Virus record (IMG/VR): IMGVR_UViG_2660238446_000011 | DNA: 32,846 nt | Source of the DNA: a virus | Taxonomy: Duplodnaviria; Heunggongvirae; Uroviricota; Caudoviricetes | Direction: 5' to 3' (one strand) | Shown: one piece after another, positions 1 through 32,846 of the stretch | How the letters are laid out: each line of letters opens with the position of its first letter | How positions within the stretch are numbered: position 1 is the first letter of the stretch | The notes under the pieces: model-generated | What the model was told of the DNA's origin: nothing | What the model saw: the letters and a program-made list of their open reading frames with translations, nothing else | The model's database searches: none | Made by a program: the position numbers and the translations under genes

Positions 1-1254
1 ATGCTGGAACAAATGGGCATTGCTGCGAAGCAAGCCTCGTATAAATTAGCGCAACTCTCCAGCCGCGAAAAAAATCGCGTGCTGGAAAAAATCGCCGATG
101 AACTGGAAGCACAAAGCGAAATCATCCTCAACGCTAACGCCCAGGATGTTGCTGACGCGCGAGCCAATGGCCTTAGCGAAGCGATGCTTGACCGTCTGGC
201 ACTGACGCCCGCACGGCTGAAAGGCATTGCCGACGATGTACGTCAGGTGTGCAACCTCGCCGATCCGGTGGGGCAGGTAATCGATGGCGGCGTACTGGAC
301 AGCGGCCTGCGTCTTGAGCGTCGTCGCGTACCGCTGGGGGTTATTGGCGTGATTTATGAAGCGCGCCCGAACGTGACGGTTGATGTCGCTTCGCTGTGCC
401 TGAAAACCGGTAATGCGGTGATCCTGCGCGGTGGCAAAGAAACGTGTCGCACTAACGCTGCAACGGTGGCGGTGATTCAGGACGCCCTGAAATCCTGCGG
501 CTTACCGGCGGGTGCCGTGCAGGCGATTGATAATCCTGACCGTGCGCTGGTCAGTGAAATGCTGCGTATGGATAAATACATCGACATGCTGATCCCGCGT
601 GGTGGCGCTGGTTTGCATAAACTGTGCCGTGAACAGTCGACAATCCCGGTGATCACAGGTGGTATAGGCGTATGCCATATTTACGTTGATGAAAGTGTAG
701 AGATCGCTGAAGCATTAAAAGTGATCGTCAACGCGAAAACTCAGCGTCCGAGCACATGTAATACGGTTGAAACGTTGCTGGTGAATAAAAACATCGCCGA
801 TAGCTTCCTGCCCGCATTAAGCAAACAAATGGCGGAAAGCGGCGTGACATTACACGCAGATGCAGCTGCACTGGCGCAGTTGCAGGCAGGCCCTGCGAAG
901 GTGGTTGCTGTTAAAGCCGAAGAGTATGACGATGAGTTTCTGTCATTAGATTTGAACGTCAAAATCGTCAGCGATCTTGACGATGCCATCGCCCATATTC
1001 GTGAACACGGCACACAACACTCCGATGCGATCCTGACCCGCGATATGCGCAACGCCCAGCGTTTTGTTAACGAAGTGGATTCGTCCGCTGTTTACGTTAA
1101 CGCCTCTACGCGTTTTACCGACGGCGGCCAGTTTGGTCTGGGTGCGGAAGTGGCGGTAAGCACACAAAAACTCCACGCGCGTGGCCCAATGGGGCTGGAA
1201 GCACTGACCACTTACAAGTGGATCGGCATTGGTGATTACACCATTCGTGCGTAA
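1..1254 (+). CDS. proA: gamma-glutamyl phosphate reductase (glutamate-5-semialdehyde dehydrogenase), complete 417 aa
   Basis: ORF 1..1254; translation reads as enterobacterial ProA from its N-terminus to the C-terminal ...[12 protein letters not shown] as I recall it; opposite-strand ORFs inside it are shadows. Confidence 0.95.
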
Positions 1255-1368
1255 ATAAAACCGGGTGATGCAAAAGTAGCCATTTGATTCATAAGGCCAT
1301 TGACGCATCGCCCGGTTAGTTTTAACCTTGTCCACCGTGATTCACGTTCGTGAACATGTCCTTTCAGG

Positions 1369-1444
1369 GCCGATATAGCTCAGTTGGTAGAGCAGCGCAT
1401 TCGTAATGCGAAGGTCGTAGGTTCGACTCCTATTATCGGCACCA
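1369..1444 (+). tRNA. thrW: tRNA-Thr (anticodon CGT)
   Basis: 76-nt sequence GCCGATATAGCTCAGTTGGTAGAGCAGCGCATTCGTAATGCGAAGGTCGTAGGTTCGACTCCTATTATCGGCACCA: acceptor stem pairing, D-loop AGTTGGTAG, anticodon loop with CGT, T-loop GGTTCGA, 3' CCA; lies downstream of proA as in E. coli. Confidence 0.9.
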
Positions 1445-1458
1445 TTTAAATCAATAAG

Positions 1459-2622
1459 TTACACATCATTAGTACCTTCCTTATTTTTTGACTGGGACAA
1501 ATTTGGGACCGATGGGTTCAGGATCGAGTCTATTTGCCGTGCGTGTTCGGTAAGGTGATTAGGTGCAAGGTGAGCATATCGACGAACCATTTCGATAGAC
1601 TCCCAGCCTCCCATTTCCTGTAACACTGACAACGGGACTCCGGCTTGAACCAGCCAACTTGCCCAAGTGTGTCTCAAGTCGTGAAATCTGAAATCATCAA
1701 TACCAGCCCGTCTCAGCGCTGCTTTCCAGGCTGTGTTTGCGTCATACCGCATCTTCCTTACTGTTGGCGCTTTCGTTCCGTCTGGTTTGGTACAGCTTTC
1801 CTTGTACACAAATACCCAACGGTGATGATTCCCGATTTGTTTTTTCAAAACGCGACATGCAGTATCATTCAGCGCAACGCCGATTGCGCGGTTTGATTTA
1901 CTCTCTTCCGGGTTTATCCATGCCACCCGGCGCTGCATATCTATTTGTTGCCATTCAAGGTTGATGATGTTCGAGCGTCTTAAGCCTGTTGCCAGTGCAA
2001 ATTCAACAACAGACTTTAATGGCTCCGGACATTCATCAATCAGCCTTTGTGCTTCATGGGGCTCCAGCCAGCGGATCCGTTTATTCTTTGGTTGAGGCAC
2101 TTTAATAATTGGTGCCTTATCCAGCATTTTCCATTCACGCTCTGCGGCTCTTAGTAGGGCCTTTATAAATGAAAGATGCGTAGCCTTCGTTGCAACGGAC
2201 GCTGGTTTTGGCGTGTATTCTGGAACAGGTTTCCCTTTTTTTCTGCATGCTTCTGCCCTGAGTTTCCAGTTTTCCTCATGACGCCGGTTCGTCATTTTCT
2301 GCATTGCTGAATAAATTTTTGATTCAGTAATGTCTCTTAGTTGCATTCCTGCGAAATGTTGAAGCCAGAATCCGATCCGGCTTTTGTCATCGTCCAGTGA
2401 TTTTTTATGTGCTTTCTCTTCAAGCCACCTGACACACGCTTCCTCGAACGTTATATCAGGTATTTCACCAAGTTTGCTGACCCGCCATGCTTCAGCCTTT
2501 AGCTTGTCATGGAGTTCTGTCGCCTGCCTTTTGTCCTTTGTTCCAAGAGACTGTTTAAATCTTTTACCGTTCGGCAATGTGAAACTGGCGTACCATATTT
2601 CACCTCTGCGGAAGAGTGACAT
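1459..2622 (-). CDS. int: tyrosine site-specific integrase, P22 Int-like (387 aa)
   Basis: ORF translation [22 protein letters not shown]... with C-terminal R..HxxR..Y-type region ([17 protein letters not shown]...VRRYAHL); closely resembles P22 integrase as recalled; adjacent to the thrW 3' end, the P22 attachment tRNA. Confidence 0.93.
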
Positions 2623-2849
2623 TTTCTTTCCTCTGTTATGCCATCACCCGCGCTCACCTGGACAGTATGCAGCGGAGACTGAAGAGCCGCAATGCAGGCT
2701 TGTCGTGTTGTGAGGTAAGGAGATTTATTCTTAGTGGGATCTTTGCGTGTTGCCTGAAGACGCCCTGTGCGTATCCAGTTAATGGCAGTCGGTCTGGATA
2801 TCTTGAGAAAATGACAGGCCTCATCGAGTGTGAGGCTGTATGGCTCCAT
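2499..2849 (-). CDS. xis: excisionase, P22 Xis-like (116 aa from internal start [11 protein letters not shown]...)
   Basis: ORF 2499..2933 contains [37 protein letters not shown]... resembling P22 Xis; start at Met29 of the track ORF gives the expected 116 aa and a 1-nt stop/start overlap with the upstream gene; 3' end overlaps int. Confidence 0.8.
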
Positions 2850-3154
2850 TATTTCACCTCTTGCTGTGACATTGTTGAAAAATGGATACCAGCTCGTTGC
2901 TGCCAGACGATCCAACCGAGAGTCATATCCCATTCCATGTATTCGTTATCGCCGTTTTTTGCTCTCCGACGATCTACTAAGTCACCGAAACGCTTTTCCA
3001 TGAATAATTCATAAGCTTCGCGTTCATCTGGTTCTACTTCCAGAGATAGGAGTGCGATTTCATAAGCACGGCGCTCAATATCGTCTCGCACGTCAAGACT
3101 GCTGATACGCTCTTTAATTTCTTTAATCAGTTCTTTGTCGGTAAAAGTGGTCAT
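2849..3154 (-). CDS. hypothetical early-left protein (101 aa, acidic)
   Basis: ORF in operon orientation with xis/int, tightly packed with neighbours; no family recognised. Confidence 0.5.
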   Translation of the reverse strand: MTTFTDKELIKEIKERISSLDVRDDIERRAYEIALLSLEVEPDEREAYELFMEKRFGDLVDRRRAKNGDNEYMEWDMTLGWIVWQQRAGIHFSTMSQQEVK

Positions 3155-3516
3155 TATGCTCCAGCCTCCGGTGCTTTTGGCATTACTGCCCAGTGAGTGA
3201 TATTGACGTTTTCAAGGTCCCCGACCTGAAATGTCCACTGCCATTCTCCGGTTTCTTTTTGTCCCCAGGTGTACCAGAGAGAACGCCAGCCAATTAGCCA
3301 GCCTTCTCCTTTAGCATCGAATAACAAAACACTTTCATTTGCTGGTGGCAGTTCAGTTGGCATTGGTATTACTTTGTTTTCCTGTGCTGCACATTTAGCT
3401 TCAAGCGCATCGAATTTACGCACCAGGTATTCAGCATCTGTTTCATTTACTTTCAGATCTCGCGGTACACATCTCCCACGAAGAAACCCTTCCATTTCGA
3501 AAACATTCATGCGCAT
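3154..3516 (-). CDS. hypothetical phage early protein (120 aa), possibly DUF551-like
   Basis: ORF packed with overlapping start/stop between flanking genes; Trp-rich C-terminal region (WLIGWRSLWYTWGQKETGEWQW) reminiscent of DUF551 phage proteins; weak. Confidence 0.5.
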   Translation of the reverse strand: MRMNVFEMEGFLRGRCVPRDLKVNETDAEYLVRKFDALEAKCAAQENKVIPMPTELPPANESVLLFDAKGEGWLIGWRSLWYTWGQKETGEWQWTFQVGDLENVNITHWAVMPKAPEAGA

Positions 3517-4043
3517 TTGCGTAACTCCGATAACTCGTTAAAGCGTTCCATAAACATCCCGTAGGCATGGCCCGGTGCCAGTGGAATCACGTTGAACATC
3601 TCTGTTGCCGGGATACCTTCCAGTACAGGCCAGAAAGAGCCATCATCAAGCCCGAGATCGCGGCGTTCGGTTGCCAGCATGATGAGATCGGCATATTTCA
3701 CGGGCGTACTCATAACTGGGGGTAACCCGTATTTCTCACGGATTACGGCGTCTATTTTTTCTTCCATTTGTTTATAGTCAGGAAGAAGGCGTTTCAGTGG
3801 TGCGGGAATGTCCTGGCAATACGCTTCTGTTGCATCATGCATTAACGCTTCAAAAGCAAATTCCTGCGGCACCAGCTGGCTGCAAAGAACCGCATGTTGG
3901 GCGACGCTGTAGAAGTGCGAAAGATGACCGGCAAAGCGACAGATATTTGAAAGGGAAACCGCGATATCGTTAATATCGATGTCGTCTTTATTTATCCTGT
4001 CATAATAAAAATGCTTCCCGGAAAAAGTTTTAATAAATGACAT
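3507..4043 (-). CDS. HD-domain phosphohydrolase-like protein (YfdR-like), start at MSFIKTF
   Basis: Translation has H...HD...D metal-ligand pattern (CRFAGHLSHFYSVAQHAVL...LMHDATEAY) and resembles E. coli prophage protein YfdR as recalled. Confidence 0.7.
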   Translation of the reverse strand: MSFIKTFSGKHFYYDRINKDDIDINDIAVSLSNICRFAGHLSHFYSVAQHAVLCSQLVPQEFAFEALMHDATEAYCQDIPAPLKRLLPDYKQMEEKIDAVIREKYGLPPVMSTPVKYADLIMLATERRDLGLDDGSFWPVLEGIPATEMFNVIPLAPGHAYGMFMERFNELSELRKCA

Positions 4044-4100
4044 TTTGTTCTCCACGTATATGCGCTGCACCGCGCTGAATTCGGGTAAAAGGAAGCCCTC

Positions 4101-4500
4101 ACCGTCCGGCGATTATTGAGTCAATTACATTTCCATAAATGCCCCCGTAGGGGCGGTTAGTTTCTCCACAAAACAGAGAAGAACACCTGCGGTGGCAGCC
4201 GCCCGGATGGATTGGGTTATGAGCCCGTCGTCCGGTGATGCTCTTCTCTGTTTTGTAAAAAGGACGGTACCAGCCGGAAGCAAGGGTACAAGCTGGTACC
4301 GCCAAGACTACACACAGCATAAAGTTGTGGTGCCGGGCGCCTCCCGGTGCCTGGCGAAGGTTGCACACCAGGCGGGTGGGTATCCACAGAAGGTCGACTG
4401 TCAGCCTCAACCTTTACCCGCGTGCGCTGAGCCGCATTCACCACAACGCTAAGAATTCTCTCTGGTTGAAAATACTTAGCTGTTATGTGCCTGCTTTTAG
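4101..4500. ncRNA. GC-rich non-coding structured segment (candidate structured RNA or DNA structural site); strand undetermined
   Basis: No credible ORF (only short overlapping junk ORFs on both strands); hairpin GCCCCcgtaGGGGC 4141..4154; 15-bp perfect inverted repeat ACAAAACAGAGAAGA (4168..4182) / TCTTCTCTGTTTTGT (4242..4256) around a 59-nt GC-rich loop; hairpin GGTACCAGC(4266..4274)/GCTGGTACC(4292..4300). Confidence 0.35.
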
Positions 4501-4520
4501 CCACATCAGGCGAGGTGGAC

Positions 4521-4572
4521 CTGGTTATTCCCCAACAACAAGGATTCGGTTAATCTGGTTATCCCCAACAAC
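4521..4572 (+). repeat. tandem direct repeats CTGGTTAT(T)CCCCAACAAC x2 immediately upstream of the 4588 start codon
   Basis: Copies at 4521..4539 and 4555..4572 seen in sequence; possible regulator-binding or leader element. Confidence 0.6.
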
Positions 4573-4587
4573 GCAAAAGGAAAAGAA

Positions 4588-5022
4588 ATGTCCGGTAATA
4601 TCTATACGCTGTACAAATCCCACTGTGAAAATGTTGGAAAGTATCGGGGCATTGAAATCAGTGGGGTAGTGTCATCAGTCGAAATAAGCAAAGTTGAATC
4701 AAGGGCAACATTACTTACTCTTTTGGACCTTGTCTTACATGAGCACCGGAAGAAATTCGGCACTCCCTATAATCAGTTGAATGGGAAAAAGGCTCTGGTT
4801 CACCTTATTCTGATGAAGCATCACTGGATGCCAAAACAGATTAATGAGATGAAATTTGATGAACTTCTTCTTTCAATTCAGGATGAACTCACACTTGATA
4901 AAATAAGCGTAACCGCCCAGAAATTTTTAGATTATCGAGACTGGAGATCACAAATTCATCACTTTGATGATTTTGACGAAAATGAATGGGATCCTAATTT
5001 GTCTGCACAATATCTAAAGTAA
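4588..5022 (+). CDS. hypothetical protein (144 aa), cargo gene of unknown function
   Basis: ORF with purine-rich stretch (aaaaggaaaag) before the ATG; appears AT-rich relative to flanks by eye (not computed); opposite strand to the surrounding early-left operon; no family recognised. Confidence 0.6.
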   Translation: MSGNIYTLYKSHCENVGKYRGIEISGVVSSVEISKVESRATLLTLLDLVLHEHRKKFGTPYNQLNGKKALVHLILMKHHWMPKQINEMKFDELLLSIQDELTLDKISVTAQKFLDYRDWRSQIHHFDDFDENEWDPNLSAQYLK

Positions 5023-5200
5023 CATCCTGTGATAAAACCGTGATTTCCTGATCCAGTTTTTTTAAGGAGTCTATTGTTTCCTGTCGATAAGACAGCACTT
5101 CACGAAGCTGGTTTATAGCTGCCAGCTTCTTTGTCATCCACTCATAAATTTCCTCATCTGTGTAGCCAGGCGCGACGATTTTGGGTTCTGTTTTGTGCAT
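4994..5200 (-). CDS. small hypothetical protein (68 aa from MHKTEPKIVAPGY...), coiled-coil-like
   Basis: Strong GAGGAG Shine-Dalgarno 7 nt upstream of ATG at 5200; track ORF extends to a TTG at 5215; 3' end converges on and overlaps the 144-aa gene by about 29 nt. Confidence 0.5.
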   Translation of the reverse strand: MHKTEPKIVAPGYTDEEIYEWMTKKLAAINQLREVLSYRQETIDSLKKLDQEITVLSQDVTLDIVQTN

Positions 5201-5258
5201 TTCACATCTCCTCAAGTTATCAGTTACTTGTTGATGGGGACCAGATTGTTAAAGAGCT

Positions 5259-5283
5259 AAGCGTCCTGTAGGGCGCTTTTTTG
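5259..5283 (+). terminator. candidate intrinsic terminator (hairpin AGCGTCC-tgta-GGGCGCT followed by TTTTTT)
   Basis: Seen in sequence; stem has one G-U pair. Confidence 0.4.
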
Positions 5284-5448
5284 TTGCTAACGAATCATCC
5301 TGGACTTCATATGCCCCAGGCGGCTACTTCGTGGGCGTCCTGCCTGTTCGTTTTTGACATTTACTGACTGCTTACGACACATGCACCGTGTTGCAACCAG
5401 ATTTTGTTGTAATCCTGTAGTTGGTCTGGAACAAAAGATAAAATTAAA

Positions 5449-5485
5449 TTGCGAAATATGCAAGTGATGTTTGCGAAATATGCAA
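5449..5485. promoter_or_regulatory. putative OL operators: two copies of TTGCGAAATATGCAA
   Basis: Copies at 5449..5463 and 5471..5485; same TTGCG...GCAA half-site theme as the repressor/cro intergenic region. Confidence 0.45.
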
Positions 5486-5492
5486 ATTTATA

Positions 5493-5519
5493 GGTAATAA
5501 AAAGCCACCTTTCGGTGGC
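5493..5519 (-). terminator. intrinsic terminator downstream of the repressor gene (GCCACC-tttc-GGTGGC hairpin then T-run on the minus strand)
   Basis: Hairpin 5504..5519 preceded on the plus strand by AATAAAAA, i.e. followed by a U-run on the minus strand, just 3' of the repressor stop at 5540. Confidence 0.55.
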
Positions 5520-5539
5520 CGATGGATGGGATATTGAGG

Positions 5540-6232
5540 TTAATTATGTCTCTTAAGGGTTTGCGACTGACTGATTAAGACCTTTCCAAAGACCATGAAT
5601 CGGTGTTCGTTTTCGCTAGTAATTCCCCATTCACGGTAAATCTGGTTATCAGAAATCACCAGCAGTTTGTCAGGAATCATTTGAAGTCTTTTAACGTATA
5701 TTTTGTCATCAAAACCAAAGACATATATACCATCACCATCAAACTGATTGATGCTGACATCAACGAAGATGAGATCTCCTGGCTCAATGGTTGGACACAT
5801 ACTGTCCCCACGAACGTTGATAACTTTGATGTGATTGGCTGGTCGTCCGCCGAACATTGATACAGCATTATCAGTTCTGTATTCGATGGCATGAATCACA
5901 TCAATGACATCACCGCCCTGGATAAGGCCATTTCCCGCACTGGCACTGATATCCAGCATTTCAATACGGAACACATCCTTCACCTGCGCAACATCCTCAT
6001 TATTACTGTTTTTATATACAGTATTACTTTTGTGGGCAGAGGTAAAGAGATCAGCAATATCAACACCTAAGCTCTTGGCAATATTACTCAGTGTTTGTTC
6101 GGTAAATTGTTTTTGCTTACCCGTTTCTAAGCGCGAGATGTTCGCCGCATCTACTCCTATTGCTTCAGCGAGATCGGCGATTTTCATGTTCTTCGCTTGG
6201 CGAAGTTGTCTGACTCGGTTTCCTATGTTCAT
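5540..6232 (-). CDS. CI/C2-type prophage repressor (N-terminal HTH, C-terminal LexA-like S24 peptidase domain)
   Basis: N-terminus IADLAEAIGVDAANISRLETGK is an XRE-type HTH; C-terminus has a GDSM Ser motif and KRL Lys typical of self-cleaving S24 peptidases; divergent from the cro-like gene. Confidence 0.9.
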   Translation of the reverse strand: MNIGNRVRQLRQAKNMKIADLAEAIGVDAANISRLETGKQKQFTEQTLSNIAKSLGVDIADLFTSAHKSNTVYKNSNNEDVAQVKDVFRIEMLDISASAGNGLIQGGDVIDVIHAIEYRTDNAVSMFGGRPANHIKVINVRGDSMCPTIEPGDLIFVDVSINQFDGDGIYVFGFDDKIYVKRLQMIPDKLLVISDNQIYREWGITSENEHRFMVFGKVLISQSQTLKRHN

Positions 6233-6244
6233 GCGTTTATTACA

Positions 6245-6329
6245 TTTCTTTATTGCGTGATAAGCAAATCAACTTGCGCAAAATAATTGCGTGAAATAAC
6301 ATGCATAACGCGCAATATTTGGAGGACAT
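6245..6329. promoter_or_regulatory. OR operator / PR-PRM region with repeated TTGCG / CGCAA half-sites
   Basis: TTGCGTGATAAGCAA at 6253..6267 plus further TTGCG and CGCAA half-sites to about 6314, between divergent repressor and cro-like genes; GGAGG RBS before the 6330 ATG. Confidence 0.6.
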
Positions 6330-6590
6330 ATGCAATCACCATTACGAAATGTGCGTAAGGCGCATGGTTTCACTTTGCAGCATGTTGCTGCGGGTGTTCA
6401 AGTCAATCCAGCGACGTTGAGTCGTATTGAGAGGCTGGAGCAGATTCCATCTATCGAGCTTGCAGAACGTTTAGCCAATTTTTTTAAGGGTGAAGTCAGC
6501 GAAATGCAGATTCTTTATCCGGCACGTTTTCAATCTAGCCAAAACCAGAATGGGTTTAAACCACAGGAACAGGAGGTGAACCGTGGGTAA
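6330..6590 (+). CDS. Cro-like HTH regulator (86 aa)
   Basis: Small ORF divergent from the repressor with HTH segment LQHVAAGVQVNPATLSRIE. Confidence 0.75.
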   Translation: MQSPLRNVRKAHGFTLQHVAAGVQVNPATLSRIERLEQIPSIELAERLANFFKGEVSEMQILYPARFQSSQNQNGFKPQEQEVNRG

Positions 6591-7134
6591 GCATCACTGG
6601 AAAGTAGAAAAACAGCCTGAGTGGTACGTGAAAGCTGTCAGAAAAACTATCGCAGCGTTGCCGGGGGGGTACGCTGAAGCTGCTGACTGGCTGGATGTAA
6701 CAGAGAACGCATTATTTAACCGCCTTCGTGCCGATGGCGATCAGATTTTCCCGCTGGGATGGGCAATGATTTTGCAACGTGCTGGTGGAACTCACTTCAT
6801 TGCTGACGCTGTGGCGCAGTCTGCAAATGGCGTCTTTGTGTCTCTTCCTGACGTCGAGGATGTGGACAACGCCGATATTAACCAGCGCCTGCTGGAAGTC
6901 ATTGAACAGATCGGCAGTTATTCAAAACAGATTCGTTCAGCAATTGAAGACGGTGTAGTGGAACCGCATGAGAAGACAGCAATTAACGACGAGCTGTACC
7001 TCTCAATTTCGAAGCTGCAGGAGCATGCAGCACTGGTCTACAAAATTTTTTGCATTTCAGAAAGTAATGACGCCCGCGAGTGTGCAGCTCCGGGCGCCGT
7101 GGCGTGTCGTGACTGTGGAGAAACTAACGCATGA
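6583..7134 (+). CDS. putative CII-like / YdaT-type regulatory protein (183 aa)
   Basis: Position immediately after cro with overlapping stop/start; family assignment from recollection only. Confidence 0.45.
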
Positions 7135-7469
7135 ACAGTTTAACAACACACTACCGTCGCTCGCAACTGATTGCGCTTCCTGTACCGGGTGGAAAAGCGA
7201 AGGTGGAGTATTGCTATGCAGTAAATGTACCAGGTGACAGGGAAATTGTAACCCACAGCTTTGCAGAGTGGGCTGTGGGTGATTTCAACCGGCAGAAGGA
7301 GACAGTCCTTTGCGACAAGTTAACCGCTGGTTCAAAGATCACTACGGAGTGCCCGTCAGAGTCATTCGTTGGGAGCCGGAAACACAACGGGTTATCTACC
7401 TCCGCGAAGGCTATGAGCATGAGTGCTTCAGCCCGCTCGAACAGTTTCGTCGTAAATTCAGGGAAATAG
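7131..7469 (+). CDS. hypothetical protein; C-terminal half looks non-protein-like, possible frameshift or overlapping small gene
   Basis: First half [33 protein letters not shown]... looks proteinaceous; after about 7280 the frame turns low-complexity while the -1 frame encodes ...[58 protein letters not shown] ending at 7489. Confidence 0.4.
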
Positions 7470-7478
7470 AGGTCGGTC

Positions 7479-8420
7479 ATGAGCACTAAATTAACCGGCT
7501 ATGTATGGGATGGTTGCGCTGCATCAGGCATGAAATTATCCAGCGTGGCAATTATGGCCCGCCTGGCTGATTTCAGTAATGACGAAGGTGTGTGCTGGCC
7601 ATCAATTGAAACCATTGCCCGCCAGATTGGCGCGGGGATGAGTACCGTCAGAACGGCTATCGCACGGCTGGAAGCAGAAGGCTGGTTAACGCGTAAGGCG
7701 CGTCGCCAGGGTAACCGCAATGCGTCGAATGTTTATCAGCTTAACGTTGCGAAGCTTCAGGCAGCGGCATTTTCTCAACTGTCAGATTCTGACCCGTCAA
7801 AATCTGACGCATCAAAATCTGACCCGTCAAAATTTGATGCGTCGAAATCTGGCAAAAAAGCGGGTTTTCACCCGTCAGAATCTGGCGGGGATCCGTCAGT
7901 AAAATCAAAACATGATCCGTCAGATAAAAAAACTTCTCGTCCGGACGCTTCGCAACCGGACACGCAGACGGATGAACAGGATTTTTTAACTCGCCATCCT
8001 GATGCGGTTGTATTCAGCCCTAAAAAGCGCCAGTGGGGAACGCAGGATGATTTGACCTGCGCACAGTGGCTCTGGAAAAAAATCATCGCCCTGTACGAGC
8101 AGGCCGCCGAATGTGACGGCGAGGTGGTTCGTCCCAAAGAACCGAACTGGACAGCCTGGGCAAACGAAATTCGCCTGATGTGTGTGCAGGATGGTCGTAC
8201 TCACAAACAAATCTGCGAGATGTACAGCCGCGTCAGCCGCGATCCGTTCTGGTGCCGTAACGTGCTCAGCCCGTCGAAGCTGCGGGAAAAATGGGATGAG
8301 CTTTCCCTGCGCTTATCGCCGTCCGTAAGCACGTACACCGAAAAACGCGAAGACCCGTACTTCAAATCCAGTTACGACAACGTGGACTACAGCCAGATCC
8401 CGGCAGGATTCAGGGGGTGA
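7479..8420 (+). CDS. replication initiator, lambda O-like (winged-helix N-terminus, internal ori iterons)
   Basis: N-terminal winged-helix-like region (WPSIETIARQIGAGMSTVRTAIARLEAEGWL); central low-complexity repeat DPSKSDASKSDPSKFDASKS encoded by DNA iterons; position after cro/cII. Confidence 0.75.
   Translation: MSTKLTGYVWDGCAASGMKLSSVAIMARLADFSNDEGVCWPSIETIARQIGAGMSTVRTAIARLEAEGWLTRKARRQGNRNASNVYQLNVAKLQAAAFSQLSDSDPSKSDASKSDPSKFDASKSGKKAGFHPSESGGDPSVKSKHDPSDKKTSRPDASQPDTQTDEQDFLTRHPDAVVFSPKKRQWGTQDDLTCAQWLWKKIIALYEQAAECDGEVVRPKEPNWTAWANEIRLMCVQDGRTHKQICEMYSRVSRDPFWCRNVLSPSKLREKWDELSLRLSPSVSTYTEKREDPYFKSSYDNVDYSQIPAGFRG
7781..7935. repeat. ori-like iterons inside the replication initiator gene, followed by an A-rich tract
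   Basis: Repeated units containing ATCTGAC / CCGTCA(A/G)AAT(C/T)TG at about 7794, 7824, 7872, 7893 and 7916, then GATAAAAAAAC. Confidence 0.6.
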
Positions 8421-8422
8421 TC

Positions 8423-8911
8423 ATGAGTCTGTTAAATGACGTTCAGAAATTCATTGAAGCCCATCCGGGGTGTACTTCCGGAGACATTGCGGATGCTTTT
8501 GCTGGTTACTCACGGCAGCGCGTTCTGCAGTCAGCAAGCAAGTTACGTCAGAGTGGGCGTGTGGCTCACCGTTGTGAAGGAGATACACGCAGACATTTCC
8601 CGCGCCTGACTGAGAGAGCGCAGGAACCGGAACCACAACCAGTTCGAGAAACCAGACCTGTGCGCAATTTCTATGTCGGCACTAACGATCCACGGGTGAT
8701 TTTGTGCCTGACCCGCCAGGCTGAAGAACTGGAGTCCAGGGGCTTATACCGTCGTGCTGCAACCGTGTGGATGGCGGCATTCCGTGAAAGCCACTCCCAG
8801 CCAGAACGAAACAATTTTCTGGCGCGTCGTGAGCGGTGCTTACGGAAAAGCAGCAAGCGCGCTGCATCGGGTGAAGAGTGGTATCTGTCAGGGAATTACG
8901 TGGGGGCTTAA
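8423..8911 (+). CDS. hypothetical protein, possible winged-helix DNA-binding N-terminus
   Basis: ORF track starts at a GTG (8417); first ATG at 8423; overlaps neighbours in operon fashion; no firm family. Confidence 0.5.
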   Translation: MSLLNDVQKFIEAHPGCTSGDIADAFAGYSRQRVLQSASKLRQSGRVAHRCEGDTRRHFPRLTERAQEPEPQPVRETRPVRNFYVGTNDPRVILCLTRQAEELESRGLYRRAATVWMAAFRESHSQPERNNFLARRERCLRKSSKRAASGEEWYLSGNYVGA

Positions 8912-9564
8912 TGAGTAATAAATATTGCCAGGCGCTGGTGGAACTGCGGAACAAACCAGCCCATGAACTGAAGGAAGTGGGCGATCAGTGGCGCACGCCG
9001 GACAACATTTTCTGGGGAATTAACACCCTGTTTGGCCCGTTTGTTCTGGATCTGTTTACTGACGGTGATAACGCCAAATGTGCCGCGTATTACACGGCGG
9101 AAGATAACGCGCTGGCGCATGACTGGTCAGAACGTCTTGCGGAGCTTAAAGGTGCTGCCTTTGGTAATCCCCCATACAGCCGCGCCAGTCAGCATGAGGG
9201 GCAATACATCACCGGCATGCGTTACATCATGAAACATGCCAGTGCCATGCGTGATAAGGGCGGGCGCTATGTTTTCCTGATCAAAGCTGCCACCAGCGAA
9301 GTGTGGTGGCCGGAAGATGCGGACCATATTGCTTTTATTCGCGGGCGTATTGGTTTTGAACTGCCTGCCTGGTTTATCCCGAAGGATGAGAAGCAGGTGC
9401 CGACAGGCGCTTTCTTCGCTGGTGCTATTGCTGTTTTCGACAAGACCTGGAAGGGACCGGCAATCAGCTACATCGGGCGCGATGAACTTGAGGCATGTGG
9501 TGAAGCCTTTCTGGTGCAGGTTCGCCAGCAGGCGGAAAAACTGGTCAGGGAGATGGCGGCATGA
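8911..9564 (+). CDS. phage Dam-like N6-adenine DNA methyltransferase
   Basis: Catalytic NPPY motif (AFGNPPYS); start ATG overlaps the preceding stop (TAATG); typical nin-region phage MTase. Confidence 0.75.
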   Translation: MSNKYCQALVELRNKPAHELKEVGDQWRTPDNIFWGINTLFGPFVLDLFTDGDNAKCAAYYTAEDNALAHDWSERLAELKGAAFGNPPYSRASQHEGQYITGMRYIMKHASAMRDKGGRYVFLIKAATSEVWWPEDADHIAFIRGRIGFELPAWFIPKDEKQVPTGAFFAGAIAVFDKTWKGPAISYIGRDELEACGEAFLVQVRQQAEKLVREMAA

Positions 9565-9887
9565 CGACGTTAACTCAATGCCAGCAGCAGGTGCTGGATA
9601 TGCTGATTTCTTACCAGAAAGAGCGTGGCTTTCCGCCAACCAATCAGGAGGTGGCAACCATGCTGGGATACCGTTCAGTGAATGCAGCGGTAGAGCATCT
9701 TCGTGCACTGGAGAAAAAAGGCGTCATCACGATAAAGCGTGGCGTGGCCCGGGGGATAACGCTTCATACCGCGGTGAAGGACGACGACAGCGAGGCGGTC
9801 GGGATTATCCGCGCACTGCTTGCCGGTGAGGAAAACGCCAGGCTGCGTGCAGCCCACTGGTTACATGAGAGAGGCCTGAAAGTATGA
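9561..9887 (+). CDS. LexA N-terminal-domain-like DNA-binding protein (108 aa, no peptidase domain)
   Basis: LTQCQQQVLDMLISYQKERGFPPTNQEVATMLGYRSVNAAVEHLRALEKKGVI closely parallels the LexA winged-helix domain as recalled. Confidence 0.65.
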   Translation: MTTLTQCQQQVLDMLISYQKERGFPPTNQEVATMLGYRSVNAAVEHLRALEKKGVITIKRGVARGITLHTAVKDDDSEAVGIIRALLAGEENARLRAAHWLHERGLKV

Positions 9888-10273
9888 AGCTGATCTTGCC
9901 TTTCCCGCCCAGCGTGAACACGTACTGGCGACACCCCAACAAAGGGGCGTTTGTAGGTAAAAGCCTGATAAGCGAGGCGGGGCGAAAATTCCAGAGCGCG
10001 GCGTGCGCAGCAATAGTTGAGCAGTTACGTCGTCTGCCGAAACCAACGTCGGCACCTGCTTCAGTGGAGATCGTGTTGTTTCCTCCGGATAACCGGATCC
10101 GCGATCTGGACAACTATAACAAGGCGCTGTTTGACGCCCTGACCCACGCGGGGGTGTGGGAAGACGACAGCCAGGTGAAAAGAATGCTGGTGGAGTGGGG
10201 GCCGGTTATCCCGGAAGGGAAGGTCGAGATCACTATCAGTAAGTACGAGAAACCGGCGGGTGCAGCCGCCTGA
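9884..10273 (+). CDS. rusA: Holliday junction resolvase RusA
   Basis: LPFPPSVNTYWRH and RDLDNYNKALFDALTHAGVWEDDSQV match conserved RusA blocks ([39 protein letters not shown]) as recalled. Confidence 0.85.
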   Translation: MKLILPFPPSVNTYWRHPNKGAFVGKSLISEAGRKFQSAACAAIVEQLRRLPKPTSAPASVEIVLFPPDNRIRDLDNYNKALFDALTHAGVWEDDSQVKRMLVEWGPVIPEGKVEITISKYEKPAGAAA

Positions 10274-10292
10274 TTAAGAGGAGAAACGAAGT

Positions 10293-11090
10293 ATGAATAA
10301 TCTGATGGTCATTGATGGTATTGAAGTTCGTCGTGATGCTTATGGTCGTTACAGCCTGAACGATCTGCACAGGGCTGCCGGTTCTCTGGATAAGCATAAG
10401 CCTGCATTCTGGCTCCGCAATGAGCAAACTGAACGTTTAATAAGCGAGTTGCAGATTTGCAACTCGGTCAATATAGAGCCAGTTAACGTTATTCGTGGCG
10501 GAAATAACCAGGGGACGTATGTCTGCAAAGAACTGGTGTATGCCTATGCAATGTGGATCAGCCCGTCATTCCATCTGAAGGTGATCCGTACTTTCGACAT
10601 GGTAACCAGCGCACCTGAAAAATTATCCGGACAGGCTGCTGACAAGATGCAGGCTGGCGTGATTCTGCTGGACTTTATGCGCCGGGAGTTAAATCTGTCT
10701 AACTCTTCAGTGCTTGGAGCCTGTCAGAAACTTCAGGAGGCTGTTGGCTTACCGAATCTGGCACCGCGCTATGCCATTGATGCTCCTGCTGATGCACACG
10801 ATGGCTCAAGTCGCCCGACACTGTCACTGAGTGCACTGCTGAAACAGTATGGTATCCGCCTGACGGCTAATCAGGCATATCACCAGATGGCGAAGCTGGG
10901 GATCGTTGAACAACGCGAACGATACAGCCGTACCGCGATTAACAACATCAAAAAATTCTGGTCGCTGACGGCGAAAGGCTGCATGTTCGGCAAGAACATC
11001 ACCAGTCCTGCAAATCCGCGCGAGACGCAGCCGCATTTCTTCGAATCCCGATTCCCTGAGCTGTTAAAGCTGCTCGATACCGTTCATTGA
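10293..11090 (+). CDS. KilA-N domain protein (265 aa)
   Basis: N-terminal region (IEVRRDAYGRYSLNDLHRAAG...KPAFWLRNEQTERLI) resembles the KilA-N/Bro-N fold signature; C-terminal domain unknown. Confidence 0.6.
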   Translation: MNNLMVIDGIEVRRDAYGRYSLNDLHRAAGSLDKHKPAFWLRNEQTERLISELQICNSVNIEPVNVIRGGNNQGTYVCKELVYAYAMWISPSFHLKVIRTFDMVTSAPEKLSGQAADKMQAGVILLDFMRRELNLSNSSVLGACQKLQEAVGLPNLAPRYAIDAPADAHDGSSRPTLSLSALLKQYGIRLTANQAYHQMAKLGIVEQRERYSRTAINNIKKFWSLTAKGCMFGKNITSPANPRETQPHFFESRFPELLKLLDTVH

Positions 11091-11091
11091 G

Positions 11092-12087
11092 GTGACCGTG
11101 AGAGCACTACTGACCCCTGAAATTGCCCCGCGTATGGGGATCGTATTGTTCAGACCAGGTTCAGAGCTGATGCCCCTGTTTATGCAGGGGCGTGTCCTGC
11201 TGGAGCCTGAGCCGGAACGTTATTCATCTTTCGCCAGTGGTGCTGTTCCGGCGGCATCACAACCGCTGGCGGATGATCCTGCCGTTCGGGCCGTGTTCCG
11301 CAATGAGGCAGTGATCCGTCGTGCTGGTGGCGTGGAATGTCTTGAAAGCTGGTTACTTCGTGAAAAAGGCTGCCAGTGGCCTCATTCCGACTGGCACAGC
11401 GAGAACATGACCACAATGCGTCACGCGCCGGGCGCAATCTGTCTGTGCTGGCACTGCGATAACCAGCTGCGCGATCAGTTCACGGAACGGCTGGAATCAA
11501 TGGCAACGGATAACTGTGCCCGCTGGGTGTTGTCTGTCGTGCGTCGGGATCTCGGTTTTGATGATAGTCACGTTGTGACAATGCCGGAACTGTGCTGGTG
11601 GCTGGTTCGTAATGATCTGGCGGATGCCTTACCTGAAAGTGCAGCCCGTAAGGCACTGAGATTACCGAAGCCTGTTGTGCCGTCTGTCACCCGGGAGAGT
11701 GACCTTGTTCCTTCGGTTCCGGCCACCAGCATCATCCAGAATAAAGCGAAAAAGGTGCTGGCGCTGAAAGTGGATCCGGAGTCGCCGGAGTCTTTTATGT
11801 TACGCCCAAAACGTCGCCGCTGGGTTAACGAAAAGTACACGCGCTGGGTTAAGACGCAGCCGTGTGCATGTTGTGGAAAGCCTGCTGATGATCCCCACCA
11901 CCTGATAGGCCACGGTCAGGGTGGAATAGGTACAAAAGCGCATGACCTCTTCGTGCTGCCTTTGTGCAGAAAGCATCACGACGAGCTGCATGCGGATACC
12001 GTGGCATTTGAAGAGAAGTATGGCTCCCAGTTGGAGCTGATATTTCGTTTTATCGATCGCGCGCTGGCAACTGGCGTGCTGGCCTGA
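11092..12087 (+). CDS. DUF968-like phage protein with C-terminal Cys/His HNH-like motif
   Basis: C-terminus CACCGKPADDPHHLIGHGQGGIGTKAHDLFVLPLCRKHHDELH; track start is a GTG, an ATG alternative lies at 11134; nin-region position. Confidence 0.55.
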   Translation: MTVRALLTPEIAPRMGIVLFRPGSELMPLFMQGRVLLEPEPERYSSFASGAVPAASQPLADDPAVRAVFRNEAVIRRAGGVECLESWLLREKGCQWPHSDWHSENMTTMRHAPGAICLCWHCDNQLRDQFTERLESMATDNCARWVLSVVRRDLGFDDSHVVTMPELCWWLVRNDLADALPESAARKALRLPKPVVPSVTRESDLVPSVPATSIIQNKAKKVLALKVDPESPESFMLRPKRRRWVNEKYTRWVKTQPCACCGKPADDPHHLIGHGQGGIGTKAHDLFVLPLCRKHHDELHADTVAFEEKYGSQLELIFRFIDRALATGVLA

Positions 12088-12104
12088 TTTTGTGGAGAAA
12101 GTTG

Positions 12105-12467
12105 ATGCGTGATATTCAGATGGTTCTGGATCGTTGGGGTGCATGGGCGGCGAGTGATAGTTCTGGGGTAGACTATTCGCCTATAGCTGCTGGGTTTAAA
12201 GGGCTTCTTCCCTATACAAGCAAAACACGTCAGGCTTGTTCAGATAGTGATGCATTAATTATTGAAGGTTGTCTTGCTCGTCTAAAGCAAAAAAGACCTG
12301 AAGAACACTCGCTTCTTGTTGCCCATTACCTATACGGTATCTCTAAAAGAAAGCTCGCTAAAGCTCGCAAAAAGGATGAGAAAATAATACGCATTGAGAT
12401 ACAGATGGCTGAGGGATTTATAGAAGGTTGTCTAGCTATTCTAAATGTTAGCTTAGATATGGATTAA
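12105..12467 (+). CDS. Q: late gene antiterminator Q (small Q family, QuuD-like)
   Basis: MRDIQMVLDRWGAWAA...AAGFKGL...IEGCLA parallels E. coli DLP12 QuuD as recalled; position after nin genes. Confidence 0.8.
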   Translation: MRDIQMVLDRWGAWAASDSSGVDYSPIAAGFKGLLPYTSKTRQACSDSDALIIEGCLARLKQKRPEEHSLLVAHYLYGISKRKLAKARKKDEKIIRIEIQMAEGFIEGCLAILNVSLDMD

Positions 12468-12479
12468 TATCTTGGTTTG

Positions 12480-12512
12480 GATAAGCAGGTGTGCTTGCAC
12501 CTGCTTAATATT
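12480..12512. terminator. hairpin between convergent Q and membrane-protein genes (AAGCAGGTG-tgcttg-CACCTGCTT), possible bidirectional terminator
   Basis: 9-bp perfect stem seen in sequence; flanking U-runs are weak on both strands. Confidence 0.4.
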
Positions 12513-12963
12513 ATATGTGGGGTAATATCCAGTTTATTTTCCTCCAGGTACTTGCAAATGAAACTATTGATACGATCAGGGTCGAGAAACCATATAAGGT
12601 TAGGGCGAAATCAAGTCTTACAGAGGTAATGGTGATTTTTTCATTTATAAACATTGCTATCAGCGGGAAAATACATGCTAATATTAAGGTAACTCCCGTA
12701 GATAACAGGTTATGAATAATTTTAGGTAAAATCTTGTTTTGTTTTAAAGCAAAAATAATTCCATCAGTACTTGAACTTGCAGAACTGAAGATGGAAATAG
12801 CGGCCAATACAAAACCAAACAAAATGCCTGCCACCGTAGATAACACTCCGGCTGTACTTAAGATATCAGAGTGAGCCATAGGCGCTAGGTATTTCCCAAG
12901 CACCCAAGCTAACAGCCCACTGATAACTATGTTAATTAAAACTTTAATAAGCATAATCATCAT
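12511..12963 (-). CDS. small integral membrane protein, four predicted TM helices (150 aa); RexB-like topology
   Basis: Four hydrophobic segments read from the translation (IKVLINIVISGLLAWVL; GVLSTVAGILFGFVLAAISIF; LLSTGVTLILACIFPLIAMFI; FALTLYGFSTLIVSIVSF); appears AT-rich by eye; second gene of a minus-strand pair. Confidence 0.65.
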   Translation of the reverse strand: MMIMLIKVLINIVISGLLAWVLGKYLAPMAHSDILSTAGVLSTVAGILFGFVLAAISIFSSASSSTDGIIFALKQNKILPKIIHNLLSTGVTLILACIFPLIAMFINEKITITSVRLDFALTLYGFSTLIVSIVSFASTWRKINWILPHI

Positions 12964-12977
12964 CCTTAAAAATAAGA

Positions 12978-13910
12978 TCAGATTTCATATTGCTTTAAAT
13001 ACTGACCATGTTCAATTTTAGCACTGATCAAGGCAGTACGCACATCTGTTTCTTTTGCGTAGCCATCTTTTGTGTTAATGTTTTTTTCACTGATCAGAAC
13101 TTGATTGAGAAGACTCCTTGAATGAGTATTTTTAGGTTCAGTGACATTAGCTTTACGTAATAAGTGAGGAACTTTTTCTATTAATTCCTTTATTCCACTT
13201 TTTACTTCATCACTGAGATAACCACGGATTAATTTACGTTGCGATGCTCTACCTCTAAGTGATAGTTTTAAATGCGAACCGCCCATCCCAGCCATCATTT
13301 CAATCATACTTTTGGAAAATGAATTCGAAAGGTCATAATCCGTTGCGCTAAAATTACGTGGAGCGGCGAGTGTAATTTCACAGCTACGTAAAGTGCTTCC
13401 TGTTTCAAGTAGTTCTTTTACACTTTCTTTTTTCCAAATTGCCTCAAACGCTACAGGTTTGTTTTCTTCAGAAAAATTGAATAAAAGAAATGCTAAATCG
13501 GAAACTTTAGGTCCTAAATGATTTTGAGATAAAACAAGAATGTCTTTCTTATAGTAGTAAATAAAATAAGTGCGTTCGACTATATATTTTTTATCATCTA
13601 ACGGAATATTGTGCTCATCCCAATTTTCATCACCAATATAAGGTAAGTGGAAACCATCACGAGAGCATGATAGATAACCAAAATAGAACTCCGCCTGTGC
13701 GTCTTTTTCTAAGAATACAATCTTTAATTTTTTCTTATCAAACTCAGCGGTATAAGAATTTTGCGAAGGTGTAACAATGGTTGTATACATGTTGTCAAAT
13801 GCAAGTTGTGCATTTGATGTAGTTGACTTCGTTCCTGAGGAGCTTTGGAAGAAACCGATACGCATTTTTTTTTGTTTAGTTAGTGGCGCGGAAGTGGCTG
13901 TAGTAGTCAT
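12978..13910 (-). CDS. hypothetical soluble protein (310 aa), first gene of a two-gene cargo operon; RexA-like by size and order only
   Basis: ORF with AAGGG 9 nt upstream of the ATG; 14-nt gap to the downstream membrane gene; Ser/Thr-rich N-terminus; no recognised motif. Confidence 0.6.
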   Translation of the reverse strand: MTTTATSAPLTKQKKMRIGFFQSSSGTKSTTSNAQLAFDNMYTTIVTPSQNSYTAEFDKKKLKIVFLEKDAQAEFYFGYLSCSRDGFHLPYIGDENWDEHNIPLDDKKYIVERTYFIYYYKKDILVLSQNHLGPKVSDLAFLLFNFSEENKPVAFEAIWKKESVKELLETGSTLRSCEITLAAPRNFSATDYDLSNSFSKSMIEMMAGMGGSHLKLSLRGRASQRKLIRGYLSDEVKSGIKELIEKVPHLLRKANVTEPKNTHSRSLLNQVLISEKNINTKDGYAKETDVRTALISAKIEHGQYLKQYEI

Positions 13911-14040
13911 TAAAATTACCCTTTATTATCCTTTTGAATCAATGGGTTGTGATTTGTTAATGATCCTAGGTTCGTTGCATATGCATAATCTATCAAAAAA
14001 AACTTACGCGGTCCGCATATTCTCGTTTACTGTGTTAAGA

Positions 14041-14090
14041 GTGGTTACTTCGCCACACAGCTTAAACCCGCCGTCGAGCGGTTTTTTTGT
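14041..14090 (+). promoter_or_regulatory. putative late leader (PR' / qut region) ending in a tR'-like intrinsic terminator
   Basis: GTGGTTACTTCGCC resembles the lambda 6S-RNA segment TTGGTCACTTCGAC as recalled; hairpin CCGCcgtcgaGCGG followed by TTTTTTT at about 14067..14088. Confidence 0.4.
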
Positions 14091-14210
14091 ACCTGTAAAC
14101 CTGGTGCAGTACAGTAAACACGCTGGTGGTCGTGAATACTGACTTTTTATCTTGCTGGCTTTTTAGACAAGAGTTATTGGTATGTCATGTTAACCAGAAG
14201 GGAAAAAGAC

Positions 14211-14414
14211 ATGCTAAAACAGCAAGATATGACAGAAACCGCCGCCGCAGTCCTTCATTTCTTACCTGCTGACAAGTGGGTAACGCCACGCATGATGACG
14301 AGAACTACCGGAGTAAGCGAAGCCCGGTGCCAGTTAATACTGACTCAGTTAGTTCTGGCGGGTCTGGCGAAGGATAACGGCGGGTACGGGAATAAATTCA
14401 GACGCTGCCAGTAA
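14211..14414 (+). CDS. small hypothetical protein (67 aa from MLKQQDM), possible winged-helix
   Basis: AGGGAAAAAG purine-rich stretch before the ATG at 14211; track ORF begins further upstream at 14187. Confidence 0.45.
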   Translation: MLKQQDMTETAAAVLHFLPADKWVTPRMMTRTTGVSEARCQLILTQLVLAGLAKDNGGYGNKFRRCQ

Positions 14415-14564
14415 TGGCGGTTTCCTGCTGTGAAAATGGGCGGCTGGTGGGTGTTGGTAGCACCTGCCAGCCATTCGCTCATGCTTACTGGTCACAAGCG
14501 AACCACGGCCCACTGCTTTAGCGCAAAAGCAGAGTGAGCCTACCAGAGTTACGCTTACTGATCC

Positions 14565-15617
14565 ATGAAAAATACTGTAAAAATAAACAGTGTTGATTTA
14601 ATCAACGCTGATTGCCTGCATTTTATTCAGTCCCTGCCTGATGATTCCATTGACCTGATTGTTACCGATCCGCCGTACTTCAAGGTGAAACCCAACGGCT
14701 GGGACAATCAGTGGAAAGGGGACGAAGATTACCTTAAGTGGCTGGACCACTGTCTGGCCCAGTTCTGGCGGGTGTTAAAACCTGCCGGAAGCCTTTACCT
14801 GTTCTGTGGGCATCGCCTGGCATCTGATATTGAGATCATGATGCGTGAACGTTTCAACGTGCTTAACCATATCATCTGGGCGAAGCCGTCCGGACGTTGG
14901 AATGGGTGTAATAAAGAAAGTCTGCGTGCATATTTTCCTGCCACAGAGCGCGTTCTGTTTGCTGAACATTACCAGGGGCCATATCGCGGCAAAAGTGACG
15001 GCTATGCGGCAAAAGAAAGGGAACTCAAACAGCACATAATGGCACCGCTGATTTCGTATTTCAGGGATGCTCGTGCCGAACTGGGTATAACGGCAAAACA
15101 AATTGCCGAAGCCACAGGTAAGAAAAATATGGTTTCCCACTGGTTTGGTGCCAGTCAGTGGCAGTTGCCGAATGAGGCTGACTATCGGAAGTTACAGGCA
15201 CTGTTTTCCCGTATAGCGGCAGAGAAGTTTCAGGAACAACAACTGGAACAACCACACCACCAGCTGGTGGCATCTTATGATTCACTGAATCGCAAATATT
15301 CTGAATTGCTGGATGAGTTTAAATCTCTCCGGCGCTATTTCTCCGTATCAGTCTCCGTGCCTTATACCGATGTCTGGATGCATAAACCCGTTCAGTTCTA
15401 CCCGGGTAAACATCCGTGTGAGAAACCGGCGGATATGCTCAGGCAAATAATCAATGCCAGTAGTCGACCTGGTGATCTGGTTGCTGATTTTTTTATGGGC
15501 TCCGGTTCCACAATAAAAGCAGCAATGGCGTTGGGGCGTCGGGCCTTAGGTGTTGAGCTTGAGTCAGAGCGGTTTAACCAGACAGTGAAAGAGATAAACG
15601 AGCTGGTGGGGAAATAA
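14565..15617 (+). CDS. DNA methyltransferase (N6-adenine or N4-cytosine), DPPY motif, no partner endonuclease in the window
   Basis: [11 protein letters not shown] catalytic motif near the N-terminus and a C-terminal AdoMet-type region ([13 protein letters not shown]) indicate a beta-class amino-MTase. Confidence 0.8.
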
Positions 15618-15684
15618 TCTGGTGGCCACGTCAGGTGGCCTTTTTATTTCCATTACACAGCACCCGCATCTGCGAGGTGGGGTT

Positions 15685-15900
15685 ATGAAATCCATGGATA
15701 AGTTAACAACGGGTGTCGCCTATGGCACCTCAGCAGGTAGTGCCGGGTACTGGTTTTTACAGTTGCTCGATAAAGTCACGCCCTCACAGTGGGCGGCATT
15801 AGGTGTGCTGGGTAGTCTGGTATTTGGCTTGCTGACGTATCTGACAAACCTTTATTTCAAGATTAAAGAAGACAAGCGTAAGGCGGCACGGGGAGAGTAA
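15685..15900 (+). CDS. class II holin (phage 21 S21 pinholin-like) with dual-start MKSM motif
   Basis: [62 protein letters not shown] nearly matches S21 as recalled; track ORF starts further upstream at 15622. Confidence 0.85.
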
Positions 15901-15904
15901 TTCA

Positions 15905-16255
15905 ATGACTCAAAACTATGAACTGATTGTGAAAGGGATCCGCAATTTTGAGAATAAAGTTACGGTAACTTTAGCGTTACGGGACAAAAAACGCTTTGCC
16001 GGTGAAATTTTTGACCTGGACATCTCGCTGGACCGTGTTGAAGGTGCCGCGCTGGAGTTTTATGAGGCAGCAGCCAGAAGGAGCATCAGACAGGTCTTCC
16101 TGGATGTTGCTGCCGGGTTATGTGAAGGGGATGAGCAGTCGCCGGAAAAGCGCCCCGTAATTTTAGAGGCGCAGAATGTATGGATAACCTACAAAGGAAA
16201 GCTACCGGGAAGAATTACTGGTTCTCTGAAGACTCCTCCGGAATCACAACCTTAA
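15905..16255 (+). CDS. hypothetical protein (116 aa) between holin and endolysin
   Basis: ORF packed inside the lysis cassette; no family recognised. Confidence 0.5.
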   Translation: MTQNYELIVKGIRNFENKVTVTLALRDKKRFAGEIFDLDISLDRVEGAALEFYEAAARRSIRQVFLDVAAGLCEGDEQSPEKRPVILEAQNVWITYKGKLPGRITGSLKTPPESQP

Positions 16256-16318
16256 GTCACTGACCGGAACAGATAAACCTGTCCGTGGGCAGAAACCGAT
16301 AAATCCTGATAAATATCC

Positions 16319-16852
16319 ATGAACGCAAAAATCAGATACGGCCTGTCGGCTGCCGTTCTGGCACTGATTGCCGTCGGTGCGCCCGCGCCTGATATTCTCG
16401 ACCAGTTTCTGGATGAAAAAGAAGGTAACCACACAACGGCATACCGCGATGGGTCCGGCATCTGGACCATCTGTCGGGGTGCCACGATGGTGGATGGAAA
16501 ACCCGTTTTTCCCGGTATGAAACTGTCGAAGGAAAAATGCGACCAGGTCAACGCCATTGAGCGTGATAAGGCGCTGACATGGGTGGAGCGCAATATTAAA
16601 GTACCACTGACTGAACCACAGAAAGCGGGTATCGCCTCATTTTGTCCCTATAACATTGGCCCAGGTAAGTGTTTTCCGTCGACATTTTATAAGCGGCTGA
16701 ATGCTGGTGATCGAAAAGGCGCCTGCGAGGCGATTCGCTGGTGGATTAAGGATGGTGGCAGAGACTGCCGTATTCGTTCCAATAGCTGCTTTGGGCAAGT
16801 TTCGCGTCGGGACCAAGAAAGTGTGCTGGCGTGCTGGGGGATAGACCAGTGA
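16319..16852 (+). CDS. SAR endolysin (T4-lysozyme-type muramidase with N-terminal signal-anchor-release domain)
   Basis: N-terminal Gly/Ala-rich weakly hydrophobic segment ([16 protein letters not shown]) followed by an E...D...T catalytic region ([20 protein letters not shown]); pairs with a pinholin as in phage 21. Confidence 0.85.
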
Positions 16853-16857
16853 ATAAC

Positions 16858-17370
16858 ATGTTTGCTAATGCTTGGTTGAAAGTTGCCACGGTTTCGGCTC
16901 TCCTCATTGCCTCATTTGTTGCAGGGAGTGTGTGGACGGAACGAGCATGGGAAAAGAAATGGGCGGATCGTAATAGTGAAGAATCCTCTCAGGCTGTGAA
17001 CGCTCAGATAGCTGCTCGTATGATTGAACAAGGGCGAGTGATCGCTCGTGATGAGGCTGTTAAAAATGCACAAGAACAGGCTGCAAAAGCGGCTGCGAAT
17101 GTTGCTGGCCTGTCTGCCACTGTTAACCAGCTGCGCACCGAAGCAACAAAACTTACCGTCCGCTTGGACGCTGCAAAGCACACCTCAGGTCTTGCCGTTG
17201 CCGTCGGAAGCAAAACAACCGCCACCAACGCCGCGATGCTTGCCGACATGCTCGGAAGTATTGCAGAAGAAGCTAGATACTATGCTGGGCGAGCTGATGA
17301 AAGTTACTTGGCTGGAATGACATGTGAACACATTTACGGCTCAGTGAGGGACTCAAGTAGTGTTAAATAG
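16858..17370 (+). CDS. Rz-like inner-membrane spanin (i-spanin)
   Basis: N-terminal TM segment ([18 protein letters not shown]) followed by an Ala/Gln-rich coiled-coil-like region; Rz1 reading frame embedded; track start 16831 overlaps the endolysin. Confidence 0.75.
17066..17320 (+). CDS. Rz1-like outer-membrane lipoprotein spanin (o-spanin), embedded in the +1 frame of Rz
   Basis: Basic n-region, hydrophobic core and lipobox LLTSC, then a proline-rich mature region ([12 protein letters not shown]...[10 protein letters not shown]); entirely inside the Rz gene. Confidence 0.7.
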
Positions 17371-17558
17371 CTGGTATGATGATGTTGAGAAGGCGGCACA
17401 GCAGGAGCTGTAATCGACGAGTGCTAATCTAGCACAATTGAGTTCACAAATTGTCTACTTTTGCTATATTGCAACCGATGCCAACAGCCTTTTTTGAGCA
17501 AAAATCATAAATGCTATCGTGTTGGCAGTTTTTTTCTTTGACGACACGGAATGATTTT

Positions 17559-17981
17559 ATGTCAGAAGTAGCTGTTGAACTTGAAGAGGATTCTTGGCCT
17601 GACTTTTTCCCGGTTGGAGTACCGCCGAAATCAGCCGTCCCTGCTGAGGGCGAGTTTTTCCGTTTGGTAAGGTCTAATCCACCAACCCCTGCATGTTTCC
17701 TCTCTACACATGAAGAGTATCCGCAGCGGCACAAAAAGTATCGTGGGGAAGCACTTCAGTGTGTCTATGGAACATCATTCTTTTCAGAATCGCGCGGGGC
17801 TACGGATGCAAAAGCTAAATTTCCTGCAGCTCTTGGTCATCGACTCGTTGCTAGTGGTCAGGTCACCCCCGTTTTCGGAGTAATGAAAAAAACATTTGCC
17901 GATCCAGCGCACTACACAATTTGGCTTAAGCGTAATTGTGCTATTCATGAACATTTTCACTGTATAGGAGAAGGCGTATGA
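17559..17981 (+). CDS. hypothetical protein (about 140 aa) with C-terminal Cys/His cluster; first gene of a two-gene cargo module
   Basis: Start at MSEVAVELEED (track ORF begins at 17511); C-terminal CAIHEHFHC cluster; stop overlaps the next start (ATGA). Confidence 0.55.
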   Translation: MSEVAVELEEDSWPDFFPVGVPPKSAVPAEGEFFRLVRSNPPTPACFLSTHEEYPQRHKKYRGEALQCVYGTSFFSESRGATDAKAKFPAALGHRLVASGQVTPVFGVMKKTFADPAHYTIWLKRNCAIHEHFHCIGEGV

Positions 17982-19270
17982 GTAACGTTTTTCTACCTAA
18001 TACAATGATGGGCACTCTATGTTACAAAAGAGTTTATGAGTTCTTCGAAGAGCCTCGCTTCTTTTCAGTTGAAAATGAAGTTAGTACACTTTTTATCGTT
18101 TACTGGATTGGTGAGGATGATGAATGTGATAGTTGGTTTATCATACCAATTTCTCCAGGGCGATTAGAGTTGATTGAAAGAAAAAGAATATGTATCCGTG
18201 ATGCTTTGATTAATCAGGAGCAAAACTTTTTCTATGAAGCCCATATACCATACGATCGTACAGGCAAAGTGACTTGGCTGAGTAAAAACTTGGTTGATAT
18301 ATTTGAAATACCTTTGCCTGTTTCTGAACTATATATAAGTTCGGTAGTTCCAGTAATGCCAAATGGTAAACTAGGCGAGGCTATTACTTACTCAACTCAT
18401 GAGATCCATTTAGAAAAAAGCTCAAAGAAAAGTGCAAAAAATTTGGTTTTAAGTCATGTGTCAAACGTATGCGACAGATTCAGCGATCTTTATGACAGAA
18501 TGCTGGAGATGGCAAAGTGCAAAGATAAATTACGTCCTGTCGATGCGCGGCCTGGTTCCTTTATCATTTCTTTTAAAGCTGAGAAATTACATTCCTTTGA
18601 AGACACTTTTAAAGAATTAAGCAGGCTGATAGAACTTAGAGCTGATATTATTCCTTTTGTTTTCGAAAAGGGTATTGATGTTCCAGCTTTGACAGATCTC
18701 TTACAATCCATAGTTGAAACCGGAACGAATATGGAACTCAAAAGCAACCAGACAGGTGAATTAGCTTTTGTTATTACAAAAGCTGGTGCTGAGTTCTATT
18801 TAAAAAAATTATCACGTCTTTCTACCTCATTGGTTGGAGGGCATCAAATACCTCAAGCAGATGTCCTCGAGACAGTTTATAAATTAGTGGAAATTGTTTG
18901 GAGTGGCGAACCACTTACTCCTATTAATACTGGTTTGCAAGATAGACATATCTACTATTATAAGCATGCAGCTAAAGTTTTGGGATTACTTGATAGCTTT
19001 GGTAATGTCACAACGTCTGGTCAACAACTCGTACAAAGTGATGAGATGACTAGACATAAAATTGCAGCGAGAAAATTTGAAGTGAGTCATGTGGGATGGG
19101 CTTGGATAAATTGGGCCAGTGTTGAACATTTATCCCAAATTGATCCTGACAGCGCTTTAGACTTCCTATTGGAGCAATGCCACTCTTTAAGTCGTGATAC
19201 TATTGAACGACGTGCTACAACTATTAAACACTGGTGCCGTGAATTGAAAAATTATTATACACCTCTGTAA
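17978..19270 (+). CDS. hypothetical protein (430 aa), unknown function; second gene of the cargo module
   Basis: Long ORF that appears AT-rich by eye; translationally coupled to the upstream ORF; followed by an intrinsic terminator; no recognised catalytic motif, but two R-x(5-6)-H patterns near the C-terminus (RKFEVSH, RRATTIKH). Confidence 0.65.
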   Translation: MSNVFLPNTMMGTLCYKRVYEFFEEPRFFSVENEVSTLFIVYWIGEDDECDSWFIIPISPGRLELIERKRICIRDALINQEQNFFYEAHIPYDRTGKVTWLSKNLVDIFEIPLPVSELYISSVVPVMPNGKLGEAITYSTHEIHLEKSSKKSAKNLVLSHVSNVCDRFSDLYDRMLEMAKCKDKLRPVDARPGSFIISFKAEKLHSFEDTFKELSRLIELRADIIPFVFEKGIDVPALTDLLQSIVETGTNMELKSNQTGELAFVITKAGAEFYLKKLSRLSTSLVGGHQIPQADVLETVYKLVEIVWSGEPLTPINTGLQDRHIYYYKHAAKVLGLLDSFGNVTTSGQQLVQSDEMTRHKIAARKFEVSHVGWAWINWASVEHLSQIDPDSALDFLLEQCHSLSRDTIERRATTIKHWCRELKNYYTPL

Positions 19271-19296
19271 AGGATAATTTTCGTAGTTAACAATGA

Positions 19297-19324
19297 ACCA
19301 CTGACGTCTGTCGGTGGTTTTTTA
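19297..19324 (+). terminator. intrinsic terminator after the cargo module (ACCACTGAC-gtct-GTCGGTGGT then TTTTTT)
   Basis: Hairpin with one mismatch followed by a T-run, seen in sequence. Confidence 0.6.
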
Positions 19325-19329
19325 ATAGA

Positions 19330-19574
19330 TAATTTCCCACTTATCCACTTGATTTTTGATGGGTCCTCCAAGTGGGGGGCCTGCCACGGGGCGGGAGCGT
19401 CGCGGAAAAAGGCTAGTTTTTGCATTTTTATCGGCCACCATCATCTTTGCATCTTATTGATTATTAATGGTTATTTGTTTTTTGTATGTCGAATTGAGCG
19501 GTTTTTGTTCGACATCGAACGCGTTTTCTTAAAGTTGTTCGCACGATGCATGTTTAAAGCTCTCCGGAGGAAAT
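19330..19574. other. probable cos / packaging-initiation region upstream of the terminase small subunit
   Basis: Short GC-rich island GGGTCCTCCAAGTGGGGGGCCTGCCACGGGGCGGGAGCGTCGCGG (partly resembles lambda cosN GGGCGGCGACCT as recalled) flanked by AT-rich tracts, directly 5' of the Nu1-like gene. Confidence 0.35.
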
Positions 19575-20066
19575 ATGGATCATGAGTTGAAAAACTTGGT
19601 GCTGAATATTAATCAACTGGCGGCTTTATCTGGTCTGCACCGCCAGACTGTCGTGGCAAGACTGAAAAACATTCGTCCCGCTGGTGGACATGACAAACTC
19701 AAGCTATATCGGTTGACCGATATTCTGACTGAATTTATGGGGTTACCACCGCCGGTTGCTGAGGGCGAAATGGATCCACATGAACGCAAAGCCTGGTATC
19801 AGTCTGAACGTGAGCGTCTTAAGTTCGAACAGGAAACGGCACAACTCATTCCGGCCAGTGATGTCAGACGGGAGTTTGCCATCTGGGCAAAAGCGGTCGT
19901 GCAGGTGCTGGAGACATTACCGGATATTCTGGAACGTGACTGCGGCCTGCAGCCTGCCGCTGTGAGCCGTGTTCAGTCCATTATTGATGATCTGCGCGAT
20001 CAGATAGCCCTGCGGGTGACCGAAGCAGGTGCGGATGATGAGGAGGAATTACAGCAGGAGGAGTAA
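19575..20066 (+). CDS. terminase small subunit (Nu1-like, N-terminal HTH)
   Basis: Position immediately before the large terminase; N-terminal HTH-like LNINQLAALSGLHRQTVVARL; acidic C-terminus. Confidence 0.8.
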   Translation: MDHELKNLVLNINQLAALSGLHRQTVVARLKNIRPAGGHDKLKLYRLTDILTEFMGLPPPVAEGEMDPHERKAWYQSERERLKFEQETAQLIPASDVRREFAIWAKAVVQVLETLPDILERDCGLQPAAVSRVQSIIDDLRDQIALRVTEAGADDEEELQQEE

Positions 20067-22168
20067 TGCTGAATCAGGAAACCGCAAAGGCAGCACGAAC
20101 CGATTCAGGTTATATCCTTCGCGCACCGAGACGAATGCTGGTTGCTGATGCCGTTGCTCAGTATATGCGGGTGCCCATGGGGGCCGGGAATTCAGTCCCG
20201 TGGGATCCGCTGGTGGCACCGTATGTTATTGAGCCGATGAACTGCCTGGCCTCGCGTGAATACGACGCAGTGATATTTGTTGGCCCGGCACGAACTGGCA
20301 AGACTATCGGCCTGATTGACGGCTGGGTGATTTACAATGTGATTTGCGATCCTGCTGATATGCTGATCATTCAGATGACGGAGGAAAAAGCCCGCGAACA
20401 CTCCAAAAAACGACTTGCCAGAACGTTTCGCGTCAGCCCGGAAGTGGTCAGTCGCCTGAGTCCGAACAAAAATGACAACAACGTTTATGACAGAACATTC
20501 CTTGCTGGCAACTACCTGAAAATCGGCTGGCCGTCAGTCAATATCATGTCCTCATCAGATTATAAATGCGTGGCGCTGACGGATTATGACCGTTTTCCGG
20601 AAGATATTGATGGCGAGGGGGATGCCTTCTCTCTTGCCTCAAAACGTACCACCACATTTATGTCCAGTGGTATGACGCTGGTGGAGAGTTCCCCCGGCAG
20701 GGATGTGAAGGATGTGAAATGGCGACGGACTTCACCGCATGAGGCTCCACCAACCACGGGGATACTGTCGCTCTATAACCGTGGCGATCGCCGTCGCTGG
20801 TACTGGCCCTGTCCACACTGTGGTGAGTATTTTCAGCCCTGCGGCGATGTGGTTGCTGGTTTCCGTGATATTGCCGATCCCGTGCTGGCAAGTGAGGCGG
20901 CTTATATTCAGTGTCCTTCCTGTTCAGGACGGATTATGCCTGAACAAAAACGTGAGCTGAACGGACGTGGGGTCTGGTTGCGGGATGGTGAATCCATCAA
21001 TGCGGATGGCAGTCGTTATGGTGATCCCCGACGCTCACGTATTGCGTCATTCTGGATGGAGGGTCCGGCAGCTGCTTACCAGACACTCTCGCAACTCGTT
21101 TACAAACTGCTTACTGCAGAACAGGAATACGAGACAACCGGAAGTGAAGAAACACTCAAGACGGTTATCAATACCGACTGGGGATTACCTTATCTTCCCC
21201 GTGCCAGCATGGAGCAACGAAAAAGTGAACTGCTTGAGCAGCGGGCAGAGCCAGTTCCTTCCCGCAGTGTGCCGGATGGCGTTAATTTCCTGGTGGCGAC
21301 AGTTGATGTGCAGGCGGGACGTCATCGCCGTTTTGTGGTTCAGGTAACGGGCTATGGCAGCCGTGGCGAACGCTGGATTATTGATCGTTACAACATCACG
21401 CAGTCATTGCGCGGTGACAGCGACGGGGAGAGCCAGCGAATTGATCCGGCCAGCTATCCGGAAGACTGGGATGTCCTGCTGACGGATGTTTTTCATAAAA
21501 GCTGGCCGCTGGCCTCCGATCCTTCTCAACAAATGCGACTGATGGCAATGGCGGTGGACTCCGGCGGTGAAGACGGGGTCACTGATAATGCCTATAAATT
21601 CTGGCGTCGTTGCCGTCGTGATGGCCTTGGTAAACGTATTTACCTGTTTAAGGGCGACAGCATCCGGCGCGCAAAACTGATCACCCGTACATTCCCTGAT
21701 AACACCGGACGAACGGGCCGACGGGCGCAGGCCGCAGGTGATGTGCCGCTCTGGCTTCTTCAGACGGATGCACTGAAAGACCGGGTGAATAACGCGTTAT
21801 GGCGTGACTCGCCAGGTCCCGGCTATGTGCATTTCCCTGACTGGCTGGGGAGCTGGTTTTACGACGAACTGACGTATGAAGAGCGGAGCAGTGACGGGAA
21901 ATGGAGTAAGCCGGGTCGCGGTGCCAACGAAGCTTTTGACCTGATGGTGTATGCCGAGGCTCTGGTCATTCTGCATGGATACGAAAAGATCCGCTGGCCG
22001 GATGCACCGGAGTGGGCGAGCCGGGAAACCTGGCTGGAGTGTGTCCAGGACAGTACCGAACCGTCATCCTCACCGGAACCGGTATCCACGCCTGTTAAAA
22101 AACAAAAACGGAAGAAAACAGTAACTGATGATGTTAACCCCTGGCTGACTTCCGGAGGATGGTTATGA
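20066..22168 (+). CDS. terminase large subunit (lambda gpA-like)
   Basis: 700 aa; WYWPCPHCGEYFQPCGD parallels the lambda gpA segment ACPHCGEEQYLKFGD as recalled; followed by W-like and portal genes. Confidence 0.9.
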   Translation: MLNQETAKAARTDSGYILRAPRRMLVADAVAQYMRVPMGAGNSVPWDPLVAPYVIEPMNCLASREYDAVIFVGPARTGKTIGLIDGWVIYNVICDPADMLIIQMTEEKAREHSKKRLARTFRVSPEVVSRLSPNKNDNNVYDRTFLAGNYLKIGWPSVNIMSSSDYKCVALTDYDRFPEDIDGEGDAFSLASKRTTTFMSSGMTLVESSPGRDVKDVKWRRTSPHEAPPTTGILSLYNRGDRRRWYWPCPHCGEYFQPCGDVVAGFRDIADPVLASEAAYIQCPSCSGRIMPEQKRELNGRGVWLRDGESINADGSRYGDPRRSRIASFWMEGPAAAYQTLSQLVYKLLTAEQEYETTGSEETLKTVINTDWGLPYLPRASMEQRKSELLEQRAEPVPSRSVPDGVNFLVATVDVQAGRHRRFVVQVTGYGSRGERWIIDRYNITQSLRGDSDGESQRIDPASYPEDWDVLLTDVFHKSWPLASDPSQQMRLMAMAVDSGGEDGVTDNAYKFWRRCRRDGLGKRIYLFKGDSIRRAKLITRTFPDNTGRTGRRAQAAGDVPLWLLQTDALKDRVNNALWRDSPGPGYVHFPDWLGSWFYDELTYEERSSDGKWSKPGRGANEAFDLMVYAEALVILHGYEKIRWPDAPEWASRETWLECVQDSTEPSSSPEPVSTPVKKQKRKKTVTDDVNPWLTSGGWL

Positions 22169-22377
22169 ACCAGAATGATATCGAAGCCATGATTCAGCGT
22201 TATATGGAAGCTGAAATGGCGGTGCTGGACGGAAAATCCGTCACCTTTAATGGTCAGCAGATGACCATGGAAAACTTATCTGAGATCCGGCAGGGACGGC
22301 AGGAGTGGGAGCGCCGCCTTGCGGCTCTGATTACACGACGACGGGGGCATCCCGGGTACCGGCTGGCGAGGTTCTGA
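22159..22377 (+). CDS. W: head-tail joining protein (lambda gpW-like)
   Basis: About 70-aa ORF between terminase and portal, ending ...RRRGHPGY similar to the gpW C-terminus as recalled. Confidence 0.7.
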   Translation: MVMNQNDIEAMIQRYMEAEMAVLDGKSVTFNGQQMTMENLSEIRQGRQEWERRLAALITRRRGHPGYRLARF

Positions 22378-23885
22378 TGGCAATTCTTGATGATGTGATT
22401 GGCGTTTTTTCACCTGGATGGAAAGCGGCAAGGCTGCGTTCCCGTGCGGTGATCCAGGCTTATGAAGCCGTAAAAACGACGCGGACACACAAAGCCCGAC
22501 GGGAGAACCGAACTGCCGACCAGCTAAGCCAGTACGGGGCCGTGTCGTTACGTGAGCAGGCCCGTTACCTTGATAACAACCACGATCTGGTTATTGGTGT
22601 ATTTGACAAGCTGGAAGAACGGGTGGTGGGGAAAAACGGGATTATTGTCGAGCCACATCCGGTATTACGCAATGGGGCCATTGCCCGTGATCTGGCAGCG
22701 GAGATTCGCACCCGATGGAGTGAATGGTCTGTCAGCCCGGAAGTCACCGGGCAGTTTACCCGTCCGATGCTGGAACGTCTGATGCTGCGTACCTGGCTGC
22801 GCGATGGTGAGGTGTTTGCCCAGATGGTTTCCGGGCGCATAAACAGCCTGACGCCTTCTGCCGGTGTTCATTTCTGGCTGGAGGCGCTCGAGCCAGACTT
22901 TATTCCCATGACCAGTGATGAGAGCAACAGGCTGAATCAGGGCGTGTTTGTTGATGACTGGGGGCGTCCCGAAAAATATCTGGTGTATAAAAGCCGTCCC
23001 GTATCCGGACGGCAGATGGAAACCAAAGAAGTGGATGCAGAGCGAATGCTGCATCTTAAATTTGTTCGCCGTCTGCACCAGATGCGCGGGACGTCTTTGT
23101 TGTCCGGTGTGCTGATCCGCCTCAGTGCCCTGAAAGATTATGAAGATTATGAGCTGACTGCAGCAAGGATCGCCGCTGCTCTGGGGATGTACATCCGCAA
23201 AGGCGACGGGCAGAGCTATGAACCGGATGGTAATGGCAGCAAGGATAAGGAACGCGAGCTTACCATTCAGCCAGGCATTATTTACGACGATCTGAAACCC
23301 GGCGAAGAAATCGGAATGGTGAAGTCGGATCGCCCCAATCCTAACCTTGAAACTTTTCGTAATGGTCAGTTACGTGCCGTGGCGGCGGGCAGTCGTCTGA
23401 GTTTTTCCAGTACAGCGCGCAACTATAACGGCACTTACAGCGCCCAGCGTCAGGAGCTGGTTGAATCCACTGATGGCTACCTGATCCTGCAGGACTGGTT
23501 TATTGGTGCTGTCACCCGCCCGATGTATCGTGCCTGGCTGAAACAGGCTGTGGCATCCGGTGTTATCAGGCTACCCCGCGATCTTGACCGTTCTTCACTG
23601 TATACCGCGGTGTATTCCGGACCGGTGATGCCGTGGATTGACCCTGTTAAGGAGGCTGAGGCCTGGAAAATCCAGATTCGTGGTGGAGCGGCGACAGAAT
23701 CAGACTGGGTACGTGCTGGTGGTCGTAATCCGGATGATGTCAAACGTCGGCGCAAGGCCGAAATTGATGAAAACCGCAAACTGGATCTGGTATTTGATAC
23801 CGATCCGGCCAGTGATAAAGGAGGCAGCAGTGCCGCAACGAAACGACAGGAGCCGCAGCACACCGACGACCAGTCCGAAGAATAA
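22377..23885 (+). CDS. portal protein (lambda gpB-like), start at MAILDDVIG
   Basis: About 500 aa between W and the protease/capsid gene; ATG overlaps the W stop (TGATG); track ORF 22305 extends upstream through the W gene. Confidence 0.8.
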   Translation: MAILDDVIGVFSPGWKAARLRSRAVIQAYEAVKTTRTHKARRENRTADQLSQYGAVSLREQARYLDNNHDLVIGVFDKLEERVVGKNGIIVEPHPVLRNGAIARDLAAEIRTRWSEWSVSPEVTGQFTRPMLERLMLRTWLRDGEVFAQMVSGRINSLTPSAGVHFWLEALEPDFIPMTSDESNRLNQGVFVDDWGRPEKYLVYKSRPVSGRQMETKEVDAERMLHLKFVRRLHQMRGTSLLSGVLIRLSALKDYEDYELTAARIAAALGMYIRKGDGQSYEPDGNGSKDKERELTIQPGIIYDDLKPGEEIGMVKSDRPNPNLETFRNGQLRAVAAGSRLSFSSTARNYNGTYSAQRQELVESTDGYLILQDWFIGAVTRPMYRAWLKQAVASGVIRLPRDLDRSSLYTAVYSGPVMPWIDPVKEAEAWKIQIRGGAATESDWVRAGGRNPDDVKRRRKAEIDENRKLDLVFDTDPASDKGGSSAATKRQEPQHTDDQSEE

Positions 23886-23898
23886 TTCCTGGTTCAGG

Positions 23899-25857
23899 AT
23901 GCAGGCTGGTCACCAGAGTGACGCGGATATTTATATTTATGACGAGATTGGTTTCTGGGGTGTTACAGCGAAGCAGTTTATCAGTGATCTGAATGCACTG
24001 GGCGATATCACCCACATTAATCTCCATATTAATTCACCGGGTGGCGATGTCTTTGAAGGCATCGCCATTTTTAATGCGCTGAAAACACATGGTGCGTCCA
24101 TTACCGTTTATGTCGACGGTGTGGCGGCGTCAATGGCGTCGGTCATTGCGATGGTGGGAAACCCGGTCATTATGCCGGAAAACACCTTCATGATGATTCA
24201 TAAACCATTTGGCTTTACGGGCGGTGATGCGGAGGACATGCGCACCTATGCCGACCTGCTCGATAAAGTTGAGGCGGTTCTGTTACCCGCTTATGCACAG
24301 AAAACCGGGAAAACCACCGATGAAATTGCTGTCATGCTGGCGGATGAGACCTGGATGTCCGGTGCCGAATGTCTGGCACATGGATTTGCTGATCAGGTAT
24401 CGCCAGCCGTTAAGGCAATGGCATGTATTCAGTCAAAACGTACAGAGGAATTTAAAAAGATGCCGGAATCCATTCGAAACATGATTACTCCGCCACGCAA
24501 CAGTGCTCCACGCGTACAGGATGATGAACCTGCAGCCTCCCGGACGCCAGTGCAGGCAGCAGCACCCGTGGTGGATGAAAACAGTATCCGTGCGCAGGTA
24601 CTGGCAGAGCAAAAAGCGCGTGTAAACGGTATTAATGATCTGTTTGCCATGTTTGGCGGGCGTTATCAGACGCTGCAGGCCCAGTGTCTTGCCGATCCTG
24701 AATGTTCGCTGGAGCAGGCCCGCGAAAAGTTGTTGAACGAGATGGGGCGCGAGTCCACGCCATCCAATAAAAATACCCCGGCTCATATTTATGCCGGTAA
24801 CGGTAATTTTGTGGGGGACGGGATCCGCCAGGCGCTGATGGCGCGTGCCGGATTTGAAAAAACCGAACGTGATAATGTCTACAACGGGATGACCCTGCGT
24901 GAATATGCCCGTATGTCACTGACTGAACGGGGTATTGGGGTTTCCGGTTATAACCCGATGCAGATGGTCGGTGCGGCGTTCACACACAGTACGTCTGACT
25001 TCGGTAATATTCTGCTGGATGTTGCGAACAAAGCCATTCTGCAGGGCTGGGAAGATGCCCCTGAAACCTATGAACAGTGGACGCGGAAAGGTCAGTTGTC
25101 TGATTTTAAAATTGCCCATCGCGTGGGTATGGGGGGCTTCAGTGCTCTGCGTCAGGTGCGTGAAGGGGCGGAATATAAATACGTCACCACCGGAGATAAA
25201 CAGGCCACTATTGCACTGGCGACCTATGGCGAGCTGTTCAGTATCACCCGTCAGGCCATTATCAATGATGATCTGAATATGCTGACCGATGTCCCGATGA
25301 AGCTGGGCCGTGCGGCGAAATCCACTATTGCCGATCTGGTTTATGCCATTCTGACGTCTAACCCGAAAATCTCCACAGATAATGTAAGTCTGTTCGATAA
25401 AGCGAAACATGCAAACGTACTGGAGGGCGCTGCAATGGACGTGGCATCGCTGGATAAAGCCCGCCAGTTGATGCGTGTTCAGAAAGAGGGGGAGCGTCAT
25501 CTGAATATTCGTCCTGCGTTCGTACTGGTACCGACGGCGATGGAGTCTGTTGCTAACCAGGTCATTCGCTCCTCAAGTGTCAAGGGGGCTGACATTAACG
25601 CCGGTATTATTAACCCGGTGAAAGATTTTGCGACCGTTATTGCAGAGCCTCGTCTTGATGATAACAGCCAGACCACCTTCTACCTGGCTGCGTCAAAAGG
25701 CTCCGATACGATTGAAGTGGCTTATCTCAACGGTGTGGATACGCCATATATTGATCAGATGGAGGGCTTCAGTGTGGATGGCGTGACAACGAAAGTGCGT
25801 ATTGACGCCGGTGTCGCGCCAGTTGATCACCGCGGTCTGGTGAAATGTACGGCGTAA
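23899..25857 (+). CDS. fused head maturation protease (ClpP/S14-like) and major capsid protein
   Basis: N-terminal region (DIYIYDEIGFWGV...INSPGGDVFEGIAIFNAL...MASVIAMVG) is ClpP-like; C-terminal about 350 aa is capsid-like; single continuous ORF from MQAGHQSD. Confidence 0.8.
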   Translation: MQAGHQSDADIYIYDEIGFWGVTAKQFISDLNALGDITHINLHINSPGGDVFEGIAIFNALKTHGASITVYVDGVAASMASVIAMVGNPVIMPENTFMMIHKPFGFTGGDAEDMRTYADLLDKVEAVLLPAYAQKTGKTTDEIAVMLADETWMSGAECLAHGFADQVSPAVKAMACIQSKRTEEFKKMPESIRNMITPPRNSAPRVQDDEPAASRTPVQAAAPVVDENSIRAQVLAEQKARVNGINDLFAMFGGRYQTLQAQCLADPECSLEQAREKLLNEMGRESTPSNKNTPAHIYAGNGNFVGDGIRQALMARAGFEKTERDNVYNGMTLREYARMSLTERGIGVSGYNPMQMVGAAFTHSTSDFGNILLDVANKAILQGWEDAPETYEQWTRKGQLSDFKIAHRVGMGGFSALRQVREGAEYKYVTTGDKQATIALATYGELFSITRQAIINDDLNMLTDVPMKLGRAAKSTIADLVYAILTSNPKISTDNVSLFDKAKHANVLEGAAMDVASLDKARQLMRVQKEGERHLNIRPAFVLVPTAMESVANQVIRSSSVKGADINAGIINPVKDFATVIAEPRLDDNSQTTFYLAASKGSDTIEVAYLNGVDTPYIDQMEGFSVDGVTTKVRIDAGVAPVDHRGLVKCTA

Positions 25858-25880
25858 ACGTCGCAGACAACAACTCTGAT

Positions 25881-25900
25881 GGCCCGTAAGGGCTTTTTTT
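25881..25900 (+). terminator. hairpin plus T-run after the capsid gene (GGCCC-gtaa-GGGC TTTTTTT)
   Basis: Seen in sequence; a second hairpin CAGCCCC-tgaa-CGGGGCTG follows at about 25912..25930. Confidence 0.5.
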
Positions 25901-25943
25901 GTACCTGAAATCAGCCCCTGAACGGGGCTGTGTGGAGACAGTT

Positions 25944-26267
25944 ATGGCAAAGAATTTTGTAGAAGAAGGAAAAACGGTGGCGATTGTTGCCAGTGCAGCC
26001 ATCAGCAGCGGAGATCTGGTGCAGGTGGGTGATGTTTTTGCGGTGGCGCTGACCGATATTCCACAAGGTGAAACAGGCGACGGTATGACCGAAGGTGTGT
26101 TTATGCTGCCTAAGCTGAAAACGGATGACATGAAAACGGGTAAGAAGGTTTATCTGAAGTCCGGAAAAGTTCAGCTGACTAACAGCGGCTCTGATCCGCT
26201 GGTCGGGGTTGTCTGGGCAGATGCCGGAACCAGTGCAGAAGAAGTGCCGGTAAAACTCAATGTCTGA
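25944..26267 (+). CDS. putative head decoration protein (DUF2190-like), start at MAKNFVEEGK
   Basis: Small ORF directly after the major capsid gene; family assignment from recollection. Confidence 0.5.
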   Translation: MAKNFVEEGKTVAIVASAAISSGDLVQVGDVFAVALTDIPQGETGDGMTEGVFMLPKLKTDDMKTGKKVYLKSGKVQLTNSGSDPLVGVVWADAGTSAEEVPVKLNV

Positions 26268-26535
26268 TCCCTTTTCCCGGCTGGCAGCGCGTATGGATGC
26301 TATCACGGTCAGAAAGATGGGAAAGACAGCCTCGATTAATGATGTCGATATGACCGTGATCCCGGGAGAAACACTGGCAGAGCTGAATGCCCTGTCCGGA
26401 CCTGCGGTCTCTCTGGTGGTGTTTTCTTCGGGATACCGCCCACGGCGCGGGGATCGCGTTGTTTATGACGGACAACAATGGACGGTCACACGGCATGAAC
26501 GCTTTAACGGTAAGCCAATGATCTTTATTGAGTAA
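26260..26535 (+). CDS. putative head-tail connector / head completion protein
   Basis: Small ORF between the decoration gene and the Z-like gene; assignment by position. Confidence 0.45.
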   Translation: MSDPFSRLAARMDAITVRKMGKTASINDVDMTVIPGETLAELNALSGPAVSLVVFSSGYRPRRGDRVVYDGQQWTVTRHERFNGKPMIFIE

Positions 26536-26546
26536 AGAGGTGTGGG

Positions 26547-27125
26547 ATGAAGGGGCTTGAGAATGCCATCCGCAATCTGAACAGCCTTGATACCCGTATG
26601 GTGCCACAGGCCAGCGCATGGGCGATAAACCGTGTGGCACAGAAAGCGGTCTCGGTTGCCACCCGGCAGGTTGCCGGGAATACCGTTGCGGGAGATAACC
26701 AGGTGAAAGGGATCCCCCTGAAACTGGTACGTCAGCGTGTCCGGGTGTTTAAAGCCAGTCCGTCAGGAAAAATGACGGCCAGGATCCGCGTTAACCGGGG
26801 CAATCTGCCCGCCATTAAGCTGGGGACAGCCCGGGTCAGACTGGCCCGGCGTGGTGGAAAACTGCAGTACCGTGGCAGTGTGCTGAAGGTGGGTAAATAT
26901 CTTTTCCGGGATGCGTTTATTCAGCAACTGGCGAATGGTCGCTGGCATGTGATGCGGCGTATTGATGGCAAAAATCGTTACCCCATTGATGTGGTGAAAA
27001 TCCCGCTTTCCGGACCGCTGACACAGGCATTTGAAGATGCCCGCGACCGCATCATTGCTGCGGAAATGCCGAAACAGCTGGGGTATGCACTGAAACAACA
27101 ACTGAGGTTATGGCTGACCCGATGA
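26547..27125 (+). CDS. Z: minor tail protein Z (lambda gpZ-like, 192 aa)
   Basis: VNRGNLPAIKLG, FIQQLANGRWHVMRRIDGKNRYPIDVVKIP and LGYALKQQLRL match lambda gpZ blocks as recalled; same length. Confidence 0.9.
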   Translation: MKGLENAIRNLNSLDTRMVPQASAWAINRVAQKAVSVATRQVAGNTVAGDNQVKGIPLKLVRQRVRVFKASPSGKMTARIRVNRGNLPAIKLGTARVRLARRGGKLQYRGSVLKVGKYLFRDAFIQQLANGRWHVMRRIDGKNRYPIDVVKIPLSGPLTQAFEDARDRIIAAEMPKQLGYALKQQLRLWLTR

Positions 27126-27523
27126 ACCGACATACACAAATCCGCCAGGCCGTACTGGCACGCCTTCGGGAACAGTGTGGAGACAGCGCCACGTTTTTTG
27201 ACGGGCTTCCGGCATTTATTGATGCGCAGGAACTGCCTGCCGTGGCGGTGTGGCTGAGTGATGCTCAGTACACCGGAAAAATGACGGATGAAGATGACTG
27301 GCAGGCTGTTCTGCATATTGCTGTCTTCATCCGGGCACAGGCACCGGATTCAGAGCTGGATATGTGGATGGAGAGCACCATTTTCCCGGCCCTGAATGAT
27401 ATACCGGCACTTTCCGGACTCATCGACACCCTGATCCCTCTCGGTTTTAACTATCAACGTGATAATGAGATGGCCACCTGGGCGATGGCGGAAATCACGT
27501 ACCAGATCACGTACACGAATTAA
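27122..27523 (+). CDS. U: minor tail protein U (lambda gpU-like)
   Basis: ATFFDG...PAVAVWL...AQYTG...PDSELDMWMES...DIPALS parallels lambda gpU as recalled; start at MNRHTQ. Confidence 0.9.
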   Translation: MNRHTQIRQAVLARLREQCGDSATFFDGLPAFIDAQELPAVAVWLSDAQYTGKMTDEDDWQAVLHIAVFIRAQAPDSELDMWMESTIFPALNDIPALSGLIDTLIPLGFNYQRDNEMATWAMAEITYQITYTN

Positions 27524-27528
27524 AGGAG

Positions 27529-28278
27529 GTGGCAATGACCACACCAAATCCACTGGCAAAAACGAAAGGTGCGGGAACGACGTTCTGGATGTACACCGGC
27601 AAGGGCGATGCGTTTGCGAACCCTTTATCGGACACTGACTGGCTGCGTCTTGCGATGGTGAAGGATCTGCAACCTGGCGAAATGACCGCTGATGCAGAAG
27701 ATGACTCTTATCTCGATGATGAAGATGCAGACTGGAAAACGACAACCCAGGGGCAGAAATCCGTCGGTGATACTTCGGCGACGCTGGCCTGGCGTCCGGG
27801 TGACAGCGGGCAGAAAAAACTGGTTCAGTTGTTCGACTCCGGTGAAGTCTGCGCGTTTCGTATCAAATATCCCAACGGCACTGTTGATGTTTTCCGTGGC
27901 TGGCTGAGCTCACTGGGTAAAACCATTGCCTCAAAAGACGTGATGACCCGCACAGTGAAAATCAGCGGTGTGGGGCGTCCGTATCTGGCAGAGGAAGGCA
28001 CTGAAACAGTGAGCGTTACCGGGCTGACGGTGGCACCGGCATCTGCCAGTGTAAAAGTGGGAGCAACCACCACGCTGACCTTTACAGTAAAACCTGACGG
28101 GGCCAGTGACAAAGCGATCAGTGTGCATTCGACAGATCCACAGACTGCCACGGTGACCCTGAACGGGCTTGTGGCCACGGTGAAAGGCGTGAAGCAGGGC
28201 AGTGTCAGCATTGTGGGCATGACTTCTGACGGCGATTTTGTGGCAGTGGCTGCGGTGGCTGTCAGCGCCGCAGGTTAA
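27529..28278 (+). CDS. V: major tail protein V (lambda gpV-like, C-terminal Ig-like domain)
   Basis: KGAGTTFWMY...ANPLSDTDW...SYLDDEDADW...NGTVDVFRGW parallels lambda gpV as recalled. Confidence 0.92.
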   Translation: MAMTTPNPLAKTKGAGTTFWMYTGKGDAFANPLSDTDWLRLAMVKDLQPGEMTADAEDDSYLDDEDADWKTTTQGQKSVGDTSATLAWRPGDSGQKKLVQLFDSGEVCAFRIKYPNGTVDVFRGWLSSLGKTIASKDVMTRTVKISGVGRPYLAEEGTETVSVTGLTVAPASASVKVGATTTLTFTVKPDGASDKAISVHSTDPQTATVTLNGLVATVKGVKQGSVSIVGMTSDGDFVAVAAVAVSAAG

Positions 28279-28298
28279 CAGGACGATACTCATCATTT

Positions 28299-28323
28299 GC
28301 CCCGGTTATCCGGGGCTTTTTTG
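28299..28323 (+). terminator. hairpin plus T-run between V and G (GCCCCGG-ttat-CCGGGGC TTTTTT)
   Basis: Perfect 7-bp stem followed by a T-run, seen in sequence. Confidence 0.6.
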
Positions 28324-28335
28324 CAGGTGGAGAAC

Positions 28336-28725
28336 ATGATGTTTCTGAAACAGGGCACGTTTAATTATGAAAAGCAGTCCGTGGTGCTCAGTGAGCTGTC
28401 CGGGCTGCAGAGAATTGAATATCTGGCGTTTGTTCAGCAGCGAACGGCAAAGTTTGATGCCGAAGAGGGAGAACTGCCGGAGGCTGAACGACAGATTGCT
28501 TTTCTGCGGATGGGGATGGATATCAATGCCTGGCTGGTTTCCCGCTCACTGTGGAATGCGGAACAGTCTCAGGATGTTGAGACGCTTTGCGCATCCGTTA
28601 TTACAACATGGTCGTATGATGCCCTGGGAGCGGGGGCGGAGATGGTTCTGTCGCTGAGCGGTATGGGAGCCATTGAGAATGCCGGGGATTTGGAGCATGA
28701 GGTGCTGACGCCGGAAAAGTCCTGA
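28336..28725 (+). CDS. G: tail assembly chaperone G (lambda gpG-like)
   Basis: MFLKQGTFNYEKQSVVLSELSGLQRIEYLA parallels the lambda gpG N-terminus MFLKTESFEHNGVTVTLSELSALQRIEHLA as recalled; track ORF starts upstream at 28297. Confidence 0.88.
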   Translation: MMFLKQGTFNYEKQSVVLSELSGLQRIEYLAFVQQRTAKFDAEEGELPEAERQIAFLRMGMDINAWLVSRSLWNAEQSQDVETLCASVITTWSYDALGAGAEMVLSLSGMGAIENAGDLEHEVLTPEKS

Positions 28726-29063
28726 CGCGGGAAATGCAGTTTGTCATGCGGCTTGCCCGGGAGTTCCGGCGGGCAGACTGGCGGCGGATGCTGTCGGAAA
28801 TGTCGGCCACTGAGCTTGGTGAGTGGGGCGATTATTTCCGGATGCAGAGCTTCAGTGATGTGTGGATGGATGCGCAGTTTGCCTCGCTGAAGGCATTGAT
28901 CGTGAGAATGGTGTCCGGTAGCAGTGATGCTGCGGTGGCTGATTTCAGCCTTTTACCGGAAGAGAACGGGATACCGGAGCGAACGGACGAAGAACTGATG
29001 CATCTTGGGGAAGGTATTTCCGGAGGTGTGCGTTATGGACCAGATAGCCAACCTGGTCATTGA
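28710..29063 (+). CDS. T segment of tail assembly chaperone GT, expected from -1 programmed frameshift out of G
   Basis: ORF in the -1 frame relative to G continues from the G 3' end (...AGKVLTREMQFVMRL...) to 29063; G/GT arrangement is conserved in lambda-like tails; exact slip site not resolved. Confidence 0.5.
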   Translation, partial: AGKVLTREMQFVMRLAREFRRADWRRMLSEMSATELGEWGDYFRMQSFSDVWMDAQFASLKALIVRMVSGSSDAAVADFSLLPEENGIPERTDEELMHLGEGISGGVRYGPDSQPGH

Positions 29064-32000
29064 TTTGGGGATTGATGCGGCAGAGTTTAAAAATGAAATT
29101 CCCCGTATCAAAAACCTTCTGAATGGTGCAGCCAGCGATGCAGAACGGTCTTCTGCCCGTATGCAGCGTTTTATGGAGCGTCAGACTCAGGCCGCCCGGC
29201 AGACAATGCAGGCGGCTTCTTCGGCTGCAACAGCCGCATCCGTCCATGCGCAGACGGTGGAGAAGAGCGCACAGGCTCATGAACGCATGGCCCGCGAGGT
29301 GGAGCAAACCCGCCAGCGTATGGAGGCACTGAGCCAGAAAATGCGCGAGGAACAGGCGCAGGCCATGGCTCTGGCGGAGACTCAGGATAAAGCGGCTGCC
29401 GCGTTTTATCGTCAGATTGACAGTGTGAAACAGGCCAGTGCGGGGCTGCAGGAATTACAGCGTATTCAGCAGCAGATCCGACAGGCCAGAAACAGTGGCG
29501 GGATTGGTCAGCAGGATTATCTGGCGCTGATTTCTGAGGTTACGGCGAAAACCGGTGTTCTTACGCAGGCTGAGGCAGAGGCTACCCGACAGAAAGTGGC
29601 GTTTATCCGTCAGCTTAAAGAGCAGGCAACCCGCCAGAATCTTTCTTCTTCTGAGTTGCTTCGTGCTAAGGCTGCCCAGCTGGGGGTAAGCAGTGCTGCA
29701 GAAGTGTATATCCGCAAAATGGAGCAGGCAGGAAAAGCCACGCATTCGCTGGGTCTGAAAAGTGCAGCGGCCCGCCAGGAGATAGGCGTTCTGATAGGTG
29801 AACTGGCTCGCGGCAATTTAGGTGCGCTGAGGGGATCCGGGATAACGCTGGCTAACCGTGCCGGATGGATAGACACACTGATGTCACCGAAAGGCATGAT
29901 GCTGGGCGGGGTTATTGGCGGGATTGCCGCGGCCGGCTATGGTCTGGGTAAAGCCTGGTATGATGGTCAGAAGGAGGGGGAAGAATTTAACCGCCAGTTG
30001 TCGCTGACGGGGCATTATGCCGGAGTCACTGCCGGGCAGCTGTGGACGCTCAGTCGTGCTATTTCCGGGAATGGTATTACGCAACATGCTGCAGCCGGTG
30101 CGCTGGCTCAGGTGGTGGGGAGTGGTGCATTTCGTGGAAACGATATCGGTATGGTGGCGAGAGCTGCCGCACAGATGGAGCGATCGGTTGGCCAGTCGGT
30201 CAGCGATACCATAAATCAGTTTAAGCGGCTGAAGGATGATCCTGTAAATGCCGCGAAGGCTCTGGACAATGAGCTGCATTTTCTTACTGCCACTCAGCTT
30301 GAGCAGATACGCGTCCTTGGGGAACAGGGGCGGTCCAGTGATGCGGCACGGATAGCCATGTCTGCACTGGCAGAGGAAACCGGTCGGCGTACTGCGGATA
30401 TTGATAATAACCTCAATGCGCTGGGCAGTACGCTGAAGTATCTGTCTGATTTATGGAGTCGTTTCTGGGATGCGGCCATGAATATTGGTCGTGAAGACTC
30501 GCTGGATGAACAGATTTCCGCTTTACAGGAGAAAGTGTCGCGGGCGAAAAGACTCCCCTGGACGGCATCATCTTCTCAGGTTGAGTACGATCAGCAGCGT
30601 CTTAACGAGCTTCAGGAGAAAAAACGCCAGAAGGATTTGCAGGATGCAAAAGAGCAGGCAGAGCGGAATTATCAGGAGCAACAGAAACGCCGTAATGCTG
30701 AAAATGCTGCACTGAACCGGATGAATGAAACGGAAGCAGCACGACATCAGCGTGAAATTGCGCGTATTAATTCCATGCAGTACGCCGATCAGGCTGTCAG
30801 GGATGCGGCGATACAACGTGAAAATGAACGTTACGAGAAAGCCCTGGCATCCGGTAAGAAAAAAACACGCGAACCCCGTAATGATGAGGCCACCCGGTTA
30901 TTGCTGCAGTACAGTCAGCAACAGGCACAGGTGGAAGGACAGATTGCTGCTGCCAGACAGTCAGCAGGCATTGCCACGGAAAGGATGACAGAAGCGCATA
31001 AACAGCTTCTGGCTCTGCAGCAGCGCATCAGCGACCTGGACGGGAAAAAACTGACGGCAGATGAAAAGAGTGTGCTGGCCCGTAAAGATGAACTGATTCA
31101 GGCACTGACGCTGCTGGATGTAAAACAGCAGAAGCTTCAGAAACAGACGGCACTCAACGAGCTGAAGAAAAAAACAATTCAGCTGACCAGTCAACTGGCT
31201 GAAGAAGAGCGCGCTCAGCGTCAGCAACATGACCTGGATATCGCCACGGTGGGTATGGGTGATCAGCAGCGGCAGCGATATCAGGTACAACTGAGTCTTC
31301 GCCAGAAATACCAGCAACAGCTGGAGCAGTTGAGGCGGGATAGTGAGCAGAAAGGAACATATAACACGGATGACTACAGAAAGGCCGAGCAGGCGCTGAC
31401 GGAGAGCCTGAACCGACAACTGAATGAGAATCGCCGTTACTGGCAACAGCTTGAAGTTGTGCAGGGTAACTGGAAAAACGGAGTCCTGCGTGCATTTCAG
31501 GATTTTACCGTGGATGCAGATAATACGGCAGGAACAGCAGAACAGGTGTTCTCGTCAGCCTTCAGCAACATGGGAAATGGCCTGGCAACTTTTGTCACTA
31601 CCGGCAAACTCAATTTCAAATCCTTCACCTCTTCTGTGCTGTCAGATATGGCGAAAATCCTGGCGCAGGCAACCATGATGAAATCGATAAAAGGGATTGG
31701 CAGTGTACTGGGATTTGATCTCAGCAGCCTTTCCCTGAATGCCAATGGGGGGATTTATCAGTCTGCTGATTTGAGTCGTTACAGTGGCACGGTGGTTAAC
31801 CGTCCGACGTTTTTTGCTTTTGCAAAAGGCGCGGGTGTGATGGGGGAAGCGGGACCTGAAGCCATTCTGCCACTGCGTCGTGGTGCTGACGGTAAGCTGG
31901 GGGTTGTGGCGGATATTGGTGGTTCAGGTATGGCGATGTTTGCCCCGCAGTACAACATCGAGATCAATAACGATGGCACGAACGGGCAGATAGGTCCGGC

Positions 32001-32100
32001 TGCCCTGAAGGTGGTTTATGACCTCGGGAAAAAAGCGGCAGCGGACTTTATGCAACAGCAGGCCCGTGATGGTGGTCGGTTAAGTGGAGCATATCGGTAA
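29035..32100 (+). CDS. H: tail tape measure protein (lambda gpH-like), about 1021 aa
   Basis: Long coiled-coil Ala/Gln-rich ORF between GT and M; GGAGG RBS before ATG 29035 (MDQIANL); track ORF begins at 29005. Confidence 0.9.
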   Translation: MDQIANLVIDLGIDAAEFKNEIPRIKNLLNGAASDAERSSARMQRFMERQTQAARQTMQAASSAATAASVHAQTVEKSAQAHERMAREVEQTRQRMEALSQKMREEQAQAMALAETQDKAAAAFYRQIDSVKQASAGLQELQRIQQQIRQARNSGGIGQQDYLALISEVTAKTGVLTQAEAEATRQKVAFIRQLKEQATRQNLSSSELLRAKAAQLGVSSAAEVYIRKMEQAGKATHSLGLKSAAARQEIGVLIGELARGNLGALRGSGITLANRAGWIDTLMSPKGMMLGGVIGGIAAAGYGLGKAWYDGQKEGEEFNRQLSLTGHYAGVTAGQLWTLSRAISGNGITQHAAAGALAQVVGSGAFRGNDIGMVARAAAQMERSVGQSVSDTINQFKRLKDDPVNAAKALDNELHFLTATQLEQIRVLGEQGRSSDAARIAMSALAEETGRRTADIDNNLNALGSTLKYLSDLWSRFWDAAMNIGREDSLDEQISALQEKVSRAKRLPWTASSSQVEYDQQRLNELQEKKRQKDLQDAKEQAERNYQEQQKRRNAENAALNRMNETEAARHQREIARINSMQYADQAVRDAAIQRENERYEKALASGKKKTREPRNDEATRLLLQYSQQQAQVEGQIAAARQSAGIATERMTEAHKQLLALQQRISDLDGKKLTADEKSVLARKDELIQALTLLDVKQQKLQKQTALNELKKKTIQLTSQLAEEERAQRQQHDLDIATVGMGDQQRQRYQVQLSLRQKYQQQLEQLRRDSEQKGTYNTDDYRKAEQALTESLNRQLNENRRYWQQLEVVQGNWKNGVLRAFQDFTVDADNTAGTAEQVFSSAFSNMGNGLATFVTTGKLNFKSFTSSVLSDMAKILAQATMMKSIKGIGSVLGFDLSSLSLNANGGIYQSADLSRYSGTVVNRPTFFAFAKGAGVMGEAGPEAILPLRRGADGKLGVVADIGGSGMAMFAPQYNIEINNDGTNGQIGPAALKVVYDLGKKAAADFMQQQARDGGRLSGAYR

Positions 32101-32429
32101 TGGAGACGTTTCACTGGAAAGTGCGCCCGGATATGAATGTGGTATCAGAGCCGAAAGTGGTGACAGTGAAGCTGGGCGATGGTTATGAACAGCGTCGTGC
32201 GGCGGGACTGAATAACCAGTTGTCGATTTACAGCGTGACGATACGTGTTCGTAAATGTGAACACCCATCTTTAAAAGCCTTTCTGGAACGGCACGGTGGC
32301 GTCCGCGCATTTCAGTGGACGCCACCTTATGACTGGAAGCCGATCAGGGTGGTTTGTCGTAAATGGTCGGCAAGCGTGGGGGCGCTGTGGATAACCATAA
32401 CGGCAGATTTTGAACAGGTCGTGGCATAG
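32100..32429 (+). CDS. M: minor tail protein M (lambda gpM-like)
   Basis: METFHWKVRPDMNVVSEPKVVTVKLGDGYEQR...FQWTPPYDWKPIRVVCRKWS...DFEQVVA parallels lambda gpM as recalled. Confidence 0.92.
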   Translation: METFHWKVRPDMNVVSEPKVVTVKLGDGYEQRRAAGLNNQLSIYSVTIRVRKCEHPSLKAFLERHGGVRAFQWTPPYDWKPIRVVCRKWSASVGALWITITADFEQVVA

Positions 32430-32438
32430 GAGGCTCTG

Positions 32439-32846
32439 ATGCAGGATATTCCACAGGAAACACATCATGAGACGACACGCCTCACTCAGTCAGCCCAGGT
32501 GGTGCTCTGGGAAATCGATCTGACAGAGGTCGGTGGTGAACGTTATTTTTTCTGTAATGAGCAGAACGAAAAAGGTGAGCCGGTTACCTGGCAGGGGCGG
32601 CAGTATCAGGCATACCCCATTCAGGGGACGGGATTTGAACTGAATGGCAAGGGCAGTGCTGCCCGTCCGACACTGACGGTTTCTAACCTGCACGGCATGG
32701 TCACCGGGATGGCGGAAGACCTGCAGAGTCTGGTCGGCGGAACGGTGGTCCGGCGTAAGGTTTACGCCCGTTTTCTGGATGCGGTGAACTTCGTCAACGG
32801 AAACAGTGACGCCGATCCGGAGCAGGAGGTGATCAGCCGCTGGCGC
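32439..32846 (+). CDS. L: minor tail protein L (lambda gpL-like), 3'-truncated by the window edge
   Basis: Open frame from ATG 32439 to the window end reads MQDIPQETHHETTRLTQSAQVVLWEIDLTEVGGERYFFCNEQNEKGEPVTWQGRQYQAYPIQG..., near-identical to lambda gpL as recalled; absent from the ORF track because no stop lies in the window. Confidence 0.9.
   Translation, partial: MQDIPQETHHETTRLTQSAQVVLWEIDLTEVGGERYFFCNEQNEKGEPVTWQGRQYQAYPIQGTGFELNGKGSAARPTLTVSNLHGMVTGMAEDLQSLVGGTVVRRKVYARFLDAVNFVNGNSDADPEQEVISRWR

Follow-up and report, generated by a model that had tools for sequence, protein, structure and literature searches.

The window, by which we mean the whole 32,846-nucleotide stretch of DNA analysed here, is an Escherichia coli lambdoid prophage integrated beside tRNA-Thr(CGU) (1369-1441). 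The integrase gene (1459-2622, minus strand) is separated by xis-like genes and yfdT from yfdR (3507-4043, minus strand), and the segment under study lies between yfdR and a 144-aa ECs1072-family gene (4588-5022, plus strand). After the 144-aa gene, and convergent to it, comes a 68-aa ORF, followed by a LexA-type cI (5540-6232, minus strand) and then cro; a Pfam scan found no family for either the 144-aa protein or the 68-aa ORF. The operator sequence TTGCGAAATATGCAA is present in two perfect copies at 5449-5485 and as a related copy at 6253-6267, and these operators place a candidate leftward, pL-like promoter near 5425. GC-content in the segment is 0.53-0.585 compared to 0.42-0.47 on either flank, a rise that had been reported in a first-pass annotation of the same DNA.

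The hairpins and repeats listed by that annotation are all present: a small hairpin GCCCC-cgta-GGGGC (4141-4154; GCCCCUACGGGGGC on the minus strand), which coincides with a mosaic junction; a 15-bp inverted repeat ACAAAACAGAGAAGA / TCTTCTCTGTTTTGT (4168-4182 and 4242-4256); a shorter repeat GGTACCAGC / GCTGGTACC (4266-4274 and 4292-4300); and direct repeats CTGGTTAT(T)CCCCAACAAC (4521-4539 and 4555-4573). The direct repeats lie in the control region from which the leader and the 144-aa gene diverge. The sequence recurs a third time, inverted, at 5228-5247 (upstream of the 68-aa ORF), and among relatives the repeats are found only where the 144-aa/68-aa module (or its F1055 analogue) occurs; they probably belong to this module or its promoter rather than to the RNA fold described below. 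The annotation did not identify a strand. The fold runs on the minus strand, which is the sense of cI and of the early-left genes.

The first-pass annotation saw no plausible ORF in the segment. The minus strand does carry one, of 103 aa (4099-4410), which corresponds to ymfH of the K-12 e14 prophage (89% DNA identity); comparison nevertheless bears out the view that the DNA is non-coding. In-frame stops (in the frame of the window), together with frameshifting indels, interrupt 19 of the 43 unique homologues of the part of the ORF that is shared. The indels are mostly of 1 nt, the others being of 5, 7 and 19 nt, and substitutions at codon positions 1, 2 and 3 number 183, 134 and 192, which is no third-position bias. 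The ORF is also cut by the mosaic boundary at 4143, it has no Pfam family, its predicted product is rich in Cys, Arg, Gly and Pro, and RefSeq calls it a frameshifted pseudogene in one strain, PCN061. That ymfH should nonetheless be a genuine gene for a 103-aa protein is suggested by its RefSeq annotation in K-12 and by the report that a ymfH overexpression clone triggers the retron-Sen2 toxin RcaT (bioRxiv 10.1101/2020.06.22.160242). Such a clone yields the sense RNA too, and we regard a protein-coding gene as extremely improbable. On these sequence comparisons we conclude that the 103-aa ORF is not a real gene and that K-12 ymfH is a mis-annotated RNA block. Re-annotation as RNA would correct an entry of the K-12 y-ome that now reads hypothetical protein, and could explain results obtained by overexpressing 'ymfH', the triggering of RcaT among them. 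In K-12, ymfH has been placed in the e14 induction (YmfT) iModulon and in an intE-xisE-ymfH operon (PMC12132413); it is absent from the supplements of some RNase III and RIL-seq papers.

About half of the complete E. coli genomes (2784 of 5426) have a match to some portion of the block, and about a fifth (1131) have a copy that covers at least 80% of the segment. Matches extend to phages SfII, SfIV, SfV, mEp460, ST64B and phiES15 and to Stx2c phages. The block comprises two modules: module A (4143-4305) and module B (4300-4518), the latter carrying a structured domain. Across 63 window-type loci the orientation is always that of cI and the early-left genes. The upstream neighbor is an ECs1072-family gene in about 19 of the 63, SfV orf33 in about 25, and ymfI or another gene in the rest; the downstream neighbor is yfdP, yfdR or xisE. 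Given these variable upstream neighbors, the RNA is not a partner of the adjacent 144-aa protein, as the first-pass annotation had thought possible, and a type III toxin-antitoxin arrangement was rejected on the same ground, the two not being co-inherited. Searches of the window for a second copy of the block (BLAST, and an Rfam scan by E-value) returned only the locus itself.

The mosaic structure raises the possibility that the segment functions as DNA, as a site of recombination or a mosaic boundary, a cruciform, or a palindrome bound by protein. Module A travels alone in mEp460 and in Stx2c phages, and module boundaries fall at hairpins. Positions 4071-4154 match the yfdQ-yfdR spacer of SfV and mEp460, and 4143-4518 match the leader module; from the split of the match at 4143-4154 it follows that the window lacks yfdP-yfdQ, and that the small hairpin is the junction of this deletion. 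The arms of the long inverted repeat, however, have no second copy in the window (BLAST), and the evidence of base-pairing given below is that of RNA.

The first conserved block of the leftward leader is a hairpin, CCACCUCGCCUGAUGUGG, followed by CUAAAAGCAGGCACAUAACAGC (4501-4518, minus strand). It is kept in e14, SfV, phiES15 and F1055 and at the related loci L192 and L151, while the sequence upstream differs; in the annotation of SfV it is labelled 'putative terminator', and no U-run follows it. Downstream of it lies a domain of approximately 125 nt (4324-4447, minus strand), which Rfam and covariation together identify as a pseudoknotted RNA of the STnc100/PasD type. STnc100 (RF02076) is the only Rfam match. 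It spans 4477-4254 on the minus strand, and on that strand only, and covers model positions 1-206 with 42.9 bits, against a gathering cut-off of 47 bits that is not reached (E = 3e-6 for the whole window and 8e-8 for a 901-nt region). Sub-threshold matches occur at the same position in SfV, phiES15 and ST64B (39.5, 40.6 and 35.1 bits at relatives). The 206-nt upstream part of the segment folds more stably than expected by chance (z = -3.2; none of 200 shuffles was as good).

A conserved-motif scan of GTDB genomes and IMG/VR recovered hundreds of relatives across the Enterobacteriaceae, and 90 non-redundant family members were aligned to assess covariation. In the window, helix P1 (4447-4439 with 4332-4324) is followed by a junction AAU (4438-4436), the P2 hairpin (4435-4420), helix P2b (4419-4416 with 4377-4374), the P3 pseudoknot (4414-4408 with 4363-4357), helix P4 (4373-4368 with 4354-4349) and P5, CCGGG-AGGCG-CCCGG (4347-4333), all on the minus strand. 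P1, P2, P4 and P5, together with the GUGGUGAAU / CACCGGGAGGCRCCCGGCACCAC motifs, align with the 89 relatives and covary. P2 is paired in 90 of 90 sequences, by CG, GC, UA, UG, GU and AU pairs; covariation is also seen in P4, in P2b and towards the outer end of P1, and in P5 a G-C pair is replaced by U-A in Qin-type copies. Throughout, G-U pairs are common and A-C combinations rare (one P4 pair is G-U in 28 sequences and C-A in one), which identifies the minus strand as the RNA strand. The pseudoknot P3 joins the stretch just after P2b to the loop of P4, in the window as AAGGUUG with CAACCUU. Across the family this pairing is realised by some 40 different sequences, with a mean contiguous pairing of 6.26 nt compared to 4.65 +/- 0.11 nt after an exchange of loops among the sequences; no support was found for a local alternative to P3. 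Together with the full-length, though sub-threshold, Rfam match on the minus strand and the DicF-like 3' module with its terminator described below, the five covarying helices and the pseudoknot support the structured RNA or sRNA that the first-pass annotation had offered as one option.

Like the window copy, the RNAs of this family are borne by prophages (Zhu, Shabalina and Storz, bioRxiv 10.64898/2026.05.13.724894). Published accounts describe STnc100, and its relative PasD from EPEC and EHEC prophages, as prophage sRNAs of unknown function that are located in late regions. The canonical form of the family is GUGGUGAAU-CCCCCUnnGCGGnGGGG ... CACCGGGAGGCACCCGGCACCAC; a -10-like box immediately precedes many of the copies, and some copies stand in tandem arrays. 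After the domain comes a terminator, or else an ORF follows at once. The window copy shares with these RNAs a match to the whole model on the same strand, the GUGGUGAAU ... CACCGGGAGGCRCCCGGCACCAC signature, helices P1, P2, P4 and P5, and a linker and intrinsic terminator (4303-4262 with the U5 tract 4261-4257) after the structured domain. It differs in that the P2 stem is GCG/CGC and not CCCC/GGGG, and in that it stands in an early-left leader, whereas the described copies are late (downstream of stx2B, near Q, or after lysis genes). The window copy also has no evident promoter of its own, its 3' part is DicF-like, and the P2b/P3 pseudoknot is absent from the Rfam consensus line printed by cmscan. 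Reports of an expressed or Hfq-associated STnc100 sRNA concern other copies only (PMC5331693, PMC12711010). The 'STnc100_1' transcript of EDL933 was rejected as a proxy, as it maps to a late-region copy at another locus, and identity with PasB was rejected on the ground that PasB sits among structural genes.

Immediately 3' of the domain is a conserved single-stranded linker, UUUAUGCUGUGUGUAGUCUU (4304-4323, minus strand), which is kept in the otherwise diverged e14, ST64B, phiES15, L151, L192 and L249. Its sequence conservation marks it as the putative seed of a DicF-like sRNA, and it contains a likely entry site for RNase E; UGCUGUGUGUAGUCUU is the putative seed sequence, and seed UGCUGUGUGUAGUCUUGGCGG is common to the window, L151 and L192. 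The linker leads into a hairpin that forms the 3' half of the DicF-like sRNA (4257-4303, minus strand): GGCGGUACCAGC (4303-4292), a 17-nt loop, GCUGGUACCGUCC (4274-4262) and UUUUU (4261-4257). Here the GGTACCAGC/GCTGGTACC repeat extends to 13 bp, and since UUUUU follows directly 3', the 4303-4262 hairpin is a canonical intrinsic terminator. The first-pass statement that none of the hairpins is followed by a U-run holds for the plus strand and fails on the minus strand, and with it falls the statement that they are not simple terminators. A consensus terminator scan missed the structure on account of its 17-nt loop. In ST64B, phiES15, L249 and L310 the terminator stem is preserved with entirely different sequences, and some relatives have a different seed.

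The relationship to DicF emerges from a graded series of Rfam DicF scores: 76.7 (Qin), 41.1, 38.1, 25.8 and 19.4 bits, the last being the window (E = 0.17), which falls below the RF00039 cut-off of 48 bits. The two intermediates at 41.1 and 38.1 bits (E = 1e-5 and 7e-5) carry the seed of the window. Alignment shows a UUGGCGGUA(U/C)CAG core and U-tail shared with DicF. At L151 and L192 an RNA with the same linker occupies the position of dicF, immediately upstream of the structured element and a kil/dicB-like gene. The location in the window is likewise that of DicF: a leftward, repressor-controlled operon of a lambdoid prophage, beside a structured element.

Beyond the terminator lies a long hairpin (4162-4261, minus strand) that contains the 15-bp inverted repeat; its stem measures 25 bp and encloses two small hairpins. 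The first-pass annotation had extended the repeat to about 19 bp; as DNA the arms run to 25 nt at 84% complementarity, and as RNA they form the full 25-bp stem. The hairpin begins inside the U-tract of the terminator, and its base pairs the U-tract with GUGGAGA through U-G pairs. Its minimum free energy is -63.2 kcal/mol compared to -32.9 +/- 3.4 kcal/mol for shuffled sequences (z = -8.9). Among 18 distinct homologues, collected with a search pattern that itself fixed part of the 3' arm, 98.9% of stem cells are paired; compensatory changes occur at three stem positions (GC/AU/CG, GC/GU/AU and AU/GC), and the covariation score was matched by none of 500 shuffles. At L249 and L141 a hairpin of unrelated sequence and similar length stands in the same place, and is followed by the same GUGGAGAnAC motif. 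Four invariant U-G pairs at the base of the stem are impossible in DNA or on the plus strand. These pairs, the compensatory changes that keep the pairing, the substitution of an unrelated hairpin in other phages and the polarity of the terminator all indicate RNA; a DNA-level element, such as the terminal inverted repeats or recombination site raised in the first-pass annotation, is accordingly very unlikely.

Taken together, the locus joins an STnc100/PasD-type domain to a DicF-like sRNA and adds a hairpin of the RNase III type. The families are known and the combination is new. The first-pass reading of the segment as RNA was broadly right, while the strand, the terminator and the family relationships had been missed. 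We hold with moderate confidence that the prophage, a lambdoid one resembling SfV, e14 and ST64B, has at positions 4518-4141 of the minus strand the non-coding leader of its leftward (early-left, dicB-type) operon, and that this leader encodes a composite small-RNA locus.

The closest known system is dicBF of the Qin prophage. The K-12 dicF-dicB spacer, the sequence of which is identical in MG1655, contains a structured element that scores 34.4 bits as STnc100 and is closed by an uninterrupted 21-bp P1 helix starting 3 nt after the U-tract of DicF. The 53-nt DicF results from termination and RNase E, and RNase III generates 190-nt and 72-nt forms, making the 5' end of the 190-nt precursor and the 3' end of the 72-nt form (PMC5069750; bioRxiv 10.1101/2023.04.14.536235). 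The supplement of PMC5371410 reports a mapped RNase III site within the dicF-dicB spacer. Position 72, the end of the 72-nt form, would thus fall within the Qin P1 helix. Both loci belong to a leftward, repressor-controlled operon of a lambdoid prophage, both have the UUGGCGGUA(U/C)CAG core, terminator hairpin and U-tail, and in both the sRNA stands beside a structured element and has after it a helix of 20 bp or more, of the kind cut by RNase III in Qin (PMC5069750). They differ in the order of modules, which is element, sRNA, hairpin in the window and sRNA, element, dicB in Qin. They differ also in the 5' seed (GCUGUGUGUAGUC in the window, UUUCUGGUGACGU in DicF) and in the hairpin loop, so that ftsZ and other DicF targets cannot be assumed. 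Predicted duplexes between the ftsZ translation start and the DicF-like RNAs (ViennaRNA duplexfold) were no better than shuffles, in a comparison in which genuine DicF itself barely beats controls; within the window the seed complement found no target beyond the locus itself.

In both architectures a DicF-type terminator runs straight on into a helix of 20 bp or more, and this recurrence leads us to propose that the long hairpin serves as an RNase III site for read-through transcripts. The processing signal for the early-left transcript that the first-pass annotation listed among its options may, by the same analogy with the RNase III cut beside DicF in Qin (PMC5069750), well be what is found here. 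The structural prerequisites for a maturation like that of DicF are in place: a terminator, an AU-rich single-stranded stretch and a 25-bp helix. We envisage that the leftward transcript would first fold into the pseudoknotted STnc100/PasD-type domain of about 125 nt, leaving the conserved UUUAUGCUGUGUGUAGUCUU exposed as a single strand. Transcription would mostly end at the intrinsic terminator near 4257, giving an sRNA of about 200 nt that RNase E could trim to a DicF-like RNA of about 65 nt, composed of seed, terminator hairpin and U-tail; such an RNA might depend on Hfq and regulate in trans through its seed. Polymerases that read through would make the 25-bp hairpin starting within the U-tract, a predicted RNase III substrate, and the cut would detach the sRNA from the yfdR-xis-int mRNA that follows it and alter the 5' end of that mRNA. 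Reasoning by analogy, we think it slightly more likely than not that the early-left leader holds a DicF-type sRNA locus that operates through termination and RNase E/III processing as in Qin dicBF. A consensus scan for sigma-70 promoters found none that was convincing for either strand, and for a leftward transcript no candidate inside the segment or just before it. Transcription could come from pL near 5425, in which case it would have to read through the convergent 144-aa gene, or from a local promoter near 4520-4580.

The locus thereby links two sRNA families hitherto regarded as separate: an STnc100/PasD-type domain flanks DicF in dicBF and precedes a DicF-like RNA in the window. This suggests a general design for early-left sRNAs of prophages, consisting of structured domain, seed, terminator and RNase III helix, and the variable seeds suggest prophage-specific targeting of the host during induction.

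The same features could also be those of a leader that acts purely in cis, with no trans-acting sRNA, the domain, terminator and long hairpin together forming a device for attenuation, antitermination or mRNA processing by which early-left expression is gated or stabilised. The position of the block is what such a device would have: in every case it is in sense orientation, has the immunity region on one side and the first early-left gene on the other, and carries the terminator at its middle. No recognisable N homologue adjoins it (the 68-aa ORF being without a Pfam match), the base of the long hairpin pairs an SD-like GUGGAGA, and the Qin-type element stands directly in a dicB/kil-like 5' UTR without a terminator of its own. 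Analogues would be put of HK022 and the RNase III hairpin of the lambda N leader. What the window element has in common with put is its setting: each is a structured RNA that stands upstream of a terminator in an early leftward leader, in a lambdoid phage without an obvious N. The put sites, however, are two stem-loops of about 70 nt (PMC9378689) and the window has a multi-helix pseudoknotted fold, and HK022 has both putL and putR, where the window has one copy and its pR operon has none. A put-like antiterminator was set aside on finding, by eye, no similarity to the HK022 putL/putR sequences or published structure (PMC9378689). With the lambda pL RNase III hairpins (N leader and sib) the long hairpin shares a near-perfect stem in a pL transcript near early-left genes that include xis and int; it differs in having no sequence relationship to them and in standing directly after an sRNA terminator, where cleavage is predicted. 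Two further observations argue against action in cis alone: the canonical members of the family stand alone, each with a -10 box and a terminator of its own, and some have been detected as RNAs, and the strongly conserved single-stranded stretch before the terminator is typical of an sRNA seed. We consider a purely cis-acting leader possible but unlikely.

A broader proposal concerns the STnc100-type core itself. It may be a distinct, widespread class of pseudoknotted RNA in the Enterobacteriaceae and their phages, with a biochemical job of its own (it might bind a protein or a ligand, direct nucleases or act on RNA polymerase), and serve as a cassette that is reused in stand-alone sRNAs, tandem arrays, dicB/kil-like 5' UTRs and early-left leaders. 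Here, in combination with the DicF-like sRNA and an antisense RNA expressed in the lysogen, it would form a switch on early-left (xis/int/kil) expression. We offer this tentatively, and judge it improbable as a whole.

A candidate for the antisense RNA comes from small-RNA sequencing of K-12 MG1655, the one direct observation of RNA found for the block, in which a 35-nt RNA, GAAAAAACUGGUACCGCCAAGACUACACACAGCAU, is among the two most abundant small RNAs of e14 (PMC4398507). Its position is on the plus strand, where it lies precisely opposite the seed together with the first (5') half of the terminator hairpin, and this complicates the DicF-type model; it may be either a decay fragment or a cis-antisense RNA that is produced while the prophage is repressed. 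Its abundance, and the fact that the other reads printed in the same paper are in RNA sense, would suit a cis-antisense system in which a plus-strand RNA in the lysogen silences or sponges leaky early-left transcripts or the sRNA. Scanning and inspection of the conserved block revealed no recognisable plus-strand promoter or terminator, the fragment could be a decay product of read-through transcription, and the G-U-rich covariation, the polarity of the terminator and both family relationships are those of the minus strand; such a system therefore seems distinctly unlikely. It would be compatible with a DicF-type sRNA locus in the leader. The pseudoknotted core and the K-12 antisense fragment are concrete leads. 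The 35-nt RNA does not change the strand assignment of the conserved fold.

In the Module-A loci L310 and L284, the same terminator and long-hairpin module (Module A, 4143-4305) follows another putative seed, CUGCCAUUGCUUUGGCGGUGCCAG, which suggests that seeds have been swapped between prophages. In E. coli K-12, small-RNA-seq of MG1655 (PMC4398507) reports an abundant 35-nt RNA whose strand is opposite to that of the conserved fold (locus L002 4135-4169, equivalent to about 4288-4322 of the window, plus strand); it is exactly antisense to the putative seed shared with the window and to the terminator hairpin's 5' half. Compared to SfV and mEp460, the window prophage lacks, at 4071-4154, yfdP-yfdQ; the site of the junction is the small hairpin at 4143-4154, which is common to both flanks.

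Upstream of the leader, the 144-aa ECs1072-family gene (4588-5022, plus strand) and a 68-aa ORF (5200-4994, minus strand) are convergent, overlap by 29 bp and constantly co-occur. Both carry a copy of the repeat AATCTGGT(TA)(T)CCCCA(A/T)CAAC 15-25 nt 5' of the start codon (window 4521-4573 and 5228-5247), and neither product matches a Pfam family. The two genes may constitute a co-regulated moron, for example a defence system or a toxin-antitoxin pair.

Within the immunity region, two perfect copies of the operator repeat TTGCGAAATATGCAA lie to the left of cI (5449-5485), with a related repeat at oR (6253-6267); cI has a strong terminator at 5520-5503 (minus strand). The rightward operon of SfV and ST64B encodes isrK and the C4 antisense RNA, a P1/P7-type immunity module (loci L013 27603-27791 and L005 6732-6920), whereas the window contains neither RNA.

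STnc100-type elements also occur in other settings. The classic dicBF operon harbors an unannotated STnc100-like element with a 21-bp closing helix between dicF and dicB, sub-threshold at 34.4 bits (hit H162 in the K-12 spacer; L226 1269-1478). Canonical elements form tandem arrays in Superficieibacter and Enterobacter chromosomes (L043, with three copies, L042, L039, L056 and L086); the units repeat about every 220-270 nt, and every unit has its own -10-like box and terminator. In the leaders of Salmonella phages L011 and L012, a tRNA T-arm-like motif, GGTTCGATTCCAG, is located upstream of the structured element (alignment A1, columns 170-215).

Follow-up and report, generated by a model that had tools for sequence, protein, structure and literature searches.

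A convergent, 3'-overlapping gene pair in the lytic operons of enterobacterial prophages is a candidate defense/counter-defense module

RESULTS

The gene pair and its setting

The window, by which we mean the whole 32,846-nt stretch of DNA analyzed here, is a lambdoid prophage inserted at a tRNA gene (1369-1441) beside proA. Between its early-left operon and its repressor gene lie two small genes, of 144 and 68 aa, which a sequence-only reading of this DNA had singled out and which we find exactly where that reading placed them. The features discussed below are as follows.

1459-2622, minus strand: int, integrase gene
3507-4070, minus strand: yfdR-like HD phosphohydrolase gene, part of a short early-left operon
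4514..4572, plus strand: leader of the 144-aa gene, a degenerate copy of its family's TGnTAnnnT/inverted-repeat leader (from cross-locus comparison)
4519..5288, no strand assigned: exchangeable cassette with both genes, the repeats and the plus-strand terminator (from BLAST break points)
4588..5022, plus strand: 144-aa gene, ATG start; member of NF033230 and phrog_5286; candidate lysogen-expressed immunity gene
4994..5022, no strand assigned: 3'-3' overlap of the 144-aa and 68-aa coding sequences, 29 nt (from ORF coordinates)
4994..5200, minus strand: 68-aa gene, ATG start; phrog_1744; candidate lytic-cycle antagonist of the 144-aa protein
5208..5213, minus strand: Shine-Dalgarno sequence GAGGAG, 7 nt upstream of the 68-aa ATG (read from the sequence)
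5228..5247, plus strand: inverted copy of the leader repeat, TTGTTGATGGGGACCAGATT, between the 68-aa start and the plus-strand terminator
5259..5285, plus strand: intrinsic terminator, 8-bp stem including one G.U pair, loop TGTA, then TTTTTTG (scan match)
5435..5485, minus strand: inferred PL, -35 TTGCAT at 5463-5458, 17-nt spacer, -10 TATCTT at 5440-5435 (read by eye)
5540-6232, minus strand: cI-like S24 repressor gene

The flanking yfdR-like, cI-like and int genes are all on the minus strand, with a cro-like gene on the plus strand after the S24 repressor gene, and the 144-aa gene does run opposite to the early-left operon, as had been proposed. Its AT richness, noted by eye, is borne out by measurement: GC content falls to 0.35-0.42 over 4700-5100, the region of the pair, versus 0.53-0.59 in the segment to the left. 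A ribosome-binding sequence, AAGGA, lies at 4577-4581, 6 nt upstream of the ATG of the 144-aa gene. For the 68-aa gene, whose longest open reading frame begins at a TTG at 5215, the strong GAGGAG described earlier is indeed present, and the convergent overlap, previously put at about 29 nt, is exactly that.

Both open reading frames are conserved as coding sequences

RefSeq annotates both genes as CDS. The 144-aa protein matches NCBIfam NF033230 with 157.8 bits (cut-off 70; residues 4-144 on profile positions 2-142) and phrog_5286 end to end (E 1.5e-90 over residues 1-144), and the 68-aa protein matches phrog_1744 over its full length (E 6e-35; residues 1-68 on a 68-position profile). When the window is compared with locus L005, pN is 0.32 against a pS of 0.78 for the 144-aa gene and 0.35 against 0.71 for the 68-aa gene; versus diverged homologues, nonsynonymous differences are far below synonymous ones for both genes, with synonymous sites saturated. 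Because the PHROG matches run end to end, RefSeq calls both CDS and pN is well below pS, the two frames are more than chance, and these comparisons indicate that both are genuine genes under purifying selection. The concern that one or the other might not be conserved as coding sequence is thereby answered by selection seen on both.

The 144-aa protein belongs to a family named "ECs1072 family phage-associated protein" (NF033230), a name that conveys no function. When 1.84 billion representative proteins were searched with a profile, 76 relatives were returned, all of them stand-alone proteins of ~145-155 aa; all 47 relatives that were aligned belong to phrog_5286. Members whose source was checked come from Escherichia, Citrobacter, Enterobacter, Xenorhabdus, Edwardsiella, Erwinia, Pantoea and Providencia, and Serratia and Shigella are also represented among the retrieved loci. 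Residues conserved in the family are L50, R54, L64, G66, A69 and H72, together with an invariant W134. An AlphaFold model built from the 47-sequence alignment is all-helical (pLDDT 94.7, pTM 0.89), and a fold search with this model gave no significant match. With a mass of 16.9 kDa, a pI of 6.4, a GRAVY of -0.47 and a maximum 19-residue hydropathy of 0.84, the protein is, by its composition, soluble and free of hydrophobic segments. Across the 47 family members there was no informative Pfam match and no PADLOC match, and a search of the family for a HEPN-like Rx4-6H motif found none. One of the 47 has a stray PAP2_C match (E 1.9e-4).

The 68-aa protein is acidic (pI 4.8) and carries an N-terminal motif, EP.I....S.EEL..W, followed by an amphipathic, coiled-coil-like helix. 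Sequence and profile searches of the PDB with it returned designed coiled coils only, and Pfam gave no match at cut-off. Its homologues occur in Escherichia, Shigella, Serratia, Xenorhabdus, Erwinia, Providencia, Klebsiella, Citrobacter, Salmonella and Arsenophonus. With 2 Arg in 68 residues it is not Arg-rich, as the sequence-only reading had remarked, and it has none of the traits of lambda N sought in it, being neither basic nor equipped with an Arg-rich N-terminal RNA-binding motif.

Searches of Pfam, NCBIfam, PADLOC and PDB sequences with both proteins and their family profiles gave nothing informative. The pair had been described as of unknown function, and this stands: the homology and structure searches matched no early protein of defined role. 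A literature search on ECs1072, the RefSeq accessions, the PHROG identifiers and NF033230 returned a single microarray table entry, for ECs1072, the gene of O157:H7 Sakai that gives the family of the 144-aa protein its name. The table lists genes whose expression changes at a growth transition (PMC2241611), and the passage around the table mentions no phage-inducing treatment (PMC2241611). We take the entry as no more than a weak hint of expression in the lysogen. The linkage of the two genes and their antisense placement were not found in the searchable literature, where both families appear only as "hypothetical."

The two genes are linked across prophages

Fifty-nine Enterobacterales prophage loci encoding a homologue of the 144-aa protein (hereafter the large protein) were searched for a partner with an HMM of the small protein; a profile scan of genome contigs with a narrow alignment had given 3 loci only. 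A partner homologue is present in 46 of the 59 loci, and all 46 partners lie on the opposite strand, converge on the large gene and overlap its 3' end by 29-203 nt. Clustering of the large proteins at 70% identity gave 30 clusters, 24 with a partner and 6 without, with none mixed. The partner diverges in step with the large gene (identities of 52/52%, 38/38% and 25/29%).

The loci fall into three operon contexts: the early-left operon beside an S24 repressor gene, the gap between Q or NinG and the holin/lysozyme genes, and the Cox...gpA early operon of a P2-like phage, the last seen in one prophage. Wherever marker genes were found, they are on the strand opposite to the large gene. Partners from early-type and late-type loci are homologous, their profiles aligning with an hhalign probability of 95% (E 4e-8; reversed control 0.4%). 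The first partner HMM, made from 4 early-type partners, missed the Serratia partner (E = 1), and homology was settled by profile-profile comparison after members had been added.

Within complete E. coli genomes the cassette occurs in 431 of 5426 (about 8%), at least 80% of it being present in 409 of the 431. Among the 40 matches listed from these 431 genomes, sampled down the ranking, none has the partner only. At one locus, in E. albertii, a frameshift affects the C-terminal third of the partner, and the large gene beside it is undamaged. The pair is found in prophages of at least ten enterobacterial genera besides that of E. coli.

Recurrence in 46 of 59 loci and in three operon contexts argues that the pair is a functional unit rather than a set of chance neighbors, and we are highly confident that it is a conserved two-gene antisense module. 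Since the large gene stands alone in 6 of 30 clusters and a partner on its own is unseen among the listed matches, the large gene looks primary and the small one accessory.

The pair forms an exchangeable cassette

BLAST alignments break at 4518 and 5289 against phages SfV and SfII and at 4572 and 5241 against PhiR29_1, and shared backbone flanks the cassette at 4143-4518 on the left and 5289-5355 on the right. In the same slot SfV has an 81-aa plus-strand ORF converging on orf33 with an 83-nt overlap, and SfII has SfII_36 on the plus strand converging on a 68-aa minus-strand ORF with a 39-nt overlap. PhiR29_1 carries there a single plus-strand gene, for a coiled-coil protein with CxxC pairs; this cargo gene is unrelated and is followed by the same plus-strand terminator. 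Searches placed the replacement genes of SfV, SfII and PhiR29_1 in no known family. All the two-gene cassettes examined in the slot (window, SfV and SfII) are convergent, 3'-overlapping pairs. An identical cassette is found in SfIV, Kati and vB_EcoS-569R4, and the cassette also occurs in vB_EcoM-689R6; all four are deposited as complete phage genomes.

The sequence-only reading had the pair adjoining a structured segment. The two are adjacent, but the segment is a separate element of conserved backbone outside the cassette. On the minus strand, 4254-4477 aligns to the Rfam model RF02076 (STnc100, a prophage sRNA) over its full length, positions 1-206, with 42.9 bits, under the gathering threshold of 47 (E 1.5e-7). 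The segment thus resembles this sRNA, and we take it as a separate PL-strand element and not part of the pair. A 2026 preprint ties STnc100 to the PasD sRNAs.

We considered two other identities for the segment. As a 5' leader of the 144-aa gene it was rejected: it is backbone outside the cassette, its sRNA model match is on the opposite strand, and it is missing from the late-operon and P2-like loci. As a frameshifted yfdP, an idea that the pseudogene call of PGAP might prompt, it was rejected on the finding that the true yfdP lies to the left of the segment in SfV, SfIV and PhiR29_1.

Leader, terminator and promoter sequences

Of 27 representative loci, 22, early type and late type alike, have the extended -10-like motif TGnTAnnnT at a distance of 36-50 nt from the start codon of the large gene (examples are TGGTATCTT and TGATATTGT), and the SfV-like phages have in addition a weak -35-like TTTTCA 17-18 nt farther upstream. 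An inverted repeat takes in the 3' half of the motif as one of its arms, and its other arm abuts the ribosome-binding site. The arm sequences vary between lineages yet remain complementary, and the repeat may be an operator or an RNA hairpin.

The lineage of the window is atypical in that the motif is degenerate (TGgACCTGG), the leader is duplicated and an inverted copy lies at 5228-5247. The duplication is a tandem one of ~33 nt, seen as CTGGTTATTCCCCAACAAC at 4520-4540 and CTGGTTATCCCCAACAAC at 4553-4572, and a possible weak promoter, TTCCCC-17 nt-TAATCT, can be read at 4528-4556. Pairing of the 5228-5247 region with 4546-4580 gives a duplex energy of -25.2 kcal/mol versus -11.2 +/- 3.1 for 500 shuffles, and the same inverted repeat pair surrounds the different cargo gene of PhiR29_1. 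The degenerate motif makes lysogenic expression of this particular copy uncertain.

The intrinsic terminator lies beyond the start of the 68-aa gene, within the PL leader. Its fold energy is -12.6 kcal/mol on the plus strand versus -7.5 on the minus strand, where the G.U pair becomes a C.A mismatch and the U-run is absent, so that it would work on the plus strand only. Each gene's transcription had been proposed to be antisense to the end of the other, and the position of the terminator extends this claim: a plus-strand transcript of the 144-aa gene would be antisense to the 68-aa gene along its entire length.

In the other direction, two exact copies of a 15-nt direct repeat, TTGCGAAATATGCAA, at 5449-5463 and 5471-5485 are operator-like and overlap the inferred PL. 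A simple consensus promoter scan did not call this site. The 68-aa gene had been placed first on the PL transcript, which is plausible as far as gene order goes, the promoter itself being one inferred by eye: it is the first ORF after that promoter, there being no ORF of at least 40 aa with a credible start between the promoter and 5200. The inferred PL would drive the 68-aa gene and then run antisense through the 144-aa gene. The accompanying expectation of an N-like antiterminator at the first PL position fared less well, as SfV, SfII and PhiR29_1 carry other, unrelated small genes there.

DISCUSSION

To account for this arrangement we offer a tentative reading, which we give a little less than an even chance: the 144-aa protein would be an immunity protein expressed in the lysogen, and the 68-aa protein together with antisense transcription from PL would turn it off when the phage itself grows lytically. 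The pair would then be a single mobile accessory module of temperate phages with a "noncontiguous operon" layout. Lying backwards in the PL early-left operon, the 144-aa gene would be transcribed from its own promoter during repression, and its product would act in immunity or superinfection exclusion by hindering some step in the lytic growth of incoming phages. In the lysogen, the plus-strand transcript ending at 5285 would span the 68-aa gene in antisense and might help to suppress its leaky expression. Upon induction or a new infection, PL would transcribe the 68-aa gene first, and the coiled-coil protein would bind and neutralize the 144-aa protein; transcription continuing antisense through the 144-aa gene would dampen its expression by collision or RNA pairing. 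The expression timing, the antagonism between the two proteins and the anti-phage activity are the parts of this scheme that we infer.

Of the two kinds of module that the sequence-only reading had suggested, exclusion and toxin/antitoxin-like, the former is the one we favor from the analysis as a whole; the latter fits poorly with genes that are not cotranscribed and with a 17-kDa soluble helical protein. The asymmetry of the pair agrees with the proposed scheme, and indirect hints at lysogenic expression come from the extended -10-like motif and the ECs1072 table entry. Observations that run against the scheme include the 6 of 30 clusters with no recognizable partner, the frameshifted partner of E. 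albertii, the degenerate motif in the lineage of the window and the lack of matches to any defense protein.

Two recently described systems, in which the coupling of a prophage immunity gene to its antidote has been demonstrated by experiment, share much of this logic. The Q-dependent late operon of phi80 has taiEcA in antisense orientation next to a small counter-defense gene, atiEcA, whose loss leaves the phage blocked by its own Tai protein (PMC11364771). TaiEcA and AtiEcA act in tail assembly inhibition and counter-defense, and further such pairs on noncontiguous operons have been predicted (He et al., Nat Commun 2024, PMC11364771). Tai/Ati resembles the window pair in having an accessory gene antisense in a lytic operon that overlaps a small lytic-strand gene (~70-80 aa) and resembles our late-type loci in its late-operon site downstream of Q. 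In either family the immunity gene, a candidate one here, is sometimes without a small partner, only 5 Ati-like versions being reported for 57 Tai homologues (PMC11364771). The differences are also plain: Tai has 204 aa and the window protein 144, and the phi80 genes diverge with a 5'-5' overlap and ati downstream of tai, whereas those of the window converge and overlap at their 3' ends, with the partner preceding the large gene in the lytic transcript. Homology tests with hhalign gave a probability of 0.5% for the 144-aa family against TaiEcA and 0.1% for the small family against AtiEcA. The window pair does show the noncontiguous-operon layout, in which one gene is antisense within the operon carrying the other and the transcription units overlap. 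TaiEcA itself has no Pfam match and one weak PADLOC match (E 0.004), and as a proven case can be nearly without matches, the absence of defense-family matches here is weak evidence.

The second system comes from S. aureus 80alpha, where a "small overlapping antisense gene," ith, inhibits tha (Rostol et al., Nat Microbiol 2024, PMC11087260). In common with the scheme proposed for the window pair, it has mutually exclusive expression states set by convergent transcription and a location next to the cI module. Tha, however, is an RNase of the HEPN class whose catalytic motif is R..H, and the window protein has no such motif or fold match; moreover, 80alpha has its immunity gene on the cI operon and the inhibitor inserted antisense, whereas in the window it is the immunity candidate that is inserted antisense and the candidate inhibitor that belongs to the lytic operon. 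Given unrelated proteins and differing geometry, we see a resemblance of logic to Tai/Ati and Tha/Ith and not family membership.

Other precedents resemble the pair in part. P22 and lambda reportedly carry sieB with esc and the sas antisense RNA, work said to be that of Ranade and Poteete in 1993, and the likeness reportedly extends to an exclusion gene in the PL region and to self-escape by a lytic antisense transcript and a protein antagonist. SieB, though, reportedly resides in the membrane, and Esc is reported to arise by internal translation within sieB itself; the window protein differs in being soluble and its proposed antagonist in being encoded by a separate gene. Prophage-like elements of B. 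subtilis carry the type I pairs txpA/RatA and bsrG/SR4, which have convergent, 3'-overlapping transcripts. These share with our pair the convergent 3' overlap on prophage elements but consist of a small hydrophobic toxin and a noncoding RNA, whereas ours are two conserved soluble proteins. Among the features of type I toxin-antitoxin systems, convergent 3' overlap alone fits the pair. A type II system fits no better, as the genes lie on opposite strands and neither protein has a toxin-antitoxin domain in Pfam, NCBIfam or PADLOC.

The same linkage and orientation data would also be expected of a lysogeny-expressed accessory protein outside defense, one acting in host physiology or modulating prophage maintenance or induction, with the small gene as its lytic-phase regulator. 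Such a protein would suit the lack of a recognizable enzymatic or defense domain in the 144-aa protein, and a site beside the immunity region and an sRNA-like element would suit a regulatory role. We think this unlikely, as a dedicated antagonist made only in the lytic phase makes most sense if lytic growth suffers from the large protein, and the presence of the pair in three unrelated operons, including that of a P2-like phage, speaks against a role tied to the circuit of one phage. Roles might also be reversed, with the small protein a lytic effector (for host takeover, or Kil-like) and the 144-aa protein the antidote in the lysogen, a toxin/antitoxin-like scheme. Other lambdoid phages place small host-directed proteins at the first PL position, which is where the 68-aa gene sits on the inferred transcript, and convergent overlap would serve this logic too. 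What makes it quite unlikely is that the gene found without the other (6 of 30 clusters) is the large one, the converse being unseen among close relatives, that the damaged gene in E. albertii is the partner, and that the genes are not cotranscribed and no toxin-antitoxin domain was found.

Control might instead act at the level of RNA only, by mutual antisense or transcriptional interference of the type I kind, with the 68-aa protein having an unrelated function or none. The conserved 3' overlap and a plus-strand transcript that would span the entire small gene are in keeping with this, and antisense transcription in 80alpha contributes mildly by itself (PMC11087260). Yet the small ORF is under selection at the protein level (pN 0.35 versus pS 0.71), its motif is kept between early-type and late-type loci that no longer have recognizable similarity in their DNA, and its identity tracks that of the large protein, all of which renders control by RNA alone very unlikely. 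Last, the two genes could be unrelated neighbors that overlap merely through the compactness of phage genomes, in which short overlaps between genes are frequent; neither protein has a known function. We regard this as highly improbable, since the same families are adjacent, convergent and overlapping in 24 of 30 clusters and three operon contexts. Nor does the partner family look like a translation artifact of the 3' end of the large gene, as its conserved N-terminal motif lies outside the overlap.

We return to the reading of the 144-aa protein as lysogen-expressed immunity and the 68-aa protein as its lytic antagonist. Extended to the two families, it says that phrog_5286 and phrog_1744 constitute an unrecognized immunity/counter-immunity system of Enterobacterales prophages, with a fold that has no known relative, a wider claim that we hold to be possible, if somewhat short of even. 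In any event, the analysis makes the pair a testable candidate for a new defense/counter-defense pair.

Prophage defenses must spare their own phage, and to our knowledge few cognate off-switches have been described, among them Ati, Ith, the partner of Tab, and aba. Should the proposed roles be correct, the pair would add a new defense protein, whose fold has no known relative, and a small protein that specifically inhibits it. Antisense-embedded, overlapping pairs in lytic operons would then be markers of defense/counter-defense modules, and "antisense gene plus overlapping small lytic-strand gene" would serve as a search rule for new pairs. Likewise, in SfV-like phages the slot that separates the sRNA-like segment from PL would be a hotspot for convergent, 3'-overlapping pairs.

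The slot for exchangeable cargo

The interval that in this prophage houses the convergent pair of 144-aa (large) and 68-aa genes, with the sRNA-like segment to one side and the PL leader to the other, is a cassette-exchange hotspot. When the slot of the window (4519-5288) was compared with those of SfV (L006), SfII (L007) and PhiR29_1 (L008), convergent gene pairs unrelated to the window's were found in SfV and SfII, with 3' ends overlapping by 83 nt and 39 nt, respectively, and a single plus-strand gene in PhiR29_1. None of the slot genes in these three phages has a known family. The features in and around the slot are as follows.

Features of the window flanking and framing the cargo
4143-4518: GC-rich structured segment, best model match at 4254-4477 on the minus strand (Rfam RF02076, STnc100)
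4520-4540 and 4553-4572: leader motif of ~20 nt, AATCTGGTTATCCCCAACAAC, tandemly duplicated ahead of the 144-aa gene
5228-5247: inverted copy of the leader motif, directly ahead of a plus-strand terminator
5449-5463 and 5471-5485: two exact copies of TTGCGAAATATGCAA, overlapping a possible leftward promoter
within 5435-5520: the possible leftward promoter, TTGCAT-17 nt-TATCTT
5503-5520: terminator of the repressor gene, with the TTGCGAAATATGCAA copies just past it

Pairing between the leader motif and its inverted copy has a calculated energy of -25.2 kcal/mol, against -11.2 +/- 3.1 for shuffles. The same inverted repeat pair surrounds a different cargo gene in PhiR29_1 (L008 2868-2920 and 3455-3480), and the points at which homology between the window and PhiR29_1 breaks coincide with these inverted leader repeats.

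Boundaries of the slot

On one side, the structured segment aligns over the full length of the model for STnc100, a prophage sRNA, at 42.9 bits (E 1.5e-7), just below the gathering score of 47. A query covering this segment together with the pair matched 3,053 of 5,426 complete E. coli genomes; the pair itself is present in far fewer, 431 of the 5,426. The PGAP call of a "frameshifted hypothetical protein" over the segment, at about 4125-4444, is probably spurious. Compared with SfIV, SfV and PhiR29_1, the window prophage is without about 1.3 kb bearing yfdQ-like and yfdP-like genes. Alignment of window 4000-4154 to SfIV (L002 1546-1700 and 2993-4205) gave two matching blocks that overlap by 12 nt in the window (4143-4154), which suggests that these genes were lost by deletion between short direct repeats. 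On the other side, the TTGCGAAATATGCAA copies and the TTGCAT-17 nt-TATCTT element are likely to be the OL operators and PL.

Overlaps and leaders among homologous loci

Among late-type loci, which lie between Q/NinG and the holin/lysozyme genes, the longer coding overlaps (74-95 nt; for example, L011 4362-4435 and L099 3371-3459) encode W-D-P or a close variant in both proteins, from opposite strands of one palindromic DNA (TGGGATCCCA). The tryptophan of the large protein's W-D-P is the invariant W134.

Of 27 representative loci, 22 (for example, L015 3955-4000, L104 2400-2446 and L011 3950-3991) carry an extended -10-like TGnTAnnnT 36-50 nt upstream of the large-gene start codon. The motif overlaps one of the two arms of an inverted repeat, the second of which adjoins the ribosome-binding site. 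The sequences of these arms vary by lineage while their complementarity is kept, and the same leader precedes unrelated cargo genes in SfV and SfII. In two late-type leaders (L098 2900-3000 and L105 2400-2490), inspection by eye revealed two alternative, mutually exclusive hairpins, with stems CAGCCA...TGGCTG and TCGAAGC...GCTTCG. Lying ahead of the large gene, they may form an attenuator-type switch.

What the first reader, a model, noticed from the sequence alone, without database searches (positions are those of the whole stretch)
8911..15617. Two methyltransferases without partner endonucleases (Dam-like NPPY at 8911..9564; DPPY amino-MTase at 14565..15617)
Both carry clear catalytic motifs and neither has an adjacent restriction endonuclease candidate. 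The second sits between the late-leader terminator and the holin, the slot used for toxin cargo in Stx phages, so it would be expressed strongly during lytic growth. Two different orphan MTases suggest layered protection of the phage genome against host restriction. The small upstream ORF (14211..14414) might be a regulator.
Basis: partly seen in the sequence, partly recalled or inferred. Interest (0 to 1): 0.4.

Follow-up and report, generated by a model that had tools for sequence, protein, structure and literature searches.

The report
Two known orphan phage DNA methyltransferases
This E. coli lambdoid prophage carries two common, already catalogued DNA adenine methyltransferases with no restriction partner: an early Dam-family enzyme and a late enzyme about 80% identical to M.EcoGII, which methylates every adenine, so the finding is real but ordinary.

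Summary
MTase1 (8911-9564) belongs to the phage Dam family (PF05869, TIGR01712) and has an NPPY motif. MTase2 (14565-15617) is a beta-class PF01555 enzyme with DPPY and FxGxG motifs.

Neither is new. MTase2 is 100% identical to the "putative DNA methylase" of phage cdtI. It is about 80% identical over its full length to M.EcoGII, the characterised non-specific adenine methyltransferase. It is 89% identical to a reconstructed ancestor that is also non-specific. Close DNA matches occur in 1265 (MTase2) and 2120 (MTase1) of 5426 complete E. coli genomes.

No restriction endonuclease is nearby. The only uncharacterised neighbour is a low-GC, minus-strand pair (DUF6731 plus a 4-TM protein). It folds like lambda RexA/RexB and occurs with or without MTase2.

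MTase1 is translationally coupled inside the delayed-early operon. MTase2 lies downstream of the late promoter, mapped here by homology to the Stx2 phage VT2-Sakai, and upstream of the holin. It follows a conserved winged-helix ORF, terminator-like hairpins and a very conserved 130-nt leader.

The most likely role is self-methylation of progeny DNA against restriction.

The parts
8911..9564 (+). MTase1: phage Dam-family N6-adenine DNA methyltransferase, 217 aa, NPPY at aa 86-89. A single-gene cassette in the delayed-early operon.
   Evidence: PF05869, E 9.7e-46. TIGR01712, 255.6 bits against cutoff 97. Motif located. 100% identical in Stx2c phages and 99% identical to cdtI dam. The start overlaps the stop of the PerC-like gene (TAATG) and the stop overlaps the next start (ATGA). 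Absent as a clean indel at ATGA in strain NS-NP030.
12090..12467 (+). Antiterminator Q (PF06530 type). Needed for read-through into the late operon that holds MTase2.
   Evidence: PF06530, E 3.7e-52.
12511..12963 (-). 150-aa membrane protein with 4 TM segments and RexB-like topology. Second gene of a low-GC cargo cassette; not part of the MTase function.
   Evidence: TM segments at 1-19, 40-58, 86-104 and 117-135, against lambda RexB at 8-26, 42-60, 84-102 and 116-134. No sequence similarity to RexB. GC is 35%.
12978..13910 (-). DUF6731 protein, 310 aa, with a RexA-like fold. Tested as the only possible endonuclease candidate; it is not one.
14004..14040 (+). Candidate late promoter pR': -35 TTACGC at 14004-14009, -10 TACTGT at 14028-14033, start site about 14036-14040.
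   Evidence: The block GTTAAGAGTGGTTAC...CCCGCC..GCGG-T7 is shared by phages that carry PF06530-type Q genes. In VT2-Sakai it lies directly after Q. There, the published 258-nt PR'-to-tR' distance (PMC7547250) places the start site at the equivalent of window 14036-14040. This is an inference by homology; the generic promoter scan found nothing significant here.
14068..14091 (+).
   Evidence: Found in the terminator scan. Its position is conserved across related phages, with stem variants that keep pairing. It is weak in this phage: -5.9 kcal/mol, z -0.45. In VT2-Sakai the equivalent hairpin lies inside the 258-nt StxS RNA, so it is probably leaky (PMC7547250).
14211..14414 (+). Small ORF, 67 aa: a stand-alone winged-helix protein, always paired with the MTase.
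   Evidence: AF2 pLDDT 87.5 with H-H-H-beta-beta topology. Foldseek matches to winged-helix domains: Zalpha at TM 0.84, also TrmBL2, IclR and NsrR, all with E > 0.001. It sits upstream of a 350-353-aa PF01555 MTase in every context read.
14404..14423 (+). Hairpin overlapping the stop codon of the small ORF, followed by a short T run. A terminator-like gate before the MTase leader.
   Evidence: Nearly all of 39 distinct homologous sequences fold a GC-rich hairpin of about 5 to 11 bp at this place. The stem sequences differ between them, and many are followed by T5-T8. The T run is weak (TTT) in this window.
14436..14564 (+). Highly conserved, structured, non-coding leader upstream of MTase2. 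It contains a Chi site at 14443-14450, and there is no Shine-Dalgarno sequence before the MTase ATG.
   Evidence: 88% mean column identity over 9 phages, against about 52% aa identity for the adjacent small ORF. An exact-match core was found in 30 species-level Enterobacterales genomes. Frame-breaking 1-nt indels argue against coding. MFE -61.6 kcal/mol, z -2.64. A few compensatory pairs. No Rfam match.
14565..15617 (+). MTase2: beta-class N6-adenine methyltransferase of the M.EcoGII family, 350 aa, with DPPY at aa 35-38 and FMGSG at aa 310-314.
   Evidence: PF01555, E 2.2e-42. 80-81% identical to M.EcoGII over its full length and 77% in the TRD (aa 160-237). 89% identical to Anc291 and 69% to SUPREM. 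100% identical to the cdtI 'putative DNA methylase'.
15624..15646 (+). Intrinsic terminator-like hairpin (GGCCAC-GTCAG-GTGGCC, then T5) between MTase2 and the holin.
   Evidence: Terminator scan. -12.2 kcal/mol, z -2.75.
15685..15900 (+). Holin (EssD-like, 71 aa from the ATG at 15685). Marks the start of the lysis cassette downstream of MTase2.
   Evidence: ORF listing. Annotated as holin S / EssD in PhiR40_1 and NS-NP030.

Best explanation
These are two independent, solitary phage DNA adenine methyltransferases expressed at different times in the lytic cycle.

MTase1 is a phage Dam-family enzyme. It is translationally coupled inside the delayed-early operon (replication gene, PerC-like gene, MTase1, LexA-like gene, RusA, and so on to Q). 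It therefore acts while the phage DNA replicates. By family precedent it most likely methylates GATC. That is inferred, not shown.

[quoted passage not shown] It lies downstream of the late promoter, behind a leaky leader hairpin, a winged-helix ORF, a second terminator-like hairpin and a conserved structured leader with no Shine-Dalgarno sequence. It should therefore be made only when Q-modified RNA polymerase reads through, just before packaging.

Progeny genomes would leave the cell heavily N6-methylated and so be resistant to many adenine-sensitive restriction systems in the next host. The lysogen avoids toxic genome-wide methylation.

What is shown here: gene identity, motifs, family membership, gene order, conservation, and the absence of a nuclease partner. 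What is inferred: the specificities, the timing of expression, and the anti-restriction benefit.
For: - Family and motifs.
- MTase2 against enzymes with measured non-specific activity: 80% identity to M.EcoGII and 77% in the target recognition domain, 89% to Anc291, 69% to SUPREM. All three methylate DNA and RNA without a motif (PMC5778455; PMC11551740).
- Published properties of M.EcoGII: encoded on a prophage, silent in the lysogen, toxic when expressed, and it renders DNA insensitive to many REases (PMC5778455; PMC12707154).
- Late-operon position. The conserved pR'/leader block is homologous to the one directly after Q in VT2-Sakai, where the published 258-nt StxS length places the start site (PMC7547250). 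The same ORF-MTase pair precedes the tRNAs and stx in phiP27 and Stx2_EH2246. It follows three different Q families and precedes different holins.
- Gating elements.
- MTase1 operon coupling and clean indel.
- No partner nuclease.
Against: - No methylation data exist for this phage.
- The M.EcoGII sequence used was read by machine from a PDF supplement and contains a few probable reading errors, so the identity figure is approximate.
- MTase1 is only 31% identical to M.EcoVT2Dam, the member of its Pfam family listed as GATC-specific, so GATC specificity is weakly supported.
- The leader hairpin at 14068-14091 and the hairpin after the small ORF are weak terminators in this phage. The generic promoter scan was not above background.
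- M.EcoGII also methylates RNA in vitro, so DNA may not be the only substrate.
- To my knowledge, and in the papers read here, no one has shown that an M.EcoGII-type enzyme protects its own phage in vivo.
Confidence: 0.72

Rival explanations
1. One or both enzymes serve the phage's own life cycle rather than anti-restriction. For example, GATC methylation by MTase1 could control replication, packaging, mismatch-repair avoidance or induction frequency, as P1 Dmt does for pac sites.
For: MTase1 sits in the replication/recombination part of the early operon and is not late. Reviews list such roles for phage orphan MTases (PMC12707154). [quoted passage not shown] GATC is neither avoided nor enriched in the window: 137 observed against 127 expected.
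Against: MTase1 is dispensable as a clean presence/absence cassette in otherwise near-identical prophages. That argues against an essential life-cycle role. No regulatory GATC cluster was looked for or seen.
Confidence: 0.15
2. MTase2, alone or together with the adjacent winged-helix protein, acts mainly on RNA (host or phage transcripts, or rRNA) during late infection. DNA protection would then be secondary.
For: M.EcoGII and its reconstructed ancestors methylate RNA in vitro (PMC5778455; PMC11551740). Another prophage 'DNA adenine methyltransferase' was reported to become a 16S rRNA methyltransferase when bound to a small partner protein (PMC10810198). The winged-helix ORF is strictly linked to the MTase. 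Its best structural matches include nucleic-acid-binding winged-helix domains such as Zalpha and SelB.
Against: M.EcoGII's activity on DNA is about 90 times its activity on RNA (V0 11.12 against 0.12; PMC11551740 Suppl. Table S3). M.EcoGII is fully active on DNA without any partner (PMC5778455). The rRNA enzyme belongs to a different family, MT-A70.
Confidence: 0.08
3. One of the MTases is the modification half of a restriction-modification system whose endonuclease is a neighbouring gene. Candidates are the DUF6731/TM cassette, the DUF968-HNH protein at 11092-12087, and the pair at 17511-19270.
For: DUF968 has a weak HNH-like match: HNHc_6 at E 6e-6, just under its cutoff, and phrog_96 'HNH endonuclease'. 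Two cassettes of unknown function flank MTase2.
Confidence: 0.03
4. The genes are decaying prophage remnants with no activity.
For: M.EcoGI/II homologues give no methylation signal in lysogens (PMC4659465, PMC6602927). Truncated copies exist: L008 at 176 aa, and 35-50-aa remnants in 933W-type phages.
Against: Both ORFs here are full length with intact motifs. MTase2 is 75-93% identical across many genera and identical to that of the sequenced phage cdtI. The cloned homologue is highly active (PMC5778455). The window also holds intact lysis and terminase genes.
Confidence: 0.02

Closest known systems
[quoted passage not shown] 2018, PMC5778455)
   Same: Beta-class order of motifs: DPPY, then TRD, then FxGxG. 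Nearly the same length (350 against 349 aa). 80% identity overall and 77% in the TRD. Encoded on a lambdoid prophage, solitary, and placed where expression is expected only on induction.
   Different: About 20% sequence divergence, and activity is untested for this allele. The published work does not describe the linked winged-helix ORF, the terminator-like hairpins or the conserved leader seen here.
Phage cdtI, SfV, mEp460 and PhiR40_1: the 'dam' plus 'DNA methylase' gene pair
   Same: Same two genes in the same places. MTase2 is 100% and MTase1 99% identical to the cdtI genes. The whole 8400-16300 region is 96-98% identical at the DNA level over 65-75% of its length.
   Different: The cargo between Q and the late promoter differs. 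This window has the DUF6731/4-TM cassette, which only 17 of 5426 complete E. coli genomes share together with the rest of 12400-15700.
M.EcoVT2Dam (VT2-Sakai orf32), a member of the phage Dam family PF05869/TIGR01712
   Same: Same Pfam family and a small single-domain enzyme with an NPPY motif. Located in the early-right (nin-like) region of a lambdoid phage. M.EcoVT2Dam is listed as GATC-specific (PMC6602927).
   Different: Only 31% identity over 144 aa. The window enzyme is 42 aa longer at the C-terminus and sits between different neighbours.
Mom of phage Mu, and the promiscuous Hia5/Hin1523 MTases of Mu-like prophages (PMC3299994)
   Same: Works in the same way: a late, tightly silenced, toxic, broad-specificity adenine modification that protects progeny DNA from many restriction enzymes.
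   Different: Unrelated proteins. According to PMC5778455, Hia5 and Hin1523 are alpha-class enzymes. Mom makes a different adduct and is controlled by Dam/OxyR and Com rather than by Q antitermination.

Membership tests
M.EcoGII family (non-specific beta-class N6-adenine MTases of enterobacterial prophages) | Beta-class architecture: N-terminal DPPY, central TRD, C-terminal FxGxG, within PF01555 | tested here: met
   PF01555 at E 2.2e-42 over aa 29-341. DPPY at aa 35-38 and FMGSG at aa 310-314.
M.EcoGII family (non-specific beta-class N6-adenine MTases of enterobacterial prophages) | Full-length close sequence relationship to M.EcoGII, including the target recognition domain | tested here: met
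   80-81% identity overall, 77% in aa 160-237, only 2 gaps. 89% to Anc291 and 69% to SUPREM. Caveat: the reference sequence comes from a machine-read supplement.
M.EcoGII family (non-specific beta-class N6-adenine MTases of enterobacterial prophages) | Methylates adenine in any sequence context | not testable with these tools
   Needs SMRT/nanopore sequencing or LC-MS of DNA exposed to the enzyme. Inferred only from homology to three enzymes with measured non-specific activity (PMC5778455, PMC11551740).
M.EcoGII family (non-specific beta-class N6-adenine MTases of enterobacterial prophages) | Prophage-encoded and silent in the lysogen | tested here: inconclusive
   Prophage location is met. 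Silence is inferred from the position downstream of pR' and the terminator-like hairpins. No expression data are available.
Phage Dam family (PF05869 / TIGR01712) | Scores above the curated cutoffs of both models | tested here: met
   PF05869 at 156 bits (cutoff 28.1). TIGR01712 equivalog at 255.6 bits (cutoff 97.05).
Phage Dam family (PF05869 / TIGR01712) | Catalytic (D/N)PPY motif | tested here: met
   NPPY at aa 86-89. It aligns with NPPY of VT2-Sakai orf32.
Phage Dam family (PF05869 / TIGR01712) | GATC specificity | not testable with these tools
   Only 31% identical to M.EcoVT2Dam, which is listed as GATC-specific (PMC6602927). No close characterised relative was found, and no solved structure by sequence search.
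Type II restriction-modification system | A cognate restriction endonuclease gene adjacent to the methyltransferase | tested here: not met
   Every ORF from 7479 to 19270 was scanned. The unknown neighbour has a RexA fold. Both MTases occur independently of all their neighbours.
RexAB-type phage exclusion system (for the 12511-13910 cassette) | RexA fold (split globular domain plus dimerisation domain, RdgC-like) | tested here: met
   [not shown]
RexAB-type phage exclusion system (for the 12511-13910 cassette) | Sequence homology to RexA and RexB | tested here: not met
   hhalign probability 0.4% for RexA. BLASTP E 0.9 for RexB. No PADLOC hit.
RexAB-type phage exclusion system (for the 12511-13910 cassette) | Downstream partner of about 145 aa with four TM helices | tested here: met
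   150 aa, with four hydrophobic segments at nearly the same positions as in lambda RexB. Same A-then-B gene order.
RexAB-type phage exclusion system (for the 12511-13910 cassette) | Excludes superinfecting phage | not testable with these tools
   Needs plaque assays with the cloned cassette.

The most novel reading that the evidence does not exclude
The MTase may not be a lone gene but the output of a conserved, unstudied control module. The module has four parts: a stand-alone winged-helix protein, a terminator-like hairpin over its stop codon, an almost invariant 130-nt structured leader, and an M.EcoGII-type MTase with no Shine-Dalgarno sequence.

In this reading the winged-helix protein or the leader RNA actively times, limits or redirects a toxic non-specific methyltransferase. 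It might do so by sensing nucleic acid or m6A status, or by acting as a specificity or substrate partner. That would go beyond simple Q read-through.
Probability: 0.25. Interest if true: 0.45.

Novelty: already known. Interest (0 to 1): 0.22.

Why it matters
As stated, the finding adds little. Solitary Dam-family and M.EcoGII-family methyltransferases are annotated in a quarter to a third of complete E. coli genomes. The 'methylate on the way out' idea is in current reviews.

There are two practical points. First, a methylome experiment on this phage should expect near-global m6A rather than a motif. Second, such phage DNA would be a target for m6A-dependent (Type IV-like) defences.

What could matter is the surroundings. 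M.EcoGII is a widely used chromatin-footprinting reagent, yet the papers read here describe neither its natural control (winged-helix ORF, hairpins, conserved leader) nor a test of its benefit to the phage. In addition, the site between Q and the late promoter is a cargo hot spot. In this phage it holds what looks like a distant RexAB-like exclusion pair.

Tried and rejected
1. Fang et al. 2012 (PMC3879109), the primary source for M.EcoGI to M.EcoGIX, is not held. Specificities were taken from later papers.
2. I suspected that M.EcoGV (GATC) was the homologue of MTase1. This was rejected: M.EcoGV is described as highly similar to an MT-A70-family enzyme (PMC10810198).
3. The Murray 2018 supplement is not held. 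The M.EcoGII sequence came from the machine-read SUPREM Table S1, which has probable errors such as 'NHHIW' and 'GRRRAIG'.
4. The PDB sequence search gave nothing for MTase1. For MTase2 it gave only distant beta-class enzymes.
5. The generic sigma-70 scan found no significant promoter excess: 9 found against 8.6 expected. pR' was placed by homology instead.
6. I could not decide which hairpin is the effective tR' in this phage.
7. The Rfam search of 12400-15800 gave no match at E<=1.
8. A 33-codon ORF inside the 150-nt spacer was considered. It was rejected because 1-nt indels break the frame in several homologues.
9. Covariation in the leader is sparse because the sequence is almost invariant, so the structure is not proven.
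10. Sequence comparisons of the DUF6731 and TM proteins with RexA and RexB were negative. The link rests on fold and topology only.
11. I looked for a GATC bias in the window and found none.


Full report
**Observation.** The window is a lambdoid E. coli prophage. The region 8400-16300 is 96-98% identical, over 65-75% of its length, to phages PhiR40_1, mEp460, cdtI and SfV.

- MTase1 (8911-9564, 217 aa) matches PF05869 'Dam' at E 9.7e-46. It passes the NCBIfam equivalog TIGR01712 'phage N-6-adenine-methyltransferase' with 255.6 bits against a cutoff of 97. NPPY is at residues 86-89.
- MTase2 (14565-15617, 350 aa) matches PF01555 at E 2.2e-42. DPPY is at residues 35-38 and FMGSG at 310-314, which is the beta-class motif order.

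**What MTase2 is.** It is 100% identical to the 'putative DNA methylase' of phage cdtI, and 80-85% identical to genes in Stx2c phages, phiP27 and Stx2_EH2246.

The M.EcoGII protein sequence is printed in the supplement of the SUPREM paper (PMC11551740). It was read by machine and has a few likely errors. Against that sequence:

- MTase2 is 80-81% identical over its full length with two gaps.
- It is 89% identical to the reconstructed ancestor Anc291 and 69% to Anc284/SUPREM.

M.EcoGII methylates adenine in any context. Its gene lies on a prophage, is not expressed in the lysogen, and slows growth when expressed. Methylated DNA becomes insensitive to many restriction enzymes (PMC5778455). The ancestors all kept DNA and RNA methylation activity, and for M.EcoGII, Anc291 and SUPREM no discernible motif was seen (PMC11551740). 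The window enzyme therefore lies inside a set of sequences bracketed by enzymes measured to be non-specific. By inference, it most likely has no target motif.

**What MTase1 is.** It is 100% identical to a gene in Stx2c-converting phages and 99% identical to cdtI 'dam'. In the same Pfam family, M.EcoVT2Dam is listed as GATC-specific (PMC6602927). I take it to be VT2-Sakai orf32, which is only 31% identical to MTase1. I first suspected that M.EcoGV was the counterpart, but that enzyme is described as highly similar to an MT-A70-family protein (PMC10810198). GATC specificity for MTase1 is therefore a family-level guess. GATC is not biased in the window: 137 observed against 127 expected.

**How common they are.** Close DNA matches to MTase2 occur in 1265 of 5426 complete E. 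coli genomes, and matches to MTase1 in 2120. MTase1 homologues are annotated 'phage N-6-adenine-methyltransferase' across Enterobacterales. Methylome papers already list such prophage enzymes as silent orphans (PMC4659465, PMC6602927).

**Is there a partner endonuclease?** I scanned all ORFs from 7479 to 19270 against Pfam, NCBIfam, PHROGs and PADLOC. The neighbours are:

- a replication-initiator-like HTH protein, a PerC-like protein and a LexA-DNA-binding-domain protein;
- RusA, a KilA-N protein, DUF968 with a weak HNH-like match, and Q;
- the lysis genes;
- two low-GC cargo cassettes.

DUF968 is a standard gene of this region. It is present where MTase1 is absent and MTase2 is truncated (L008).

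The cassette at 12511-13910 (minus strand, 35% GC) encodes a DUF6731 protein and a 150-aa membrane protein.

- The membrane protein has four hydrophobic segments at nearly the same positions as the four in RexB.
- Sequence comparisons with RexA and RexB are negative, and PADLOC does not recognise the pair.
- The cassette sits directly after Q in other prophages that have no MTase2 (L009-L012). MTase2 occurs without it in others.

It is independent cargo, probably an exclusion system, and not a restriction enzyme. The pair at 17511-19270 weakly matches PD-T4-10 A and B. The refuting condition 'a cognate endonuclease lies nearby' is therefore not met.

**Expression context of MTase1.** Its ATG overlaps the stop of the PerC-like gene (TAATG), and its stop overlaps the next start (ATGA). 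In strain NS-NP030 the gene is missing precisely between those two ATGA junctions. It is a single-gene cassette inside the delayed-early operon.

**Expression context of MTase2.** Upstream of the small ORF lies the block GTTAAGAGTGGTTAC...CCCGCC-loop-GCGG-T7. It is shared by phages that carry PF06530-type Q genes. mEp460 has a longer Q gene and shares the sequence only from the hairpin onward.

The same block lies directly after Q in VT2-Sakai. The StxS study mapped the 3' end of the PR' leader RNA 258 nt downstream of PR' (PMC7547250). Counting back from the matching hairpin puts the start site at the equivalent of window 14036-14040, just after a TAnnnT hexamer (TACTGT, 14028-14033). MTase2 is therefore downstream of the late promoter. 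This is an inference by homology.

Three hairpins stand in the way:

1. 14068-14091. It is weak here, and its VT2-Sakai equivalent lies inside the 258-nt RNA, so it is probably leaky.
2. 14404-14423, over the stop codon of the small ORF. Nearly all of 39 distinct homologous sequences fold a hairpin there. The stems differ, and many are followed by T5-T8.
3. 15624-15646, between MTase2 and the holin (-12.2 kcal/mol, z -2.75).

This fits an enzyme that is silent in lysogens and made only by Q-modified polymerase.

**Relation to the Stx slot.** In phiP27 and Stx2_EH2246 the order is Q, small ORF, MTase, tRNAs, stx. In ArgO145 and VT2-Sakai only the last 35-50 codons of the MTase remain upstream of the tRNAs. 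The toxin genes therefore lie next to this MTase rather than replacing it.

**The small ORF and the leader.** The 67-aa product is predicted with pLDDT 87.5 as three helices plus a beta-hairpin. It superposes on winged-helix domains: Zalpha at TM 0.84, and also TrmBL2, IclR and NsrR, though all Foldseek E-values are above 0.001.

It precedes a 350-353-aa PF01555 MTase in every context read. These contexts follow three different Q families and precede different holins, in E. coli, Salmonella and Kosakonia.

The 150 nt between the two genes are more conserved than the small ORF itself: 88% column identity against about 52% protein identity. An exact-match core was found in 30 species-level genomes of many Enterobacterales genera. 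In 28 of them the M.EcoGII-like gene follows at a fixed distance; the other two contigs end too early.

Frame-breaking single-base indels argue against a coding function. The RNA folds better than shuffles (z -2.64), and a few pairs show compensatory changes. The sequence is too invariant for a firm structural test. There is no Rfam match. The MTase start codon has no Shine-Dalgarno sequence. I regard this as an undescribed control region, but I did not establish how it works.

**Mechanism proposed.** MTase1 methylates replicating phage DNA early, probably at GATC. MTase2 is produced late under Q control and methylates most adenines of progeny DNA before packaging. The phage thereby escapes adenine-sensitive restriction in the next host, and the lysogen is spared. 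This is the published view for M.EcoGII and Mom-like functions (PMC5778455; PMC12707154). It has not been tested for any phage of this type in the papers I read.

**Verdict.** The points worth a note are the conserved control region upstream of MTase2 and the RexAB-like cargo after Q.

Noticed in passing
[not shown]
   Followed up: partly
window 12468-14030; L001 5584-6207; L002 about 5967-6890; L004 2114-3475; L014 1464-3500; L016 1762-3500: The gap between Q and the late promoter is a cargo hot spot. Different prophages hold different genes there: the DUF6731/TM pair, a 148-aa minus-strand ORF, a 138-aa ORF, a GIY-YIG/T5orf172 protein (phiP27), an HEC-04-like AAA ATPase (PADLOC E 3.9e-47), or an unknown 308+182-aa pair.
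   Followed up: partly
window 14404-14564: A hairpin over the stop codon of the winged-helix ORF, then a roughly 130-nt leader that is nearly invariant across many Enterobacterales genera. It is more conserved than the flanking small ORF, is not coding and has no Rfam match. It always lies upstream of an M.EcoGII-like gene that has no Shine-Dalgarno sequence.
   Followed up: partly
whole window; e.g. 14122-14129, 14443-14450, 15602-15609: The Chi sequence GCTGGTGG occurs 18 times against 1.5 expected, and 15 of the 18 are on the + strand. Two lie in the conserved late leader region. A 2025 paper on Chi-rich lambdoid phages (PMC12315714) came up in a search; I saw only its abstract.
   Followed up: partly
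window 17511-19270 (+): A second low-GC (36-40%) two-gene cassette after the lysis genes: 156 aa plus 430 aa (DUF6575, with a weak DUF7226 match). They weakly match PD-T4-10 components A and B in that order (E 1.3e-5 and 2.8e-4). It is probably a defence system.
   Followed up: partly
L007 (VT2-Sakai) 20170-20610 compared with window 14030-14095 and 15515-15590: 933W/VT2-Sakai-type Stx2 phages keep the same pR' leader block and a 35-50-codon remnant of the M.EcoGII-like gene just upstream of the tRNAs and stx. This suggests that the small ORF and most of the MTase were deleted in that lineage. The mapped tR' of the StxS RNA lies just upstream of the remnant.
   Followed up: partly
L011 9163-10709; L012 7169-9624 (Pectobacterium prophages): Related prophages carry the Dam-family gene next to a C5 cytosine methylase gene (PF00145) in the early operon, and a secreted-type Endonuclease_NS gene in the place of MTase2 before the holin.
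   Followed up: no
window 12482-12507: A strong 11-bp hairpin (-17 kcal/mol, z -3.9) lies between the convergent Q gene and the RexB-like gene, without a clear U tract on either strand.
   Followed up: no

Follow-up and report, generated by a model that had tools for sequence, protein, structure and literature searches.

A probable split late switch in a lambdoid E. coli prophage: the Q gene and its predicted late promoter on either side of an antisense cassette

This locus raises the question of where a Q antiterminator acts when the ground directly downstream of its gene is taken up by genes on the other strand. We analysed a stretch of viral DNA of 32,846 nucleotides (IMG/VR record IMGVR_UViG_2660238446_000011), referred to below as the window. 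The first-pass annotation had placed a Q gene, a minus-strand gene pair and a leader-like segment with a terminator (about 14041–14090) one after the other, and their positions were all borne out by the open reading frames, the PF06530 match, a conserved block and a hairpin followed by T7 (Table 1). From the Q stop codon to the predicted transcription start is 1572 nt, in agreement with the separation of approximately 1.6 kb proposed there; PR' is thus not immediately downstream of Q, and two antisense genes lie between them. We consider it probable that the window carries a lambdoid E. coli prophage, next to proA and tRNA-Thr, in which the late switch is split, with the Q gene on one side and PR', the Q-loading site and tR' at approximately 13995–14088 on the other. 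The layout is real but already known: DLP12 of E. coli K-12 and many relatives share it.

Table 1. Features of the Q to late promoter region (window coordinates; positions relative to the start are counted from the predicted PR' start)
Feature	Position	Strand	Remarks
Q antiterminator gene, 120 aa	12105–12467	+	Q21/Q933W family, PF06530
Strong hairpin at the junction of the convergent Q gene and cargo operon	12482–12507		11-bp stem
Cargo gene 2, 150-aa protein, four membrane segments	12511–12963	-	RexB-like size and topology
Cargo gene 1, 310-aa DUF6731 protein, RexA-like fold	12978–13910	-	
Cargo-specific upstream region	13911–13994	-	cassette's own promoter presumed here
A8 tract	13995–14002	+	-45 to -38; position of UP-element proximal subsite
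Weak -35-like hexamer TTACGC	14004–14009	+	18-nt spacer; 2/6 consensus matches
Palindrome GCGGTCCGC, candidate Q-binding element	14008–14016		-32 to -24
-10 hexamer TACTGT of predicted PR'	14028–14033	+	aligns with annotated -10 TATCAT of 933W pR'
Near-invariant discriminator and initial transcribed block GTTAAGAGTGGTTACTTCGCCACACAGCTTAAA	14034–14066	+	
Predicted PR' start, A	14040	+	homology to 933W/Sp5
Candidate sigma-dependent pause element TACTTC	14046–14051	+	+7 to +12
tR'-like intrinsic terminator, hairpin and T7	14067–14088	+	+28 to +49
First late genes: 75-aa ORF, DNA methylase, holin, endolysin, spanin	14187–16854	+	

The Q gene and the late promoter block

The Q protein matches the Pfam profile Phage_antitermQ along its whole length (profile positions 1–118 of 118) with a score of 175.9 bits, where the cut-off is 26 (3.2e-52); this family has been named Q21/Q933W (bioRxiv 10.1101/651190). 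The family match predicts that the protein acts as an antiterminator at its cognate late promoter. Sequence identity is 87.5% to the Q of phage cdtI, 74% to that of Stx2_EH1846 and 50% to QuuD of K-12, while Q21 itself (PDB 6p18) is distant (E=4e-4).

The hairpin that follows Q folds with -15.5 kcal/mol on the minus strand (z = -5.55), and a 53-nt stretch containing it folds with -17.4 kcal/mol on the plus strand. It marks the 3' end of the cargo cassette and may also serve as a terminator for Q transcripts. At the same place after Q, cdtI has a different hairpin, which is a canonical bidirectional terminator.

On the far side of the cargo, window 14028–14088 has homologues both in the segment of phage 933W annotated with pR', qut and the first hairpin and in a segment of DLP12 located 120 bp upstream of essD. 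The 933W sequence aligns as TTTACG-16-TATCAT, followed by GATAAGAGTGGTTACATTGCC and then the hairpin, and the 933W annotation puts ‘qut’ in ACATTGCC, which is the counterpart of the initial transcribed block in the window. Promoter prediction had been suggested as a check, and here the scan flagged nothing at the late promoter; it is the alignment with 933W pR' that supplies the -10. The window promoter, TTACGC-18-TACTGT, has about 5 of 12 consensus matches and is weak; its TTACGC aligns with the TTTACG of 933W and DLP12, where the spacer is 16 nt. Across Q clades the -10 has the form TAnnnT, with T-12, A-11 and T-7 kept in nearly all of 66 distinct variants and the middle positions varying. 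Nearly all relatives also keep an A-rich tract at -45 to -38, whatever their cargo, and we infer that the A8 tract of the window acts as an UP-element.

The start position comes from 933W-type phages, in which dRNA-seq places the PR' start 258 nt before the tR' 3' end given by Term-seq (PMC7547250). This distance makes the start the A that matches window 14040, and homology predicts the same start in the window. The initial transcribed block is conserved even between Q clades whose identity is no more than about 50%. It includes GTGGTTACTTCGCC at 14041–14054, which lies within a 29-nt block (14033–14061) present as a single copy in the window, where none is expected by chance. The TACTTC in this block is a putative pause element whose last position is not the key T, and its 933W counterpart, TACATT, is nearer to the consensus.

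The tR'-like terminator that had been claimed was found as a hairpin with T7, placed between the promoter and the late genes, with the lysis genes downstream. Its hairpin has homologues in DLP12 and 933W, the window stem being shorter than both, and the fold of the 53-nt window RNA is no more stable than those of its shuffled versions (z = -1.19). Polymerase evidently passes the corresponding first hairpin of 933W, given that the 258-nt RNA extends to a terminator further on. The late genes that follow have Pfam matches to N6_N4_Mtase, Phage_holin_2_1 and Phage_lysozyme, and are named essD, rrrD and rzpD by PGAP. A conserved minus-strand terminator at 14019–13997, suggested by the scan, was considered and rejected: it consists of the palindrome and the A-tract read from the other strand, has z = -0.65, and in relatives the terminator geometry is missing.

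The same site can also be read in another register, which we regard as unlikely. CATATT (14016–14021) would then be the -10, with the start at about 14028 and TACTGT as a sigma-dependent pause element at +1 to +6, as in lambda and 21; the palindrome would lie directly upstream of the -10, and the cargo would still lie between Q and PR'. This reading gives a distance of 11–12 nt from the end of the palindrome to TAnnnT, near the spacing of Q-binding element and pause element in phage 21 (-27 to -12, then +2 to +7); the conservation of TAnnnT would be expected of a pause element no less than of a -10; and some clades have CAAATT or CATTTT at the position of CATATT. However, many variants have CAAAAAG or CAAAAAA, with no T at the last position, there is no -35-like hexamer 17 nt upstream, and the consensus scan chooses TTTACG-16-TATCAT in 933W. 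Moreover, in 933W the start would move about 11 nt further upstream, implying an RNA of about 269 nt as against the 258 nt measured (PMC7547250). The related choice of TAAGAG as the pause element (the lambda/21 register), with an A/T-rich -10 upstream, was likewise disfavoured by the 258-nt length of StxS.

One argument originally given for this site did not hold. The first-pass annotation had likened the segment to the lambda 6S leader, and the lambda string that it gave, TTGGTCACTTCGAC, is real and occurs at lambda 44657–44670; the resemblance, however, is at the level of chance, the 11/14 match being reached by 103 of 300 shuffles. This string corresponds to +71 to +84 of the 6S RNA and is outside qut, lambda Q belongs to a protein family other than that of the window Q, and a search of Rfam over 11900–14700 (E<=1) returned nothing.

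Linkage of Q, palindrome and block among relatives

We surveyed 120 IMG/VR viral contigs that contain the block, 98 of which have enough upstream sequence to be informative. A PF06530 Q lies upstream of the block and on the same strand in every one of these 98 loci, at distances of 41–2886 nt. The gap between Q and the block falls into 44 classes, and its cargo is almost all on the minus strand, with a GC content of 31–42%. Nine of the 98 loci have no cargo; in such relatives the block is located about 40 nt past the Q stop codon and the palindrome 12 nt past it. In Stx2_EH1846, too, which has no cargo, some 40 nt separate the Q stop from this block. Together with the homology to 933W and DLP12, the linkage to Q in all informative loci and the arrangement in the no-cargo relatives support the original proposal that the cargo lies between Q and its site of action. 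The adjacency of Q and PR' found in textbooks is thus not obligatory, and for PF06530 Q it is the minority state in the sample studied. This matters for finding late promoters, and also short terminated RNAs such as StxS.

Several well-described phages show how the window relates to these arrangements. DLP12 (qsr'; quuD-nmpC-essD), phage PA-2 (lc porin) and 434B are like the window in having a PF06530 Q followed by minus-strand cargo. The block of DLP12, TGTTAAGAGTGGTTACTTCGtCACACAGCTTAAA, and its terminator are the same as those of the window, and a holin gene follows; DLP12 differs in that its cargo is a porin gene, interrupted by IS5 in K-12, that its late region has no methylase, and that its palindrome is TTTACGTACGTAAA with a 16-nt spacer. 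434B is plaque-forming and carries the Q-nmpC::IS5-block-lysis segment of DLP12. Phage cdtI is also plaque-forming and has the split arrangement: its orf52 (Q)-orf53-orf54-orf55 region has a homologous antisense pair at the same place, and its sequence is identical to the window from the block onwards, whereas the cargo has diverged beyond detection by megablast. 933W and Sakai Sp5 (Q933W, pR', StxS RNA, tR') resemble the window in Q family, -10, start region, block and first hairpin. In 933W, however, no cargo separates Q from PR', which starts 22 nt beyond the gene, the terminated RNA has a length of 258 nt, and the cargo (tRNAs and stx) is on the plus strand downstream of PR'.

At -32 to -24 each Q clade carries a palindrome of its own, other examples including GCGTACGC as well as that of DLP12, and the type of palindrome follows the Q clade across different cargos. 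The symmetry is well kept: 95% of cells are complementary, and double changes occur in 3 of 3 position pairs. The changes on the two halves are compensatory, and none of 500 shuffles reached the observed covariation score. Because the palindrome differs between Q clades without losing its symmetry, it is likely to be the Q-binding site, and the linkage of Q allele and palindrome allele across unrelated inserts points in the same direction. The case is also favoured by SfV and Ayreon, which have an unrelated 250-aa Q: their promoter segment is a different one, while the terminator and the region downstream of it are the same.

A comparison with phage 21 is instructive here. It resembles the window in Pfam family, in the location of its Q-binding element, which like the candidate element of the window lies between -35 and -10, and in a compact leader with the terminator at +3 to +50. 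It differs in having a Q of 162 aa, a PR' that adjoins Q, a consensus -35 (TTGACA) and a pause element TAAGCT at +2 to +7. For binding, Q21 uses a direct repeat, ATTGAGCA / AATGAGCA, unlike the palindrome of the window, so that binding to a palindrome is without precedent in Q21. If the Q proteins of the window type do recognise palindromes, they may bind as symmetric dimers, in contrast to Q21 on its direct repeat.

For the split switch, we propose the following sequence of events. In the lysogen PR' would fire and RNA polymerase would stop at about +49. On induction, Q would be made from the early transcript, diffuse to PR' and bind the clade-specific palindrome; it would be loaded onto a polymerase that has paused within the conserved block of initial transcription. 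The Q-modified polymerase would then be expected to continue past tR' and transcribe the methylase, lysis and structural genes.

Two other explanations deny that the block is the site of action of Q. In the first, which we judge very improbable, it is a conserved mosaic joint or a terminator with no Q function here; Q may be vestigial, and the lysis genes would be transcribed from another promoter, for example one dependent on RpoE. The block and terminator do recombine freely with different downstream segments. The window promoter is weak by consensus, and DLP12 is defective, its lysis cassette being reported to respond to RpoE, Hha and Q (PMC7918800). Against this, the Q reading frame in the window is intact and full length, the lysis and morphogenesis modules of the prophage are complete, functional phages (cdtI and 434B) carry the arrangement, and the linkage of Q clade and palindrome type across variable cargo argues for ongoing selection on the pair. 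The second, that PR' and qut directly follow Q, with a late transcript running 1.5 kb antisense through the cargo and 14033–14088 as distal leader and tR' only, has in its favour the adjacency that is the rule in lambda, 21, 82 and 933W and a hairpin with a partly U-rich tail after Q, but can be given almost no weight: neither a second copy of the block nor a promoter-like site was found at 12468–12520, where a functional PR'/qut would, according to the first-pass annotation, have refuted its reading, the stretch directly 3' of Q being the cargo-associated hairpin; what follows the Q stop is specific to the cargo, and cdtI, although its Q is nearly identical, has a different sequence there; it is at 14028–14040 that the counterpart of the 933W promoter and start lies; and the clade-specific palindrome is downstream of the cargo in every locus.

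The antisense cassette and its insertion site

With PR' placed beyond the cargo, the 1.5-kb insert is a self-contained cassette of low GC content (35%, against 50% for the window) on the opposite strand, with its 3' end marked by the hairpin. Two minus-strand ORFs, separated by a 14-nt intergenic gap, fill the space between Q and the block that begins at 14033. The sequence upstream of them is common only to loci with the same cargo (L084), and the promoter scan identified a weak promoter-like site within it, at 13953–13925. The pair is kept together in cdtI, Yersinia and Klebsiella contexts; orf53 of cdtI is 54% identical to the product of cargo gene 2, and the two members of the antisense pair are 54% and 62% identical at the amino acid level.

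Most likely the lysogen expresses this cassette as a module for exclusion or abortive infection of the Rex type. The product of cargo gene 1 is a cytoplasmic component with a RexA fold, and the gene directly downstream encodes a membrane partner close to the expected size of about 145 aa and with the expected four segments. The hydrophobic segments of this partner, at residues 1–19, 40–58, 86–104 and 117–135, compare well with those of lambda RexB at 8–26, 42–60, 84–102 and 116–134. The protein matches phrog_8552, and has no match in Pfam or PADLOC. At the level of sequence the cargo pair has no similarity to lambda RexA/RexB: the Pfam families RexA (PF15969) and RexB (PF15968) gave no match to the cargo proteins even at E<=10, HHalign of cargo against Rex gave a probability of 0.5%, that is, below 1%, and BLASTP of the cargo against RexB found nothing. 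The link to Rex is therefore based on fold and topology only, and suggests a Rex-like function. The genomic setting also differs, the lambda rex genes being beside cI in the immunity region and the window pair between Q and PR'. If the RexA fold does indicate kinship, Rex-like systems would extend to DUF6731, a family with no assigned function. An identification of the cargo as a known defence system was rejected (no PADLOC match, and only a sub-threshold chance match in NCBIfam), as was kinship with KwaB or with other cargo proteins of this junction, for which HHalign was negative.

At other loci the gap between Q and the block is occupied by Kiwa (KwaA+KwaB), PDC-S20, PDC-M68A, PDC-M53A, PDC-S42 or the nmpC porin, and many further occupants are unannotated pairs of a soluble and a membrane protein. 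Conserved flanks thus enclose unrelated kinds of cargo, known defence systems among them, as in a prophage moron or defence hot spot. Insertions recur at the junction between Q and PR', making it a hot spot, because cargo at that point leaves both Q and the late transcription unit uninterrupted. Within the literature that we searched, no description of this gap as a hot spot was found. It is a productive place to seek defence genes.

A wider proposal, which we offer tentatively and for which we would put the chances slightly short of even, is that three things hold jointly: that in lambdoid prophages with a Q of the QuuD/Q933W type the junction between the Q stop and the Q-binding element is a dedicated hot spot for antisense defence cassettes expressed in the lysogen; that the DUF6731 pair is an unrecognised, divergent branch of RexAB; and that Q binds clade-specific palindromes. 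By analogy with the antisense promoter paQ in lambda and phage 21, transcripts of the antisense cassettes might damp leaky expression of Q in the lysogen. A further parallel is taiEcA of phi80, an antisense defence gene in a Q-controlled operon that has been described as a ‘noncontiguous operon’ (PMC11364771). It is a defence gene opposed to phage transcription near the late region, as the window cargo probably is too, and lytic transcription may silence it. The difference lies in its position: taiEcA is inside the late operon, downstream of PR', whereas the window cargo is upstream of PR', where early read-through is the only transcription that it would encounter.

The prophage and its Q gene

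The window is a lambdoid prophage adjoining proA and tRNA-Thr, and carries complete lysis and morphogenesis modules. The integrase gene (2146-3354) lies directly next to tRNA-Thr, on the downstream side of proBA, a junction that is likely the attachment site, and the immunity region is e14-like (ymfK, ymfT, ymfL). Q scores 175.9 bits against Pfam PF06530 (cut-off 26), which is the Q21/Q933W family (bioRxiv 10.1101/651190). Similarity to Q21 itself is only distant (E=4e-4); identity is 87.5% to Q of phage cdtI, 74% to that of Stx2_EH1846 and 50% to QuuD of the K-12 prophage DLP12. The coordinates and distances assigned in the first-pass annotation to Q, the minus-strand pair, the 6S-like segment and the terminator were correct on rechecking.

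Features of the Q-to-lysis region, and palindrome types by Q clade
Feature	Position in window	Strand	Remarks
Q	12105-12467	+	120-aa ORF; matches PF06530 (Phage_antitermQ) across the whole profile
Cargo gene 2	12511-12963	-	One of two cargo ORFs after Q
Cargo gene 1	12978-13910	-	The other cargo ORF
Hairpin and T7	14067-14088		Terminator downstream of the block
75-aa ORF, DNA methylase, holin, endolysin		+	Downstream of the terminator
Palindrome, window clade and EH1846	14008-14016		GCGGTCCGC
Palindrome, Q cluster 2			GCGTACGC
Palindrome, phiP27 type			GGAATTCC
Palindrome, Q cluster 4			TGTTATAACA
Palindrome, QuuD clade			TTTACGTACGTAAA
Palindrome, 933W clade			TTTACGATCGTAAA
Palindrome, Q cluster 8			ATTCGTTACGAAT

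Probable location of the late promoter

The late promoter PR' had originally been placed behind the cargo because of a likeness to the lambda 6S leader. This likeness is no evidence, because the 11/14 match between the window and lambda segments was equalled in 103 of 300 shuffles, lambda Q belongs to a different protein family, and an Rfam search of 11900-14700 (E<=1) gave no match; moreover, the lambda string TTGGTCACTTCGAC lies at +71..+84 of 6S RNA, far from qut. A second resemblance, between TGGTTACTTCGC (14042-14053) and GGGTTAATTCGC (lambda 44594-44605; L008 794-805), is 10/12. The latter comes from the initial transcribed region of lambda PR', in which the +16/+17 pause site lies. Relative to the two start sites the segments are 4 nt out of step, and in the shuffle test this match did no better than the 11/14 match.

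The conserved block itself is distinctive: the 29-mer TGTTAAGAGTGGTTACTTCGCCACACAGC (14033-14061) is present in the window as a single copy, where none would be expected by chance. Block and terminator are found in cdtI downstream of a diverged antisense gene pair, in Stx2_EH1846 about 40 nt past the Q stop codon with nothing between, in phiP27 (L006) after a plus-strand GIY-YIG gene, and in K-12 DLP12 after antisense nmpC, 120 bp upstream of essD. SfV and Ayreon, which have an unrelated 250-aa Q, share the terminator and everything downstream, whereas the promoter segment upstream of it differs (TTGCAT-17-TAAGAT, then AACGAT). The block therefore goes with the type of Q.

In 933W, the annotated pR' is TTTACG-16-TATCAT, which was also the choice of a consensus promoter scan; it is followed directly by GATAAGAGTGGTTACATTGCC, annotated as qut, and a hairpin. 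Window 14004-14088 is homologous to this whole segment. For the 933W-type Sakai prophages Sp5 and Sp15, dRNA-seq combined with Term-seq mapped the PR' start to 258 nt before the 3' end of tR' (PMC7547250). Counting back from the T-run at 753-758 of the 933W locus (L129) leads to an A at 501, 7 nt after TATCAT. By homology, the predicted start in the window would be 14040, with TACTGT (14028-14033) as putative -10. The annotation of phage 21, the family's structural paradigm, shows this compact layout too: a Q-binding element between -35 and -10, a pause element at +2..+7 and a terminator at +3..+50. Alternatively, CATATT could be the -10 and TACTGT the pause element, a register that fits the Q21 geometry but clashes with the 258-nt measurement in 933W. 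PR' lies downstream of the cargo in both registers.

With TACTGT as -10, the window promoter is weak by consensus, and TACTTC is an imperfect match as candidate pause element. Relatives have a longer terminator stem. A possible UP element is the A8 tract at -45..-38. The segment GTTAAGAG (14034-14041 and homologues) spans the predicted discriminator and start, and varies hardly at all among Q clades that share only about 50% identity. TAAGAG is similar to TAAGCT, the pause element of phage 21, but is in the wrong register by the 933W start mapping. A small hairpin, GUGGU-UACUUC-GCCAC, could form within the first 17 nt of the late RNA as predicted (14041-14056), and likewise in 933W and DLP12. 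The 933W hairpin homologous to the window tR' candidate lies at +24..+52 (L129 524-552), yet the terminated RNA that is abundant in Sakai measures 258 nt and extends to a later terminator, so the first hairpin may be leaky in at least some family members.

A PR'/qut directly 3' of Q had been named as the finding that would speak against a split arrangement. Only a strong hairpin is present at 12468-12510, where neither a promoter-like site nor a copy of the block was found. Sequence of cdtI, with its nearly identical Q, diverges from the window right past the stop codon, and 12468-12510 therefore belongs to the cargo. The proposal that the cargo sits between Q and its site of action is supported, on evidence other than the argument first made for it. 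The split layout is already known in K-12 DLP12, PA-2 and cdtI. It is carried by phage cdtI, and plaque-forming 434B carries the DLP12 Q-nmpC::IS5-block-lysis segment (PMC9119081); for the lysis cassette of DLP12, work cited in PMC7918800 reports Q control.

Linkage of the block and a palindrome to Q

Scanning IMG/VR with the seed GTTAAGAGTGGTTACTT gave 120 loci. In each of the 98 loci that extend far enough upstream, the block is preceded on the same strand by a PF06530 Q, at a distance of 41-2886 nt. One locus with ample upstream sequence and no Q diverges just past the seed, and seems to be a chance match. The TAnnnT hexamer directly upstream of the block is kept in every variant while its middle bases vary, a pattern that would be expected of a -10 element.

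At about -32..-24, and at the homologous position in L001-L129, is a palindrome followed by an A/T tract, with one type for each clade of Q (≥80% identity, 9 clusters). Its type goes with the Q clade rather than with the cargo, with complete linkage across variable cargo; the block and terminator downstream of it are shuffled among Q clades. Across 20 aligned variants, 95% of cells at three symmetric position pairs are complementary, and in 3/3 pairs both halves have changed with symmetry kept. The covariation score was 0.572 (shuffles, 0.165), a value attained in 0/500 shuffles, and slid controls were far lower. We take the palindrome to be the likely Q-binding element, because its position is that of the Q21 and lambda Q elements, although the Q21 element has another geometry, being a direct repeat.

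Cargo of the Q-to-block gap

The gaps fall into 44 classes, of which two (9 loci) are empty; all but a few of the other 42 have minus-strand ORFs. Gap GC is 31-42%, compared to 50% for the window. Loci L009-L128 hold at least 40 different cassettes, including a complete Kiwa system (KwaA and KwaB), PDC-S20, PDC-M68A, PDC-M53A, PDC-S42, an NYN protein, and an NA37-like protein with a membrane partner. Lipoproteins and the nmpC/lc porin are further occupants of the gap.

In the window, gene 1 encodes a DUF6731 protein, from a family confined to Enterobacterales (64 clusters). The product of gene 2 (150 aa) has four hydrophobic segments, almost superimposable in position on those of RexB, and the pair matches rexA-rexB in gene order and 14-nt gap. 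Sequence methods linked neither protein to Rex. The cargo is probably a Rex-like exclusion module. In cdtI (62% and 54% identity) and in Yersinia prophages, the pair likewise lies between Q and PR'; in Klebsiella it is at a different prophage moron site. The gap as a defence hot spot, the Q-clade-linked palindrome and the RexA fold of the cargo seem to be less appreciated.

Several further unannotated gap pairs comprise a soluble protein of ~270-345 aa and a membrane protein of ~160-190 aa, and may be further Rex- or Kiwa-like systems. The GIY-YIG nuclease gene of phiP27 (L006 3476-4705) is possibly a homing-type element; few occupants lie, as it does, on the same strand. Phages with the 250-aa Q type, as seen in Ayreon (L002 2450-3170), instead have a plus-strand lipoprotein moron past PR' and tR', flanked by a second terminator copy, an alternative solution to the layout of the window.

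Follow-up and report, generated by a model that had tools for sequence, protein, structure and literature searches.

The window, that is, the whole analysed stretch of 32,846 nt, comes from a lambdoid prophage of E. coli and carries a 1.5-kb minus-strand cassette of two genes between the stop codon of the antiterminator gene Q and a conserved late leader (Table 1). The two genes, designated P1 and P2, are convergent to Q. They correspond to the minus-strand open reading frames reported in the first-pass annotation of this DNA at 12978..13910 and 12511..12963, after the Q stop at 12467, and were found as described there. This locus is identical in 18 complete E. coli genomes, where PGAP names the products 'antiterminator Q family protein', hypothetical protein and 'DUF6731 family protein'. 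An identical E. coli prophage is integrated at the thrW tRNA with proA adjoining, and possesses lambda-like head and tail genes and a ymfK-type repressor.

Table 1. Features of the junction between Q and the late leader (positions in the window).
Feature	Position	Strand	Remarks and basis
Q antiterminator gene, PF06530 type	12102..12467	+	Open reading frame; PGAP annotation in the identical prophage; left edge of the slot
Cassette as a whole (hairpin, P2, P1, region upstream of P1)	12470..13990 (roughly)		BLAST against the prophages L025 and L024
Hairpin, 11-bp stem, 4-nt loop	12482..12507		Between convergent Q and P2; search for terminator-like sites
P2, 147 aa	12511..12954	-	Four-helix inner-membrane protein, likely a remote RexB relative; presumed effector
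P1-P2 spacer, 23 nt	12955..12977	-	AAGGA ribosome-binding site, operon-like layout; read from the sequence
P1, 310 aa	12978..13910	-	Soluble DUF6731 protein, predicted RexA/RdgC-type fold; presumed DNA-binding sensor
AT-rich region upstream of P1	13911..13989	-	Must hold the pair's own (putative) promoter
Conserved lambdoid late-leader block	13990..14090	+	A-run, GCGGTCCGC, GTTAAGAGTGGTTACTTCGCCACA, hairpin and T-run at 14070-14089; right edge of the slot

The GC content is 0.336-0.362 over positions 12501-14000 against 0.44-0.57 (about 0.52) in the flanks, so the AT-richness of the pair, previously judged by eye, is real. The late-leader block on the right has counterparts in 47 records of lambdoid phages and in about 2,500 genomes of E. 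coli, and it is kept in all alleles of the cassette as well as in the empty site described below; its hairpin and T-run are terminator-like. The leader had been placed at about 14040, a position that has to be corrected, since homology to lambdoid late leaders begins at about 13987-13990. The hairpin at the left end possibly acts as a terminator or 3'-end stabiliser of both the Q and the P2 transcripts. Neither flanking repeats nor Rfam families were found around the cassette, which thus bears no sign of a transposition mechanism; it likely moves by exchange through the conserved flanks.

The first-pass annotation had taken the pair for cargo and proposed a comparison of the Q-proximal slot across related prophages. 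In the related prophage L025 the insertion is absent: about 22 nt separate the Q stop from the conserved block with its A-run, GCGGTCCGC and GTTAAGAGTGGTTACTTCGCCACA, and the block continues into tRNA genes and a holin. In other E. coli prophages, such as L024, one antisense gene of another kind takes the place of the pair; its 248-aa product matches PDC-M68A, a defence candidate of PADLOC (E 7.5e-27), as well as HNH-endonuclease defence effectors. Relatives with an empty site or alternative cargo, low GC content and a lambdoid prophage as carrier give the pair the character of accessory cargo, as in the RexAB-type class of two-component exclusion systems (in the sense of PMC11077077 and PMC12894663). 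Close relatives have nothing in the slot, so the phage can run its cycle without the pair.

Discrete alleles occupy the slot; three were followed here, with 100, 62 and 47% identity to the window pair, and within E. coli each is uniform to at least 99%. Pairs 47-48% identical to that of the window adjoin Q genes 81-88% identical to the window Q, while a 76%-identical pair adjoins a 46%-identical Q. Pair identity is therefore uncoupled from Q identity, and divergent alleles replace each other in one slot. Among 5,426 complete E. coli genomes, the window allele is found in 18, the cdtI-type allele in 25 and the 47% allele in 72, together about 115; classical rexAB is found in 99. The narrow lambda RexAB family is rare among phage records (19/50,697), and PADLOC does not detect the pair.

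Co-conservation of the two genes, put forward earlier as a check on the pair, is strict. P1 is followed by P2 on the same strand in 23/23 loci from phage records, genomes and assemblies, a set including three loci with an intact open reading frame missed by gene callers and three found via P2 alone; the same adjacency holds in all 80 IMG/VR loci. In 71 of these 80 viral loci the pair faces a convergent Q gene of PF06530 type, 22-131 nt beyond P2. Other surroundings are found as well. In Pseudomonas phage AUS531phi a remote relative of the pair directly follows the Cro/CI repressor gene, which is the position of lambda rex; in a Vibrio element of the Vinavirales (tectivirus-like) a relative stands beside the integrase gene. 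A Klebsiella pair adjoins a superinfection-immunity gene (Imm_superinfect) and a P4-type primase, and a Thiohalocapsa pair resides in an island with a restriction-modification system and HicAB and ParE modules.

The frequent link to the Q/late-promoter junction (71/80 loci) would suit a pair mainly regulating the prophage's own life cycle, with P1, like lambda RexA, binding DNA or repressor proteins and thereby biasing lysogeny against lysis or acting on late transcription, P2 being accessory and defence secondary or absent; lysis-lysogeny control is indeed a known second activity of lambda RexA. We consider this unlikely, because the pair is dispensable, as empty slots in close relatives show, alleles are swapped independently of Q, and P2 is kept with P1 in every locus. 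The same pair, moreover, resides next to an integrase in a tectivirus-like element, in a restriction-modification and toxin-antitoxin island, and beside a superinfection-immunity gene.

P1 lacks a hydrophobic segment (maximum 19-residue Kyte-Doolittle mean 0.81), in agreement with the soluble 310-aa protein of the first reading. It belongs to the Pfam family DUF6731 (PF20505; 44 bits against a cut-off of 27, residues 12-273), and an identical protein bears the name 'DUF6731 family protein' in RefSeq. P1 also matches PHROG 7651; both families are without known function, and DUF6731 is mentioned in no paper of the literature searched. No match was obtained in PADLOC or NCBIfam. The RexA models of Pfam (PF15969) and PADLOC (PDLC02339), with which lambda RexA itself scores 1e-97 and 9e-110, give nothing for P1 at E <= 1, which places it outside that family. 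BLASTP against lambda RexA likewise produced nothing significant, and phmmer against PDB sequences only chance matches.

Comparison of P1 profiles with small RexA alignments by hhalign gave weak, non-significant results (single-comparison P 0.01-0.04). These non-significant alignments always pair residues 103-165 of P1 with about 81-144 of RexA, and the P1-invariant residues G133, P134, D138 and L143 face the segment 'GPTTSDLTDFL' of RexA. The shared GP...DL motif region is consistent with homology of P1 and RexA, as non-significant support. With sequence and profile comparisons this weak, the homology rests on predicted structure: the model shows the RexA fold in P1, a two-domain RexA/RdgC-like arrangement and the fold of the RexAB-type class. 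A recognisable enzymatic domain is absent.

The fold type raises the question of whether P1 might be an RdgC-like modulator of RecA or recombination, serving prophage or host DNA metabolism rather than defence. P1 falls outside the RdgC family, understood as a sequence family encoded by a stand-alone chromosomal gene. E. coli RdgC (PDB 2OWL) is the product of a chromosomal housekeeping gene, has a recombination role and lacks a membrane partner; P1 is clearly closer to RexA, its similarity to RexA being much higher than to RdgC. We have rejected the RdgC reading of P1 and regard such a role of P1 as extremely improbable.

The start codon of P2 is most likely the ATG at 12954, because an AAGGA Shine-Dalgarno sequence lies 8 nt upstream and the same start is used in homologues and by PGAP. 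The gap between the two genes accordingly measures 23 nt, and the earlier figures of 150 aa and 14 nt for the protein and the gap give way to 147 aa and 23 nt. The four transmembrane helices proposed along with them stand: a Kyte-Doolittle hydropathy profile reveals four hydrophobic segments, and an AlphaFold (AF2) model with pLDDT 81 contains four long helices at 2-22, 28-59, 75-102 and 114-146. The most conserved feature of the P2 family is the TM2 motif GILFGF..A.S; a conserved ALK.N motif occupies the central loop, where K71 is invariant in the close family. The pair thereby has the architecture of the RexAB-type class, namely a soluble protein of ~280-370 aa followed by a small co-oriented four-TM protein.

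P2 itself has no significant family match in the PADLOC, NCBIfam, Pfam and PHROG searches, holin and Sie families included; the holin reading was rejected. The MotA/TolQ/ExbB proton-channel family (PF01618) was rejected as well (12.5 bits and E 0.13, cut-off 22.9). The RexB models of Pfam (PF15968) and PADLOC (PDLC02340) do not match P2 and exclude it from the RexB family as they define it; lambda RexB scores 8.5e-92 and 8.6e-61 in the control. BLASTP against RexB gave nothing significant, and hhalign of the close P2 family against a 21-sequence RexB alignment gave a probability of 0.2%.

A profile link to RexB became visible only after an exhaustive HMM search had broadened the P2 family. Among 1.84 billion representative proteins, this family comprises 52 clusters only, all of 55-163 aa. 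PADLOC RexB is matched by 19/45 full-length representatives of the family (best 3.4e-7) and Pfam RexB by 3/45 (best 8.7e-7), and no other family recurs in more than 3 of the 45. PADLOC RexB also matches the partners of DUF6731 genes in the Vibrio tectivirus-like element (E 1.6e-4) and in Pseudomonas phage AUS531phi (E 2.9e-5); these two proteins strongly match the P2 profile (E 3.9e-33 and 2e-13, respectively, per comparison). In hhalign the broadened P2 profile aligns with the RexB profile with a probability of 71% and E 3.8e-5, co-linearly over TM1, TM2 and the central loop, and the broad P2 HMM matches lambda RexB directly with E 1.8e-4 (among open reading frames of the examined loci). In a search of the viral structure library BFVD the second-best match of P2 is a 165-aa protein of phage Sbash (probability 0.99, TM 0.50); lambda RexB is not among the top 50 structural matches.

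Taken as a whole, homology of P2 to RexB is likely, and we hold it with good confidence, its main caveat being the compositional bias of small membrane proteins; the relation to RexB that marks the RexAB-type class is present in P2 only remotely, via intermediates. The reading of a RexA/RexB-like pair in the first-pass annotation has gained support from the predicted RexA fold of P1, the remote RexB relationship of P2 and their strict pairing.

P2 could instead be an envelope protein acting in superinfection exclusion or blocking injection, or a lysis modulator, with P1 an unrelated co-transcribed gene. Its small size, its place in the inner membrane and the nearness of its gene to the lysis cassette, and in Klebsiella to an Imm_superinfect gene, would fit such a role. 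Yet P1 had P2 as its neighbour in every locus examined, P2 is antisense to the late operon and matches no holin or Sie family, and its family has the profile link to RexB; we find this explanation very improbable.

Upstream of P1, a single sigma-70-like match occurs at 13953-13925 (ATCACA, 17 nt, GATAAT); it is weak, with 9/12 consensus positions, and consensus promoter matches in this region do not exceed shuffle expectation. The upstream regions of different alleles do not align and are not conserved. We assume that the pair is expressed in the lysogen from a promoter within 13911-13989.

We propose that the cassette, accessory cargo of a lambdoid prophage, is probably a two-component module of the RexAB type for phage exclusion (abortive infection), a reading we favour with some reserve. 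The most likely role of the pair is to shield the lysogen from other phages, as we infer from lambda RexAB, Sbash gp30/31, CarolAnn gp44/43 and P. putida RexABpp. By analogy with these systems, the pair's own promoter would drive transcription in the lysogen, and P1, probably as a DNA-binding dimer, would sense a product of the infecting phage, be it a specific phage protein or an intermediate of replication or recombination. Once activated, P1 may engage P2, plausibly at the conserved central loop (..ALK.N..), whereupon P2 oligomers would depolarise or permeabilise the inner membrane. Growth would stop as a result, and the infection would abort.

Placement of the pair convergent with Q means that read-through of the early operon at the prophage's own induction could silence the pair and spare the prophage; we offer this silencing as speculation. 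It can be carried further: the Q/late-leader junction of enterobacterial lambdoid prophages may be a dedicated defence slot in which the convergent placement is itself functional, providing self-immunity by transcriptional interference, and in which the discrete, highly divergent alleles encode different trigger specificities. On induction, antiterminated early transcription of the prophage through Q would then run antisense into the pair and turn the abortive-infection module off. This extended proposal we put forward tentatively, judging it rather doubtful.

The roles of the two proteins might also be reversed, as in Butters gp30/gp31, with P1 the toxic or antiviral effector and P2 sequestering it until infection. 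Both logics share the same architecture, and the reversed one is used by one of the five described Rex-like systems (PMC12894663). In the four other characterised systems, however, the membrane protein is the effector (PMC12894663), and P1 combines a predicted RexA/RdgC DNA-binding fold with the lack of a recognisable enzymatic domain. Conservation within the P2 family likewise peaks at the TM2 motif, as expected of a channel-forming part. We accordingly judge a reversed logic to be quite unlikely, and retain P1 as the presumed sensor and P2 as the presumed effector of an exclusion module.

Mechanistically the pair is not surprising, and its anti-phage function is proposed by analogy. Its value lies in linking a Pfam family without known function (DUF6731) and an unnamed four-TM partner family to the RexAB-type class, and in pointing to a cargo slot for defence-type genes in the short interval that separates Q from the late leader. 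A pair missed by PADLOC is of use to defence annotation, and its natural series of discrete alleles, set in much the same genetic background, offers a convenient way in E. coli to map the targets of Rex-like sensors.

Among abortive-infection systems, RexAB was described first; to our knowledge, its trigger and channel mechanism are still unsettled. The pair described here differs from lambda RexA/RexB (PF15969/PF15968; PDB 8TWQ) in belonging to a different Pfam family, DUF6731, and in its location: lambda rex sits in the cI operon, whereas the present pair faces Q convergently and has the late leader on its other side. Its position at this junction rather than beside cI, recognised in the first-pass annotation, is borne out by a distance of ~6 kb to the repressor gene; the lambda-type organisation, within the immunity region and the cI operon downstream of cI, is absent. 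Unlike lambda rex, the pair also has its own putative promoter region and several discrete alleles. Failure of the Pfam and PADLOC definitions of RexA and RexB, together with a locus outside the immunity operon, places the pair outside the narrow lambda RexAB family. With its architecture and predicted fold it does belong to the broader RexAB-type class, as an uncharacterised addition.

Only five Rex-like systems have been described so far (January 2026, Rosendahl et al., PMC12894663); none of them is an enterobacterial DUF6731 pair and none is located at the Q junction. RexABpp of the P. putida prophage P1 (PP_5643/PP_5644; PMC12894663), compared here by description, has a different host, a locus next to the repressor gene and a different protein size (~37 kDa in tagged form). 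Partner-dependent toxicity on overexpression has been shown for RexApp. Butters gp30/gp31 resembles the present pair as a soluble and four-TM protein pair of a prophage providing heterotypic defence, and differs in that the soluble protein is the effector, sequestered by the membrane protein.

Sbash gp30/gp31 and CarolAnn gp44/gp43 are validated two-gene Rex-like defence systems, each with a soluble protein and a four-TM partner with an essential central cytoplasmic loop; a mutation in this loop inactivates Sbash gp31. The central loop of P2 with its ALK.N motif occupies the same position and would be a plausible place for P1 to make contact. Sbash gp31 has 165 aa, as has the Sbash protein retrieved from BFVD with P2, the two being equated by organism and length only. 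Sbash gp30 is larger (372 aa) and its host is an actinobacterium. No sequence or profile similarity was found between Sbash gp30/gp31 and P1, P2 or RexAB, and the link between Sbash and P2 is thus structural only. Compared with the accepted actinophage systems, the pair has the stronger ties to lambda RexAB.

The module formed by P1, a 310-aa soluble DUF6731 protein, and P2, a 147-aa protein with four transmembrane helices, is carried not only by lambdoid prophages. The pair is also found directly after the integrase of an integrated, tectivirus-like (PM2-type) element of 14.6 kb assigned to Vinavirales (L002), and thus the module crosses between unrelated virus realms. Gene callers left the P2 gene uncalled in two Klebsiella loci (L014 and L015) and one Pectobacterium locus (L018), each of which has an intact P2-family ORF; the pair is therefore under-reported by automatic annotation. 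Coordinates of these and the other features are collected in the table.

Features of the window and of the compared loci
Feature	Location	Strand	Remarks
P1-P2 pair	L002:1389-2896		Vibrio phage 10N.286.54.F4_PE001 (Vinavirales)
Intact uncalled P2-family ORF	L014/L015 5961-6404		Klebsiella
Intact uncalled P2-family ORF	L018 4932-5408		Pectobacterium
Alternative cargo gene, 248 aa	L024:1869-2615	(-)	E. coli 13P477T; between Q and late leader, antisense
Empty-site slot	L025:1825-2500		E. coli UTAK-3
Orphan type II DNA methyltransferase	window 14565-15617	(+)	PADLOC MTase_II, E 3.3e-152
Hairpin GCGGACCGC followed by T-run	window 14005-14019, T-run to 13996	(-)	within conserved late-leader block

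P2 (window 12511-12954), which we read as a remote relative of lambda RexB, gives a sub-threshold match to Pfam MotA_ExbB (E 0.13, residues 31-111), and several RexB homologues (P0164, P0169 and P0171) carry the NCBI name "biopolymer transporter ExbB". These observations may hint that RexB-like proteins are distantly linked to the MotA/ExbB/TolQ proton channels. Among the remote P2-family representatives of alignment A4, three match the PADLOC candidate PDC-M67B (best E 6.3e-4), a candidate system that may represent a further branch of the RexB-like effector family.

The orphan methyltransferase gene of the window prophage, which comes second in the late operon immediately past the leader, is probably an anti-restriction cargo controlled by Q. 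GC content is low (0.36-0.37) in a second stretch, window 18001-19000, which separates the lysis genes from the terminase; its counterpart in the related genome contains small genes, among them ybcW and one of the YlcI/YnfO family, and the stretch probably represents a further moron region. Upstream of the replication genes, the window (1-7000) lacks collinearity with its best match, the genome of E. coli NS-NP030 (L023). Coordinates transferred from L023 yielded no open frames there, and the repressor-region ORFs of the two differ; the left arm of the window prophage is therefore a different mosaic.

The slot between Q and the conserved late leader may be filled by other genes. In E. coli 13P477T it holds a gene matching the PADLOC defence candidate PDC-M68A (E 7.5e-27) and, in CBASS- and Shedu-type models, the HNH-endonuclease effectors. 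This defence-type cargo suggests a defence hotspot at the Q/late-leader junction. The GCGGACCGC hairpin and its T-run are unchanged across all alleles of the pair and the empty site, and look like a putative leftward terminator that would keep antisense transcription from entering Q or the cassette. At that empty site, in E. coli UTAK-3, the conserved leader is reached almost directly from Q, and four tRNA genes (Ile, Arg, Thr and Gly) lie between leader and holin, an arrangement resembling that of Stx-type phages, with tRNA genes ahead of the holin.

Follow-up and report, generated by a model that had tools for sequence, protein, structure and literature searches.

The open reading frame at positions 15905..16255 of the window, that is, of the whole 32,846-nt stretch of viral DNA analysed here, is well supported as a member of the YdfR family (DUF1327) and corresponds to the ydfR gene of the Qin prophage of Escherichia coli K-12. 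It is an optional accessory insert of the lysis region and does not belong to the lysis machinery. Both the gene and its position are already known, being standard in Qin-type lysis cassettes and annotated in thousands of genomes. The first-pass annotation of this DNA, which saw an unrecognised protein wedged between holin and endolysin and suggested a lysis regulator or a moron, is partly supported: the gene is indeed an accessory one, the protein belongs to a named family whose type member sits at the same position in K-12 Qin, and the role of lysis regulator is unsupported. The setting is the late region of a lambdoid prophage, with the Q antiterminator at 12090..12467 and terminase genes from 19575. 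The lysis cassette and its signals are laid out as follows.

15624..15650, + strand: intrinsic-terminator-like hairpin and T-run, stem GGCCACGTCAGGTGGCC then TTTTTATTT, between the methyltransferase and holin genes
15685..15900, + strand: S21-type class II holin (pinholin family) of 71 aa with an MKSM dual-start motif (PF04971 'P21 holin S', E 9.5e-35)
15890..15897, + strand: Shine-Dalgarno-like GGGGAGAG for ydfR, within the final holin codons, read from the sequence
15905..16129, + strand: ydfR codons 1-75, the conserved DUF1327 N-terminal domain, 80% identical to K-12 YdfR residues 1-74
16130..16255, + strand: ydfR codons 76-116 and stop, the variable 'tail T' (EKRPVILEAQNVWITYKGKLPGRITGSLKTPP...), of low model confidence
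16256..16318, + strand: non-coding leader before the lysozyme gene, 3' end ..AACCGATAAATCCTGATAAATATCC
16319..16852, + strand: RrrQ-type lysozyme of 177 aa with a Gly/Ala-rich hydrophobic N-terminus (PF00959)
16858..17370, + strand: Rz-like inner-membrane spanin (DUF2514; PF10721, E 6e-45; PHROG 312)
17099..17320, + strand: embedded Rz1-like outer-membrane lipoprotein ORF with a lipobox, in the +1 frame of Rz, start approximate

The ydfR-type frame runs on the + strand from an ATG at 15905 to a stop codon at 16253-16255 (116 codons), beginning 4 nt past the stop of the 71-aa holin gene and ending 63 nt ahead of the lysozyme gene. The motif GGGGAGAG at 15890-15897 is a possible ribosome-binding site for ydfR, and the junction between holin gene and ydfR is the same as that of essQ-ydfR in K-12. 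The 116-aa frame is real and coding, far above a chance ORF. In a set of 39 distinct alleles the ydfR frame has a dN/dS of 0.47 (N-domain 0.47, tail 0.41), as against 0.80-0.87 in the two other frames. The product is soluble and devoid of a hydrophobic segment (top 19-residue Kyte-Doolittle mean 0.69, where the holin reaches 1.68 and the lysozyme N-terminus 1.87), and it is mildly acidic, with a pI of 6.3 for the window protein and 5.4 for its N-domain. ORF, coding signal and hydropathy are all in agreement with the earlier description of a soluble 116-aa protein between holin and endolysin. A 54-codon frame inside ydfR (15996..16160, +, in the +1 frame) is open in only 29 of the 39 alleles, some of which are just 54% identical; this and a dN/dS of 0.87, where the ydfR frame of that segment gives 0.57, led to its rejection as a gene, and it is a by-product. 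No promoter-like or terminator-like sites were found between 15900 and 16320, and GC content across ydfR (0.42-0.53) shows no clear break from that of its neighbours (0.48-0.54).

Assignment to the family comes from several sources. The window protein matches Pfam DUF1327 (PF07041) with 143.1 bits over residues 1-112 (E 3.1e-42; cut-off 25), the N-domain alone scoring 126.5 bits, and PHROGs 2091 and 406, neither with an annotated function, are matched at E ~1e-67. RefSeq holds a 100% identical copy annotated as 'YdfR family protein' and near-identical copies annotated likewise. DUF1327/YdfR is a small family: a set of 5.8 billion proteins yielded 322 homologous clusters, and one of 1.84 billion yielded 90 representatives. 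In E. coli ydfR-like DNA is present in 4349 of 5426 complete genomes (~80%), with up to 10 copies per genome, and YdfR is encoded in 101 phage records. NCBIfam gave no match for YdfR, and among the PADLOC defence HMMs no family was matched at E <= 0.01. The literature on 'DUF1327' offers a passing mention in one paper and that on essQ/rrrQ nothing useful, while ydfR is absent from the main text of an envelope-screen paper cited for it. A scan of genome contigs for E. coli-type ydfR, which relied on two exact peptide patterns, returned Escherichia and Shigella only; relatives in Yersinia and Pantoea that it missed were recovered later by an exhaustive HMM search. E. coli-type ydfR also turned up in assemblies labelled as a Veillonella parvula MAG, a Bacillota MAG and Enterococcus faecalis (L086, L088 and protein P0072), most likely as binning or contamination artefacts.

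The closest known arrangement is that of K-12 Qin, where YdfR (b1555, P76160, PF07041) fills the same slot in the order essQ-ydfR-rrrQ-rzpQ/rzoQ. The two proteins are 80% identical over residues 1-74, and their tails beyond residue 74 are unrelated: K-12 YdfR is 103 aa long, has a predicted helical tail and overlaps the rrrQ start with its stop, whereas the window protein has 116 aa, 'tail T' and a 63-nt spacer to the lysozyme. The window holin is nearer to EssD (98.6% identity) than to EssQ (93%). The lysozyme is 91% identical to K-12 RrrQ and 33% to RrrD, and with a Kyte-Doolittle mean of 1.87 at residues 9-27 it is predicted to be of the SAR type. Downstream, the Rz-like protein (57% identical to RzpQ) could be read from GTG 16831, its ATG at 16858 coming after the lysozyme stop, and the Rz1-like ORF is nested within it much as rzoQ lies inside rzpQ. 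The cassette is therefore a mosaic of an EssD-like holin, an RrrQ-like lysozyme and a divergent Rz, as judged from a comparison of window positions 15685-17370 with loci L001 and L189. The first-pass picture of the neighbours is borne out by PF04971 for the holin, by PF00959 for the lysozyme with its hydrophobic N-terminus, and by DUF2514 together with the lipobox ORF for the Rz/Rz1 pair. The leader in front of the lysozyme gene (window 16275-16321) is A/U-rich and carries a GATAAAT direct repeat common to the window-like classes; its 3' ~30-45 nt are largely common to the aligned E. coli cassette variants, and its last ~18 nt to nearly all aligned variants that contain ydfR. No purine-rich Shine-Dalgarno sequence is obvious before the lysozyme start. 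A structured RNA in the 63-nt leader was considered and dropped, the fold z-score of 0.22 not being significant.

Several further genes flank the cassette. An N6/N4 DNA methyltransferase gene (350 aa, 14565..15617, +) lies between Q and the holin gene, with the strong hairpin at 15624..15650 at its end, just ahead of the holin start, through which Q-modified late transcription would have to read. Two opposite-strand genes (12511-12963 and 12978-13910, -) lie between Q and the late genes, at the cargo site that is occupied by stx in Stx phages; the former encodes 150 aa with no family, the latter 310 aa with DUF6731, and neither has a PADLOC match. Between Rz and the small terminase subunit are two overlapping genes (17511-17981 and 17978-19270, +) with weak matches to PD-T4-10 candidate defence proteins (E 1.3e-5 and 2.8e-4), the second also matching DUF6575 and DUF7226, and the two may form a defence pair carried by the prophage.

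The presence of ydfR between holin and lysozyme is polymorphic, as a comparison of related prophages at this junction makes plain. A sample of 80 IMG/VR loci was anchored on holins with at least 94% identity to that of the window. In 67 of them ydfR is absent and the holin is joined directly to a lysozyme of the RrrD/R21 type, in 11 ydfR stands between the holin and an RrrQ-type lysozyme, and 2 were left unassigned. When the sample was anchored instead on the lysozyme (80 loci, at least 92% identical, 78 of them with upstream sequence), ydfR was found in 76 of the 78, a top-80 sample that is biased to close relatives of the window. Across the phage collection, RrrQ-type lysozymes (at least 80% identity) occur in 356 records and YdfR in 101, the counts for lysozyme and YdfR respectively being 124 and 2 for Stx2a, 46 and 41 for Stx1a, and 15 and 15 for Stx2c. 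In TL-2011c and VT1-Sakai the holin gene, a 4-nt gap and an RrrQ-type R gene follow one another with nothing between. Three cassette types are thus observed: S-R with an RrrD-type lysozyme, S-R with an RrrQ-type lysozyme, and S-ydfR-R with an RrrQ-type lysozyme. In E. coli lysis cassettes ydfR is found only beside RrrQ-type lysozymes (11/11, 76/76 and 3 phages). A strict coupling of the two was rejected in view of the 356 versus 101 records and the two inspected phages in which S directly precedes R.

These cassette types also qualify the earlier statement that phage-21-type cassettes run without an intervening gene. It holds for the R21/RrrD type, as in 67 of the 80 holin-anchored loci and in K-12 DLP12: phage 21 (S21-R21-Rz/Rz1) and DLP12 (essD-rrrD-rzpD/rzoD) share the order and the embedded spanin pair of the window, while their RrrD/R21-type lysozyme, 33% identical to that of the window, abuts the holin with no gene between. 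Elsewhere an intervening ydfR is common, as the 4349 of 5426 genomes attest. The cassettes of 933W, H-19B and VT1-Sakai share with the window a pinholin-family S, an RrrQ-type lysozyme ~90% identical to that of the window and the same 4-nt gap after the S stop; they have no ydfR, however, and R comes directly after S. Such a cassette is a natural 'deletion' control, and since the same lysozyme type and pinholin occur without it, ydfR is dispensable for lysis. The idea of a moron riding on late transcription survives in part: ydfR comes and goes between homologous, colinear flanks (holin type and lysozyme type), is dispensable and lies downstream of Q, but it has neither a promoter and terminator of its own nor a deviant base composition. 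As for an antiholin or releasin, ydfR encodes no transmembrane segment, falls in no matching Pfam family and is not constantly present with a cognate holin or endolysin. On the first-pass annotation's own grounds for refutation, ydfR is a conserved member of its cassette type but not one characterised for a part in lysis.

YdfR is built of a conserved N-terminal domain and a C-terminal part that behaves as a swappable module. A model of residues 1-72 made from a diverse 36-sequence alignment reached a pLDDT of 89, the first full-length model having been poor (pLDDT 55), and the predicted fold comprises strands at 5-14, 18-27 and 33-43 and a helix at 50-72. Y53 and E54 are invariant across the 36 diverse DUF1327 members, and the alignment shows the motifs YEL..VK, V.VTV and (D/E)R.EG..L.(F/Y)YE in the N-domain. 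A structure search with the N-domain gave generic matches only (Z <= 6.3) and no convincing relative, a search of BFVD gave nothing at E <= 1e-3, and a sequence-profile search of the PDB gave nothing significant; assignment of a function from the fold was abandoned on these grounds. The homology and structure searches that had been proposed for this gene therefore yielded a family, DUF1327, and no convincing structural relative. Among 94 loci YdfR is 103, 104, 114, 116, 174, 176, 183, 206, 268 or 296 aa long, the longer forms having an extra coiled coil followed by a ~110-aa domain. At the DNA level a constant 5' part up to ..CTGAAGACTCC is followed by variable cargo of 0 to >270 nt and then by the lysozyme leader, the last ydfR codons spanning the cargo-insertion junction; the ydfR of the window is the cargo-less form. 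In L161 (2401-2958) and L167 a 185-aa protein without a DUF1327 domain occupies the holin-lysozyme slot; its parts are the coiled coil and the C-terminal modules, which the 268- and 296-aa forms of YdfR carry as fusions. Pfam recognises no domain in the C-terminal extensions of YdfR or in the 185-aa replacement protein.

Beyond E. coli, Yersinia, Pantoea and metagenomes yielded, in the exhaustive search, proteins of 72-76 aa that consist of the N-domain alone and are ~30% identical. Their genes lie between the tail genes M and L, between L and K, after I, between Q and holin, or between Rz and terminase, and such positions outside lysis cassettes argue against a role of the domain that is tied to the endolysin or holin. 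In all eight independent distant-homologue contexts an opposite-strand gene of 70-182 aa lies 9-41 nt downstream, and this tail-to-tail layout is also found in the E. coli phages Evi and PhiR12_2_star and in the IMG/VR loci L110, L141, L135 and L129, the 3' ends of some pairs in E. coli variants overlapping. A partner of this kind very often accompanies DUF1327 genes, and prophages of Escherichia, Yersinia and Pantoea carry the pair at many different places in the late operon. Window and K-12 Qin are both without an opposite-strand partner. The partner genes are assigned to several unrelated PHROGs; no homology among them was detected with BLASTP, Pfam or PHROGs, and neither YdfR nor the partners matched a defence system. 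The pairs located are the following.

DUF1327/partner pairs: L170 511-966; L171 446-992; L172 1636-2160; L173 4001-4811; L178 529-1070
DUF1327/partner pairs: L180 3501-3986; L183 3501-4321; L186 705-1232; L177 2501-3040; L176 2501-3218
DUF1327/partner pairs: L110 2313-2901; L141 2128-2893; L135 2117-2864; L129 1742-2872

The sole functional lead for YdfR is the binding of RNase E, which is reported in one paper. There a two-hybrid screen picked up codons 1-72 of K-12 ydfR on three occasions (PMC13232886, RNA Biol 2026). Residues 1-72 gave bacterial two-hybrid signals with Rne(1-597), as did full-length T25-YdfR, and a full-length short-linker fusion interacted with Rne(1-597) only (PMC13232886). 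Strep-YdfR co-purified chromosomally encoded Rne(1-598)-FLAG together with DNase-resistant nucleic acid, and YdfR overproduction changed few transcripts and left growth unaffected (PMC13232886). The pull-down was made with the overproduced K-12 protein from lysates without nuclease treatment (PMC13232886), so that the contact between YdfR and RNase E is possibly bridged by RNA. Given 80% identity over the reported binding segment (1-74), it is plausible that the window protein shares the binding of RNase E. Engagement of RNase E has precedents in other phages, with T4 Srd likewise targeting the N-terminal half of the enzyme (PMC13232886) and phiKZ Dip (gp37) acting as a modulator of it (PMC4980113). 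T4 Srd, Dip and T7 gp0.7 offer a possible functional analogy only, as phage proteins that engage RNase E, and no sequence or structural homology of YdfR to these known modulators was found.

Tentatively, and at somewhat less than even odds, YdfR is read here as a dispensable late protein of the cytoplasm that engages RNase E or RNA through its N-domain. Its expression along with the lysis genes, as part of the Q-dependent late operon, and its nature as a small soluble cytoplasmic protein are well supported. The N-domain (residues 1-72) would dock on host RNase E at the catalytic N-terminal half, either by direct contact or via RNA. Docking could then alter RNA processing or decay late in infection, and the changeable C-terminal tail may add specificity or partners. 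Several points speak against this. The evidence for RNase E binding comes from a single paper and from overproduced K-12 protein in lysates without nuclease treatment, the full-length short-linker fusion interacted with Rne(1-597) only, and overproduction had little effect on transcripts and none on growth (PMC13232886). The window protein is mildly acidic and shows no surface obviously suited to RNA, the fold search gave generic matches only, and within E. coli lysis cassettes ydfR is seen solely beside RrrQ-type lysozymes, which could point to a link with the lysozyme instead.

Such a link is the substance of a distinctly unlikely alternative, in which YdfR is a cytoplasmic regulator of lysis timing dedicated to SAR lysozymes of the RrrQ type, or to the combination of such a lysozyme with the pinholin, perhaps by binding the short cytoplasmic N-terminus of the lysozyme or by tuning its translation. 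The gene does lie inside the cassette, 4 nt past the holin, and the E. coli cassettes that have it all continue with an RrrQ-type lysozyme, none with one of the RrrD/R21 type; moreover, the lysozyme gene lacks an evident Shine-Dalgarno sequence and has a conserved leader. The window holin, however, already bears the MKSM dual start, which gives the phage 21 holin its own antiholin. Accessory control of a SAR endolysin has a precedent in the 'releasin' gp25 of Mu (DUF2730), which is encoded near the endolysin and controls its release (PMC9239132). Releasin and the classical antiholins are membrane-tethered, however, whereas YdfR has no hydrophobic segment and no Pfam kinship with them. Mere adjacency can account for the linkage to RrrQ, and there is no co-variation, the YdfR N-domain ranging from 53% to 99% identity beside lysozymes that are 92-97% identical. 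The idea is weakened further because S-R cassettes with the same lysozyme type, those of 933W and most Stx2a phages, lack ydfR, and because distant homologues lie among tail genes or near terminase, far from lysis genes. No positive evidence for a lysis regulator was obtained.

The tail-to-tail pairs raise another reading, rather unlikely for the window gene, according to which YdfR is the orphaned half of a mobile two-gene cassette and its function is tied to the opposite-strand partner, perhaps as a late-expressed neutraliser of, or RNA-level switch for, a lysogen-expressed gene. The partner is present in 8/8 distant contexts, the layout recurs in Evi, PhiR12_2_star, L110, L141, L135 and L129, the partners fall in recognised PHROGs, and the occurrence of the pair at many late-operon sites is as expected of a mobile unit. 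Yet the partner families have no detectable mutual homology, neither they nor YdfR match a defence system, opposite-strand morons, bor among them, are in any case frequent in this region, and most E. coli copies (those of the window, K-12 and the 104-aa types) are partner-less but remain under purifying selection. It is very improbable that ydfR has no function for the phage and merely hitch-hikes between two essential lysis genes in largely cryptic prophages. A fairly high dN/dS of 0.47, the many truncated, frameshifted and internally deleted copies, the ready loss of the gene and the near absence of an effect of overproduction in K-12 (PMC13232886) would fit such a passenger. Conservation of the N-domain from Escherichia to Yersinia/Pantoea, with invariant residues and a confident fold, argues against it, as do a dN/dS below 1 in the ydfR frame only and the retention of ydfR by inducible phages, e.g., vB_EcoS-611R1, mEp460 and YYZ-2008. 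The engagement of RNase E can also be joined to the paired layout, in a speculative and fairly improbable proposal: the DUF1327 N-domain would be an RNase E/RNA docking module, originally half of a mobile tail-to-tail gene pair, that steers RNase E to particular transcripts on induction, and the copy in the window would have kept this domain as a derivative without a partner. Targets might include the antisense-overlapping, lysogen-expressed mRNA of the partner or a lysis or late mRNA.

YdfR is among the most widespread E. coli prophage genes lacking an assigned function, and the report on RNase E in K-12 supplies a concrete, testable hypothesis for it, for which the natural cassettes with and without ydfR are ready-made controls. 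If the binding of RNase E matters at induction, temperate lambdoid phages, including Stx1a and Stx2c phages, would manipulate host RNA decay, and the proposed docking module, if true, would be the first RNase E adaptor or modulator from temperate lambdoid phages.

Follow-up and report, generated by a model that had tools for sequence, protein, structure and literature searches.

PD-T4-10 of Escherichia coli ECOR65 consists of two overlapping open reading frames (Vassallo 2022, PMC9519451). Its B protein is toxic, its A protein neutralises B and cannot be deleted, and the system protects against T-even phages by abortive infection (PMC9519451). The same study names DUF6575 among the domains new to defence; in the accessible parts of its text and supplements it is not stated which of the 21 systems has this domain (Vassallo et al. 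2022, PMC9519451). We infer that it belongs to PD-T4-10B, because of the PADLOC matches presented below. In a 2024 survey, the PD-T4-10 genes are still given as being of unknown function. The proteins of the system are deposited as RCO36089.1 and RCO36088.1 (ECOR65, QOYX01000006 196254-197857), and our comparison with PD-T4-10 was made through its PADLOC profiles (PDLC04023/04024/04026).

The locus compared here is a gene pair, A and B, found in a 32,846-nucleotide stretch of viral DNA (the window; IMG/VR record IMGVR_UViG_2660238446_000011). Its carrier is an E. coli prophage, in which the pair sits between the lysis and the packaging genes. The features are:

16831-17370, Rz, the upstream neighbour of the A/B pair
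17443..17470, + strand, promoter-like site: -35 TTCACA at 17443-17448, 16-nt spacer, extended -10 TGcTATATT at 17462-17470
17479..17535, + strand, leader element: arms TGCCAACA at 17479-17486 and TGTTGGCA at 17520-17527, 33-nt spacer, run of seven T at 17529-17535
17559..17981, + strand, gene A, 140 aa: putative antitoxin or regulator, PD-T4-10_A-like, with a predicted ADP-ribosyltransferase-like fold
17978..19270, + strand, gene B, 430 aa: DUF6575 N-terminally, DUF7226-like C-terminus
17978..18397, + strand, B residues 1-140: beta-rich N-terminal domain, the first half of DUF6575, common to PD-T4-10B
18398..18832, + strand, B residues 141-285: middle alpha/beta region with a confident AF2 model
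18833..19270, + strand, B residues 286-430 and stop: DUF7226-like bi-lobed helix-turn-helix module, predicted to bind DNA
19295..19323, + strand, intrinsic-terminator-like hairpin: 11 pairs and a 4-nt loop (19295-19320), then a T-run
19575-22168, terS/terL, the downstream neighbours of the A/B pair

The initial annotation had described two translationally coupled genes in the gap between lysis cassette and terminase, and both the frames and their position are as it said: A and B are joined by ATGA, a 4-nt stop/start overlap, Rz ends at 17370 and terS/terL start at 19575. The gene calls are identical in the RefSeq annotation, where A is named 'hypothetical protein' and B 'DUF6575 domain-containing protein'. 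An alternative upstream ATG for A, at 17511, falls within the leader hairpin, and the start at 17559 is kept, together with the preceding GGAA, in five aligned leaders from four genera. The AT-richness of the large gene, formerly judged by eye, is borne out by computation. The GC content is 37.0% in B (z = -2.4 against 1293-nt windows), 47.3% in A and 40.4% in the leader, compared with 50-54% in the flanks, and GC3 is 0.29 in B versus 0.54 in terL. Similarity to ordinary, cassette-free lambdoid prophages restarts at about 19357.

A and B match the PD-T4-10 models in the correct order, and no other PADLOC defence model was matched. The pair had been called unannotatable and a candidate for an undescribed system. 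This description does not hold, as B is a DUF6575 protein in Pfam and both proteins match the models of a validated system. PHROGs and NCBIfam returned zero matches for A or B. As in PD-T4-10, the genes are co-oriented and overlapping, a small A precedes a larger B, and mobile elements carry them. A appears remotely homologous to its counterpart along the full length, and B shares the beta-rich N-terminal domain. A toxin-antitoxin-like logic of abortive infection is presumably shared too. Unlike in PD-T4-10, the remaining approximately 300 residues of B (the middle region and the DUF7226-like helix-turn-helix module) are unmatched by the 353-position PD-T4-10_B profile, and true members have far higher HMM scores. 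Default defence finders would probably miss the cassette.

A matches PD-T4-10_A along its full length, though weakly (E 1.1e-5, 23 bits), which indicates remote homology and not member level. All 14 further A relatives tested match the same model, the best at 2.9e-10. The predicted core fold of A appears to be ADP-ribosyltransferase (ART)-like, and resembles the one of the ART toxins (RES/Xre-RES, ParT, MbcT, DarT, Tpt1/KptA, pertussis/cholera-type) and of AcrF11. In ART-toxin systems the toxin is the ART protein itself, whereas the PD-T4-10 homologue of the ART-like A is the neutralising partner. The fold comparison that had been proposed suggested an ART-like A and a FokI/BrxA-like C-terminus of B, although a Foldseek search of the A model against the PDB returned no significant match. 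Nor did the A family match an ART family at sequence level: Pfam searches with its 31 members gave only scattered noise at E <= 10, and a PDB sequence search with the family profile gave nothing meaningful.

Within these 31 sequences, R35 on strand 1 and S73 in a G-T-S motif on strand 2 are invariant. On strand 5, the Gln/Glu-x-Glu of R-S-E enzymes is replaced by an invariant H118-x-T120. Neither Glu nor Asp is invariant at any position, so that A, unlike the ART families, has no conserved catalytic Glu and neither the R-S-E nor the H-Y-E triad. The residues were assigned to the NAD pocket from their strand positions and not from coordinates. The spacings from Arg to Ser to strand 5 are 38 and 45 residues, which we take to resemble those of small R-S-E enzymes such as cholera toxin and scabin. 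A metal-binding cluster had been suspected in the C-terminal CAIHEHFHC. In the A family only H130 is nearly invariant, while C127, H132, H134 and C135 vary, and the metal site was dropped.

B is a clear member of DUF6575 (PF20215; 1.8e-37, 129.3 bits, cut-off 26.6), with residues 3-221 aligned to positions 2-214 of 218. Its match to PD-T4-10_B is weak (18 bits, E 2.8e-4), and places residues 32-89 on positions 35-92 of 353. Since the match is restricted to the first approximately 60 residues, the architecture differs from that of PD-T4-10B. With about 60 of the 353 profile positions covered, B may lack the toxic part of PD-T4-10B, and the toxin and antitoxin roles may not transfer. In relatives of B the match extends to about residue 130, profile position approximately 146 at most, with E values down to 7e-14, and 12 of the 19 further B-type proteins tested match the profile. 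A PD-T4-10B-type N-domain, which itself scores 1.9e-41 on this profile, aligned to the N-domain of B in hhalign with a probability of 90.6% (E 1.3e-6). The N-terminal 130 residues of a protein labelled P0118 came closest to PD-T4-10_B among the proteins scanned with PADLOC, none of which scored as a full-length member.

The middle region of B has the invariant motifs T140-H141-E142 and R191-P-G-S-F195 in the homologue alignment, and no PDB fold matched it better than winged-helix ones. Together with the C-terminal module, it also occurs after unrelated N-termini. The C-terminus resembles DUF7226 (PF23871), below the curated cut-off (22.8 bits, cut-off 27), and homologous C-termini in relatives pass it (34 bits). 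DUF7226 was matched at E <= 1e-3 by 53 of 75 relatives, and the module is reused behind many N-termini (1871 cluster representatives at the same threshold). Both domains of unknown function give B a name without a mechanism. By structure comparison of the model, the C-terminal fold resembles winged-helix/FokI/BrxA DNA binders. The recognition domains concerned (BrxA of BREX, FokI, BpuJI, N.BspD6I) are 8-13% identical to it, which is no sequence similarity, and the domain is not basic (pI 6.2). Unlike in BrxA and type IIS systems, genes for a nuclease, a methylase or BREX do not accompany the cassette. PDB fold searches, and a PDB sequence search with the B-family profile that gave nothing meaningful, revealed no enzymatic fold in B. 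Two R-x-H patterns near the C-terminus had been read as possible HEPN RNase motifs. Their histidines are not conserved in homologues, with Y, A or P in place of H371 in some of them and K, R, S, Q or N in place of H418; given also the winged-helix/FokI/BrxA type of fold, the HEPN reading was dropped.

The candidate promoter matches 10 of 12 consensus positions, plus the TG, in a consensus scan. TTCACA and TGCTATATT are invariant in five aligned leaders (E. coli, Kluyvera, Raoultella, Enterobacter), and in 11 distinct types of cassette TGnTATATT precedes the start of A by 70-97 nt. The hairpin noticed earlier in the leader was found again, at 17479-17527. Its single-sequence fold alone is not significant (z = -1.5), while the TGCCAA/TTGGCA core arms and the T-run are kept in nine cassettes in which A is only 42-50% identical to the present A. 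The spacer varies across cassettes (TGCCAA-N26-37-TTGGCA). The arms hardly vary, which leaves almost no covariation between them (term -0.09, divergent cassettes compared). At the equivalent position, the cassettes of Proteus and Vibrio have hairpins of different sequence. The putative leader element would act either in the RNA, as a 5' stem-loop/attenuator, or in the DNA, as an operator. Downstream of B, the presumed intrinsic terminator is a strong hairpin at 19295-19323 (dG -16 kcal/mol, z = -2.9; equalled by 1 of 200 shuffles), absent from the list of a simple consensus scan. Of the other lambdoid copies examined, most have terminator-like hairpins of unrelated sequence 3' of B.

The pair was seen in approximately 80 loci, with an A directly before almost every B. 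In a first set of 31 loci, an A homologue directly precedes every full-length or N-domain-only B, and among the IMG/VR loci 50 of 51 B genes have A upstream. Loci with the middle/C-terminal module alone have no A. An Oscillatoria protein has a B-type N-domain and a different C-terminus, yet an A gene upstream. Homologues at 38-93% identity occur in Enterobacterales, Vibrio and Psychromonas. Recurrence at variable positions, which had been put forward as a check, was observed. Moving as a unit, the pair occupies three prophage slots, namely Q-holin, lysis-terminase and the P2 gpA-portal defence hotspot. It also adjoins the integrase of a Vibrio prophage, and is found in a mobilisable (relaxase) island of Pantoea next to Mrr_cat/NA-iREase1, a DUF4011 helicase and an AAA_15/21 ATPase.

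In sibling prophages the lysis-terminase slot holds other cargo or none. With a promoter-like site, a terminator, deviating GC and presence/absence polymorphism, the cassette qualifies as a phage moron, and its earlier portrayal as a self-contained cargo module in the late region stands. Its position, promoter-gene-terminator anatomy and GC resemble those of lambdoid and P2 morons (lambda bor, stx after Q, P2 tin/old). The cargo differs, and the likeness concerns location and packaging, not function.

Defence is the best reading of the A/B pair, which turns up in different places in prophages and islands, a known P2 defence hotspot among them. The initial annotation had probably guessed the function well, though not its novelty, given the kinship with PD-T4-10. 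With moderate confidence, we regard the cassette as a prophage moron encoding a toxin-antitoxin-like abortive-infection defence, a remote architectural variant of PD-T4-10. Such a variant is most likely what it is, rather than an entirely unknown system. That B would be toxic, A neutralising and the outcome abortive infection against T-even phages is carried over by homology, and the trigger, target and chemistry are inferred.

In the lysogen, the cassette would be transcribed from its own candidate promoter. The TGCCAA...TTGGCA downstream of it may hold expression low, whether it works as an operator for B or as a 5' stem/attenuator. A would keep B inactive via the N-terminal DUF6575 domain, the one part of B that is found with A throughout. 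Because A has the Arg and Ser of an NAD pocket but His-x-Thr for Gln/Glu-x-Glu, it could either bind only, as a pseudo-enzyme, or modify B with NAD in a non-canonical way. A second, infecting phage might upset the A:B balance and release B, which would then use its FokI/BrxA-like two-HTH C-terminal module to bind DNA, and the infected cell would stop growing before the invader finishes its cycle. Several observations count against this explanation: the weak PADLOC scores, the missing conserved catalytic Glu in A, the lack of an enzymatic fold in B and the pI of its C-terminal domain. So does the location inside a Q-dependent late operon, which implies transcription during lytic growth too.

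The PD-T4-10 A family and the B N-domain form a conserved core, joined to varying C-terminal modules. In the present B this module is a predicted FokI/BrxA-type recognition domain, also widespread alone. Two leads follow from the analysis: the neutralising partner appears to have an ART fold, and a promoter-proximal TGCCAA...TTGGCA is common to cassettes. If confirmed, the cassette would represent a new subtype, probably overlooked by present defence-finder profiles, and a single mobile defence cassette would link three classic prophage cargo slots.

An unlikely variant gives A a more active part. As a non-canonical NAD enzyme (Arg-Ser-His/Thr in place of Arg-Ser-Glu), it would silence B by covalent modification of its N-domain, as an ADP-ribosylating antitoxin in the manner of type VII, or be given a nucleic-acid target by B, whose two-HTH module would serve as phage-DNA sensor or effector. 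If true, all of the PD-T4-10/DUF6575 clade would gain a mechanism, and abortive-infection switches would include a new, NAD-linked class.

The toxin-antitoxin-like layout, with the small gene first, the 4-nt overlap and a possibly autoregulatory leader repeat, would also suit a purely selfish addiction module, stabilising prophage or island by post-segregational killing with no defence benefit. All occurrences being on mobile elements agrees with this. We nevertheless consider it unlikely, as the sole characterised relative confers strong abortive-infection defence, and the preferred sites are prophage cargo and defence hotspots, not maintenance regions.

It is quite unlikely that the pair serves the lytic cycle, with A as an ART-like modifier of a host or defence protein (cf. 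AcrF11, T4 Alt/Mod), B as a DNA-binding helper, and late expression aiding replication of the carrier phage. A conserved promoter-like site and a terminator belong to the cassette itself, its locations include the P2 defence hotspot and a mobilisable island that is not a phage, where its neighbours are restriction-type genes, and A and B are homologous to a system proven to protect the host. Furthermore, megablast and tblastn found it in no genome of the cultured-phage collection.

Direct, restriction-like immunity instead of abortive infection, with B recognising DNA through its FokI-like module and cutting or blocking it, and A as an immunity or self-marking factor, has a similarly slim chance. 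The type IIS enzymes FokI and N.BspD6I have recognition domains similar to the C-terminus of B, and one relative has an HNH fused to a DUF7226-like domain. A Photobacterium homologue marginally matches PADLOC REase_II (E 0.009), and the middle domain of B has invariant His/Glu with T-H-E-x-H and RPGSF as candidate catalytic motifs.

That the cassette is decaying, or hitch-hikes without a function, is scarcely credible. It is indeed rare, 8 of the 5426 complete E. coli genomes having an exact copy, but both ORFs are intact in every copy. Across the divergent homologues dozens of residues are invariant, and the overlap of the genes and the leader elements are retained, so that purifying selection and conserved regulatory elements are a strong counter-argument.

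The A/B pair is a remote relative of PD-T4-10, an anti-phage system of E. coli ECOR65, and represents a new architecture within a family that has been validated but whose mechanism is unexplained. It is carried by an E. coli lambdoid prophage whose integration site lies beside proA and tRNA-Thr.

Gene order around the A/B module
14565-15617, DNA methyltransferase
15622-17370, holin, lysozyme and Rz
Between Rz and A, leader of 188 nt
17559-17981, A, 140 aa, RefSeq WP_000005499.1, "hypothetical protein"
17978-19270, B, 430 aa, ATGA overlap with A, RefSeq WP_000072969.1, "DUF6575 domain-containing protein"
19295-19323, terminator-like hairpin with T-run
From about 19357, sequence common to ordinary lambdoid prophages, running into terS/terL
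19575-22168, terS and terL

The initial annotation had proposed an undescribed system, which is not entirely the case, as B belongs to DUF6575 (Pfam, 1.8e-37, residues 3-221) and both proteins match PD-T4-10 models, each as its one PADLOC match. A matches PD-T4-10_A over nearly its full length (1.1e-5), and the match of B to PD-T4-10_B is limited to residues 32-89 (2.8e-4); a sub-threshold DUF7226 match covers residues 319-420 of B. All 14 other A relatives tested match PD-T4-10_A (best 2.9e-10). Likewise, the tested B-type proteins that retain the N-domain match PD-T4-10_B (best 7e-14), with the exception of an Oscillatoria plasmid protein, always in register and confined to the first ~130 of the 353 profile positions. 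A and the N-domain of B are common to PD-T4-10 and the module, whereas the remainder of B differs. Because B covers too little of PD-T4-10_B, we place the module as a variant of PD-T4-10 and not as a member.

The PD-T4-10B and DUF6575/DUF7226 subfamilies are physically joined in P0118 (559 aa), a relative of B from the representative library that carries two N-domains in tandem. Residues 1-130 form the first, which is of the true PD-T4-10B type (PADLOC 1.9e-41) and aligns with the B family profile (hhalign, 90.6% probability, E 1.3e-6), and the second belongs to the architecture found in the window. Another library protein, P0203 (529 aa), combines a DUF6575 N-domain with a C-terminus matching the PADLOC candidate-system protein PDC-M63B (6.8e-12), and is a further effector/sensor swap on the same N-domain.

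Regions of B in the AF2 model (22 sequences, pLDDT 89), with invariant residues from the alignment
1-140, beta-rich N-domain
141-285, middle alpha/beta region; T140-H141-E142, R191-P-G-S-F195
286-430, helical C-terminal region; Q290-x-P-Q-A, R323...Y327-Y328-x-H-A, W374-A-W376, R411-R412

The fold matches of the C-terminal region include winged-helix regulators over 60-75 residues. This region is predicted to have the bi-lobed arrangement of two HTHs that the BrxA structure paper describes as a DNA-recognition mode common to FokI, BpuJI and BrxA; binding of dsDNA was shown there for BrxA (PMC9240713). An exhaustive profile search retrieved 1871 cluster representatives (E <= 1e-3), in which the full 430-aa architecture forms one group. 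Other representatives have the middle and C-terminal parts together, or just the C-terminal part, either standalone or preceded by a different N-terminus. DUF7226 was matched by 53 of 75 such relatives, and pentapeptide repeats, a ParA-like ATPase and HNH were found fused to one relative each. No enzymatic fold or motif was recognized in B by Pfam, PADLOC, fold and PDB searches. Two R-x-H patterns in B (RKFEVSH and RRATTIKH) had suggested an HEPN RNase; this reading was discarded, as the histidines vary and the fold is not that of HEPN.

A and B are an obligate pair. With tblastn, each full-length B among the first 31 loci was found to be directly preceded by a homologue of A, and 50 of the 51 B genes in IMG/VR loci also have one upstream; the junction is usually a 4-nt overlap, as in the window. 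The Oscillatoria protein, which joins the N-domain of B alone to a different C-terminus, still has an A-like gene upstream, and loci with the middle/C-terminal part alone (a 562-aa Haliangium protein and a small Salmonella plasmid fragment) have no A. Therefore, A travels with the N-domain of B and not with the remainder. The sole IMG/VR locus without an upstream match covering at least half of A (L045), despite 586 nt of space, may carry a frameshifted or divergent A.

The predicted fold of A matched scabin, Tne2, heat-labile enterotoxin, MbcT, DarT, ParT and AcrF11. The family-invariant residues R35 in strand 1 (F/Y-R-L), S73 in strand 2 (G-T-S-F) and H118-x-T120-x-W122 in strand 5 sit, by strand, at ADP-ribosyltransferase (ART) motif positions and would cluster in a pocket. 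R-S-E enzymes carry Q/E-x-E at strand 5, where A has its H-x-T-x-W motif. Foldseek with the A model gave nothing significant, the weak matches including cholera toxin, pertussis toxin and RES toxin, and sequence methods did not link A to any ART family. As no acidic residue is invariant in the A family, canonical ADP-ribosyl transfer by A is doubtful. The metal-binding cluster initially suspected in CAIHEHFHC was also dismissed, with just H130 being nearly invariant.

The pair is a mobile cargo cassette. Of 5426 complete E. coli genomes, only 8 carry it at an identity of at least 99%, always chromosomal and between Rz and terS, in at least two prophage backgrounds; it was not found in a collection of cultured phage genomes. 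Enterobacterales, Vibrio and Psychromonas have B homologues of ~430 aa with 38-95% identity, and Photobacterium and Vibrio splendidus have more distant ones, also full-length (29%). As the initial annotation had suggested checking, homologous pairs recur at variable positions, in several prophage slots and a Pantoea island.

Locations of A/B pairs
E. coli, Serratia: between antiterminator Q (or NinG) and holin
E. coli, Kluyvera, Enterobacter, Proteus: between lysis genes and small terminase, in phages with differing head-gene types
Lelliottia: P2-like prophage, between replication gene gpA and portal gene
Vibrio cholerae: adjoining the prophage integrase
Pantoea: relaxase-bearing island, beside an Mrr_cat/NA-iREase1 enzyme, a large DUF4011/AAA_11/AAA_12 helicase and an AAA_15/21 ATPase

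Roughly 20 of the 51 IMG/VR loci have the pair between Q (or the gene just after) and the lysis genes, 18 between lysis genes and terminase, and 5 between P2 gpA and portal. Vassallo et al. (2022, PMC9519451) name the latter position P2 defence hotspot #1; tin and old reside in it. In E. coli EC09 (L031), a sibling prophage that shares the attachment site has an unrelated minus-strand gene for a 230-aa hypothetical protein in the Rz-terS slot (L031 18453-19145; no PADLOC match), so that the slot is a point of cargo exchange; in another prophage, whose terS flank is 99.5% identical, the slot contains no annotated gene. One contig labelled "MAG: Bacillota bacterium" (JAEWTL010000010.1, L010), in which B is 100% and A 99% identical to the window proteins (nucleotide identity 97%) and the flanks are of E. 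coli lambdoid type, is probably a mis-binned enterobacterial prophage contig and not Bacillota.

The AT-richness of B, first judged by eye, was confirmed: its GC content is 37.0% (GC3 0.29), compared to 47.3% for A, 40.4% for the leader and 50-54% for the flanks. The leader contains a promoter-like site at 17443-17470 (TTCACA, 16-nt spacer, TGcTATATT; consensus score 10/12). Both hexamers are invariant across cassettes of four genera while the rest of the leader diverged, and in 11 distinct cassette types an extended -10, TGnTATATT, precedes the start of A by 70-97 nt. The 3' terminator hairpin folds at -16 kcal/mol (z = -2.9), and most lambdoid copies have a terminator-like hairpin after B, its sequence unrelated. 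A putative promoter, coupled genes, a terminator and foreign GC are the classic anatomy of a moron, a phage cargo cassette with its own promoter and terminator.

Within the leader (17443-17535), GATGCCAA starts 9-12 nt past TGnTATATT and is followed by 26-37 variable nt, TTGGCAG and a T-run. This arrangement is kept in nine cassettes with A proteins only 42-50% identical to that of the window; the leaders of L003, L011-L015, L032 and L036 share it with the window. The arms of the leader hairpin noted initially are retained in divergent cassettes, whereas the hairpin folded alone does not surpass shuffled sequences (z = -1.5). Near-invariance of the arms leaves no covariation (term -0.09) by which an RNA stem could be told from an inverted repeat in the DNA. 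The variable spacer and the T-run, as well as the hairpins that Proteus and Vibrio cassettes have at this place with unrelated sequences, point to an RNA 5' stem or attenuator. Conservation of the sequence rather than of the pairing argues for a DNA operator recognized by a protein, the HTH module of B being an obvious candidate binder.

Vassallo et al. (2022, PMC9519451) showed that PD-T4-10 consists of two overlapping ORFs, neither assigned a predicted function there, of which B is toxic and A, which could not be deleted, neutralises it; together they confer abortive-infection defence against T-even phages. DUF6575 is listed there among the domains new to defence, its carrier system unnamed in that text; the carrier would be PD-T4-10B. 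A 2024 survey still counted PD-T4-10 among systems with genes of unknown function. The best-supported reading, which we favour with moderate confidence, is that the module is a toxin-antitoxin-like abortive-infection cassette that shields the lysogen from other phages. Homology to PD-T4-10 would make B the toxic effector and A its neutralising partner. The strict linkage of A to the N-domain suggests that A may act on this domain, and the C-terminal DNA-recognition module suggests that DNA could be the target or the signal of B. A pure addiction module is an unlikely explanation. A role in the lytic cycle or in counter-defence is quite improbable, as is restriction-like direct targeting of DNA. 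That the module is junk is hardly credible. The ART-like fold in an antitoxin family, the modular split of B and the conserved leader element, all of them predictions, are probably new and testable.

Further observations concern neighbouring genes. A +1-frame ORF embedded in Rz (17048-17320) includes a lipobox-like signal, as o-spanin Rz1 proteins typically do, consistent with the "spanins" label of the initial annotation. A second low-GC island (12500-14000, 0.34-0.36, the window minimum) lies between antiterminator Q and the methyltransferase and is probably another cargo or defence-candidate slot.

ORFs of the 12500-14000 island, with sibling-prophage annotation
12511-12963, minus strand, 150 aa, "hypothetical"
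12978-13910, minus strand, 310 aa, "DUF6731 family protein"

Neither ORF had a PADLOC match, and a NYN-domain gene occupies the Q-methyltransferase slot in another related prophage. At the Lelliottia P2-like hotspot, a 387-aa gene without Pfam match follows the A/B pair (L034 7343-8506, L035 1992-3155), and could be a third component or separate cargo. In prophages with A/B homologues, neighbouring cargo slots hold further genes of defence type: a reverse transcriptase (RVT_1) in Enterobacter (L032 1430-2917), a gene with a SduA_C (Shedu-type) domain in V. cholerae (L026 15163-15293) and an OLD-like TOPRIM gene in Proteus (L024 3275-3973).
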